Source: Leucoraja ocellata (taxonomy: Eukaryota). Taken from it: DNA of 64,000 nt. The stretch is from contig JAWMAR010000424.1 in the NCBI GenBank assembly GCA_036785375.1, positions 372,001 to 436,000 on the forward strand. Reading direction: 5' to 3'. Below are positions 1 through 64,000 of this stretch, in pieces; within the stretch, counting starts at the first letter, position 1; the number at the start of each line of letters is the position of its first letter. The notes under the pieces are model-generated. The model ran no database searches and was not told the DNA's origin. It worked only from the letters and a program-made list of their open reading frames with translations. A program made the position numbers and the translations under genes.

Positions 1-309
1 AGGCTATTAAACCTGGCTCGGACAAAACTCTGATTATTAATAACCACTTTCTGCTATTTGCACTTTATTAGTTTATTTACTCACATGTGTATATATTTAT
101 ATCATGGTATATGGACACATTTATCTGTTTTGTAGTAAATGCCTCCTATTTTCTGTGTGCTTAAGCAAAGCAAGAATTTCATTATCCTATACAGGGACAC
201 ATGACAATAAACTCACTTGAACACTCACTTGAACTTGAACACTTGAGTAGACATTGTGGGCTGAATAGCTTGTTCCTGCGCTGTTCAGTTAAGTTGCAGA
301 GAGGGGAGC

Positions 310-3105
310 ATTCTTTTTTAAATTTGTTTTAAAATATTTTTATTAGAAGTAGTGTACAATAATATAAGACATGAATAACATATTACATTTCATGTACAAC
401 TTCTTATTTTAAATTTAATAGTAAAAAAGAAGAGTAAGAAAAGCAAGAAATAGAGAGGAAGAGAAAATTATATAAAGTAGTAATATTGTTAATCCGTGAA
501 AAAATAGGGGGAAAAAAGAGCTCACAAGGCCTTATAGCCCGAAAGAAAACAAGAAGGTGATGTGAAATAAGAAAGAAAAGGAATAGAGAAGAAAAAAAGA
601 GAAGAAAAAAGAGAAAATGAAAGGGATATACCTACTTCGTATCTTTACCCACCCCTCACCCAGTTCTGAAACAGTTAATTTCTAAGTTTGCGTTGCACCA
701 TATGCTTGTAATAAGTTGATAAAGGGAGACCAAATCTTTAAGAATTGGTCTGATTTGCCTGATAGGATTAATTTTTCTGTTGCAATTCTAAAGGGGAATT
801 TTAAAAGGAGAGCAATCCTCTTTCTGCATTATTATCCAGTCTACTTGTTGAGCAGACTTGTCCAACCCATGAATTGCATTTTTGATCTCATATCTTCAAG
901 ATGTAACATTTCCGACATGTTTGAAATCCACATTTTGAGCGTTGGTGTGGGTGCATTTTTCCAGAATTTAAGTATGTTTTTTTGCCGTTATTAAGCCATA
1001 ATTAAGGAGACATTTTTGAAACAAAGTCAGCTTACAGTCTTCCATTGATCCAAAGATAATCAGTTCTGTATTGGGGTTCAATTTTATTTTAAATAATTTT
1101 GTAAAAATTCCAAAGATTTCATTCCAAAATGTATGAAGTTTTATGCAAGAGACAAAAGAGTGTACTATAGCAGCATTTTGAGATAAGCATTTATCACAGA
1201 TGGGAGAAACATTTGGAAAAATGGTTTATTCAGTTTGGTTTTTGAGTAATATAATCTATGTAAAATTTTAAATTGAATTAAGTTACGTTTTACATTAATC
1301 GAGCATTTATGTACATATAGCAAGTATTTTTCCCATCTGTCATTCGGAATTTTTATAGATAATTCTTGTTCCCAGTCCATTCTAATAGCCTCTGACGATG
1401 GTATTTCTATATTTAAAATGATGTTATACAAATATGATATTAAATTACTTGATTCCGCTTTTCTGTTCATTCCTTCATCTAATAGATCTGAGGTTAAGGT
1501 TTGATATTCTTGCGTGTGTTTCTTCAAGTAATCTCGGATTTGTAGGTATTTGAAATATTGATTACTTTTCAGGTTGTATTTTAGTTGTAGTTGTTGAAAT
1601 GATAAAAGGTTTACCATTTCATACATGTCTCCAAACGTTTTAGAAACATAGAAATTAGGTGCAGGAGTAGGCCATTCGGCCCTTCGAGCCTGCACCGCCA
1701 TTCAATATGATCATGGCTGATCATCCAACTCAGTATCCTGTACCTGCCTTCTCTCCATACCCTCTGATCCCCTTAGCCACAAGGGCCACATCTAACTCCC
1801 TCTTAAATATAGCCAATGAACTGGCCTCAACTACCCTCTGTGGCAGAGAGTTCCAGAGATTCACCACTCTCTGTGTGAAAAAAGTTCTCCTCATCTTGGT
1901 TTTAAAGGATTTCCCCCTTATCCTTAAGCTGTGACCCCTTGTCCTGGACTTCCCCAACATCGGGAACAATCTTCCTGCATCTAGCCTGACCAACCCCTTA
2001 AGGATTTTGTAAGTTTCTATAAGAAGAATAATAAAGTTCCTTGATGTGTGATCCAAGACCCTGTACAACTGCAGTAGAACCTCCCTGCTCCTATACTCAA
2101 ATCCTCAAATCCTTTTGCTATGAATATGATTTTCCCAATGGGTAAACGTTTTATCAATAATAGATGGTTTAAGTGACGGGTTATTAACTATTGGAGAAAG
2201 AAGCGATAGATTTCTTAATTTGAGAGTTAATTTTATTTGTTTCCAATTTCGTATTGTACTATGAATAATTGGATTCTTCTTGTATATTGTATTATTCCGT
2301 TTTCTCGGGGAGAGATGGATCGCTCCTATATTAAAAGGAGAGCAATCCTCTTTCTGCATTATTATCCAGTCTACTTGTTGAGCAGACTTGTCCAACCAAT
2401 GAATTGCATTTTTGATGTTCACTGCCCAATAGTAATATAAAAAATTGGGTAGTGTCAGTCCGCCGAATTTTTTAGGTTTACACAGATGTTTTCTTTGAAT
2501 TCTATGTGATTTTTTGTGAAGTTTTTTAAATAATTTTTTAGGAAGGTATATTGGTATTGATTGAAATAAATACAAAATTTGTGGTCAAAAAATCATTTTT
2601 ATAGCATTTATTCTGCCTATTAAAGACATCGGGAGTTTTTTCCAACTCATTTAATTTAGTTAGTAAAGGCATATAGTTTGCATTAAATAAAGATTTAAAT
2701 TTTCTAGTAATTTGGATACCCAAATATTTACATTTTTCTGTTGCAATTCTAAAGGGGAATTTTAAAAGGTGTCGTCTCTTGAGGTTTTATCGTCATAATT
2801 TCGCTTTTATTCCAATTTATTCTATATCCTGAAAAGGAACCAAATTCCTCTATTAAATTTAATATATGTGGTATGCTGATTTGCGATTTTGTAATGTATA
2901 ATAATACGTCATCTGCATATAATGAAATTTTATTGTTTGAGTGTTTGGTATTATAATCATGGATATTCGGATGCATTCTTATACTTTCTGCTAGGGGCTC
3001 TATCACAAGAGCAAATAGCAGGGGTGATAGTGCGCATCCCTGCCTATTGCCCCTGGATAGTAGAAATTTCAAAATTGGTGAAGTAACAATTGTTTTAAAA
3101 AACAC
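310..3105 (-). mobile_element. Degenerate L1/Tx1-clade LINE (ORF2 RT and C-terminal fragments)
   Basis: GNRQGCALSPLLFALVIEPL, LYADD, GYRINWNKSE and QFKILHR fragments; frameshifted; A-rich 3' end near 310. Confidence 0.8.
1642..2120 (-). mobile_element. CR1 LINE 3' fragment (subfamily A, TTTCTATG tail) nested in the L1-like element
   Basis: RT C-terminus TRGHSLRI...FFTQRVVNLWNSLP and a tail shared with other copies. Confidence 0.85.
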
Positions 3106-3244
3106 GAAATAAATGAAAAATTACAAGAATTAAAACACAATGATCCAGCTTCATTAATGGAGAGTCAAATGAACCAGTTCTATTCACTGTTGTGTTTTTT
3201 GGGCAGTTATATCACTAGAGGACAGACACACCTACTAAATATTT

Positions 3245-4692
3245 TTCTCTTAACATACCTGAAGAAGCTTTTACTCTCCTTTATATTCTTGGCCAGCTTC
3301 CCTTCGCACTTCATCTTTTAACCCCGTATTGTCCTTTTTGTTACCTTCTGTTGTCCTTTGAATGTTTCCCAATCCTGGTTTCCCGCTACTCTTTGCTATG
3401 TTATACACCTTTTCCTTTAGTTTTATTCCATCCCTAACTTCAATTGCTGCCATGGTCGCCTCTTACTCCCCTTAGAATCTTTCTTCCTCTTTGGAATGAA
3501 ATGATCCTCCATCTTCCTCTTTGGAATGAAATGATCCTGCATCTTCTGGATTATGTCCATAAATTCCTGCTATTGCTGTTCCACCGTCATTTCTGATAGG
3601 ATCCTTCTCCAGTCTACCTTAGCCAGCTCCTCTCTTATGCCTTCATAGTCCCCTTTGTTCAACTGCAACACTGACACTTCTGATTCAATCTTCTCCCTCT
3701 CAAATTGCAGATTAAAACATCATATTATGGTCACTATCTCCTAGCGATTCCTTAACCTTGAGTTCCCTTATCTGTTTCATTAGATAACACTAAATCCAGA
3801 ATTGCCTTCTCTCTGGTTGATTCCAGTGCAAGCTGCTCTAAGAATCCATATCGGAGGCACTCCACAAACTCCCTTTTTTGGGTCCAGAACCATCCTGATT
3901 TTCCCAGTCTACCTGCATATTGAAATCTCCCATAACCACAGTGGCATTAACTTTGTTACATGCCAATTTCATCTCCTGCTGCAACTTGCACCCTATATCC
4001 AGGCTACTGTTTGGGGGCCTGTAGATAACTCCCATTAATGTCTTCTCACCTTTACAATTCCTCAATTCTATCCACAGCAACTCTACATCGTCAGTCCCTA
4101 TGTCACCCCTCGCAAGGGACTGAATTTCATCCCTCACCAACAGAGCTACCACACCTCTTCTGCCCACCTGCCTGTCCTTTCTATAGGACGTATAACCGTG
4201 AATATTCGGTTCCCAGGCCCGATCCTCCTGCAGCCATGTCTCTGTAATCCCCACAATGCCATATCTACCAATCTCTAACTGAGCCTCAAGCTCATCCACT
4301 TTACTTCTTATACTTCATATATAATACTTTTAATCAATTACTCTCCTCACCTTTCACATCGATTCCTATTTCAGTTGGCCATACTCTCCTATCCCTTTGT
4401 GAGCTTCGTTAATTCTGGTGTCTTTCTTAACTTTTCCTGTGCTCTCCCTTTAACTCCATCCTTGTATTTCCAATTTGTCTTCCCCCTCGCCCGTCCCCCC
4501 CCCTCCTCGCCCGCCCCCCCCCCCCCCCCACCCCCCCCCCCCCCCCACTATTTAGTTTAAAGCCACCCGTGTAGCAGTGACAAGCTTGTCTGCCAGAATT
4601 CTGGTTCCCCGCCTGTTAAGGTGCAACCCGTCCCTTTTGTACAATTCACCCTTACCCCAAAGCAGATCCCAGTGGTCTAAGAATCTAAATCC
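3245..4692 (-). mobile_element. CR1 LINE fragment (APE endonuclease region)
   Basis: GITETWL, GVIYRPP, VMGDFN. Confidence 0.82.
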
Positions 4693-4765
4693 CTGTTCAT
4701 CCTCGTTTCAAACTTCCAAACCATTTCCTTGGAATTATATTCCTGAATGTTATCGTTAATCTTAC

Positions 4766-5098
4766 CTAACACGTGCATTGTTGAAAAGCTACTGGCACTG
4801 TCAGGGACGATAAACACAGTGCACATGTACATTCCTTCGTCAGAGATCTGGACTTTTGGAAGATGAATTGAAGCGTTTCCCTTCAGTAATTCAGCCTCAG
4901 AAATATAGGCACCAGGTCGATTTCGCTGTTTAGTTCCTCCTTCAAAGGAAAACACTTCTGTTTTCTCATTAAGGGTCCATATGACTGCCATCTTTTTTAA
5001 GTCAACGTTTCCAGACCCAGTAACCACGCATTTCAGAGTCACATTGTCATTTACAAATACCATCAGTGGACTTGCAAATATCTCCAGCTCAATGGTAT
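4766..5098 (-). CDS. IgV-domain exon (333 nt, phase 1-1) of the B7/NCR3LG1-like gene
   Basis: V-set hallmarks VTLKC, W, GNASIHL, and DEGMYMC (D-x-G-x-Y-x-C). Acceptor ttttttag at 5099-5100 and donor G|gtaag at 4765 on the minus strand. Confidence 0.88.
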
Positions 5099-8000
5099 CT
5101 AAAAAAAGCATAAAAAACATAAATTGTGAAAGACGTATATAATGATGACATGATAAAAGTATATAAAATTATGAGAAGCATTGTCAACATCCACACGGGA
5201 ACCCACATCATGGACCGGGAACATGGGAATACACGACATGGACCGGGAACACAGGAACAAACACCACGGACCGGGAACACGGACTGGGAACACATTAACC
5301 CACGTCACAGACCGGGAACATGGGAACACACGCCATAGACCGGGAACACATGAACCCACGCCATGGACCAGGAACATGGGAACACAGACTGGGAACATGG
5401 GAACACACGCCACGGACCAGGTACATGGGAACACGGGAACATGGACTGGGAACATGGGAACCCACCATGGACCGGGAACACGGGAACCCACACCACGGAC
5501 TGGGAACATGGACCGGGAACATGGACCAGGAACACAGGAACATGGGTATGTGAAAAGAAAGAGATTAGTTAAAACAAATGTAGGTCCCTTGCAGTCAGAA
5601 ACAGGTGAGTTGATCATGGGGAACAAGGACATGGCGGACCAATTGAATAACTACTTTGGTTCCGTCTTCACTAAGGAAGACATAAATAATTTGCCGGAAA
5701 TAGCAGGGGACCGCGGGTCAAAGGAGTTGGAGGAATTGAGTGAAATCCAGGTTAGCCGGGAAGTGGTGTTGGGTAAATTGAATGGATTAAAGGCCGATAA
5801 ATCCCCAGGGCCAGATAGGCTGCATCCCAGAGTACTTAAGGAAGTAGCTCCAGAAATAGTGGATGCATTAGTAATAATCTTTCAAAACTCTTTAGATTCT
5901 GGAGTAGTTCCTGAAGATTGGCGGGTAGCAAACGTAACCCCACTTTTTAAGAAGGGAGGGAGAGAGAAAATGGGGAATTACAGACCAGTTAGTCTAACAT
6001 CGGTAGTGGGGAAACTGCTAGAGTCAGTTATTAAAGATGGGATAGCAGCACATTTGGAAAGTGGTGAAATCATTGGACAAAGTCAGCATGGATTTACGAA
6101 AGGTAAATCATGTCTGACGAATCTTATAGAATTTTTCGAGGATGTAACTAGTAGCGTGGATAGGGGAGAACCAGTGGATGTGGTGTATCTGGACTTCCAG
6201 AAGGCTTTCGACAAGGTCCCACATAAGAGATTAGTATACAAACTTAAAGCACACGGCATTGGGGGTTCAGTATTGATGTGGATAGAGAACTGGCTGGCAA
6301 ACAGGAAGCAAAGAGTAGGAGTAAACGGGTCCTTTTCACAATGGCAGGCAGTGACTAGTGGGGTACCGCAAGGCTCAGTGCTGGGACCCCAGCTATTTAC
6401 AATATATATTAATGATCTGGATGAGGGAATTGAAGGCAATATCTCCAAGTTTGCGGATGACACTAAGCTGGGGGGCAGTGTTAGCTGTGAGGAGGATGCT
6501 AGGAGACTGCAAGGTGACTTGGATAGGCTGGGTGAGTGGGCAAATGTTTGGCAGGTGCAGTATAATGTGGATAAATGTGAGGTTATCCATTTTGGTGGCA
6601 AAAACGGGAAAGCAGACTATTATCTAAATGGTGGCCGATTGGGAAAGGGGGAGAAGCAGCGAGACCTGGGTGTCATGGTACACCAGTCATTGAAGGTAGG
6701 CATGCAGGTGCAGCAGGCAGTAAAGAAAGCGAATGGTATGTTAGCTTTCATTGCAAAAGGATTTGAGTATAGGAGCAGGGAGGTTCTACTGCAGTTGTAC
6801 AGGGTCTTGGTGAGACCACACCTGGAGTATTGCGTACAGTTTTGGTCTCCAAATCTGAGGAAGGACATTATTGCCATAGAGGGAGTGCAGAGACGGTTCA
6901 CCAGACTGATTCCTGGTATGTCAGGACTGTCTTATGAAGAAAGACTGGATTGACTTGGTTTATACTCTCTAGAATTTAGGAGATTGAGAGGGGATCTTAT
7001 AGAAACTTACAAAATTCTTAAGGGGTTGGACAGGCTAGATGCAGGAAGATTGTTCCCGATGTTAGGGAAGTCCAGGACAAGGGGTCACAGCTTAAGGATA
7101 AGGGGGAAATCCTTTAAAACCGAGATAAGAAGAACTTTTTTCACACAAAGAGTGGTGAATCTCTGGAACTCTCTGCCACAGAGGGTAGTTGAGGCCAGTT
7201 CATTGGCTATATTTAAGAGGGAGTTAGATGTGGCCCTTGTGGCTAAGGAGATCAGGGGGTATGGAGAGAAGGCAGGTACGGGATACTGAGTTGGATGATC
7301 AGCCATGATCATATTAAATGGCGGTGCAGGCTCGAAGGGCCGAATGGCCTACTCCTGCACCTAATTTCTATGTTTCTATGTTTCTATGACTCCACGCCAC
7401 GGACCGGGGACACTGGAACATGGGACCCCGCCCAGATGACCTACCCTGATAGTAGGGCCTGTGAGCATGTGGGCTGCGGGAGGGAGTGAATGGCCTCGGT
7501 GGGGGAATGGGCCACTGGAGGCCCTGCAACAGCCTAGGGCTCGGTTGGACCGGGTGCCACTCCAAGAGGCGGAGCGCGTGGACCGGATGCAGCCTATAAC
7601 GGTGGAACAGTGACGGAGAACACCATGACTACGCTTGGCCAGACCGACCCTGCAACACCGTCAGCACATCGGGCCTTCATAGTCGGGTCAAGAACCCTGC
7701 ACTCACAACAACTGGGACTTGGAAATGGTGTCAAACTGGTGACTCTAAACTGTCTCTGTGGACCACTGCTATACTGTTCATATCACCTCCTCCACAGCCA
7801 AATATGGACCATTGTGCTGGCTCTGATCTGTTCTGTACCTCTTCATATCTCTAGTTTCCCTCTCCCTTGACTCTCAATCTGAAGAAGGGTCTCAACCCTA
7901 AACGTCACCTGTCCATGTTCTCCAGAGATGCTGCCTGACTCACTGCCCGAGAAGGTCGACGCTATCTGTCGCTTCCCAAGGCCTCTATCTGTCAAGGGCC

Positions 8001-11000
8001 TGCAGAGGTTTATCGGGATGGTTAATTTCTACTACCGACTCATCCCGTCAGCAGCCACCATCATGCAGCCGTTGTTCCAATGTCTGGCCGGTAAGCCTAA
8101 GGGCCTGGTCTGGTCCAAGGAGGCGGAGAAGACGTTCGAGGGGGCTGACACTGCATTAGTCAATGCCACTATGCTGGAACACCCTAGGGCGTCAGCCCAA
8201 ACGGCCCTCACCATGGACGTCTCCGACGTCGTGGTAGGTGCCGTCCTCGAACAACGAGTAGGTAGCCGCGGGGTGCCACTGGCATTTTTCAGCAGGCAAC
8301 TGCGAGCCCCCGAAGTTAAGTATAGCGCTTTCGATTGGGAACTCCTCACGCTCTACCTAGCGACCAGCCATTTCCGATAACTTCCTAGAGGGGCGCGCAT
8401 TCTCCGCATTCAAGGACCACAAGGTGTCCGATCCCTGGTCTGCCAGGCAGCAGAGGCACCTGGCCTACATTTCCGAATTCACATCTGATATTCGGCATGT
8501 GGCGGGGAAGCTGAACGTTGTGGCTGACGCGCTGTCCCGTCCGGCAGCACCCGGAGTTTCAACGTTAAGTCTAGGTGTGGATTATGAGGAGCTGGTCGCT
8601 GCCCAACAGGCAGATGTTGGTATGGAGGTTTACCGCAATGCTGAGTCAGGCCTTAAGTTGTCCAAGGTGCCCTGCAGCGTCACCGGCGTGCGAGTCCTTT
8701 GCGATGTCTCCACGGGCAAAGCCCGTCCCATTGTCCCGGTTGCTTGGAGGCGTCGGATTTTCGACACTATCCACAGCCTAGCGCACCGGTCCATTCGCGC
8801 CACCTCTGCCTTGGTCACGGCCAAGTTCGTCTGGCATGGGTTATGGAAGCATGTCGCAGCATGGGCCCGTTCGTGCATCCCATGCTAGACTTCCAAGGTA
8901 CAGATTCATGTGTGCCCGCCCGTGCAGGATTTCGCTGTTCCAGACGGCAGGTTCCTGCACATCCATGTCGACCTGGTGGGTCCCTGACTATCGTGGACAG
9001 GTTTAGCAGGTGGGCGGAGGCAATACCGTTAAAGGATACCTCCGCTGAAGCTTGCGCGCGGGCCATCAACTCGCATTGGATCGCTCGTTTCGGGGGTCCC
9101 TTTCCGATATCACTACTGATCGTGGGGCCCAGTTCACGTCCTCCATGTGGTGTGGTATGGCGCAGCTGTACGGGGCGAAGCTGCACCAGACCACCGCGTA
9201 TCACCCGGAGTCCAACGGTTTGGTTGAGAGTTTCACAGGCACCTCAAGTCGGCATTGAAAGTCTGGCTCACCGGCCCCGATTGGGTCGACCAGTTGCCTT
9301 GGGGTCTCCTGGGCATCAGAACTATGCCTAAGGAAGAACCCAACGCCTCCTCGACCGAGCTTGTTTACAGCTCAGTTTTGCGGGTACCTGGGGATTTTCT
9401 GCCCGTCCCCCGGGATCAGGAGGTCCCGACTTCAGTGGTACTAGCTGACCTTCGCGAGCGCGGGTCGTCCGCGGTGCATGTGCCTACTATGTTACGGGAT
9501 TGTACTTCTGTTTTCCTTCGTAGGGATGTTCACCGCTCGCCGTTACAGCGGGTGTACGAAGGTCCATACAGGGTGCTGAGGACTGGTACCTCGACGTTCA
9601 CGTTGGACATGGGTGGCAGGGAGAAGTTTGTCTCCGTGAGCCGCCTTAAGCCAGCCTACATCGATGAGGATAGCCCGGTGGCTGTGGCCACTCCGCGGCG
9701 TAGAGGGCATCCGCCGGCTGTTTTGCCGTCCTCTGCACCTGTTATCCCCAGTTATGTTTCACCGGTCCCCTCTGTTATGCCCGTTCCTCGTTCGCGTTTG
9801 TCGCATCCCTCCGGTTCTGTTTCGCTAGACCTGAATGTTACGCTCGCCCCGCGACCTTGGACTACGCGTTCCGGTCTGACCGTCCGGTTATCCGTGCGTT
9901 TCCGTACGGGGGAGGGGATGGGGGGCATGTAGCGGCGCCTACTGGCGCACGCAGGTATCGAACCCGGCGTTCATAAGCCGCGGTCACGTGACTCGGGAGG
10001 GGCTGCTTGTTTTCGCGCGGTTTTGCTTTCGCGCGTTAGTTCAGTGCTGACCACCGTTGTGGCCAGACGTGTCGTGAGAGCCTGTAAACTGAGAAGTGAT
10101 TTTCTGAATAAAAAATTGTTTGTAAACTCAGTTGTCGTTCTTGAGACCGCCAAAGTACCATTATTATCATTACCATTGTTACTGCAGAATCTGAATGTAA
10201 AGTCCTGACATTTATTACAGATCATGTTACACTTGATTTGTAACTTTGCCAATCAGTAAAGAGTGGACTTTGATAAGAAATGTATAAATAGACTGTACAA
10301 CCTTTAATTCATTTTGTACTTTGTCGTGCAAATACTTATTGCTTGTAGGTTAATTGGCCCCTGGTGTGCAGGAAGTGAATGACAAAGTTGGATGACATAG
10401 AGCTACTGTGAACGGGTGATCGATGGGCTGCGTGGAATCGATGGGCCAAAGGGCTGCAGCTTTCAATCAATCAATATGCAGAAGGCCCTTCAGCCCATGA
10501 GCTAGCACAGAGGCAGCTAGCACAGAGGAAAGTTGTCAGTATGGGGGGATGCTGCCATAATATTCCCCCCTCACTTATAACGGACTGGGAACACGGGAAC
10601 CCATACCACGGACCGGGAACATGGGAACCCATGCCACAGCCCGGGCACAGGGGAACATGGACTGGGATCACGGGAACATGGACTGGGATCACGGGAACAT
10701 AGACTGGGATCACGGGAACATGGACTAGGATCATGGAAACATGAACTGGGATCACGGGAACATGGACTGGGATCACGGGAACACGTACTGGGATCACGGG
10801 AACATGGACTGGGATCACGAGAACATGGAATGGGATCACGGGAACACGTACTGGGATCACGGGAACAAGGGCTGGGATCACGGGAACATGGACTGGGATC
10901 ACGGGAACATGGACTGGGATCACGGGAACAAGGACTGGGATCACGGGAACATGGACTGGGAACACGGGAACATGGACTGGGATCACGGGAACAAGGACTG

Positions 11001-14000
11001 GGATCACGGGAACATGGACTGGGATCACGGGAACATGGACTGGGAACATGGGAACATGGACTGGGATCACGGGAACATGGACTGGGAACACGGGAACATG
11101 GACTGGGATCACAGGAACATGGACTGGGATCACGGGAACAAGGACTGGAAACACGGGAACGGACTGGGATCACGGGAACGTACTAGGATCACGGGAACAA
11201 GTAGGTATGTTACAAAACCTACCTGAATCATCATTAGGAATCTGCCCTCAGCCATGTCGGCGATTTTGGCGCTGTTTGGAGGGGGCGGGTTTAAAACGCG
11301 ATTTTTACTAGGCTGTACTAATCGCACATGTTCAGCCTAGTAAATCATTAACGAAAAATCGCTGCAAGACCCGGTCGCAAAAGGTATTATTAGTTTTATA
11401 GGCCTCGATAATATAGTTCTAATAGATTTAAAATTACTGTTTCATCTCGCAACCATTCGCAGCCCCAGGGTTTTATAGAGCAAACAATTAAAGGTATGTA
11501 CCTTATTTTTACATTAAATGGGCCATATATATAACCCTATATATCAAATTATCTATAACGAATAGCTCATTTTGGGCTTTTTATATCCCGCAGTATTTTT
11601 CTCGGCACTTGAGGGCACTGATCCAGCGCTATGTCAACGTTCTAAACCGGCGCGTTCCACATGAACCCACTAGAAAGCCGATTTAAATGGGCATTTATTT
11701 ACAGCAATTGAACACTAAATTCCTTCCATTTGGCCTATAAATTAATGTAAATTAGATATAAAAATCATGTTATATTGTGAATTATTTGTGAATAATCTTT
11801 GGACAGGCTATTTAAAAATGTTAATCTTTCCTTAAGAAATGGCCTGTTGACTATCCAAGATCACAGCTTTTTTGTAATGTCCATTGAAAATCAATAGGGA
11901 ACAAGATGCTAATTTCCGAGTATGAAAATGGTCATAACTTTTTTAATACTTGAGATATGAAAGTGAATTTGGTGTCAAATTAAACTTATTGTTATGCTTT
12001 ATCTGATGGGATAAATTGCAGACTTGATTTTTTAAATCTCAAAATTTTGTAACATTGCTAGAACAAGGGCTGTGATCATGGCAACACGGACTGGGATCAT
12101 GGGATCATGGACTGGGATCACGGGAACCCACCACAGATCTGGAACACAGGAACCCACACCACGGACCAGAAATACGTGAACCTGCCCGAAAAGCCCACCC
12201 TGATAGGAGGGCCTGTGAGCATGTGGGCTGCGGGAGGGAGTACATGGCCTAGACGGGGGAGTGGGCCGCTGGAGGCCCTGCAACAGCCTGGGGCTCGGTT
12301 GGACCGGGTGCCGCTCCAAGAGACGGAGCGTTTGGACCTGATGCGGACTACAGCGGTGGAGCAGTGGCGGAGAACACCATGGCTACGCTTGGCCAGGCCA
12401 ACCCTGCAACACCATCAGCACAACGGGCCTTCATTGTCGTGTCAAGAACCCTGCACTCACAACAACCGGGACTTGGAAATGGTGTCAAACTGGTGACTCT
12501 AAACTGTCTCTGGACCACTGCTATACTGTTCATATCTCCTCGTTATCACCTCCTCCACAGCCAAAAATGGACCATTGTGCTGGCTCTGATCTGTTCTGTA
12601 CCTCTTCATATCTCTAGTTTCCCTCTCCCTTGACTCTCAATCTGAAGAAGGATCTCAACCCTAAACGTCACCTGTCCATGTTCTGCAGAGATGCTGCCTG
12701 ACCCGCTGAGTTACTCCAGCACTTTGTGTCCACCTTCGGTATAAACCAGCATCTGCAGTTCCTTCCTACACTAGTATGAACTTGTACTGTGCCTGAGATA
12801 TTTATCTAAGAGCTTATGTATAGTGATACTTGTACTAAACTGTATACAATAATGAATATCACTGCGCCTCAGTACATGTTACAAATAACGTGCCATTATT
12901 ATCATTACTAATGTTACTGCAGGATCTGAATGTAAAGTCCTGACATTTATCACAGATCATGTTACACTTAATTTGTAACTTTGCCAATCAGTAAAGAGTG
13001 GACTTTGATAAGAAATGTACAAATATACTGTACAACCTTTCCATTTTGTACTTTGCCATGCAAATAATTATTGGTACCATATAACCATATAACCATAACA
13101 ATTACAGCACGGAAACAGGCCATCTCGACCTTCTAGTCCGTGCCGAACACGTATTCTCCCCTAGTCCCATATACCTGCGCTCAGACCATAACCCTCCATT
13201 CCTTTCCCGTCCATATAACTATCCAATTTATTTTTAAATGATAAAAACGAACCTGCCTCTACCACCTTCACTGGAAGCTCATTCCACACAGCTACCACTC
13301 TCTGAATAAAGGAGTTCCCACTCATGTTACCCCTAAACTTCAGTCCCTTAATTCTCAAGTCATGTCCCTTTGTTTGAATCTTCCCTCCTCTCAGTGGGAA
13401 AAGCTTATCCACGTCAACTCTGTCTATCCCTCTCATCATTTTAAAGACCTCTATCAAGTCCCCCCTTAACCTTCAGCGCTCCAAAGAATAAAGCCCTAAC
13501 TTGTTCAACTTTTCTCTGTAACTTAGTTGCTGACACCCAGGCAACATTCTAGTAAATCTCCTCTGTACTCTCTCTATTTTGTTGACATCCTTCCTATAAT
13601 TAGGCGACCAAAATTGTACACCATACTCCAGAATTGGCCTCACCAATGCCTTGTACAATTTTAACATTACATCCCAACTTCTATATTCAATGCTCTGATT
13701 TATAAAGGCCAGCACACCAAAAGCTTTTTTAACCACCCTATCTACATGAGATTCCACTTTCAGGGAACTGTGCACAGTTATTCCCAGATCCCTCTGTTCA
13801 CCTGCTTTCCTCAATTCCCTACCATTTACCATGTACGTCCTATTTTGATTTGTCCTGCCAAGATGTAGCACCTCACACTTATCAGCATTGAATTCCATCT
13901 GCCATCTTTCAGCCCACTCTTCCAACTGGCATAAATCTCTCTGTAGACTTTGAAAATCTACTTGATTATCCACAACCCCACCTATCTTAGTATCATCTGC

Positions 14001-17000
14001 ATACTTACTAATCCAATTTACCACACCATCATCCAGATCATTGATGTACATGACAAACAACAGTGGACCCAACACAGATCCCTGTGGCACCCCACTAGTC
14101 ACTGGCCTCCAACCTGACAAACAACCATCCACCATTACTCTCTGGCATCTCCCATTCAGCCACTGTTGAATTCATCTTGCTACTCCATCATTAATACCCA
14201 ACAATTGAAACTTCTTAACCAACCTTCCATGAGGAACCTTGTCAAAGGCCTTACTGAAGTCCATATATACAACATCCACTGCTTTACCCTCATCAATTTC
14301 CCGAGTAACCTCTTCAAAAAATTCAAGAAGATTAGTCAAACCTGCTACATACCAAGGACGTACGGGCTTGTAGGTTAACTGGCCCCTGGTGTGCAGGGAG
14401 TGGATGCCAAAGTGGGATAACATAGAACTACTGTGGACGGGTGATCGATGGTCATCGTGGACTCAGTGGGCCAAAGGACTGCAGCTTTCAATCAATCAAT
14501 ATGTAGAAGGCCATTAAACCCATGAGTCTATGGCAGCTAGCACAGAGGAAAGCTATCAGTATGGAAGGATTCTGCCTCAGTATTCCCCCCTCCCTTATAA
14601 TCTATTAATCAATCCATACATCATCTCCCTCCCTGTATTCCTGCCACCCACCTACACTGAGGGCTAATTTGTAGTTGCCAATTAACCAGGCCACACAGTC
14701 ACAAGGAGAACATGCAAACTCCACACAGTCAGCACTTAAACATAGAGCATAAAACAGTACAGCATGGGAACAGACCCTTCAGCCAAAGTGTCCGTGACGA
14801 ATATTATGCCAAATTAAACTAATCTCCTCTGCCAGCACGTGATCCCTCCATTCCCTGCATATCCATGTGCCCTCCAAAAGCCTCTTAAACTGTCATATCT
14901 TGAAGTCAGGATCCAAGCCAGGATCTCCAGTGCACCATTATTTCACCACTATGGAGGGCAGTGGAGGCCAAGTCATTGGATGGATTTAAGAGAGAGTTAG
15001 ATAGAGCTCTAAGGGCTAGTGGAGTCAAGGGATATGGGGAGAAGGCACGCACGGGTTATTGATAGGGGACGATCAGCCATGATCACAATGAATTGCGGTG
15101 CTGGCTCGAAGGGCCGAATGGCCTCCTCCTGCATCTAGTTTCTATGTTTCTATGCAACCCTTAACCAAATATCGAACCTAGACTGCAGGGCCTGAACTAC
15201 AGGGAGAGGTTGGGCAGGCTGGAACAGGACGATGAGTGGTGATCTTACAAAGGTGTATTAGATCCTGAGGGGAATAGATAGGATGAATGCACAGTGTCTT
15301 TTACCCAGAGTAGGGGAATCACTTTATCTCCCACTCCCATTCCCACACTGACCTTTCTGTCCTGGGCCGCCTCCATTGTCAGAGTGAGGCCCAACGCATA
15401 TTGGAGAAACAGTACCTCATATTTCGCTTGGGCAGCTTACACCCCAGCGGTATGAACATTGACTTCTCTAACTTCAAGTAGCCCTTGCTTTCCCTCTCTC
15501 TCCATCCAACTCCCTTTCCAGTTCTCGGACCAGTCTTACATCTACGACTACATTTTATTCTCTGTTTGCTTTGTTGTTACCTTCTACCAGCGAACAATGA
15601 TCTATTCTACATTGTCCTTGATCTACATTCCCTTTGTCCTATTTTCACACCTTACACTTCCTTATCAATGTATCTCCCTCTCCCCTGACATTAGTCTGAA
15701 GAAGGGTCTTGCCCCGAAACGTCACCCATTCCATCTCTCCAGAGATGCTGCCTGTCTCGTTGCGTTACTCCTGCATTTTGTGTCTATCTTCGATAACCAG
15801 GGAACAGAGGTTTAAGTGAGAGGGGTAAGATTTAATAGGAATTTGAGAAGCAACTTTTTCACACAGAATGGTGGGTGTATGGAACAAACTGCCAGAGGAG
15901 GTAGTCGAAGCGGGTACTACAAAACAAAATTTAAAAGACATTTGTACAGTTACATGGATGGGAAAAGGTTTAGAGGAATATGGGCCAAACGCGGGCAGGT
16001 GGGACTAGTGTAGATGGGACATCTAGGTCGGTGTGCATGAGTCAGGCCGACGGGCCAGTTCCTTCCCGCCACCTTAAATTAATGCCGATTTAAACTGGAT
16101 ATGTTCTATATCCATCCATTTCCTGCTTGTTCCCCTCCAATGCCTCTTAAAGAAAACGGCATTGGTTTTAGTATTGGTTTAACGCGTACCGAGATACAGC
16201 ACAAAGCTCTGCTTTGCATGATATCCAGGAAGATCATACCACATAGGTGTGTACAATCATATGGTGGCGCAACGGTAGAGTTGCTGCCTTACAGCGCTTG
16301 CAGCACCGGAGACCCGGGTTCCATCGCGACTACTGTGACTGCGTGGGTTTCTGTGTGACTACATTCTCCCTGTGACTGCGTGGGTTTTCAGCAAGATTTT
16401 CGCTTCCCTCCCACACTCCAAGATGTGCAGGTTTATAGGTTCATTAGCTTGGTGTATGTGTAAAGAATTGTCCACAGTGTGTGTAGGATAGTGTTAATGT
16501 ACGGGATCGCTGGACGGTGCGGACTCTGTGGGCCGAAGGACATGTTTCCGCCCTGTATCTCTAAACTATACAAAACATACCAAACATGAGTGTAACAGGT
16601 AGTGCAAAAAGAGAAATAAAACTGAGTGCAGAGTATAGTGTAACAGAGAGGGAGAAGGTAAGAAAAACTGATCAGTAATACTTCACCTGATGCTGAAATA
16701 AATGAGACCACACTGCAAAGAGTCAGAATGTTCATCCTTGCTTCACCCCTTTACACCATTTTATATCCATGAACGGTTTGGTTATTGTAAGAAACACTGT
16801 TTTACTTCCTAGGCCAGATCAACCTTTGTACAATTCAATACTAAGTGAAAGTAACTGAATGATTTGCTAGATGAAGAATATAAAGAACATGTGATAAGGA
16901 AAGTAAAGCTATAACCATATAACAATTACAGCACGGAAACAGGCCATCTCGGCCCTTCTAGTCCGTGCCGAACACTTATTCTCACCTAGTCCCATCTACC

Positions 17001-19251
17001 TGCACTCAGACCATAACACTCCATTCATTTTCCATCCATATACCTATCCAATTTATTTTTAAATGATAAAATCGAACCTGCCTCCACCACTTCCACTGGA
17101 GGTTCATTCCACACAGCTACCACTCTCGGAGTAAAGAAGTTCCCCCTCATGTTACTCCTAAACTTCTGTCCCTTAATTCTCAAATCATTTCCTCTTGTTT
17201 GAATCTTCCCTACTCTCAATGGAAAAAGTTTACCCACGTCAACTCTCATAATTTTAAAGACTTCTGTCAAGTCCCCCCTTAACCTTCTGTACTCCAAAGA
17301 ATAAAGACCTAGCTTGTTCAACCTTTCTTTGTAACCCCAACGCATATTGGAGAAACAGCACCTCATATTTAGCTTGGGCAGCTTACACCCCAGCGGTATG
17401 AACATTGACTTCTCTAACTTCAAGTAGCCCTTGCTTTCCCTCTCTCTCCATCCAACTCCCTTCCCAGTTCTCGGACCAGTCTTACATCTACGACTACATT
17501 TTATTCTCTGTTTGCTTTGTTGTTACCTTCTACCAGCGAACAATGATCTATTCTACATTGTCCTTGATCTACATTCCCTTTGTCCTATTTTCACACCTTA
17601 CACTTCCTTATCAATGTATCTCCCTCTCCCCTGACATTAGTCTGAAGAAGGGTCTTGCCCTGAAACGTCACCCATTCCATCTCTCCAGAGATGCTGCCTG
17701 TCTCGTTGCGTTACTCCTGCATTTTGTGTCTATCTTCAATAACCAGGGAACAGAGGTTTAAGTGAGAGGGGTAAGATTTAATAGAAATTTGAGAAGCAAC
17801 TTTTTCACACAGAATGGTGGGTGTATGGAACAAACTGCCAGAGGAGGTAGAAGAAGCGGGTACTACAAAACAAAATTTAAAAGTCATTTGTACAGTTACA
17901 TGGATGGGAAAAGGTTTAGAGGAATATGGGCCAAACGCGGGCAGGTGGGACTAGTGTAGATGGGACATCTAGGTCGGTGTGTATGAGTCAGGCCGACGGG
18001 CCTGTTTTTGTGCTGTATGGAAGTGTAACTATGATAGACAATGCAGGAACAGGCCCTTTGGCCCACAATGTCTGTGCCAATCTTGATAGAGTCATAGAGT
18101 GATACAGTGTGGAAACAGGCCCTTCAGCCCAACTTGCCCACATCGGCAAACATGTCCCAGCAACACTAGTCCCACCTGCCTGCGTTTAGCCCATTTCCCT
18201 CTAAACCTGTCCTATCCACGTACCTGTCTAAATGTTTCATAAATGTCACAATAGTACCTGCTTCAACTACCTCCTCCGGCAGCTTGTTCCATACACCCAC
18301 CACCCTTTGTATGAAAAAGTTACCGCTCAGGTTCCTATTAAATCTTTCCTTCCTCACCTTAAAACCAAATCCTCTGGTTCTCGGTTCCTCTCCTCCGGGC
18401 AAGTGACTCTGTGTATTTACCTGATCCATTCCTCTCGTGATTTTATACACCTCTATAAGATCACCCCTTCCCGCTATGTTAAATTGATTCCATTCCTTCT
18501 CTCCAGAGATGCTGTCTGACCCGCTGAGTTACTCCAGCATTTTGCGTGTCTTCGGTGTTAACCAGCATCTGCAGTTCCTTCCCGCCACCTTAAATTAATG
18601 CCGATTTAAACTGGATATGTTCTATATCCATCCATTTCCTGCTTGTTTCCCTCCAATGCCTCTTAAAGAAAACGGCATTGGTTTTAGTATTGGTTTAACG
18701 CGTACCGAGATACAGAACAAAGCTCTGCTTTGCATGACATCCAGGAAGATCATACCACATAGGTGTGTACAATCATATGGTGGCGCAACGGTAGAGTTGC
18801 TGCCTTACAGCGCTTGCAGCACCGGAGACCCGGGTTCCATCGCGACTACTGTGACTGCGTGGGTTTCTGTGTGACTACGTTCTCCCTGTGACTGCGTGGG
18901 TTTTCAGCGAGATTTTCGCTTCCCTCCCACACTCCAAGATGTGTAGGTTTATAGGTTCATTAGCTTGGTGTATTTGTAAAGAATTGTCCACAGTGTGTGT
19001 AGGATAGTGTTAATGTACGGGATCGCTGGACGGTGTGGACTCTGTGGGCCGAAGGACATGTTTCCGCCCTGTATCTCTAAACTATACAAAACATACCAAA
19101 CATGAGTGTAACAGGTAGTGCAAAAAGAGAAATAAAACTGAGTGCAGAGTATAGTGTAACAGAGAGGGAGAAGGTAAGAAAAACTGATCAGTAATACTTC
19201 ACCTGATGCTGAAATAAATGAGACCACACTGCAAAGAGTCAGAATGTTCAT
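4766..19251 (-). CDS. B7-family / NCR3LG1 (B7-H6)-like Ig superfamily gene, 5' part (leader exon + IgV exon); presumably continues left of the window
   Basis: Leader exon MNILTLCSVVSFISAS+G ends at CAG|gtgaag (phase 1). It joins the IgV exon that starts tttttag|AT, giving ...SASDTIELEIFASPLMVFVNDNVTLKC... The family call is from motif resemblance, not a database search. Confidence 0.7.
5190..5545. repeat. Degenerate GGGAACA(T/C)GGAC minisatellite
   Basis: Repeated ccgggaacatgg/gggaacac units related to the 10651-11200 array. Confidence 0.8.
5546..7388 (+). mobile_element. CR1 LINE (5'-truncated, young; RT with one in-frame stop at 6951-6953)
   Basis: [26 protein letters not shown]; (TTTCTATG)n tail. 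Confidence 0.95.
7944..10153 (+). mobile_element. Gypsy LTR retrotransposon, 3' part (RNase H-integrase remnants, PPT, 3' LTR about 9928-10153)
   Basis: VGAVLEQ, PLAFFSRQL, NVVADALSR, HHCC-like region, TTDRGAQF, TTAYHPESNG, YEGPY. A purine tract precedes TGTAGCGG; AATAAA lies in the LTR. Confidence 0.88.
10651..11200. repeat. 21-bp minisatellite (GGGAACATGGACTGGGATCAC)n, about 26 copies
   Basis: Directly visible tandem array. Confidence 0.95.
11202..12060 (+). mobile_element. Non-autonomous MITE of the 7-bp-TSD DNA transposon
   Basis: Ends TAGGTATGTTACAAAA ... TTTTGTAACATTGCTA, flanked by GAACAAG on both sides; colinear with both ends of 27687-32536. Confidence 0.92.
13077..14340 (-). mobile_element. 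CR1 LINE 3' half (subfamily B, ATATGGTT tail)
   Basis: [15 protein letters not shown]; (CCATATAA)n on the plus strand. Confidence 0.92.
16263..16565 (+). mobile_element. tRNA-derived SINE (further copies about 18779-19080, 33895-34182 minus, 50371-50560, 56657-57035, 59008-59305 minus, 61600-61775)
   Basis: A-box-like GGTGGCGCAACGGTAGAG and B-box-like CCGGGTTC, followed by a shared body. Confidence 0.8.
16687..16735 (-). CDS. Signal-peptide exon, copy 1 (exon including 5'UTR about 16687-16866)
   Basis: ATG plus 16 hydrophobic codons plus 1 nt, then a gtgaag donor. A polypyrimidine tract and ctag acceptor lie upstream at about 16867. Confidence 0.65.
19203..19251 (-). CDS. Signal-peptide exon, copy 2 (same coding sequence as copy 1)
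   Basis: Same 49-nt coding segment and splice sites, located in the second copy of a tandem duplication. Confidence 0.65.
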
Positions 19252-19427
19252 CCTTGCTTCACCCCTTTACACCATTTTATATCCATGAACGGTTTGGTTA
19301 TTGTAGAAACACTGTTTTACTTCCTAGGCCAGATCAACCTTTGTACAATTCAATACTAAGTGAAAGTAACTGAATGATTTGCTAGATGAAGAATATAAAG
19401 AACATGTGATAAGGAAAGTAAAGCTAT

Positions 19428-20367
19428 AACCATATAACAATTACAGCACGGAAACAGGCCATCTCGGCCCTTCTAGTCCGTGCCGAACACTTATTCTCAC
19501 CTAGTCCCATTTACCTGCACTCAAACCATAACCCTCCAATCCTTTTCCGTCCATATACCTATCCAATTTATTTTTAAATGATAAAATCGAACCTGCCTCC
19601 ACCACTTCCACTGGAAGTTCATTCCACACAGCTACCACTCTCTGAGTAAAGAAGTTCCCCCTCATGTTACCCCTAAACTTCTGTCCCTTAATTCTCATGT
19701 CATGTCCTCTTGTTTGAATCTTCCCCACCCTCAATGGAAAAAGTTTATCCACGTCAACTCTGTCTATCCCTCTCATCATTTTAAAGACTTCTATCAAGTC
19801 CCCCCTTAACCTTCTGTGCTCCAAAGAATAAAGACCTAACTTGTTCAACCTCTCTGTAACTTAGGTGCTGAAACCCAGGCAATATTCTAGTAAATCTCCT
19901 CTCTACTCTCTCTATTTTGTTGACATCTTTCCTATAATTTGGTGACCAAAATTGTACACCATACTCCAGAATTGGCCTCACCAATGCCTTGTACAATTTT
20001 AACATTACATTCCAACTTCTATACTCAATACTCTGATTTATAAAGGCCAGCACACCAAAAGATTTATTTACCACCCTATCTACATGAGATTCCACCTTCA
20101 GGGAACTATGCAGTTATTCCTAGATCCCTCTGTTCAACTGCATTCCTCAATTCGCTACCATTTCCCATGTACGTTCTATTTTGAGTTGTCCTGCTAAGAT
20201 GTAGCACCTCACACTTATCAGCATTAAACTCCATCTTTCAGCCCACTCTTCCAAATAGCCTAAATCTCTCTGTAGACTTTAAAATCTACTTCATTATCCA
20301 CAACACATATATATATATCCATATCTTAGTATCATCTGCATACTTACTAATCCGATTTACCATATCA
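19428..20367 (-). mobile_element. CR1 subfamily B 3' fragment
   Basis: RT C-terminal ORFs and ATATGGTT tail. Confidence 0.88.
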
Positions 20368-20993
20368 TCATAGAAACATAGAAAATAGGTGCAGGAGTAG
20401 GCCATTCGGCCCTTCGAGCCTGCACCGCCATTCAATATGATCATGGCTGATCATCCATCCTGTACCTGCCTTCTCTCCATACCCCCTGATCCCTTTAGCC
20501 ACAAGGGCCAAATCTAACTCCCTCTTAAATATAGCCAATGAACTGGCCTCAACTACATTCTGTGGCAGAGAATTCCAAAGATACACCACTCTGTTTGAAA
20601 AATGTTTTTCTCATCTCGGTCCTAAAAGATTTCCCCTTTATCCTTAAACTGTGATCCCTTGTTCTGGACTTCCCCAACATCGGGAACAATCTTCCTGCAT
20701 CTAGCCTGTCCAGCCCCTTAAGAATTTTGTAAGTTTCTATAAGATCCCCCCTCAATCTTCTAAATTCTAACGAGTACATGCCGAGTCTATCCAGTCTTTC
20801 TTCATATGAAAGTCCTGACATCCTAGGAATCAGTCTGGTGAACCTTCTCTGTACTCCCTCTATGGCAAGAATGTCCTTCCTCAGATTAGGAGACCAAAAC
20901 TGTACGCAATACTCCAGTTGTGGTCTCACCAAGACCCTGTACAACTGCAGTAGAACCTCCCTATCCTTCAAATCCTTTTGCTATGAATGCTAA
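20368..20993 (-). mobile_element. CR1 subfamily A 3' fragment, split by DIRS; continues at 33221-33497
   Basis: ...gctatgaatgctaa | catgccattcgc... rejoins to the CR1 sequence seen intact near 48494-48520. Confidence 0.88.
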
Positions 20994-22456
20994 TAGTTAG
21001 ATTAAACGAGAACTTACCAGTTTGAAGTTTGATCTATATTTTATGAGGAGTTACGATGAGCAATTACGTGAAGAACCCCGCCAGTCCGCATGCGCGTCAA
21101 TCTTCAAAGCAGCGGTGTGAAATCACAGGTAACAGTAATTGAAGTAACATAGGAAGATTAGAAACTTAGAAACTACCGGATGACCTTTGTGATATGAGGG
21201 TTTGGAGCGGTGGGCATGTAATCGCTCATGTAACTCCTCATAAAATGAAGATCAAACTTCAAACTGGTAAGTTCTCGTTTAATCTTACTATTTTACTTCG
21301 GACTCATGTGAGTGATTCCGTGAAGACTTCAAAGCTCTGTGATTTCATGGCGTGTATACGAGTACATGTGACACACTGCCTTGGTTTGCACAGGATGAGT
21401 AATAACAATTAAAGCATTCCAACATAATACAGACTTAACCAGGTTGATGCTTTATTTAACAAAAAAAGGAAAATAATAGCAACCCCTCTGTCCCAGGGGA
21501 AAGCTATAAAACAGATTTTAGAATCGAGTGCCCAAATACCCCGGTGTGGCAAGAGGTTTGTGATAGAACCTCTCAAACGTCAATTCATTGGACCATCCTG
21601 CGGCCGCGAGGATTTGGTCGAGAGGGACGTCCTGTGCCCCCGCTGCTGACGTTCAAGCCGCCCTGGTGGAGTGAGATTTAAACACATCAGTGTCCACTCC
21701 AGCACAAACCGGAACCTGTTTTAGCCACCTTGAGATGGTCAGTATTGACACCTTGTTTTGAGGCTTTTTATAACTGACGAATATTGCCAATTCAGAGCCT
21801 CTGAGGTTCTTGGTGACCTTGATGTACTGCTGTAAGTGCGTGACTACACTGAGGCGAAGGTCTATGGGGTATGCCATAAAATTAAGTTTAAGCCCTGACG
21901 TCCTTGGCCTGTTCTGCTTAAGTAAATCATAAACATAAAAGGTTACGTTGTTTACAGATTAAACCATCCTGTCCAGTCGAAGCTTCTGGCTTATGACAAA
22001 ACCAGTGCCATGAGCATAACCACTTTGAGAGTTAGTCTGGCCAACGACAGAGATGTTGCTGGAGCCCGAGGTAGGATGACAAGGCACTATTGATGGCACT
22101 GAAGCTTAGTCCCTCATCAAAATATAATGTGGAAAGAAATTCCAACACATCAGGTACCCTTGCCGTGTGATACGAAACATTGGACTGCAAGCAGAACTTC
22201 TCCAATTTCTTGATATGAGAAATATATTGTTTTTTAGTACTATCCCTCCAGGCCGCAGTAATCACATCCACCGTACGCCCTGATAGTCCAAGCCACAGGC
22301 ACGGTCTCATCAGAATCTGCAAACCAACAGATTAATACGCTCATGTAGTGGATGATTTTCCCCAGTTATAGGATGAAACAGCAGGCTTCTGCTTTTGGGA
22401 TAGCCATAAAAGGCTGTGGTTTTAATCTTAGAATTAGTGAGAACCATGGTTTTTGT

Positions 22457-25307
22457 AATAATAATAATAATAAATTTTATTTATGGGCGCCTTTCAAGAG
22501 TCTCAAGGACACCTTCCAAAAATTTAGCAGGTAGAGGAAAAACATGTAAGGGGAATGAAATAAATAGTAGAGACATGACTAGTACACAAAGTAAAGACAG
22601 AATTCAATTCAAACACAATATGAGGCAATTAATGCACAGATGAAAAGGGAGGGGGACGTGGGGCTAAGGATAGGCAGAGGTGAAGATATGGGTCTTGAGG
22701 CGGGACTGGAAGATGGTGAGGGACACGGAATTGCGGATCAGTTGGGGGAGGGAGTTCCAGAGCCTGGGAGCTGCCCTGTAGAAGGCTCTGTCCCCAAAAC
22801 TGCGGAGGTTGGACGTGGATGGAGTGGAGACCGGCTGATGTGGATCTGAGGGACCGTGAGGGTTGGTAGGGGGAGAGGAGGTCAGTGAGATATGGGGGGG
22901 GGGGGGGGGGGCAGATGTTGGAGGGCTTTGTAGGTGAGGATCAGGATTTTGTAGGTGATCTGGTGGGAGATGGGAATCCAGTGAAGTTGTTTGAGGACTG
23001 GAGTGATGTGATGCCAGGATTTGGTGTGGGTGATGAGTCGGGCGGCTGCGTTCTGGACCAGTTGGAGTCGGTTGATGTAGGTGGAGCTGATGCCAAGGAG
23101 AAGTGAGTTGCAATAGTCCAGTTGGGAGGAGATGAAGGCATGGATGAGTCTTTGAGCAGCGGGAGGTGTGAGAGAGGGTCTGAGTTTGGCGATGTTGCGG
23201 AGATGAAAGAAGGAGGTTTTAATGATATGGCGGATGTGAGGCTCAAGGGAGAGGGTGGAATCAAAGATCACGCCAAGGTTGCGGGCCTGGGGAGATGGGG
23301 AGACAGTGGTGCCGTCGATGGTGAGAGTGGGGTTATTGATTTTGCTGAATGTGGCTTTGGAACCTATGAGGAGGAATTCTGTCTTATCGCTGTTGAGGAA
23401 GTTATGTTGCATCCAGGTTTTTATAGCTGACAAGAGGGGGGGGTTGTGTGGGGATTTGGTGCCGAGGTAGCTCTGGGTGTCATCGGCGTAACAGTGGAAG
23501 TCCAGGTTGAAGTGGCGGAGTATCTGACCAAGGGGGAGGAAGTAGATGATGAAGAGGAGGGGGCCGAGTACGGAGCCTTGGGGAGCGCCTTGAGTGACTG
23601 TGGCTGTAGCAGATGTGTGGTTATAGAGAGAGATGAAGTGGGATCTGTTGGAAAGGTGGGAACGGAGCCAGCTGAGTGCAGAGCCTTCAATGCCGAGGTC
23701 TTTGAGTCTGGTGAGCAGGATGTTATGGTTCACTGTATCGAAGGCTGCGCTCAGGTCGAGGAGGATGAGGATGTTGAGGGAACCAGTGTCAGCAGAGGTG
23801 AGGAGGTTGTTGATGACTTTGAGGAGAGCAGTTTCTGTGCTATGGAGGGGGCGAAAGCCAGATTGGAGGGGTTCAAGTAGGTTATACGCAAGGAGGTGGG
23901 AATGAAGTTGTGACACAACGATACGCTCCAGGGTTTTTGAAAGAAAGGGGAGGTTTGAGATTGGGCGGTAGTTAATGAGAGAGGAGGGATCAAGACTAGG
24001 TTTCTTTAAGATTGGTGTGACAGCAGCAGTTTTGAAAGCGGAGGGGACAATTCCTTGGGACAATGAGGAGTTGAAGAGATTAGTGAGGTTGGGGTAGAGA
24101 ACGGGGAGGCAGGACTTCAGCAGGGGAGTGGGGAGAGGGTCGAGGGAGCAGGTAGTTGGTTTGGAAGAGCTGACGAGTTTGGAGATTTCAGTAGGGGTGA
24201 CCAGGTCAAACTGGGAGAGGAAGCAGTGTGGAGGAGGGGTAAGGAGGTCAGTGGAGATGTTGCAAGGAGGGGCCTTGGTAGGTGGTGGAGTAGATGCTGG
24301 TGAGTCGGGTACAGGGGATAAAGATTGATAGATGGTGCTGATTTTATCAGCGAAAAAGTGGAGGAATGAGTTGAAGAGATCCGGAGTAGAGTTAGGGAGA
24401 GTGTGGCTCGAGGCTTGAGGAGGTTGCCCACTGTGGAGAAGAGGGTTCTGTGGTTTAGGCAGGGATCGGTGAATATGGAGGAGAGGTAGGCAGATTTTGC
24501 AGCAATGAGGGCATCTTTGTAGTCAGTGAGGTGGAGTTTGTAAGCTTCAAGGTGGACTGTAAGAGATGATTTCTTTGTGAGTCGTTCAAGTCAGCGACCA
24601 GTCTTTCAGTATACGAAGTGCAGTTGTGTACCAGGGTGAAGATGTGTTGAAAGTTACGGTTCTTGTTTTGAGGGGGGCCATAGTGTTAAGGGAGGTAGAC
24701 AAGGTGGAGTTGAGATGGTTTGTGAGATCATCAGGTGAGATATGGGTTGAGTCCAGGGGAGAGTGGTGGAGAGCAGGTCAGAGAGATGGTGGGGATCAAT
24801 GGATTTTAGATTACGGAAGGTGATTTCTCGGAGGAAGCGGGGGCGAGGTGTCGGAGAAGGGATGGTGAACCGTATAAGCTTATGATCAGAGAGGGGGAAG
24901 AGTCATGGATGGAGGTCAAGTACCGGTTGATTTGTGGAGCAGACCAGGTCAAGGATGTGACCTTTGTCATGGGTGGGAAAGGTGACGTGCTGAGTGAGAG
25001 AGAAGTTGTCAAGTAAAAAGGCGAATTCAGATGCGAGCTTGCAGGTGGGGGAGTCCATGTGAATATTTAAGTCACCAAGTAGCAGCAGACGTGGGGAGAG
25101 GGATGAGGCAAGTGTGAGGAGTTCAGTGAAGTCAGATAGGAAGGAGGGGTTTGGTTTAGGTGGCCGTTAAATGAGGATGACTGTCATGGAGGAAAGGGCT
25201 TTAAAGCGAGGAATTCAAATGATGCTACTGGGGGGAGGGTGAGTTCAGTGATCCGAAAATTCTGGTTGAAAATAACAGCGAGGCCACCTCCATGGCGGGA
25301 GGGGCGG
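22457..25307 (-). mobile_element. L2-clade LINE nested in DIRS
   Basis: 393-aa RT ORF ([25 protein letters not shown]), endonuclease remnants, (AAT)n tail. Confidence 0.88.
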
Positions 25308-25860
25308 GGTCTGGAGTATGGTGTACAATTTTGGTCGCCTAATTATAGGAAGGATGTCAACAAAATAGAGAGAGTACAGAGGAGATTTACTAGAATGTTG
25401 CCTGGGTTTCAGCAACTAAGTTACAGAGAAAGGTTGAACAAGTTAGGGCTTTATTCTTTGGAGCGCAGAAGGTTAAGGGGGGACTTGATAGAGGTTTTTA
25501 AAATGATGAGAGGGATAGACAGAGTTGACGTGGAAAAGCTTTTCCCACTGAGAGTAGGGAAGATTCAAACAAGGGGACATGACTTAAGAATTAAGGGACT
25601 GAAGTTTAGGGGTAACATGAGGGGGAACTTCTTTACTCAGAGAGTGGTAGCTGTGTGGAATGAGCTTCCAGCGAAGGTGGTGGAGGCAATTCCGTGCTGT
25701 AATTGTTATATGGTTATATGGTTATATGGACGGGAAAGGAATGGAGGGTTGTGGTCTGAGCGCAGGTATATGGGACTAGGGGAGAATACGTGTTCGGCAC
25801 GGACTAGAAGGGTCGAGATGGCCTGTTTCCGTGCTGTAATTGTTATATGGTTATATGGTT
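25308..25860 (+). mobile_element. CR1 subfamily B 3' fragment
   Basis: [12 protein letters not shown]... and ATATGGTT tail. Confidence 0.88.
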
Positions 25861-28507
25861 AAAATGGGGAAAATGCATATAAAAACATTCCACCCCAGTG
25901 TAGCGAGAATGCATCTACTGCTACTGCCCCTGGGTCTGGTTCCCATGAAACATACTTTGATAACTGGTGATTCAATCTGGATGTAAACAAATCAATGTCT
26001 GGTACACCATACCGAGTGACAATCTCTTTGAATATTTCACGATTCAACATCCATTCTGTGTTGTCATTGAATTTTTGTGACCTGGTGTCCGCCACCATGT
26101 TAAATCTACTGGTAGGTAGATAGCTGAAATCCAGATGTTTCTTGTAATACACCAGTGGCAAATAAGGTTAGACAACTTATCACATGATACCGATTTGATT
26201 CCACCCACGTGATTAATGTATGCTACTGCTGTAGTATTGGCAATCTGAAGCTGCACATGCAAATCATGCATATTAGTACAATACGCTTTTAGGCCATAGA
26301 GTGCACCCAACAAATCTAAATAGTTAATACCATGTGATTGAAGAAGTAATGCATATTGCATCTGCCACCACAGCTGGAGATGGTATCAGTAGCTCCCCAT
26401 CCTAGAGCACTAACATCAGTTTGTAAAACAACTGAATGTCTGTCAATCCGCATTTTACCGGTGCAAAGCGAAATATTTGCTATCCACCATAGTAACTCAG
26501 CAACGGCTTCAGCTGGTAACTATTAAAATGCCCTGCATGACTTTTGAGTGTGTGCTCCTTTGCACGTTGCAAATTTTGATAATGCAGAGGTCCAAACTGT
26601 GCGGCTGGAAAAGCAGCCACTAATTTGCCAATTGTACTAGCAACCTGCCGAATAGAAGATTGTTGCTCATCAACGAGCGTGCTACAGGCTTCGAGTAACT
26701 CTAGCCTCTTGCCTGGAGGTAGAGTCACAGATATGTGAGTTGAATTAATGGTGAACCCCAAATAATCAATGACTCTGGATGGGATCAATTTGGATTTAAC
26801 AGGATGGATGAGAAACCCCAAACTCTCAAACATGCGTTTGGTAGCTGAAACAGATAATTCAGCTGATTTCTGAGTTTTGCCTATGATTAGGATATCATTC
26901 AAATAGGCCATTACAATATGATTTTGAGCCCGGAGAAGGCCCAACACTGGTTTTAACAATTTTGTAAATAACCTAGGAGCCGAAGTTAAATTATTAAGGC
27001 AATGCTTTAAACTGCCACAATTGCCGCATCCAGCTAAATTTCAAATATCTCCGATGATTGTGATGAATGGGTTCTGAATAGTATGCATCTTTGAGGTCTA
27101 TCATGTAGCATCCTTTAGAAACCAGCTGTTTGGCAGTAAGAAAGGTTTCCATTTTGAAATGTTTATACTGCATATGGAAGTTAAGCCGAATTAGTTCAAG
27201 AATAATTTGACACCCACCATCCTTCTTTTGTCTAGGAAATATATTAGAGACAAATTGGTGAGATTGATGAAAAGATTTCTCAATTACCCCTTTTTACGCT
27301 AGTGTTTCAATCTCAGTTTGTACATCTAAAGACTCTTGTTGTGAAAAAGACAATGTCCGGCTAGGTGTATACTGTGTAGGTGGACATAATTTGAAAATGA
27401 ATTCAATCCGGAGCCTCACCGTCCACCGACCTGGCAAATGCTGTTATTCCTGAAGCAAGGAGCTTGAGGATCTCTGAAGCTTTAGTTCTTGGGCTCTGAT
27501 TCCCGCTGCCATGTGCCCCCAGATTGGGTGGTTCACCGCTGGGACTTTGAGTGATGCACAATTATCCGGCGTTTGGTACTTTCTGGAGGTTTCCTCCATC
27601 GTGAGGTCTTGTAACTGATGAGATGCCATGTAATTTATGGTCCTGGCCAGTTCCAGCAGGTATGGCGAATTTGGATGCCATGCTTGTAGGTATGTTGCAA
27701 AACCTACCTGAAGCGTCGCTGAGAATCTGCCCCAGCCCGTGTGCTCGATTTTGGCGCTGTTTAGAGGGGGCGGGTTTAAAACGCGATTTTTACTAGGCTG
27801 TTCCAATCGAAGATTTTCAGCCTAGTAAATCATTAACGAAAAATCGCTGAAAGACCCCGTCGCAAAAGGTATTATTAGTTTTATAGGCCTCGAATAATAG
27901 TTATAATAGTTTTTAAATCACTCTCTCAACCCGCGACCTCTCGCAGCCCCAGGGTTTTATAAAGCAAACAACTAAAGGTATGTACCTTATTTGTACATTA
28001 AAAGCGGCTTCTTAAGACCCCTTTATACAAAGTTTACTATAGCGAGTAGTTCATTTTGGGCGCTTTATATCCCGCAGTACTTTTCTCAATATTTGAGGGC
28101 ACAAATCTACCGCAATGTGAACGTTCTAAACCAGCGCGTTCCACAGGGACCCACTGGAAAGCTGATTTAAAATGGGCATTTATTTACAGCAATTGAACAC
28201 TACATTCCTTCCATTTGGCCTATAAATTAATGTAAATGAGATATAAAAATCATGTTATATTGTGAATTATTTGTGAATAATCTTTGGACTCTTAGGCTAT
28301 TTAAAAATGTTAATCTTTCCTTAAGAAATGGATAGATGTTTATATCTAGTAATTGAATTTTGATTAAACATGATTTTCTTTTTTAGTATTTACTATTTGT
28401 TTTAGCGTTTAACTTTATAATTTCTACCTTTTTTTTCCAAAACTGCAAATAATAACTTGTTTCTGTTAATGCTGTTCAGTGTTTTTTTTTATTTACATTG
28501 TAAACAG

Positions 28508-31500
28508 ATGTCTCCAAAGAAGAAATGTAAAATTGTCAATCCAAAAGCACAGCCAGGCATAGCTAGAGTTCAACTTGAAGTGAATTTCTCTGTCATGCCC
28601 AAGTCTATGAGGGATCTTAAAAATGGACACATCTTGTACTTGTTTACCTCATTTGGAAAAAGTCTGCCTGAAACAGAGAAATCACTGAGTTCACATTTCT
28701 CTTTGTCGGATGCAGAAGGCTATTCATGTGCTGCTGTTAAGTTAAGAGTGCAGGCTCTCGTTAAACGGACTTTGCTTAAGTTTAAAAAACTCACCAATCC
28801 CAAGGAATTTGGAGCATTTATGGAAATTTGTGATGAAACTTTTAAACTTCAAAAAGGCAGTCGACACATTTCTTTAGATGACATTCCACTGCCTGGTGCT
28901 CAAGATCCTGAATTCTTGACATCAGCTGAAAGTCAAGTGCCCATATTTCAAGAGACCGAGGACATGGGCGATGACAGTCATAGTCTGCATGCTCCACTGA
29001 ATCTAGCAACGCCAACGACAGCTACTGCCTCACCTGAACCAATGCCATCGACATCTGGTGTTTCTACAAGATGTAGCAGAGAATTTCTAAGTCTTTCATC
29101 AAGGAAACAGATATTGAACAAAAGACTACAGTTTGTGTCCGAATCCAGGGCTGCTCTTTCAACAAAGTCTTGGTGAGACCACACCTGGAGTATTGCGTAC
29201 AGTTTTGGTCTCCAAATCTGAGGAAGGACATTATTGCCATAGAGGGAGTGCAGAGACGGTTCACCAGACTGATTCCTGGGATGTCAGGACTGTCTTATGA
29301 AGAAAGACTGGATAGACTTGGTTTATACTCTCTAGAATTTAGGAGATTGAGAGGGGATCTTATAGAAACTTACAAAATTCTTAAGGGGTTGGACAGGCTA
29401 GATGCAGGAAGATTGTTCCCGATGTTAGGGAAGTCCAGGACAAGGGGTCACAGCTTAAGGATAAGGGGGAAATCCTTTAAAACCGAGATGAGAAGAACTT
29501 TTTTCACACAGAGAGTGGTGAATCTCTGGAACTCTCTGCCACAGAGGGTAGTTGAGGCCAGTTCATTGGCTATATTTAAGAGGGAGTTAGATGTGGCCAT
29601 TGTGGCTAAGGGGATCAGGGGGTATGGAGAGAAGGCAGGTACGGGATACTGAGTTGGATGATCAGCCATGATCATATTGAATGGCGGTGCAGGCTCGAAG
29701 GGTCGAATGGCCTACTCCGGCACCTAATTTCTATGTTTCTATGTTTCTATGTATCACACAAAGATCAGTGAACTTAGGGCACGGTTGAAAACTCCCAAAC
29801 GTATAATTAATCAAGCCTTAAAGAGAAAGCAAAAGCAAATAGATTTAAAGGACAGAAAGATTCAGGAACTCAAAACCAAATTACATGATAACACTTTGGC
29901 ACGAGAGCTCTCTAACACCAAGGCAGAGTTTTTGAAACTTAAAAAAGCACACAGACAATTGCTGATATTTCGTGGCAGTACGAAAAAGAGGAAAATTGTT
30001 TCAATTCAACAGTTCAGAAAATGTCAAGTTTATTTAAGACAGGGAAGAGGATGTGAGACGCCTCGAATTTGACATTCTTGTCCTCAAAGAAACAATCAAA
30101 ACTCTGCAGGCTGCCAGTATTGTCAAGGCAAAGGTGGGCCAGAAAACTTACTCCTCAACAATAAGGATGCATGTGTTTGACTGTATTGTAAACAAAACTC
30201 CCACAGCAAACATTCCAATCCTGATAAGCCAGTTCTACAAGCGGAGTGGACTTCATCTGGATCATGTTCCACAACGCAGTGCAGTTGAAGTTATGGCCCG
30301 AGAATTGGGGGCTATTGCTGAGTTGCAAACAGCAGAGATGCTCCTTGCAACAAAGGGTTTGACTGTGGGTTTTGACGCAACCACCCATGAAGAGATCCAC
30401 ATTAACAGCGTTCATTTCACCACCACAAACAAATGTCTCTCTGCAGCAGTCGAGGAATTAGCTGGTGGGACTGCTGAGGACTATGCACAACATATTTGTG
30501 AAACAATTGACAATTTATGTAAAACCTACACTTATTTCAATCTGCAAGCAAATTATCAAGAAACCAGACAAAATATGATCGCCAACATTTCAAACACAAT
30601 GAGTGACCGGTGTGCAGCAAATCATGCTGCTATTAGAATTGTGAGTAGTGAGTGGGGTAAATATTTGAACGAGCTCTACTGCCACTTGCATCCTCTTGAC
30701 TCCATTGCTACATCAGTTCGCTCAGCCCTAAAAATGCAGAAACAATCTGGAGGACAATTCTTGTTTGGGAAAGACTGTCTAGCAGTAAATGCCATTCTGC
30801 AGATGAGCAAGCTTCATTATAAAAACGGAGAAGTGGACCCAAAAGGATTTGTCGCATTTGTAGATGACAGGAACATCCCCCGAGGTGTCCTCCCACGGTA
30901 TCGTGGCAACAGATTGCACATACTGTTTCACATTAGTGGCAAGCTAATAGAACATTATGATGACTTTGTTGCCCTGCTGAATAGCGGAATATCCTGTGGG
31001 GGGTTGAAAAGCGCCATCCTCCATGACTTCACCCAGGCTGAAGCAAAAGTAGAACTTCAGATATTGGGCTTACTTGGCAAATATCTGACTGGGCCTTGGA
31101 TGAAGCGCTTCTACACTTCAAGCCAGAATCAAATCAACCATGTTGATGGCATCAAAGTGGTTAAAGGGGTGATTGCTGCTCTAAAGGAAGCCACAGAAGA
31201 TCCAGAGGAATTGATATTGGCAAGGGAAGATTTCTTCAGTGAGGAGGTACATCTTGACGCCACATTGACAAAACTTCGGGAGCTACCAGTACATCCACAG
31301 TTCAGTTCAAAGATGAGGAGCTGTCTTCAAGCTGTCATCATTGTGTTGGAGAGGCAGTATTGTAAATACTTTGAACTTGATGTTACTGAGAAACTGAAGG
31401 AGGAGACTGCATCAGCAAGATCACACAACATTGATGCGGAGGAGATAATGGGGATGTTTAGTTCATCGAAACAGAAATCTCCCAATGCCACCATGTGTTA

Positions 31501-32095
31501 TTTGTCATGTAGGATGCGGGCCTGCAAGAATAGAACAGTCACCTTCCTTGATAATCTCGAGGAGCATCGTAGGGAGGAGGTGCTCTGTAAGGCAGTGACA
31601 TGGGGGAGAGTGCAGAGGAACAGACGGAAGAAAAAACAGAAGGAATTGAGAGCAGAAATCATCAAGCGACAGAACGGCAAGGAGCATGCTCCAGACACGA
31701 AAGAGAGGAAAAAACTAGGGAAAGAATTGAAAGAGACTGATTTAGACAACATTCGCAGAGATTATCCGAATTTGGACTATTCCAAATGTGATGATCTACA
31801 CGACATTATTAGTGGGAAAGTAGTTGGCAGAAAGGCATGCCATGCATGGTTTGAAGATCAAAAACTTGTAGTTTACAATGCCAAAATTGAAAAATTGAGG
31901 AAAAACAACGTGTACAGAGTTGCTTATTGGTTGCAGTCTGAGGGGTATGATGATGCTACTGATTATGATATGCCAATGTACCGACTAGCAACTGATCTTC
32001 TCCATAAAGACTTGGGTATTTTGCTAGAAATTGTAATTTATTTACCTATCCATAAAGGACTTACAGCATATTATACAATAATATTAAAGTTCTGA
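28508..32095 (+). pseudogene. Transposase gene (about 1000 aa when repaired), disrupted by a CR1 insertion and one frameshift near 30040
   Basis: MSPKKKCK start after an aacag| acceptor. Removing the CR1 restores ...STKYHTKISE.... Coiled-coil-like region, then VGFDATT (D), TMSDRCAAN (D), CHLH (CxxH) and NIDAEE (E). Confidence 0.8.
29167..29750 (+). mobile_element. CR1 subfamily A 3' fragment inserted in the transposase
   Basis: [12 protein letters not shown]...KAGTGY and (TTTCTATG)n tail. Confidence 0.93.
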
Positions 32096-33497
32096 TCTTG
32101 AGAATATCACATTTTTGAATTTTCAAGGCAGTCTGGTTGTTTATTACTATTTCTGTCACATCGGTCAATTTTGTAATTAGCTACAATTAGGTAATTAGCT
32201 AATTATATGCTTTAATTTCAGGTCATCCAAGTAAGATTGTTTTATATTTTTTCATGATTGCTTCAATCTATGATGTGAAAATTTCATTCAGTTCTCTTAA
32301 TTCTTAAGAAATTTACGGGCTTTTGACTATCCAAGATCACAGCTTTTTTGTAATGTCCATAGAAAATCAATAGGGAACAAGATGCTAATTTCCGAGTATG
32401 AAAATGGCCATAACTTTTTTAATACTTGAGATATGAAAGTGAATTTGGTGTCAAATTAAACTTATTTTTATGCTTTATCTGATGGGATAAATTGCAGACT
32501 TGATTTTTTAAATCTCAAAATTTTGTAACATTGCTAATGCTTGGCACCCCTAACTCCTGGCTTCCTTGCCTGGAGGTATGCTCATCAGCTATACCTCCGA
32601 ACTCGGAGTCAGAACAAAACTGACTCCGTGTACTCTCTTCCTCCAAGAGGGAGACATTATGCAGCCCTCTACAGGTGCTGCTGCCACGGGTCCCCGAGGA
32701 GACCCGCGGATATAAGGCTCGTCTTCCTCGAGCACATCGTGATGGAGCATCCTCTCCATCAGGAGCTCCATCCTGGACAGCCGCCCAAAAACGGCATCCA
32801 TCATCAGAGTCAATGGGCCTATTCAACTTTTTAGTGGCTTTCCGGCCCACCGGAGTAGCCATGGTGCCTTCCACCGGCACCAAGTCGGAAACCACTGGCC
32901 GTGCCGCCAGTGACTCTGAAGGCGAGAGGGACGGCCGCCCACTACCCGCACTCCCGCGGTGTTCTGTAGCTGTTCTCGCAGCAGACCGCCTCGACCTTCC
33001 TTTTACCTTTTTCTCCATAACGGTCTTGCTCCTGTAAACAAGATTGCCCGACCGGAGAAAAGACCTCAGCTAAGTTTAAAACTTACCTCAGGGTTTTTAA
33101 CTTACCGCTGTTGGAGCTGCGCCCTGCTAGCCCGTCAGTGCGCCATGCGTCAGACGTTATAACGCGCATGCGGACTGGCGGGGTTCTTCACGGAATCAAT
33201 CACGTGACTCTGAAGTAAAACATGCCATTCGCTTTTTTCACTGCCTGCTGCATCTGCATGCCTACTTTCAATGACTCGTGTACCATGACACCCAGGTCTC
33301 GTTGCATCTCCCCTTTTCCTAATCGGCCACCATTCAGATAATAGTCTACCTTCCTGTTTTTGCCACCAAAGTGGATAACCTCAAATTTATCCACATTATA
33401 CTGCATCTGCCATGCATTTGGCCACTCAGCCAGCCCATCCAAGTCACCTTGCAGCCTCCGGGCATCCTCCTCACATCTAACACTGCCCCCCAGCTTT

Positions 33498-33701
33498 NNN
33501 NNNNNNNNNNNNNNNNNNNNNNNNNNNNNNNNNNNNNNNNNNNNNNNNNNNNNNNNNNNNNNNNNNNNNNNNNNNNNNNNNNNNNNNNNNNNNNNNNNNN
33601 NNNNNNNNNNNNNNNNNNNNNNNNNNNNNNNNNNNNNNNNNNNNNNNNNNNNNNNNNNNNNNNNNNNNNNNNNNNNNNNNNNNNNNNNNNNNNNNNNNNN
33701 N
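33498..33701. other. Assembly gap (204 N)
   Basis: Run of N. Confidence 1.
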
Positions 33702-33782
33702 GTGGTTTTTCAGGCGAGTGCCCCTGAGCTTAAAGGTCGAAGACTGTCGCTGAAAAGTCGTGTAAGTGGGACAGGCCCTTAA
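33702..33782. mobile_element. End of a probable PIF/Harbinger-type MITE (same terminus at about 41290-41378)
   Basis: Shared terminal GTAAGTGGGACAGGCCCTTAA; the superfamily is inferred from the GGG/CCC terminus and TAA flank. Confidence 0.5.
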
Positions 33783-34607
33783 CACCATTTTATAAGAAGC
33801 CGGTACTCAACCTAAAAGGTTATAGAAATGAAGGTTTATCAGGCACCAAAAAATAGAATCATTGGATCTGTACTTTGTTACATTTAGTTTACTTTGGTTT
33901 AGAGATACAGCATTGAAACAGGCCCTTCAGCCCCAAGTACATGTTGACAAACAATCACCATACACTAGTTCTATCCCACACGCTAGGGACAATTTACAGA
34001 AGCCAAATACCCTGCAAACTGCAAGTCTTTAGAGTGTGGGAGGAATCCGCAGCACCTGGAGAAAACCCATACAGTTACAGAGAGAGCAGACAAACTCCCC
34101 AAGGACAGCTCCCGTAGTTAGGATGGAAGCCGGGTCTCGCACTGTAAGGCAGCAACTATACCGCTGCACCACTGAGCCGCCCTATAAACAGCAATAAACG
34201 TTTGTACTTTCCCCAACCAAGATGGCCAATGCCCCACTTTGCATTTCTGAGAGGGAGTGGCTTGCTTTGTGACTGTAATGGGGAAGTCTATTCATTTAGT
34301 TCATTGATATGAACATCTGGGCCATTGTCTACATAAAGAGAACTCAGCAAGCGTGTGAAGAGTTGAACCAACAGGAGTAAGTCATAGAGCCATATAGCAC
34401 AGGAACAGGCCCTTCAGCCCAACTTGTCCATGCCGACAAGTTGCCCCATCTAAGCGAGTCTCATTTGCCAACATTTGCTCCATAGCCGTCTAAATCCTTA
34501 GTATCTATATATCCTTCAAATTTCTTTGAAATGCTTGTGAGAACTTGGACCATATAGGAAGCCAGAAAGGTGCACAAGCAATGACAATCATTTAGAGTTA
34601 TCAAGTT

Positions 34608-34966
34608 ATGTCTCCGAAGAAGAAATGCCAAATGCCCAGCAAAAGAGACTGTTTTAGACCGCATTCGCTGAGGTTATCCGAATTTGGACTACTTCAAATG
34701 TGGTGATCTACAGAATGGGAAAGTAATGGGCAGAAAGGCATGTCATGCGCGGTTTGAAGAGCAAAAACATGTAGTTTACAATTCCAAAATTGAACAGTTG
34801 AGGAAAGGCAAGGTGTACAGAGTTGCTTGTTGGTTACAATGTATGATGATGCTACTGATTATGATATGCCAATGTATCAGCCAGCAACTGATCTTCTCTA
34901 TAAAGACTTGGTCTTTTGCTAGAAATTGCAATTTCTTTACCTGTCTGTTACGGACTAACAGCATAT
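34608..34966 (+). pseudogene. Internally deleted relic of the same transposase (N-terminus fused to C-terminal region)
   Basis: ATGTCTCCGAAGAAGAAATG resembles 28508 onward; 34642-34966 resembles 31730-32071. Confidence 0.8.
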
Positions 34967-35998
34967 AATAGTAAGATTAAACGAGAACAGTTACCAGTTT
35001 GAAGTTTGATCTGTATTTTATGAGGAGTTACGATGAGGGATTACGTGAAGAACCCGCTCAGCACGCATGCGCGGCATACTTCAAAGCAGCGGTGTGGAAT
35101 CACAGATAGACACAGTTATTGAAGTAAACATAGTAAAGATAAGGAGGCATCAGTTTTTGAATTTGACCCATATTATTGAGGGTGGGAGCGGAGGGCACGT
35201 AATCCCGCATCGTAACTCAAAATATACAGATCAAACTTAAAACTGGTAAGTTCTCGTTTAATCTTACGATTTTACTTCAGAGTAATTCCGTGAAGATTTC
35301 AAAGCTCTGTGATTTCAAACCGTGTAACAGTTATTACTACATCACTGCCGAAGTCTTTGAGGGAGGAAGTGTGTTATTGTAACCAACCAATGAATCTGTT
35401 TGTAGACAAACACAATGGTATTTTTTAACAATAACAACAAAGAAATTAAATTGCTCCCCTGGGCTTAAATTAAATATTTGCAGTCTGTAAAATCTTTCCT
35501 GCAAATAAAACAAGTTTTGCCAACGGCTTATTATAAAATTTCTGATTGGTCTTTCCCCCCACCATCCTGCTGTAGCCAGGATGTGGTTTATAGGCACGTC
35601 CATTCTTTTAGCCATCGACGTGGATGCTGCCCTGGTGGAATGAAATTTGTACATGTTAGTTTTTATCCCAGCAGCTTTTAGCACCTGCTTGAGCCATCTT
35701 GAAATGGCTCGTCACCCGACCATAAGGTTTTTTTATGACTGACCCACAAGGTTTTTCATCTCCCTCGAATATTTTGGTTGTGTCTATGTAGGATAGTAGG
35801 GTCATGGCACATAACCGTGATTCTGGCGGGTAAACCTGGAATTCCACGACAGGATTAGGTGTTCCTGTACTGCTCTGTTTGATCATTCCCTGGATAACGA
35901 CAGAGATCTGGTCTGGAGATGTGAGCATGGTGTCCAGCCGCAATAGGTGTAGTGACTGGACCCTCTGTGCAGATACAAGTGCCATCAACATGAGTGTT

Positions 35999-38900
35999 CA
36001 AGAAGGAACTGCAGATGCTGGAAGATCGAAGGTACACAAAATTGCTGGAGAAACTCAGCGGGTGCAGCAGCATCTATGGAGCGAAGGAAATAGGCGACGT
36101 TTCGGGCCAAAACCCTTCTTCAGACTGATGGGGGGTGGGGGGAGAAGGAAGGAAAATGGGAGGAGGAGCCCGAGGGCGGGGGGATGGGAGGAGACAGCTC
36201 GAGGGTTAAGGAAGGGGAGGAGACAGCAAGGGCTAGCAAAATTATTTCTAAAAGGGTTGACGGTGGATATGCAATGGAAGGCATTTAAAGACTGCATGGA
36301 TGAACTACAAAAATTGTTCATCCCAGTTTGGCAAAAGAATAAATCAGGGAAGGTAGTGCATCCATGGATAACAAGGGAAATCAGGGATAGTATCAAAGCA
36401 AAGGATGATGCGTACAAACTAGCCAGAAAAAGCAGCATACCGGAGGACTGGGAGAAATTCAGAGACCAGCAGAGGAGGACGAAGGGCTTAATTAGGAAAG
36501 GAAAAATGGATTATGAAAGAAAACTGGCAGGGAACATAAAAACTGACTGCAAAGGTTTTTATAGATATGTGAAAAGAAAGAGATTAGTTAAAACAAATGT
36601 AGGTCCCTTGCAGTCAGAAACAGGTGAGTTGATCATGGGGAACCAGGATATGGCGGACCAATTGAATAACTACTTTGGTTCCGTCTTCACTAAGGAAGAC
36701 ATAAATGATCTGCCGGAAATAGCAGGGGTCCGCGGGTCAAAGGAGGTGGAGGAATTGAGTGAAATCCAGGTTAGTCGGGAAGTGGTGTTGGGTAAATTGA
36801 ATGGATTAAAGGCCGATAAATCCCCAGGGCCAGATAGGCTGCATCCCAGAGTACTTAAGAAAGTAGCTCCAGAAATAGTGGATGCATTAGTAATAATCTT
36901 TCAAAACTCTTTAGATTCTGGAGTAGTTCCAGAGGATTGGCGGGTAGCAAACGTAACCCCACTTTTTAAGAAGGGAGGGAGAGAGAAAACGGGGAATTAC
37001 AGACCAGTTAGCCTAACATCGGTAGTGGGGAAACTGCTAGAGTCAGTTATTAAAGATGGGATAGCAGCACATTTGGAAAGTGGTGAAATCATTGGACAAA
37101 GTCAGCATGGATTTACGAAAGGTAAATCATGTCTGACGAATCTTATAGAATTTTTCGAGGATGTAACTAGTAGCGTGGATAGGGGAGAACCAGTGGATGT
37201 GGTGTATCTGGACTTCCAGAAGGCTTTCGACAAGGTCCCACATAAGAGATTAGTATACAAACTTAAAGCACATGGCATTGGGGGTTCAGTATTGATGTGG
37301 ATAGAGAACTGGCTGGCAAACAGGAAGCAAAGAGTAGGAGTAAACGGGTCCTTTTCACAATGGCAGGCAGTGACTAGTGGGGTACCGCAAGGCTCAGTAC
37401 TGGGACCCCAGCTATTTACAATATATATTAATGATCTGGATGAGGGAATTGAAGGCAATATCTCCAAGTTTGCGGATGACACTAAGCTGGGGGGCAGTGT
37501 TAGGTGTGAGGAGGATGCTAGGAGACTGCAAGGTGACTTGGATAGGCTGGGTGAGTGGGCAAATGTTTGGCAGATGCAGTTTAATGTGGATAAATGTGAG
37601 GTTATCCATTTTGGTGGCAAAAACGGGAAAGCAGATTATTATCTAAACGGTGGCCGATTGGGAAAGGGGGAGATGCAGCGAGACCTGGGTGTCATGGTAC
37701 ACCAGTCAGTGAAGGTAGGCATGCAGGTGCAGCAGGCAGTAAAGAAAGCGAATGGTATGTCGGCTTTCATAGCAAGAGGACTTGAGTATAGGAGCAGGGA
37801 GGTTCTACTGCAGTTGTACAGGGTCTTGGTGAGACCACACCTGGAGTATTGCATGCAGTTTTGGTCTCCAAATCTGAGGAAGGACATTATTGCCATAGAG
37901 GGAGTGCAGAGAAGGTTCACCAGACTGATTCCTGGGATGTCAGGACTGTCTTATGAAGAAAGACTGGATAGACTTGGTTTATACTCTCTAGAATTTAGGA
38001 GATTGAGAGGGGATCTTATAGAAACTTACAAAATTCTTAAGGGGTTGGACAGGCTAGATGCAGGAAGATTGTTCCCGATGTTGGGGAAGTCCAGGACAAG
38101 GGGTCACAGCTTAAGGATAAGAGGGAAATCCTTTAAAACCGAGATGAGGAGAACTTTTTTCACACAGAGAGTGGTGAATCTCTGGAACTCTCTGCCACAG
38201 AGGGTAGTTGAGGCCAGTTCATTGGCTATATTTAAGAGGGAGTTAGATGTGGCCCTTGTGGCCAAGGGGATCAGAGGGTATGGAGAGAAGGCAGGTACGG
38301 GATACTGAGTTGGATGATCAGCCATGATCATATTAAATGGCGGTGCAGGCTCGAAGGGCCGAATGGCCTACTCCTGCACCTAATTTCTATGTTTCTATGT
38401 TTCTATGTTTATAAAATTGGGAGAATTCAACGTTAATGCCATCAGGACGCAAACTACCCAAGTGGAATATGAGGTGCTGCTCCTCCAATTTCCGGTGTTG
38501 CTCACTCTGGCAATGGAGGAGACCCAGGACAGAGAGGTCGGATTGGGAATGGGAGGGGGAGTTGAAGTGCTCAGCCACCGGGAGGTCAGGTTGGTTATTG
38601 CGGACTGAGCGGAGGTGTTCGGCGAAACGATCGCCCAACCTCCGCTTAGTCTCCCCGATGTAGATCAGCTGACATCTAGAGCAGCGGATGCAGTAGATGA
38701 GGTTGGAGGAGATACAGGTGAACCTTTGTCGCACCTGGAACGACTGCTTGGGTCCTTGAATGGAGTCGAGGGGGGAGGTGAAGGGACAGGTGTTGCATTT
38801 CTTGCGGTTGCAACAGAAAGTGCCCGGGGAGGAGGTGGTACGGGAGGGAAGGGAAGAATTGACAAGGGAGTTGCGGAGGGAGCGGTCTTTGCGGAAGGCA

Positions 38901-39585
38901 GACATAGGGGGAGATGGGAAGATGTGGCGAGTGGTGGGGTCACGTTGGAGGTGGCGGAAATGGCGGAGGATTGTGTGTTGTATTTGCCGGCTGGTGGGGT
39001 GAAAGGTGAGGACCAGGGGTATTCTGCCCTTTTTGCGAGAGCAGGGATGGGGAGAGAGAGCAGTGTTGCGTGGTATGGATGAGACCCTGGTGCGAGCCTC
39101 ATCTATGGTGGCGGAGGGGAATCCCCGTTCCCTGAAGAACGAGGACATTTCCGATGACCTGGTATGGAATGTCTCATCCTGGGAACAGATGTGGCGTAGG
39201 CGGAGGAATTGGGAGTAGGGGATGGAGTCTTTATAGGGGGCAGGGTGGGAAGACGTGTAGTCCAGATAGCCATGTGAGTCAGTTGGTTTGTAGTGTATGT
39301 CGGTCAGAAGTCTGTCCCCTGCGATGGAGATGGTGAGGTCAAGGAATGGTAGGGAAGTGTCGGAAATGGCCCAGGTGTATTGGAGTGCCAGATGGAAGTT
39401 GGTGGTGAAGTGGATGAAATCAGTCAGTTGTGTGTAGGTGCAGGAGGTGGCTCCAAAGCAGTCGTCAATGTAACGAAGGTAGAGGTCGGGGATGGGGCCC
39501 TGGTACGTACTGAAGAAGGATAGTTCAACGTACCCGACAAAGAGGCAGGCGTAGCTGGGGCCCATGCGTATGCCCATAGTTGAGT
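35999..39585 (-). mobile_element. Penelope-like element (RT + GIY-YIG endonuclease), 5'-truncated, with 17-bp TSD
   Basis: MGPSYACLF, RYIDD, NLIYCIRC...YIGETKR. CCATCAACATGAGTGTT occurs at 35982-35998 and 39586-39602. Confidence 0.9.
36244..38410 (+). mobile_element. Young CR1 subfamily A LINE (uninterrupted RT ORF) nested in Penelope
   Basis: Open RT frame to 38308, (TTTCTATG)n tail, AAAATT on both flanks. Confidence 0.95.
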
Positions 39586-42324
39586 CCATCAACATGAGTG
39601 TTTTGAGCATAGATGGTTCCAGGTTGAGGGATCTGGCTGGTGGCCATCCCCTGAGGTATGTCAGGACCACACTGACATCCCATATATGGGTGTACCTTGG
39701 TCTAGGGGGTTAGAGTTGTAAATACCCTTCATTAGTTTGACCACCAGCTGGTGGGAACCCATGGCCTGTTGGCCTGGAGCTGGTTTTAAATAGACAGGCA
39801 GGGCAATAACCATGTCATGGAGTATTGGGAACCATGGCTGTATAGGCCAGTCGGGTACTATCAAAATACCTTAAGCAGAGTCCATTTGTACTGTGCGTAG
39901 TCCCCAGCTGATGAGGCAGAAGGGAGGATGTGCATAGAAGAAGAATTTCCCCAATCCAGCGCGAACGCATCTACCGTGCTGCCTCAGGGTATGGTTCCCA
40001 AGAGACACACATAGGTACCTGGTGATTTAGCCTTGATGCAAATAAATCGATATCTGGCGTGCCCTATTGCTTGATAACTTTTGTGAAAAAATTTTGGGGG
40101 TTTTAATATCCATTCGATGTTGTCATTAAATTTACGTGACCTGGTGTTTGCCACTGTATTTAGCTTACCTGGCAGGTAAGTTACTGATAGCCAAATATGT
40201 CTTTGGACACACCATTGCCAAATTGTGTTGATCAACTTGTCGCATGATACCGATTTTATGCCGCCCATATGGTTAATGTAGGTCACCACCGCAGTATTAT
40301 CTATTTATAACCGTACATGCAAGTGATGCATATTTATGCATATGCTTTTAAACCATAAAAGTCACCCAACATCTCTAGATAATTAATGCCCAGTGTAAGT
40401 GGTAATGATGATTCTAGGTTAGACCATCTACTACTTGTGCTGGATATAGAGTTAGTTGCTCCCCAGCCTTGAGCACTGGCATCTGTTTGGATAACTGACG
40501 TAGGGTTAGTGATGATAATAGGCTGAAACTATGTCAAACGTTTTTTGCCCACCACTGTAGTTCTGATATTACTTCAGTGGGTAACTTCATGAAACGATCA
40601 TAATGACCTGTATGTCGTTTATGGTACAACGGTCGGAATTATGTAGCCGGAAATGCTGCTACCATTTTCCCAATTACTCTGTTACTTGTCGAGTAGTTGG
40701 TAGTTTGTTGACCATTAAATTGTTGCATGATTGTGCCAATTCAACTATGTTGTCTCTTGGCAATGTTACAGTCACGTAGACTGAATTAATTGTGAAGCCC
40801 AAGAAGTCCATGATTGTGGATGCTTCAACTTAGATTTATCTGGATGTAAGACAATCCCAGGGTTTTGAATAACTGTTTGGTAGCTGAACAGCTAACATAG
40901 TCAATTTCATGGTCTTGCCTACCATTTAGGATATCATCAAGATATGCCATGACAATATGTTTTTGTCTTCTGAATATTGCCAGAGCTGGTTTTAGTGTCT
41001 GGGTGACACTCTTGGGCTGATGTGAACCCATTGGCTAACGCTTTAAACTGCTATAGCTGCCCCATCCAGGTATATTTCAGGTATCTGCGATGATCCTTGT
41101 GAATGGTACTAAATAGTAAACATCTTTAAGATGAATGCTTGCCATGAAGTATCCTTTGGAATTTAGTTGTTTGGCAGTAACAACCGGTTCCATTTTGAAA
41201 TGTATATACTTAACAAACATCACCCATTGCTTCTCTCCAGAGATGCTGCCGGTCCCACTGAGTTACTCCAGCTTTGTGTCCATCTTCAAATGATGTCACG
41301 CGCTCCAGACGGCTTCACAGGACCATCTCGTCTCGCGTAATTTGCGTGCCAAGGACACGTAAGTGGGACAGGCCCTTAACTCTAAACTAAACTAAACATT
41401 GTTAGCTGTGGGCTCGGTGAAAACTCGTATAATTCATACAAGGTGTCTAACTCGTTCTCACCTTGACCACAATTAACAATGGACTATTGAGTCTAAGGAA
41501 GGGTCTCGATACACGAAACGTCACCCATTCCTTCCATCCAGAGAGGCTGCTTGTCCCGCTGAGTTACTCCAGCATTTTGTTTCTATCCTCTACAACAATA
41601 AAAGGCTTGGCGGAACTGTGTTTGAATGTGACAGGGAAATTAACAAAGGTATGAATCCAGAGAGGTAAAAACTCATCAAATCATACAGATCAGAAACAGG
41701 AATTAATCCAATCTATATGCTGATTAAAATTAAAAGCACACATGATAATTGCTGCTGCATTTCTGTTCTTTCCATGTTCTCCCATTTACAGTTTGTACTG
41801 TCAATAGGCAACATGTTTGAGGTCTTTACAGTTTAGTTTATGGTCACGTGTACCGAGGTGCAGTGAAAAGCTTTTGTTGCATAATCAAGCCATTTACAGT
41901 GTATAGATACATGATAAGGGAATAACGTTCAGGGCAAGATCACCAATGAGGTAGATAGTAGTTCAGCACTGCTCTCTGGTTGTAGTAGGATGGTTCAGTT
42001 GCCAGATAACAGCTGGGAAGAAACTGTCCCTGAATCTGTGCGTTTTCACACTTCTATACCTTTTGCCTGATGGGAGAGAGAAGAGGAGTGGCCAGGGTTC
42101 GACTCGTCCTTGATTATGCTGCTGGCCTTGCCGAGGCAGCGTGAGGTATAAATGTAGTCAATGGAAATGTGATAGACACAAATAGAAATAGACAATAATA
42201 ATAATAATAATAATAATTTTATTTATAGAGCACTTTAAAAACAAACGTAGCTGCAACAAAGTGCTGTACATCACTAATCATTGACAAAAAAGTTAATACA
42301 CACCAAAAATAACAATCAAAAGAA

Positions 42325-45300
42325 ATAGTAGGAAAAGACATGTAAAATAAAGAAACATCAAAAACACCACAAACAGAAGCAAAGCCTCAGGCATGGTCAA
42401 AAGCCAGGGAGTACAAATGCGTTTTAACACTGGATTTGAAGATAATAGACAATAGACAACCGTGCATAGTTCCTTGAAGGTGGAATCTCATATAGATAGG
42501 GTGGTAAAGAAAGCTTTTGGTATGCTAGCCTTTATAAATCAGAGCATTGAGTATAGAAGCTGGGATGTAATGTTAAAATTGTACAAGGCATTGGTGAGAC
42601 CAAATCTGGAGTATGGTGTACAATTTTGGTCGCCCAATTATAGGAAGGATGTCAACAAAATAGAGAGAGTACAGAGGAGATTTACTAGAATGTTGCCTGG
42701 GTTTCAACAACTAAGTTACAGAGATAGGTTGAATAAGTTAGGTCTTTATTCTCTGGAGCGCAGAAGGTTAAGGGGGGACCTGATAGAGGTCTTTAAAACG
42801 ATGAGAGGGATAGACAGAGTTGATGTGGACAAGCTTTTCCCTTTGAGAATAGGGAAGATTCAAACAAGAGGACATGACTTCAGAATTAAGGGACAGAAGT
42901 TTAGGGGTAATATGAGGGGGAACTTCTTTACGCAGAGAGTGGTGGCGGTGTGGAATGAGCTCCCAGTGGAAGTGGTGGAGGCAGGTTCATTAGTATCATT
43001 TAAAAATAAATTGGATAGGCATATGGATGAGAAGGGAATGGAGGGTTATGGTACAAATGCAGGCAGGTGGGACTAAGGGGAAAAAATGTGTTCGGCATGG
43101 ACTTGTAGGGCCGAGATGGCCTGTTTCCGTGCTGTAATTGTTATATGGTTATATGGTTAGATGCAGGAGTAGGCCATTCCGCCCTTCGAGCCAGTACCGC
43201 CATTCACTGTGATCATGGCTGATCATTCACAATCGGTACCCCGTTCTTGCCTTCTCCCCATAGTGATAGACACAATGCTGAAGTAACTCTGCGGGTCAGG
43301 CAACACCTCCGGAGAAGAAGAATGGCCGATGTTTGGGGTCGGGACCCGTCTAACTTGCAGTAAATGCTAGTTATTGATCAGCTTGCACCGAGGATTGTGC
43401 ATTTACCTTTTGCTTCAAAGGTTATTTCCTGAAGCTTTTTTTTTGTTTACAGAGCAAGTAAATGATTAGCACAATTCATGTGTTGAAATCTGATTTGGCA
43501 TTTCAGTCCAAGATCCACATTACTAGCAAAAAAATCAGGATAAATATTGAAAATCGTCTTTATAAAATAGTACATTTGGAATCTGAGCAGGAAACTGGTC
43601 AAAGGATTTTTTCAGTGAGTATTGAGACTAAAGATAATTGTTCAAATTTTCAAAACTTCTCCATTTCATGTTTCCTGAATGGAAAATGGCTGTAACATAT
43701 TTTATTTGGAGTATTGTGTGTAATTCCAGTCACCCTAGAATTGTGGAGTCTTTGTCGAGAGTGCAGAGGAGATTGACCAGAATGCTGCCTGGATATGAGG
43801 ATTACAGCTACTGGGCGAGGTTGTACAGACTTGGATTGCTTTCTGTGGAACGCCGGAAGTTGAGGGGAGAATTGGTAGAAGTATATAAAATTATGAGGCA
43901 TTGACAGTCAGGACCTTTTTCCCAGGGTGGAAATGTCCAACAGTAGAGGATATAGCAATAAGGTGAGAGTGGGAAAGTTTAATGGAGATGTGCAGGGCAA
44001 GATTTTTTACAGAGTGGTCGGAGCCTGGGATGCATTGCTGGGGTTGTGGTGGAGGCAGATATGATAGTGGTGTTTAAGAGGCTTTTAGACAGGCACATGG
44101 AAGTGCAGGCATTAGAGGGATGTGGATAATGTACAGGCAGATAAAATCAGTTTAACTCCATCATGTTCGCTACACACATGGGCTGCAGGCTCCATTCCCG
44201 TCCTGTGCTCCTCTATACTGGTCTTTAATTTGAAGAGTACATTTTTTTCTAATTATTTGAGAATTATGATAAAAATGGATCCGTCCCATTACTTGTCTCC
44301 AGAGGTTCTGCCAGTCCCGTTGAGTTACTCCAGCACTTTGTGTCTACCTTTGGTTTAGTCCAGCATCTGCAGTTCCTTCCTACACCTTCCAATGAAAGAT
44401 CTGTAAACCATCTGTCCAATGCCTCGTAAGATGCCAGAAGCAATGTAAACATTCCTGAATGATTTTCTCACCTAATGGAAGTGAGGAATTGAAGAGAAGG
44501 AAAGAGCGTGGGAGAAATGATTCAATTCATAGAATTGTAGTTTTTCTTTAGTCTCCAGCTACAATCAGTTTTATTGAAAGGTGTTTAGAAAATACCTCAT
44601 ACATTCCCATTAATTTCCTCTCAATGTAAAATGTGCCTCCAGAGAAATGAAACCAGAAAATAAATGAGACATCATCAATGGAGAAATAGTCAGCTTTTCC
44701 ACTCTTTGATAGAAGTCAGTACATTTTTTTAAATAGACAGTCAGAACTTGTTTCCCCCAAGGTGCGAATGTCAAAGACTAGAGGGCACAGCTTTAAGGTG
44801 AGAGGTGCAAAGTTGAAAAGACATTTGTGGGACAAGTTATTTTTTGCACAGAGGGTGAAAGATTCTAGAACGTGCTGCCAGGGGTGGTGGTGGAGGCAGA
44901 TATATGATAGTGGCATTTAGGAGGCTACAAGATAGGCGCATGGATATGCAGGGAATGGGGGGATATAGATCACATGCAGGCATAGTAGGAAAAGACATGT
45001 AAAATAAAGAAACATCAAAAACACCACAAACAGAAGCAAAGCCTCAGGCATGGTCAAAAGCCAGGGAGTACAAATGCGTTTTAACACTGAATTTGAAGAT
45101 AATAGACAATAGACAACCGTGCATAGTTCCTTGAAGGTGGAATCTCATATAGATAGGGTGGTAAAGAAAGCTTTTGGTATGCTAGCCTTTATAAATCAGA
45201 GCATTGAGTATAGAAGCTGGGATGTAATGTTAAAATTGTACAAGGCATTGGTGAGACCAAATCTGGAGTATGGTGTACAATTTTGGTCGCCCAATTATAG

Positions 45301-47639
45301 GAAGGATGTCAACAAAATAGAGAGAGTACAGAGGAGATTTACTAGAATGTTGCCTGGGTTTCAACAACTAAGTTACAGAGATAGGTTGAATAAGTTAGGT
45401 CTTTATTCTCTGGAGCGCAGAAGGTTAAGGGGGGACCTGATAGAGGTCTTTAAAACGATGAGAGGGATAGACAGAGTTGATGTGGACAAGCTTTTCCCTT
45501 TGAGAATAGGGAAGATTTAAACAAGAGGACATGACTTCAGAATTAAGGGACAGAAGTTTAGGGGTAATATGAGGGGGAACTTCTTTACGCAGAGAGTGGT
45601 GGCGGTGTGGAATGAGCTCCCAGTGGAAGTGGTGGAGGCAGGTTCATTAGTATCATTTAAAAATAAATTGGATAGGCATATGGATGAGAAGGGAATGGAG
45701 GGTTATGGTACAAATGCAGGCAGGTGGGACTAAGGGGAAAAAATGTGTTCGGCATGGACTTGTAGGGCCGAGATGGCCTGTTTCCGTGCTGTAATTGTTA
45801 TATGGTTATATGGTTAGATGCAGGAGTAGGCCATTCCGCCCTTCGAGCCAGTACCGCCATTCACTGTGATCATGGCTGATCATTCACAATCGGTACCCCG
45901 TTCTTGCCTTCTCCCCATAGTGATAGACACAATGCTGAAGTAACTCTGCGGGTCAGGCAACACCTCCGGAGAAGAAGAATGGCCGATGTTTGGGGTCGGG
46001 ACCCGTCTAACTTGCAGTAAATGCTAGTTATTGATCAGCTTGCACCGAGGATTGTGCATTTACCTTTTGCTTCAAAGGTTATTTCCTGAAGCTTTTTTTT
46101 TGTTTACAGAGCAAGTAAATGATTAGCACAATTCATGTGTTGAAATCTGATTTGGCATTTCAGTCCAAGATCCACATTACTAGCAAAAAAATCAGGATAA
46201 ATATTGAAAATCGTCTTTATAAAATAGTACATTTGGAATCTGAGCAGGAAACTGGTCAAAGGATTTTTTCAGTGAGTATTGAGACTAAAGATAATTGTTC
46301 AAATTTTCAAAACTTCTCCATTTCATGTTTCCTGAATGGAAAATGGCTGTAACATATTTTATTTGGAGTATTGTGTGTAATTCCAGTCACCCTAGAATTG
46401 TGGAGTCTTTGTCGAGAGTGCAGAGGAGATTGACCAGAATGCTGCCTGGATATGAGGATTACAGCTACTGGGCGAGGTTGTACAGACTTGGATTGCTTTC
46501 TGTGGAACGCCGGAAGTTGAGGGGAGAATTGGTAGAAGTATATAAAATTATGAGGCATTGACAGTCAGGACCTTTTTCCCAGGGTGGAAATGTCCAACAG
46601 TAGAGGATATAGCAATAAGGTGAGAGTGGGAAAGTTTAATGGAGATGTGCAGGGCAAGATTTTTTACAGAGTGGTCGGAGCCTGGGATGCATTGCTGGGG
46701 TTGTGGTGGAGGCAGATATGATAGTGGTGTTTAAGAGGCTTTTAGACAGGCACATGGAAGTGCAGGCATTAGAGGGATGTGGATAATGTACAGGCAGATA
46801 AAATCAGTTTAACTCCATCATGTTCGCTACACACATGGGCTGCAGGCTCCATTCCCGTCCTGTGCTCCTCTATACTGGTCTTTAATTTGAAGAGTACATT
46901 TTTTTCTAATTATTTGAGAATTATGATAAAAATGGATCCGTCCCATTACTTGTCTCCAGAGGTTCTGCCAGTCCCGTTGAGTTACTCCAGCACTTTGTGT
47001 CTACCTTTGGTTTAGTCCAGCATCTGCAGTTCCTTCCTACACCTTCCAATGAAAGATCTGTAAACCATCTGTCCAATGCCTCGTAAGATGCCAGAAGCAA
47101 TGTAAACATTCCTGAATGATTTTCTCACCTAATGGAAGTGAGGAATTGAAGAGAAGGAAAGAGCGTGGGAGAAATGATTCAATTCATAGAATTGTAGTTT
47201 TTCTTTAGTCTCCAGCTACAATCAGTTTTATTGAAAGGTGTTTAGAAAATACCTCATACATTCCCATTAATTTCCTCTCAATGTAAAATGTGCCTCCAGA
47301 GAAATGAAACCAGAAAATAAATGAGACATCATCAATGGAGAAATAGTCAGCTTTTCCACTCTTTGATAGAAGTCAGTACATTTTTTTAAATAGACAGTCA
47401 GAACTTGTTTCCCCCAAGGTGCGAATGTCAAAGACTAGAGGGCACAGCTTTAAGGTGAGAGGTGCAAAGTTGAAAAGACATTTGTGGGACAAGTTATTTT
47501 TTGCACAGAGGGTGAAAGATTCTAGAACGTGCTGCCAGGGGTGGTGGTGGAGGCAGATATATGATAGTGGCATTTAGGAGGCTACAAGATAGGCGCATGG
47601 ATATGCAGGGAATGGGGGGATATAGATCACATGCAGGCA
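42325..47639. repeat. Near-identical 2657-bp tandem duplication (42325-44981 and 44982-47639)
   Basis: All paired ORFs are offset by exactly 2657; very few differences seen (e.g. a CAA>TAA change near 45518). Confidence 0.95.
42462..43160 (+). mobile_element. CR1 subfamily B 3' fragment (second copy 45119-45817)
   Basis: 204-aa RT C-terminal ORF and ATATGGTT tail. Confidence 0.9.
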
Positions 47640-47859
47640 GTGGAGATTAGTTTAATTTAACATCGTGTTTGGCACGGACATTGTGGGCCAAGGGGCCTCA
47701 TTATACCAAAGATGTGCTGAAAAGTTAATTCACTATGGTAAATTTTTCACATTGTATGCAAAACATGGACTAAGACGGAACAGAAGAGCACAGGACAGGC
47801 CCTTCGGCCCTCAATGTCTGTGCTGGATATGATGCCTGGTTAAATTACTATCTGCTGCA

Positions 47860-48665
47860 CATAGAAACATAGAAACATAGAAATTAGGTGCAGGAGTAGG
47901 CCATTCGGTCCTTCGAGCCTGCACCGCCATTTAATATGATCATGGCTGATCATCCAACTCAGTATCCCGTACCTGCCTTCTCTCCATACCCTCTGATCCC
48001 CTTGGCCACAAGGGCCACATCTAACTCCCTCTTAAATATAGCCAATGAACTGGCCTCAACTACCCTCTGTGGCAGAGAGTTCCAGAGATTCACCACTCTC
48101 TGTGTGAAAAAAGTTCTCCTCATCTCGGTTTTAAAGGATTTCCCCCTTATCCTTAAGCTGTGACCCCTTGTCCTGGACTTCCCCAACATCGGGAACAATC
48201 TTCCTGCATCTAGCCTGTCCAACCCCTTAAGAATTTTGTAAGTTTCTATAAGATCCACTCTCAATCTCCTAAATTCTAGAGAGTATAAACCAAGTCTATC
48301 CAGTCTTTCTTCATAAGACAGTCCTGACATCCCAGGAATCAGTCTGGTGAACCTTCTCTGCACTCCCTCTATGGCAATAATGTCCTTCCTCAGATTTGGA
48401 GACCAAAACTGCACGCAATACTCCAGGTGTGGTCTCACCAAGACCCTGTACAACTGCAGTAGAACCTCCCTGCTCCTATACTCAAATCCTCTTGCTATGA
48501 AAGCCAACATACCATTCGCTTTCTTTACTGCCTGCTGCACCAGCATGCCTACCTTCAATAACTGGTGTACCATGACACCCAGGTCTCGCTGCATCTCCCC
48601 CTTTCCCAATCGGCCACCGTTTAGATAATAATCTGCTTTCCCGTTTTTGCCACAAAAATGGATAA
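47860..48665 (-). mobile_element. CR1 subfamily A 3' fragment
   Basis: 216-aa RT C-terminal ORF and tail. Confidence 0.92.
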
Positions 48666-49364
48666 CATCTTCTGCTTGGGTACTTTACACCCCATAACAT
48701 GATCCATATCCCTCCATTCCCTGCACTTCCATATGTCTAACTAAAAGATTGTTAACACCACTATCGTATCTGCCTCCACCAACACCACTAGCAGTGTGTT
48801 CTAGGCACCCACTATCCTCTGTGTAAAATATTATCTTAATTTACCCTTAAACCTGGAGCACATTGACCTGTGAATAAATAAAGACCATAGATAGACACGA
48901 AATACTGGAGTAATTCAGTGGGTCGAGCATATTCTCTGGAGAGAAGGAATAGGTGACATTTCAGGGCGAGACACTTCTTCAGATGAGAGTCAGGGGAGAG
49001 GGAAACTGGAGATGTGTAAAGGCACTGAACAAACAGCTGGAACCGATGACTCAGGAAAGGTGGAGCCCACAATGGTCCATTGTTGGCAGTGGAGGAGGTG
49101 ATAAAGAAAGGGATACGAACAGCAAGGTGACTAGTGTGGGAGAGGTACAGAGAGGGAGGGAATGCAAAGATTACTTCAAATTATAGAAATCAATTTTCAT
49201 ACCATTGGATTGTAAGCTGCCCAAGATAAATATGAGGTGCTGTTCCTCTAATTTGCATGTGGCATGGTCTTTAACCATGTTGGTGCCAGTTAGAATCAGG
49301 TTGAATAATTCACGCAGCCCTGTGTTACAGGAAGTCCTTACGAGGCCAGAATCGTTGGAAGAAG

Positions 49365-49517
49365 ATGAGTGTCGTTGTTGTTGACTTTGGCTCATTTGCC
49401 TTGGGTCAAGCTGTACCTTCAGCCCATGAAATGAAACGATTATCCACAGAGATCGGACGGGCATTCAGTCAACTTGGATTTGTGTACCTCAAAAACACCG
49501 GCATCAAAGATGAGCAA
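49365..49517 (+). CDS. Dioxygenase coding exon 1 (MSVVVVDF...IKDEQ)
   Basis: ATG at 49365 and donor CAA|gtatgc. An acceptor ttacag| at 49330 implies an upstream non-coding exon. Confidence 0.9.
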
Positions 49518-52500
49518 GTATGCACGCACTTTAATATCCCGTTATATTGTGCTGTACTACTGTCTAAGGAGGATGGTGGCAAGGTGTGGAGACTCTGGTC
49601 TCAAAAGACAATCTAGCATCATCTGATACGATACCACTTTCACATCTCTTTGTGAAGCTGGAGGAAGAAAAATGTGAGGAGGGAAATAGGTACAGGTCCA
49701 GATGGGGCACAAGGGAAAGGGGGTGGGGGGGGGGGGGGAGAAAGAAGTGGGGAAGGGAAATGGGAGGTTTATGTAGTTACCTAAAATAGGAGAATTCAAT
49801 GTTCATACCGCTGGGGTGTAAAGTACCCAAGCAGAAGATGAGGTGCTGTTCCTCCAGTTTGTGTGAGGCTTCACTCTGGCAATGGGGGAGGCCCAGGACA
49901 GAAAGGTCAATGTGGGAATGGGAAGGGGAGTTAAAATAGTTTGCGACCAGGAGATCCAGCAGGCATAGGTGGAGCAAGTGTAGAAATGTAGGAGTCAGTT
50001 ACATTTGGAAAGAGGAGATTTATTAATTATCATCTGTCTCATCCTTTGACAATCGTGAACAATGGACATGAACCTTAGTGTACCTATGCCAATTGTACAG
50101 TGCATTTAATCTTGGACCATTGCTCCACAGGTGTTTGAAGCAATGGACATCTGCAGGAAGTTCTTTCTACTTCCCAAGGACATTAAACAGCAATATGCTC
50201 GTTCCAAGGACTCAGATATTCCATGCCATGGCTGGATAGATTTTCAGACTGAGAGGTAAGGTTCCCCCCAGATTTCCCTTTCTTGCATCCACATTGCTGA
50301 AAGGAAATATTATGAAGCACATACCAGGAAGATTATTTATTGAATGCATAAACTGTAAGGTTTGACATCACGGCACTGTGGTGCTGTGGGTAGAGCTGCT
50401 GCCTTACAGCGCCAGAGACCCGGGATCAATCCTGACTGCGGGTGCTGTATGTACACAGATTGTACGTTCTCCCTGTGACCGCGTGGGTTTCTTCTGGTGC
50501 TCGGTTTCCTCCCACATCCCAAAGTCTTGTGGATTTGTGGCTTAATTGGCTTCTGTAAATTTATTCAACACATCTGTGGAAGTGTCAGGACAAATGACTG
50601 AGTAACATTTAAGCACGGATCTTTATATAAACAAATGTAAATATTCTTCTCTTCACAGCTTAAACCCAACGGAACTGAATGACCTGAAAGAAGCCTTTAA
50701 TGTGACATCGTTGTCTTCCACTGACGTAAGATCTCAGAATTCACATTGAGATTGGATTGCAATCCATGTCATTGTCCACATGCCAGGAACGAGGCATTCT
50801 GGCTGTTGTGCCACTGGGGAAATGTTACTCACAAACACAGAACATAGAGCATAGAACAGCACCGCAGAGGAACAGACCCTTCAGCCCACACTGTCCATGC
50901 TGAAAATGATGCTGTTAAATAAATCTCCTCTGCCTGAACGTGATCCATATCTCTCCGTTCCCTGCAGATCCACTGTCGAATCTGCCTCCACCATCATCCC
51001 TGACAGTGCGGAGTCTGTGTGGAGTTTGCACGTTCTCCCTGCTATTATTCGGGTGCTCAGTTTCTTCCCACATCCTAAAAACATGCGGGTTTGTTGGTTA
51101 ATTGGCCCTCTGTAAATTTCCCCTAGCGTGTAACGAGTAGGTGAGAATTTGGGGTAACATAGTCAAGTCAATTTTATTTCTAAAGCACATTTAAAAACAA
51201 CTCTCGTTGACCAAAGTGCTTTACATTAGTGCAGGTACTAATGTGCTACATACAGTGGTACATAGATCAACAATACATGCATAAATACATACATACAGCG
51301 CTCCCTCAGAGGACCTCAAGAAATGCTTGTGAGTAAAAATAGGTTTTAAGTCTAGACTTAAAGGAGTTGATGGAGGGGGCAGTTCTGATGGGAAGAGGGA
51401 TGCTGTTCCACAGTCTAAGTGCTGCAACCGCAAAAGCGCGGTCGCCCGAGCTTATACCGGGATAGTCAGTAGCCCCAAGTCGGCCGACCTGAGGGACCTG
51501 GAGGTAGAATGATGGTTAGCAGATTTTTGATGTAGGTGGGGTCAAGCCCATTAAGGGCTTTGTATACATATAGGAGCTTGAAATTGATTCTGTACCGTAC
51601 TGGGAGCCAGTGGAGAGAGGCCAGAATCGGGGTGATGTGGCCCCTTTTACAGGTGCCCGTCAGAAGTCTCGCTGCGGCGTTTTTTACCAATTGCAGGCAG
51701 GACAGGGATGATTGGTGAGACCAAATCTGGAGTATGGTGTACAATTTTGGTCGCCCAATTATAGGAAGGATGTCAACAAAATAGAGAGAGTACAGAGGAG
51801 ATTTACTAGAATGTTGCCTGGGTTTCAACAACTAAGTTACAGAGAAAGGTTGAATAAGTTAGGTCTTTATTCTCTGGAGTGCAGAAGCTTAAGGGGGGAC
51901 TTGATAGAGGTCTTTAAAATGATGAGAGGGATAGACAGAGTTGATGTGGACAAGCTTTTCCCTTTGAGAATAGGGAAGATTCAAACAAGAGGACATGACT
52001 TCAGAATTAAGGGACAGACGTTTAGGGGTAATATGAGGGGGAACTTCTTTACTCAGAGAGTGGTAGCGGTGTGGAATGCGCTTCCAGTGGAAGTAGTGGA
52101 GGCAGGTTCGTTGGTATCATTTAAAAATAAATTGGATAGGCATATGGATGAGAAGGGAATGGAGGGTTATGGTATGAGTGCAGGCAGGTGGGACTAAGGG
52201 GAAAAAAAAAAGAAGAAAATAAAAGTTGTTCGGCACGGACTTGTAGGGCCGAGATGGCCGTTTCCTTGCTGTAATTGTTATATATGTTATTATATTGGCA
52301 GATGCCAGTGTATCAGGGCGGGAGCTGCAGTAATCAGGGCGGGAGGAGATAAATGGGTGGATGATCTTTTCAAGGTCGTCGAATTGGAGGAATGGTTTGA
52401 TTTTAGCTATTGTGCGAAGCTGGAAGAAGCTAGCTTTTACCACAGCATTGACTTGTTTGTCAAACTTCTATGCAGAGTCAAATATAACGGCAAGGTTTTT

Positions 52501-55500
52501 GACGTGAGGTTTGAGTCAGGAGGTTAGGCTTCCAAGGCTGCCTGCTATCGTTTTGATGGAGTCTGAGGGGGCGAGTAAGATGACCTCAGACTTGTTCTCG
52601 TTTAGTTGGAGGAAGTTCTGCACCATCCAACACTTTATATCCTCGCGGCAGTGCATAAGGCTGAGTAGATTTGATTGGTTGTTGGATTTCAGGGGGCGAT
52701 AGAGCTGTCTGATTAGCAGTGGAAGGAAATGCCGCGCCTTTGAATGACTTGGCCTAAGGGGAGCATATACAGAGAGAAGATAATGGGGCCTAGGATGGAG
52801 CCTTGTGGAACCCCGCAGCAGAAGCTAGCTGGGGAAGAGAAAGAGTTGCATATGTTTGTAGAGAAACTCCTATCTTTGAGGTAGGAAACGAACCAGCTCA
52901 GGGCAGTGCCATCAATACCAACCCCGTACCGGAGACGGTCAATTAGGATGTTGTTGTCCACTGTATCAAAAGCAGCGCTGAGGTCGAGAAGGAGCAGGAG
53001 TGCACAGTCGCCAGAGTCAATGGCGAGAAGCAGGTCGTTATGTACCTTCAATGAGGCAGACTCTAGGTAAGGCATTAGTTGATTTAGAATTTCCTTTTCA
53101 AGGAATTTTAAAAGGAAAGGCAGTTTGGAAATAGGTCTGTAGTTGCTAGGCCTAGTTGGGGTCTAGGTTAGGTTTTTTCAGGAGGGGCTGGACCACCGCG
53201 TGCTTGAAACAGGTTGGAACAGCGCCAATGGCCAGAGAACTGTTGATGAGAGAGAGGATGCAGGGACCGGCTATTGCAATGACATCCTTCAGAAGGGCAG
53301 AGGGGAAAACGTCGAGGGGGCAGGTTGCAGGTTTCATCGTGGAGACCAGCTTTACAAGGGAGGGTAGAGTAACGGGCTGGAAACAGTCTAATTTAGAAGA
53401 ACAGACTAATAAGAATGCTAAGTCACGGATGGGAGGGGAATTATTCGTTCTGATGTTCTCAACTTTACTGGTGAAAAATTTAGTAAATTCTTCGCACTTA
53501 GCAGGGGACCCAGTTAAGCTAGTACTGGGGGCAGGACATATGACAGAGGTAATGGTACTAAATGTGACCTTGGAGTTATGGGCATTTGTTGAAATAAGGT
53601 CATAAAAGTTTTGTGTTCTCACAGACTTTACTGCTTTTTGGTATTTGAGAAGATTGTTTAACCATATAACATATATAACCATATAACAATTACAGCACGG
53701 AAACAGGCCATCTCGGCCCTACAAGTCCGTGCCGAACAACTTTTTTACCCCTTAGTCCCACCTGCCTGCACTCATACCATAACCCTCCATTCCCTTCTCA
53801 TCCATATGCCCTTCTCATCCATATATCGATATGAAATTTGAAGTTTATCAGATTTATACTTCCGTTCTGATTTTCTGCACTCTCTTCTTAGGGCTCTGGT
53901 GGTGTCATTGAGCCAGGGACAGCCTTTAGGCTTAGGCTTTTTCATTTTAAGAGGACCAACAGAATCCAGGATGGAGGAATAAGTGGTATTGAATTAAGAA
54001 ATTAGGTCATCAGTGCTGAGATGGACGGGAGACGCCTCGATGGTGCAGATGTCGGGGTTGGCTATGAGAGCCTCAGAGAATTTACTGGCAGTCGAAGAGT
54101 TTACGTAGCAGGAGTAGCGAACAGGGAGATGGGATTTTGAGGGGGAGAAAGGTAGACATGCATCAAATATAATTGCGCTATGATCTGACAAACAAGCATC
54201 AATAATTTCTATATTACAAATTGTGAGTCTGCTGATGGGCTGCATCACAGTCTGGTACGGGAACTGTTCTGCCCACAGCCGTAAAGCACTAGAGTGGTGA
54301 AGGTGGCACAGCACATCACCGGCAACTGTCTCCCAGCCATTCAGGACATTTTGCACTGGCGTTGCCTGCGGAAAGCATACAGCATCATCAAGGACCACAG
54401 CCACCCAGCACGTCAGGCAGAAAATACAGGAGCATAACTGCACGTACCACCAGACTTAAGAACAGTTTTTATCATCATGCCATCAGGCTTCTGAACTGAT
54501 AAACACATCATATATGTTGATTATTTTATATATTATTGTCTTTTACCTACCAATGTCACTTTTATCTTATCTTTTTTTTACCTTAATTTTATCCTTGTAA
54601 GGTGACCCATTGTCTTGTCAAATACATTTCATTGTACCGTTGACCCTGTGTTAACCTACATATGACAAGTAAAACTGAACTGAACAGGGAGACCAGACGA
54701 TAGCACTAGGTCGAGTGTATGGCCAAGCTTGTGAGTGGGTCCAGAGGTAAGTAGAGTCAGATTGACTCAACCAGGTTCATAAATTCACTCAAAAGAGGCT
54801 TAGTGGGACAGCAGACATGAATGTTAAAATCACCAAGAATCAGGACCCGGTCAAATTTGGGCAACAAGCTAGAGATAAGATCAGCAAATTGTGTGATAAA
54901 GTCCTTGTGCATTTTTGGTGGGCAATACACAAGAACAATTAAAAGTGGACAGAATAGACCAACTATAATTAGTTGGTTACACAAAAAAAAGCTGGAGAAA
55001 CTCAGCGGGTGCAGCAGCATCTATGGAGCGAAGGAAATAGGCAACGTTTCGGGCCGAAACCCTTCTTCTTAAACACTGTGTAAGCAGTTCCCTCTTAAAC
55101 ACTGTGTAAGCAGTTCCCTCTTAAAAACTATAATTAGTTAATGTTCGAAGCTGGAGAAATGATCAGCATTCAGAAGTCAGCAGTTGAAATGTTTCTTAAA
55201 CACAGTGGCTAGGCCCCCACCGCGTCCGGAGAGCCTGGGTGAGCTGAAAAAGTTACAGTTATCAGGAGAGTTCCACAAGTGGAGCAAGCTCACCAGGATT
55301 AAGCCAGGTTTCTATGATCAGTAAGAAGTCCAATCCACGTGCGATGAAGAAGTCGTTGAGGATGAAGGTTTCTTCAGTAAGGATCTTGCGTTGATCAGGG
55401 TCACTTTAGCAGGTAAGTTGTGGTCCGTTAACGGCTCCCACGGCAGCGGGCGGAGGTTCAGGGAGACCATGCCATTGCGTTTCACAGATGGCCTGGCTGG

Positions 55501-58500
55501 GAATCCGCGGGCCGGCAGATCGGGGACCGGAAAGATTGACCGGAGAGAGGCATACCTGGGCTCGAGGGACCGCCAATGCATGGAGCAGTAGGACCGAACA
55601 GATCCGACTTCACAGCGCTAGGCAAAGTAGGCTTATGTTGAACGGGCACGGGCGAGATTCTTCAACCTTTCAAGGGCGCCCGTGCATTTACTCCGCCTCC
55701 TGGCTTGGCACGTGCGGCCGCCGCCGCAAGGCCCAGCCCGTACACTCACCGGGAGTCGAGCGAGGAGGGAACAGTGGAGGAGGCCTTGTCCGGGGCTTTG
55801 TCCGGGGCCTCGGATGAAGACCTCGACGACAGAGGCTCGGATGTCCAGGAGCGTTTGGCGTTCGTAGACCAGGATTGTCTGCAGGCCTCACGGACGTCCA
55901 GACGGGAGACGACGGGCAACCAAACACAACGGCACGGCCATCTTGGACATTGTAATGGTCATAGAACTAGTGTGACGGTCGGTGGGCCGAAAGGCCCCGT
56001 TACTAAACTTTAAACATCAGTTTTTAGCTTTGACTTCAAAAATATTCTCCAGATCCTCTTCTAATTTAGTACACGTCTAGCATGTTTGGTTATTTTGCCT
56101 CGTTCAGTACAAAAGTAAGAAGGAATTTAAAGTCATTTTATTTTCTTATATATTAGACATGGCCTGTCAAAGAGCTAGCCGAGTTTTCCAGTTGTGTGGA
56201 GTCATTCTTCAGAACGTTTAAGGAGCTGTCGATGCGGATTTTGAAAGTCATTGAGCTGAGTCTGGGAGTTGAGGCTGATTTCTTTGTCAGCAAGCATCAA
56301 AAGATGGGCAGTAAGTCTCCATTTCAATGTCATGAAACCTGATGATTTGCGTCATTGTTGAATATCCTGCCCGTTATCCATCACACATGTGTACACATCA
56401 CTCATTCACGATCCCATTGTTAACTGGTATTTACAGAGAAAGGCGGTGACTGGACAAACAACTTTGAGAGATATAGGGAAGGGTGGGGGGGGGGGGGGGG
56501 GGGGGGGGTGGAATGAATCAAATATGGTCGGACCACAATATGATTACATAGTTGGAAACTTCACCAATAACCAACAAAAATAAAACAGCTGGAGTTATTT
56601 CAAGTCATAAGGAACTGTAAGTGTTGTAATCTTGAACAGAATACCAAGTGTCTGTGCAGCACGGTGGCACAGTGGTAGAGTTGCTGCCTCACAGCGCCAG
56701 AGACCCGGGTTTGATCCTGACTGTGGGTGCTGTCTGTACATTATCCCTGTGACTGCGTGAGTTTTCTCCAGGTTCTCCAGTTTCCTCCCACATTCTAAAG
56801 ACGTACAGGTTTGTAGGTTAATTGGCTTCGGTAAAAATTGTAAATAGTCATTAGTGGGACTAGGGGAGAATACGTATTCGGCATGGACTAGAAGGGTCGA
56901 GATGGCCTGTTTCCGTGCTGTAATTGTTATATGGTTATATATAGTGTGTGGAATAGTGCCAGTGTATCGGTGATCGCTGGTCGGCGTGAACTGAGAGGGC
57001 CGAAGGGCCTGTTTTTGTGCTGTATCTCTGAACTAATCTAAACAAAACTAAACTACAGTGCTGTCAGGCAGCCTATGTGGGGGGAATGGACAGGTGATGT
57101 TTCAGGTCGGGATGTTTTTCAGACTGATGGAGGGGTGGGGAGGAAACTGGAAAAAGAGTGATGAGGTGTGACAAAGCCTAGCATGCGATAGGTGGATGTG
57201 GGTGAGGGGGGATGGTTGGCAGATGGATGGAATACATGACAAAGGCTAGAGGTGAAAGGGAGACAAAATGTTGTCAGATAAGGAAAGATGAAAAATGAAA
57301 TGTAAAGCCAGAGGGAGGGATACGAGTTATTATCATCTGTTTTGCACATTTGTTACAATACATCACTGTTTTTCAGATAAATTACCAATCTATTATATAA
57401 TCTCTTAAAGGTGATGGAAACATTTCAACCCTCAGACCTGCGTATTACCCAGCAGTACAGAAATCCAGTGTGAAGGAAAGGCAGACCCGCTGTGGGGAAC
57501 ATTCTGACTACGGGACGATCACTTTACTTTTCCAAGACAGGAACGCAGGACTGGAGGTGATTCTCATCCTTCAGTTTCCACTGTCTCCATATATACAAGT
57601 GACGAGGTTAAATATGGCAACCTTTAAAAAGCTAGTCCAAAATAAATGCAATGACCATTCATCTCACAAGGGGGAGACTCAGTGGCACAGCTGGTAGAGC
57701 TGCTGCCTCACAATGCTAGATTCAAGATTCAAGAGAGTTTATTGTCATGTGTCCCTGCTAGGACACTGAAATTCTTGCTTTGCTTCAGCACAACAGAACA
57801 TAGTAGGCATGACTACAGAACGGATCAGTGTGTCCATATACCATTGTATAAATATATACACACATGAATAAATAAACTGATAAAGTGCAAATAAACAGAT
57901 AATGGGCTATTATGTTCAGAGTTTTGTCCGAGCCAAGTTTAAAAGCCTGATGGCTGTGGGGAAGTAGAGATCTGGGTCCTAATCTGCCTGTATATTTCCT
58001 TTAAACTTCCCCCTCTGACTTTAAAACTATGGCCTCAAGTCCTTGACAAATCCACCCTGGGGAAAAAGTTCTGAACAATGACCCTCATAAATATTTATAC
58101 TTTTATCACTTCCCCTTGTAAATTCCAAAGCTCCAGAGAAAATAAACTACATTTGTCCATCCTTTCTTTACAGTAAACACCCTTAAACCCAGGCAGCATT
58201 CTAGTAAACCTCTTTTCCAAAGCCTCCACATCCTTCCTGTAATTGGGTGACCAGAACTGCACACAATACTCCAAGTGCAGCTGCAATACGATGTCCTGAT
58301 TTTTATACTCGATGCCTCGACTAATGTAAACACACGAGTAGTAATTGATATTTCCACCACCATCCTGGCCAACAGTGGTGTCACAGATCTAGTTGCAAAG
58401 CCTTTGTCAACACAACACTACCCATGTAGAGGTAGTTTCTTGTTGTCTACATTGAGGCATTGGACTCATAGCACATGGTGGCCATCAAGTGTTCGTGGTG

Positions 58501-61500
58501 AAGGCCAGTCATTGTATCACACTGACCAGACTACACATCATTGACTCCATCTAGACCTCACGCTGCCTTGGAAAAGCAGCTAACGTCAATAAAGATGTCC
58601 CACCCCAGTCATTCCTTCTTCTCCCTGCTCCCCTCTGGCAGAAGGTACAGAAGCTTGAAAGTGTGCACCACCAGACTCGGGAACAGCTTCTTCCCCTCTG
58701 TTGTCAGGCTTCTGAACGATCCTTCCATGAGTTAGGGTACTGTCTGTTTCACCTCGACCCCATTGCAGACATTGGACTTTGACTCTAGAACTGAGCAAGT
58801 CGCCATGGATCCAATGCATCTTATTTCTCTGGATCAGCCTGCCATGAGAGACTGCGTCAAATACCTTTCTAAAATACAGGTAGACAACATCTGCCCTCAT
58901 CCGGTAACACTGTCACCTCCTCAAAGTATTTAATCAGGTTAATAAGACATGACCTGCCGTGGTCAAAGCCATGCTAACTGTCCCGAATTTCCCATTCTTT
59001 TCGCTTTACTTTTCGACTTTAGAGATACAGCCGAGAAATGGACCCTTTGGCCCACTGAGTCCGCGCCGACCAATGATCACCCCATACACTAGCATTATAC
59101 TACACATTAGAGACAATTTACAATTTTTACCAAAGCTAATAACCCATAAATCTGTACACCATTGGAGTGTGGGAGGAAACCAGAGCACTCGGAGAAAACC
59201 CACGCGGCCACAGGGAGAATGTACAACTTCGTACAGACAGCGCCCGTAGTCGGGATCGAACCCGGATCTCTGGCATTGTAAAGCAGTAACTCTACCACTG
59301 CGCTGCCCACAACTCTCTTCCAAATATAAGTAACTCCTATCCCAAAGATTCCTTTCCAATTACTCGCTTGCCACTGATGTGAGGCTCACTGACCTGGACG
59401 TTTTATGATTATCTCTCCTTCCCTTCTTAAAGAAAGCAACTCCAATGACCACTCTCCAGTACTCTGGGACCTCAATCATGGCTAGAGAGGATACAAACAT
59501 CTTCCTCAACATCCTGCCAATCTCTTCTCTTGCTTCCATATAACCATATAACAATTACAGCACAGAAACAGGCCATCTTGACCCTTCTAGTCCATGCCGA
59601 ACACATAATCTCCCCTAGTCCCATATACCTGCGCTCAGACCATAACCCACCATTCCTTTCCCGTCCATATAACTATCCAATTTATTTTTAAATTATAAAA
59701 GACGAATCTACCTCCACCACCTTCCCTGGAAGCTCATTCCACACAGCCACCACCCAGGCAACATTCTAGTAAATCTCCTCTGTACTCTCTATTTTGTTGA
59801 CATCCTTCCTATAATTAGGCAGCCAAAATTGTACACCATACTCCAGAATTGGCCTCATCAATGCCTTGTACAATTTTAACATTACATCCCAACTTCTATA
59901 CCCAATTCTCTGATTTATAAATGCCAGCACACCAAAAGCTTTCTTTACCACCCTATCTACATGAGATTCCACTTTCAGTGCAGTTATTCCCAGATCCCTC
60001 TGTTCACCTGCATTCTTCAATTCCCTTCCATTTACCATGTACGTCCTATTTTGATTTGTCCTGCCAAGATGTAGCACCTCACACTTAATTAAACTCCATC
60101 TGCCATCTTTCAGCCCACTCTTCCAACTGGCATAAATATCTCTGTAGACTTTGAAAATCTACTTGATTATCCACAACCCCACCTATCTTAGTATCATATG
60201 CATACTTACTAATCCAATTTACCACACCATCATCCAGATCATTGATGTACATGACAAACAAGTGGACCCAACACAGATCCCTGTGGCACCCCACTAGTCA
60301 CTGGCCTCCAACCTGACAAACAACCATCCACCATTACTCTCTGGCATCTCCCATTCAGCCACTGTTGAATGCATCTTGCTACTCCACCATTAATATCCAA
60401 CCATTGAACCTTCTTAACCAACCTTCCGTGAGGAAGGTTGGTTAAGAATGCATACATACATCCACTGCTTTATCCTCATCAATTTCCTGAGTAACCTCTT
60501 CAAAAAATTCAAGATTATTCAAACATGACCTTCCAGGCACAAATCTATGTTGACTGTTCCTAATCAGACCCTGTTTATCCAGATGCTTATATATATTATC
60601 TCTAAGTATCCTATCCATTAATTTGCCCACCACTGACGTCAAACTAACAGGTCTATAATTGCTAGGTTTACTCTTAGACCCCTTTTTAAACAATGGAACA
60701 ACATGCGCAGTAACCCTCAATAACCTGGGACAGATCCCATCACACCCTGGGGATTTATCCACTCAACGCTTTCCAAAGGAACCAACGCCATGTCTTTCTT
60801 AATCTCACTGGACCATTGACATTCATTGAGAGCAGTGGATTTAGCCACAACTCTCAGCTTGGAGATGGGACAATTTGTCAGGTGCATGTATGTGCTGTTC
60901 AATCATCTCCTTTGAAAAGTTTGGAAAGTTCTGACTCACACAGAGTTGAGTTTGGCCGGGATGATCTCGATAGGGGATGGGGAGGAAATTGGGAGGAGGC
61001 GATGAATTAAGTCGGAACAGGTAAAGGTAATAAAAGTGTAAAATACTAGAGCTTCAGCAGGTGTGGAGAGAGGAGCAGAGTTAGTGTTTGGAGCTATCAC
61101 CAGAACTGGAACAGATCAATGCTGCTGCTGCTGTTTAACCACTTTAAACACCTGTGTTTCAGGTAATGTCCAGGTCTGGTCAGTACATCGCTGTCCCCTA
61201 CCTTCCAAATGCGGTTCTTCTCAACATAGGTGACCTTCTGCAGAGGTGGACATCTGACAGATGGATTTCCGCAGTGAGTGAGGCAACAATTAGTTTGATA
61301 ACATGTTGTTGGAAATTTTTTTTAAATTAGCAACTTTTGTGCTTTATTGACTAAACATTAAAAAATGTTCTCCACATAAAGAAATGAATTAAAAGATTCC
61401 AGATTTGCAACATGTATAATATTAGTGTGCTTGATATCAGTTTGAGAAACTTCCTCTGTATCCCCTGTAAAGATATTTAACATTTATCCGATAATCTTGC

Positions 61501-62135
61501 AGTAACGGCCTCACTCATTCATTGAAATGGTTTCCATGACTTGGTTTCAAGCACACTTCCACTTGTTCTACTGATGAACATTCGGCATGTAAACAAACAC
61601 AGTGGTGCAGCTGTAGAGTTGCTGCTTTACAACGCTAGAGACCTGGGTTCAATCCTGCCAACGGGTGCTGTCTCTACGGTGTTTATACGTTCTCCCTGTG
61701 ACTGCATGGGTTTTCTCAGAGATCTTCAGTTGCCTCCCACACCCCAAAGACGTACAGGTTTGTAGATTAATTGGCTTGAAGGGTCTGAAGAAGGGCCTCA
61801 ACCTGAAACGCCACCCATTCCTTCCCTCCAGAGACGCTGCCTGCCCCGCTGAGTTACTCCAGCATTTTGTAGCTACCTTCGATTTAAACCAGCATCTGCA
61901 GTTCTTTCCTACATAAATTGTTCTTCATTTTCTTCAGAAACACCGAGTGCGAATCCCACAGACGGAAGATGCTTTGAACAGGAGCCGTCAGTCACTGAGC
62001 TTCTTTGCTGTCCCGGATCACAACGCCACTATTGCCTGTTGTGATGGTTTAGACAAACACCCCCCCATCACCTCCATCCAGTACTTTAAGAATAATCACC
62101 CTGGCTTGGTTAACGTCTCTCTGTCCGTAAAATGA
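49365..62135 (+). CDS. 2-oxoglutarate/Fe(II)-dependent dioxygenase (IPNS-like, DIOX_N + 2OG-FeII_Oxy), 7 coding exons, 317 aa
   Basis: Exons 49365-49517, 50131-50255, 50659-50725, 56157-56310, 57411-57556, 61163-61273 and 61938-62135 total 954 nt. All introns are GT-AG and phase-compatible. Motifs: [56 protein letters not shown]. Confidence 0.93.
50131..50255 (+). CDS. Dioxygenase coding exon 2 ([15 protein letters not shown]...QTE)
   Basis: ccacag| acceptor, AG|gtaagg donor, phase 0-2. Confidence 0.9.
50659..50725 (+). CDS. Dioxygenase coding exon 3 ([22 protein letters not shown])
   Basis: cttcacag| acceptor, |gtaaga donor, phase 2-0. Confidence 0.88.
51160..55948 (-). mobile_element. Long degenerate L2-clade LINE in dioxygenase intron 3, with nested CR1-B (51712-52290, 53660-53820) and other fragments
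   Basis: [44 protein letters not shown]; GC-rich 5' end. Confidence 0.82.
56157..56310 (+). CDS. Dioxygenase coding exon 4 ([10 protein letters not shown]...HQKMG)
   Basis: tattag| acceptor, |gtaagt donor, phase 0-1, conserved WP. Confidence 0.88.
57411..57556 (+). CDS. Dioxygenase coding exon 5 (contains the HSD iron ligands)
   Basis: ttaaag| acceptor, GAG|gtgatt donor; encodes [17 protein letters not shown]...GLE. Confidence 0.92.
59535..60715 (-). mobile_element. CR1 subfamily B fragment within older CR1 remnants (about 58000-60790)
   Basis: RT fragments [13 protein letters not shown] and [10 protein letters not shown]; CCATATAA tail. Confidence 0.85.
61163..61273 (+). CDS. Dioxygenase coding exon 6 (VMSRSG...[17 protein letters not shown])
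   Basis: tttcag| acceptor, |gtgagt donor, phase 0-0. Confidence 0.92.
61938..62135 (+). CDS. Dioxygenase last coding exon (KHRV...RQSLSFF...stop)
   Basis: cttcag| acceptor; distal His and the RxS 2OG-binding motif; TGA ends at 62135. Confidence 0.92.
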   Translation, partial: KHRVRIPQTEDALNRSRQSLSFFAVPDHNATIACCDGLDKHPPITSIQYFKNNHPGLVNVSLSVK

Positions 62136-63147
62136 TGGAGCAGGAAGGAGGATTAAGAATCAAGTCAAGAGTGCTTTATTGTCACATGTACTGCAATGTG
62201 AACAGTGACATTCTTACCTGCAGCAGCGCAACAGATATGTACAGATCTGTAAAATCCGGAATAAAAAAAAACAAAGTGCAGTATATACTCATTTGCACTA
62301 TTATTGTTGGTTTATTTGTCTCATAGAGTGACACAGTGTGGAAACAGGGCCCCCAGGCTCAACTTGCCCACACCGTGTGGTCACCACATTTTCAAGGTTC
62401 AAGGTTTATTATCACATGTACCAGGTACAGTGAAATTTGAGTTGCCATACAAGTGAGAAGCAACAAGCCACACAACCACATAAAAGTCAACATAAACATC
62501 CACCACAGTGGATTCCACATTCTTCACTGTGATGGAAAGCAATAATGTTCAATCTTCTTCCTCTTTGTTCTCCTGCAGTCTGGGCAGTTAAACCATCTGC
62601 AGTTGGGGCAAACAAAGCCCCTGCAGCCTACGATTGAAGCAGGCACGTGCTGCGAGTAATTACTCGGGGTAGGCAGTCAGCCGCTTTAAAAAAAATTTTA
62701 AACCTCGCATGCACAGATTGTTCACTCCGTAAAAATATATAATAAAAGTAAAAACAGTAACAATTCAATTTGCCCATGACTTCCTAGTCTCCATTATTCT
62801 TAATTACTGAATGGGTGGGGGGGGTGAAGGGTGATGGCAGGTGGAAGACGGTGGGAAAAACGGGAGTACAGGGAAAAGTTGAATCAGTTGTCATCTTATT
62901 GAATGACAACAGTTGTTCAAGGGACCAATTGGGGGGAGAGTTCCTTTCACAGCGTGTGGAGAGTCTGTGCCAGGGGTGAAGTTGCGGGGAGGACAGGAGT
63001 GTTGAGAAGGAGGGGGGCGGGGATAATGCCAGTAACTCACTCACTCACAGCTGCCACAGCTCTCCAGGCTCCGGCAACCACCGCATTGTAGCCGGGGATA
63101 GAAGCAGCTCGGGGAGCTGCGAGCGGCCGCCGAGACGCGACAACAGA

Positions 63148-63413
63148 ACTGGCCGCCACTTCAGCACCTTCTGCCAGCCCGCTCACCTCTGGCAGTGCTC
63201 TCCGTCTGAACACCTCTCACCTGCCGCTCGCTCATGTCAGCCGCTTCCTGCAATTCCTTAAATTCCCACAGCTGAGTAACCTCAATCGCGCTGTTGGAAT
63301 TTCAGGATTTGCGGGACATGAGTGAGGCCAGCGAGCGGCAGGAGAGAGGTTTTTAGATGGAGAGCTGCCAGAGGTGAGCGGGGGGCCGGCAGAAGGCGCT
63401 GAGGTGGCGGCCG
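63148..63413. repeat. GC-rich imperfect inverted repeat (arms of about 90-100 bp)
   Basis: ctggccgccacttcagcaccttctgcc...gctcacctctggcag...ctcatgtc is mirrored by gacatgag...ctgccagaggtgagc...ggcagaaggcgctgaggtggcggccgg. Confidence 0.8.
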
Positions 63414-64000
63414 GGTTTTGCTATCTGGCCCGGCAGCCACCCGAACTGCTTCTCCTCCCCTCTACCCCGCCTCAATGCGGTGGCTCCGTGCAAGGAGTGC
63501 CCCAAGTGGCATTATCCCGATTCCCTCCTTCACAACATTCGTGCCCTCCCCACAACTTTACCCCGGGCCAGACTCCCCAAACGCTGTGAAAGGAACTCTC
63601 TCCCCACCCCTACACCCCGGAAATACTGTAATTAAAACATCACCAAGAAATGAACCTACCACATTATCGGTACACAAGCTCCATTCTTCTCCATTCTTCT
63701 CCCACAGATACACGTAAAATAATGCCAATCGATATTTGGAAACCCCGCCAAGAAACTAGCGTTGCGCTGCGCAGTACTGCAAAGGCATAATTTCTGCTGC
63801 CTTCAGCCCCGTTTGAAACTGTCGGCTTCAGGCAGCGCTGACGGCACATGGGCTGCAGAGCTTCCCATGTTACAAGCGCTGCGGATGAAAGGCACAGAGA
63901 ATTATGCCTACCTAAGAGATCGACCTGTTAGATAAGCATAATTCTCCCATGCCCTTACTATTTATAGTTAGTTATTAACATATTATAATTTTAGTCAGGG

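Follow-up and report, generated by a model that had tools for sequence, protein, structure and literature searches.

The locus analysed here, which lies in a window of 64,000 nucleotides of Leucoraja ocellata DNA (the whole stretch examined), raises the question of which group of cut-and-paste transposons generates its 7-bp target site duplications (TSDs), and what its atypical transposase (TPase) may do. The answer that we consider probable is a defunct member of a young family of high copy number with an exact 7-bp TSD, whose 978-aa TPase combines a predicted hAT fold with a Spindlin-like Tudor domain, likely to bind methylated lysine or arginine on chromatin. The features identified in the window are presented in Table 1.

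Table 1. Transposon features in the window (positions counted from its first nucleotide).
Feature	Position	Strand	Remarks
Non-autonomous copy of 859 bp (11202-12060), with 7-bp duplications	11195..12067	+	
Left 7-bp TSD	27680..27686	+	ATGCTTG, direct repeat
Left 16-bp terminal inverted repeat (TIR)	27687..27702	+	
Full-length element	27687..32536	+	4850 bp, including the CR1-type insert
TPase codons 1-220, covering the NLS-like start, the N-terminal domain (predicted helical) and a disordered linker	28508..29166	+	
LINE insertion, presumably CR1-type	29167..29750	+	5'-truncated, 584 bp
TPase coiled-coil segment (about aa 220-315)	29751..30037	+	Ends at the frameshift caused by a 2-bp loss
TPase aa 317-975: RNase H-like core (carrying a helical insertion domain), plus a second long helix and the Tudor domain	30038..32014	+	
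Predicted catalytic Asp 1 (D429)	30374..30376	+	Asp in 79/80 aligned sequences
Predicted catalytic Asp 2 (D506)	30605..30607	+	Asp in 79/80
CxxH motif (C531, H534)	30680..30691	+	Both residues in 80/80
Predicted catalytic Glu (E784)	31439..31441	+	80/80
Spindlin (Spin/Ssty)-like Tudor domain, predicted (about aa 908-978)	31811..32023	+	Extra base at about 32014 shifts the last three codons
Right 16-bp TIR	32521..32536	-	
Right 7-bp TSD	32537..32543	+	ATGCTTG
Remnant of a third non-autonomous subfamily (~1.9 kb, older), truncated	34608..34981	+	

The original prediction recognised two insertions with shared termini, each flanked by an exact 7-bp duplication. This was confirmed: when repeats of k=2 to 11 were tested, an exact direct repeat was found only at k=7 for both elements (GAACAAG on both sides of the shorter one). 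The TIRs have the predicted length of 16 bp but are imperfect, since positions 4-5 differ between the two ends in every copy, with a third mismatch in the full-length copy of the window. The termini of the family read TAGG/TAGC-[TA]ATGTT, and full-length copies free of inserts measure 4236-4266 bp.

The full-length element of the window is a dead copy. It is interrupted by an insertion that we take to be a CR1-type LINE, whose coordinates agree with those predicted and which shares 98% identity with other copies in the window. The only frameshift originally noticed, near position 30040, was located as a loss of 2 bp after position 30037; the count of one did not hold, however, as one extra base at about position 32014 replaces the last three codons, the frame continuing to position 32092. 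The encoded protein also carries ~32 aa differences from residues common to the unbroken copies, some of them at well-conserved sites. Neither this second frameshift nor the conserved C-terminal Tudor domain was part of the original prediction.

At the level of the genome, the family is a young, high-copy DNA transposon with more than 10,000 copies in a vertebrate. Its 22-nt left end and 23-nt right end have 7,095 and 10,582 exact occurrences, respectively; these counts are not due to chance, because the reversed controls gave 0. The mean pairwise difference among 18 full-length copies is 2.0%, and the open 978-aa frame is kept in 6 of the 17 other full-length copies, which bears out the prediction of a recently active vertebrate cut-and-paste family. 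It had also been described as easily reconstructable; reconstruction is superfluous because natural unbroken copies exist.

Sampling of copies by their TIRs revealed an exact 7-bp TSD in 88 of the 93 that have both ends (81 of 86 once duplicated loci were removed) and in 13 of 17 full-length copies. Exact TSDs of 4-6 or 8-10 bp were present in none of the 93, so the predicted 7-bp length stands and 8-bp duplications are absent from this sample. The target sites are loosely palindromic (C-W-T-A-W-A-G). Flanks resembling CpG islands were found at 9 of 86 insertions, compared with 40 of the 640 windows that served as controls (p 0.17), the mean CpG o/e was 0.48 in insertion flanks versus 0.42 in controls (bootstrap difference 0.00-0.11), and comparison with a paired local control gave p 0.53; the CpG bias of the insertion sites is at most weak.

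The NLS-like start, the coiled coil, the D..D..CxxH..E core and the lack of a BED or THAP finger, all of them predicted, were supported. The N-terminal domain (about aa 13-118) is predicted to be helical; aa 1-344 contain only three isolated conserved Cys/His columns and no Pfam match that would indicate a BED finger, and no THAP-like Cys/His pattern occurs. The invariant R608 is followed by Leu in 77 of 80 sequences, and this pair may correspond to R318-W319 of Hermes, in a register that we infer. Pfam gave no match above the curated cut-off for the window fragments, the unbroken protein or 44 family proteins and fragments, and the hAT dimerisation domain (PF05699) was found neither in the unbroken protein nor in these 44. 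Sequence searches of the PDB yielded coiled-coil noise or nothing and no TPase match, and the ESM Atlas contained no usable match for the N-terminal domain.

Structure prediction was more informative. The model of the complete TPase (pLDDT 85) suggests that the core adopts a hAT (Hermes-type) RNase H-like fold with a helical insertion domain. Foldseek ranked Hermes first (E 2e-6), ahead of the P element (4e-4) and ISCth4 (2e-3). In a VIA comparison, 338 residues were aligned with Hermes (Z 19.2, rmsd 3.4), spanning its residues 136-609 and thus reaching the region that corresponds to the dimerisation domain. An independent wide fold search gave Z values of 17.1 for Hermes, 10.6 for ISCth4, 8.3 for the P element and 6.8 for Transib. 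Identity to Hermes is 9-13%, and no other hAT was present among the fold matches, nor any Kolobok or eukaryotic MULE structure, so the ranking does not extend to these two; hhalign against a host hAT set gave a probability of 1.4%, a weak comparison as the set comprised 8 host ORFs, some of them not hAT. The CxxH motif is common to other insertion-domain TPases and is not confined to hAT. The predicted fold would place the family beside hAT, and not with P or Mutator.

The C-terminal tail is predicted to form a Tudor barrel related to Spin/Ssty repeats. Its model has a pLDDT of 91, and Spindlin chains constitute most of the top Foldseek rows, at a weak best E of 0.018. In the wide search, Spindlin came first with a Z of 6.5 (caution line 8), followed by the Tudor domain of plant RDM15 (6.4). 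A profile of the tail matched the Spin/Ssty repeats of the host with P 84% and a score of 30.7, while 40 column shuffles scored at most 13.4. The tail falls below the threshold of Pfam Spin-Ssty, and the ESM Atlas offered leads below 0.9, namely a PTM/DIR17 Tudor (0.77) and Spin/Ssty (0.76). The domain is retained in 73 of 80 long homologues.

Like the Spin/Ssty repeats of Spindlin1-4 (PF02513; PDB 4uy4, 5jsg, 4mzg), the tail has a five-stranded Tudor barrel (predicted in its case), a G-x-x-[IV]-x-H-x-[WF] start, a D..GDL-like end and aromatic residues at three cage positions. The aromatic cage of Spindlin1 is described as comprising F141, W151, Y170 and Y177 (PMC3967050). Residues W920, Y929 and Y946 of the TPase, aromatic in 99% of about 111 rows, align with host residues that match the first three of these by spacing; the candidate for the fourth is Y959 (90% aromatic), in a register that is not fixed. 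Spindlins differ in having three tandem repeats, whereas the TPase carries a single, fused repeat, a putative reader.

The tail may not be a histone reader at all, but may bind DNA or a protein partner, or stabilise an oligomer, as SH3-type C-terminal integrase barrels do; we regard this as a possibility to be taken seriously, albeit the less likely one. The low fold scores are crowded with barrels that are not readers (TraI, CarD and the N-terminus of TnsB), the insertions lack a clear CpG-island bias and the fourth cage residue is not placed, all of which would suit such a role. It is opposed by the Spin/Ssty match, which comes from a sequence profile as well as from the fold, by conservation within the domain being highest at the aromatics of the cage positions, and by the best three Tudor matches of the wide search, all of which are methyl-lysine complexes. 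The reader interpretation could also be extended to a pan-animal cut-and-paste lineage, beyond the reach of hAT profiles, in which integration is steered or licensed by a functional methyl-histone reader of the Spindlin type, with unbroken young copies in this vertebrate and host Spindlin repeats that may share their origin with the transposon domain. We consider this wider reading doubtful. Targeting by means of chromatin readers is an established property of chromodomain retrotransposons, and a survey of transposon proteins fused to readers has been published (10.1101/2021.11.30.470311). In the freely accessible main texts searched, we found no description of a Spindlin-type Tudor domain on a DNA TPase.

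Within hAT-like transposons, hATw is a group with a 7-bp TSD, first seen in Hydra. The TSD of the present family would agree with this definition, for which no source text was found in the literature searched. The hAT superfamily is characterised by an 8-bp TSD (PMC4763223, PMC6004678), and a 2025 study by Kojima accepts subgroups with 5-, 6- and 7-bp TSDs inside it (PMC12730594). It is probable that the lineage is Repbase's hATw group and is thus already catalogued, because its close relatives are abundant in Hydra (many members, at 36-49% core identity), where hAT-hATw is a listed repeat class.

The family resembles Hermes (PDB 6dwz, 4d1q, 8edg, 2bw3) and other hATs in (i) the RNase H-like DDE core (predicted here), helical insertion domain and CxxH motif, and (ii) short imperfect TIRs, a single long ORF and many non-autonomous deletion derivatives. 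It differs from Hermes in its 7-bp TSD (8 bp in Hermes), the lack of a BED finger and of a Pfam hAT dimerisation match, the addition of a long N-terminal coiled coil and the C-terminal Tudor domain, a Leu at the probable Trp319 position, and an identity of about 10%. The hAT7 elements of rust fungi, which also have a 7-bp TSD, were classed as hAT by TPase similarity and cluster with fungal and plant Ac/Tam3 hATs (PMC12730594). In contrast, no sequence similarity to ordinary hATs is detectable in the animal lineage, and the 7-bp stagger therefore probably arose separately in the two. Elements of the divergent hATm clade also start with TAG, but their termini (TAGGGTG), 8- or 9-bp TSDs and PF05699 match (PMC6004678) distinguish them from the present family.

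It is unlikely, in our view, that the family represents a separate superfamily-level group of the hAT/P/MULE/Kolobok clan, neither a hAT branch nor the catalogued hATw. Such a rank would accord with the missing Pfam and profile links to hAT, with a TSD length, termini and domain architecture that differ from those of hAT, and with the 1,814 relatives, which include no named TPase among the names listed; yet Hermes exceeds all other folds by 6-8 Z units, with nearly its whole core matched. Published nomenclature points both ways: the text and supplement of the 2025 paper from a Repbase author name 7-bp hATs 'hAT7' and do not mention hATw (PMC12730594), whereas Repbase is said to hold hAT families annotated '7-bp TSD' (PMC4455052), and hAT-hATw appears in class lists for Hydra, rich in members of this lineage, amphioxus and snail. 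An affiliation with hAT, probably as hATw, is thus preferred.

Membership of the P superfamily, as a Galileo-type element, is highly improbable: Galileo elements also make 7-bp duplications and the P element takes second place among the Foldseek families, but its match in the wide search is far poorer (rmsd 7.5, versus 4.0 for Hermes), hhalign to host P-like proteins gave 0.2%, these host elements have DxxH in place of CxxH, and the family lacks both a THAP-like Cys/His pattern and a Pfam P-element domain.

For a hAT-like element with a Tudor-tailed TPase, transposition may be envisaged as follows. The TPase would bind the 16-bp ends, its helical N-terminal domain probably replacing the BED finger in DNA binding, and cleavage would be performed by D429, D506 and E784. 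Excision may proceed via hairpins on the flanking DNA, by analogy with hAT enzymes that bear CxxH, a motif reported to be required for hairpinning in Kat1 and located within Hermes' active site (PMC4763223, PMC7780238). The 3' ends would then be joined to the target 7 bp apart at the loosely palindromic sites; the complex is probably anchored on nucleosomes through the Tudor domain, with a target choice that is not sharply restricted. If the tail does read methylated histones, this would be a natural chromatin-guided cut-and-paste enzyme, relevant to transposon biology and vector design; if it is inert and the family simply hATw, the element belongs, as a well-documented member, to a group that has been catalogued and not studied. 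The young unbroken vertebrate copies make the Tudor-tailed architecture testable, and the strict 7-bp stagger allows a test of how the hAT fold determines TSD length and functions when no BED finger is present.

Relatives range from sponge and Hydra to teleosts; none was found in viral contigs (37 pattern matches, 0 confirmed). Among 61 metagenome loci (ends inspected in 30, and in 14 on a second pass) there was no clean pair of TIRs plus TSD, and the 7-bp TSD is therefore established for this genome alone. One metagenome relative (36% identity) has TAGGTATGT termini and no duplication, and another (59% identity) has the TAGGTATGT terminus at its right end only. Donor- and acceptor-like sequences upstream of the start codon hint at an intron; none was present there among the joints listed for four RNA runs, possibly of other species, in which coverage of the TPase core was low on both strands.

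The deletion derivatives of the element have multiplied in trans. The ~862-bp subfamily, to which the 859-bp copy of the window belongs, comprises ~640 bp from the beginning and ~234 bp from the end of the full element, and its members, like those of a ~1040-bp subfamily, differ by ~2% (median) from their own majority base. In the ~1.9-kb subfamily, the TPase start is joined to the Tudor-coding tail, and a separately translated Tudor-only protein was considered and rejected: its frame is intact in 6 of 24 copies, but selection on it is not apparent from a pN/pS of 1.4 (21 rows, each less than 8% diverged) or from the 28 indels, 20 of which are frameshifting. The 859-bp copy sits inside a 21-bp minisatellite.

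Both elements of the window are flanked by exact 7-bp direct repeats, and comparison of lengths from 2 to 11 bp showed that only 7 bp fits, as had been claimed for these insertions. The 16-bp terminal inverted repeats of the family were also borne out by comparison of the copies, the repeats being imperfect. The short element corresponds to the first ~640 bp of the long element joined to its final ~234 bp. The original prediction had described the long element as damaged by one LINE insertion and one frameshift; both were found, and a second frameshift, which alters only the last three transposase codons, had been overlooked. With this correction, the observation is confirmed. The long element differs by 2.6% from the majority base of the family and is the most divergent among the 18 copies compared.

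Features of the window (forward-strand window positions)
Feature	Position	Size or strand	Remarks
Short element	11202-12060		exact 7-bp flanking repeat each side
Long element	27687-32536		exact 7-bp flanking repeat each side
LINE insertion in long element	at 29167	584 bp	comparison with other copies
Frameshift in long element	after 30037	2-bp loss	comparison with other copies
Second frameshift in long element	about 32014	one extra base	comparison with other copies
Minisatellite	10517-11251	21-bp unit, at least 24 units	insertion target of short element
Arrays related to minisatellite	5182-5482		
Decayed reverse-transcriptase retroelement	26044-27686 and 32537-33069	minus strand	interrupted by long element; RVT_1 at 26483-27040
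LINE-type reverse-transcriptase frame	35834-38305	plus strand, 824 codons	
Frame with weak GIY-YIG match	38390-39709	minus strand	suggestive of Penelope-like element

The minus-strand frames flanking the long element appear DIRS-like. Sequences resembling a splice donor and acceptor bracket positions 27978-28507, immediately before the start codon; among the RNA-read joints listed, none corresponded to them.

In the whole genome (3.44 Gb), the left end (22 nt) occurs 7,095 times and the right end (23 nt) 10,582 times, while reversed-pattern controls gave zero. From the first 100 left-end matches on the list, 99 were retrieved; both ends were within reach in 93 and not in 6. Among the 93 two-ended copies, the 7-bp target site duplication (TSD) was exact in 88, with one mismatch in 3, two in 1 and three in 1, and none showed an exact duplication at 4-6 or 8-10 bp. 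The test set in advance, 7-bp rather than 8-bp TSDs in other copies, thus came out for 7 bp. Removal of duplicated loci left 81 of 86 exact. Twenty loci were also picked for their top-scoring protein matches; both ends were present in 17 (TSD exact in 13, one mismatch in 2, no duplication in 2). The preferred target is a loose palindrome, C-W-T-A-W-A-G.

The family is real, and it is young, because its copies have diverged little. Most are internal deletion derivatives, ~862 or ~1,040 bp long, that differ from their majority base by about 2%, and 18 full-length copies show a mean pairwise difference of 2.0% (0.4-3.8%). The 978-aa frame is kept in 6 of 17 other full-length copies, a fraction that applies to loci picked by best score and not genome-wide. 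Private changes of the full-length copies (26 synonymous, 68 non-synonymous; pN/pS 0.71) indicate nearly neutral decay once a copy has inserted. These data support the recent activity originally proposed as youth of the family, not as present activity.

Protein analyses were based on P0001, the transposase of an unbroken natural copy (residues numbered from Met 1). It contains no Pfam domain and has no transposase match among PDB sequences. Searches returned 132 and 1,814 relatives, respectively; those with names come from sponge, Hydra, molluscs, a brachiopod, a priapulid, echinoderms, a sea spider and three teleosts, and none bears a transposase name. The predicted D..D..CxxH..E core was recovered, with D429, D506, C531, H534 and E784 present in 79-80 of 80 aligned sequences, and the alignment has no conserved BED- or THAP-like Cys/His pattern, in agreement with the reported lack of such fingers. 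No significant match came out of a comparison of sequence profiles with hAT and P-like proteins of the host. In a midpoint-rooted FastTree phylogeny of 45 core sequences, P0001 clusters with a protein from a sea urchin (71% over 316 residues; support 0.86) and away from those of the three teleosts (48-58%), a placement that would fit horizontal transfer or old paralogy. The end sequence appears conserved across the lineage, since relatives on metagenome contigs, L238 (36% protein identity; 128-4335) and L227 (59%; 2896), keep the TAGGTATGT terminus. The sea-spider protein P0071, annotated as 'bric-a-brac 2', is largely made up of this transposase plus a BTB domain (PF00651), possibly a fusion or a gene-model merge. 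Numerous young P-element-like transposase frames, 712-843 codons long, also occur in the genome of the window (L132-L146).

The structure model of P0001 (pLDDT 85) comprises, in order, (i) a helical N-terminal domain, (ii) a disordered linker, (iii) a long coiled coil, (iv) the core, (v) a second long helix and (vi) a small beta barrel. Hermes, a hAT transposase of known structure, ranked first in three structure searches: E 2e-6 in the first, Z 19.2 (rmsd 3.4 over 338 residues) in the second, and Z 17.1 in the third, followed by ISCth4 (10.6), the P element (8.3) and Transib (6.8). The core is predicted to be hAT-type.

The family probably works like hAT, but it lacks the 8-bp TSD, the PF05699 match and the BED finger of textbook hAT elements. 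The hATw group is defined by a 7-bp TSD. The lineage is rather likely hATw; the family is probably a catalogued hAT-like branch. Repbase includes hAT families annotated '7-bp TSD' (PMC4455052), and fungal 7-bp hATs within the Ac/Tam3 cluster are named 'hAT7' (Kojima 2025; PMC12730594), in whose supplement hATw, hATm and hATx gave no match. hATm has TAG termini but 8-9-bp TSDs (PMC6004678), and hATx-6 combines 8-bp TSDs with a BED finger and a hAT domain (PMC8721813). The accessible text of three further papers uses hATw as a class label only (PMC12905397, PMC13465017, PMC6128900), and that of a Hydra genome preprint (10.1101/2024.03.13.584568) holds no information bearing on its definition.

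The unusual feature of the family, apparently unpublished, is a conserved Spindlin-like tail, predicted to be a Tudor domain. Residues 880-978 folded alone gave a confident Tudor-type barrel (pLDDT 91). Foldseek returned mostly Spindlin chains with weak E-values (best 0.018), and a wide structure search gave Spindlin-4 (Z 6.5), the RDM15 Tudor (6.4), TraI (5.9) and BAHCC1 (5.6), below the caution line of the tool. Independently of the fold, the family profile matched four host Spin/Ssty repeats (probability 84%, score 30.7; 40 column shuffles at most 13.4). W920, Y929 and Y946, 99% aromatic, align with host residues matching by spacing F141, W151 and Y170 of Spindlin1, which belong to its H3K4me3 cage (PMC3967050); the alignment places these three cage positions and not the fourth. 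The domain is retained in 73 of 80 long homologues. Among the papers listed by literature searches, none describes a Spindlin- or Tudor-bearing DNA transposase; a chromatin-evolution survey reports fusions with Chromo and PHD domains, among them a hAT-Chromo in a sponge (10.1101/2021.11.30.470311).

Reconstructed 600-bp flanks of 86 independent insertions were compared with 640 control windows, taken at 40 loci with even spacing. CpG o/e was 0.48 versus 0.42, with a 95% bootstrap interval of 0.00-0.11 for the difference, and CpG-island-like windows numbered 9/86 versus 40/640 (p 0.17); near and far flanks at 49 loci gave p 0.53. By CpG content of the flanks, no strong promoter targeting was seen among surviving copies. 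An insertion bias would be hidden by post-insertion selection or by a mark without a CpG link.

Observed for the family are its ends, the 7-bp stagger and the multiplication of non-coding derivatives. By analogy with what is described for Hermes and Kat1 (PMC4763223, PMC7780238), excision would proceed via flanking hairpins using CxxH, followed by strand transfer at positions 7 bp apart. The N-terminal domain may bind the transposon ends, and the tail may tether the transposase to chromatin. The candidate position of Hermes Trp319, its register inferred, holds Leu; Kat1 tolerates loss of Trp there.

A third, older non-autonomous subfamily of ~1.9 kb, represented at window positions 34608-34981 and by L289-L312, has a 7-bp TSD where intact. 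In it, transposase codon 15 is fused to codon 881, so that exactly the Tudor-coding tail is retained, with the main start codon out of frame and a second one in frame. The resulting 107-110-aa frame, kept in 6 of 24 copies, decays neutrally. RNA reads of related organisms span the joint; in one run, 18 of 19 had the same direction.
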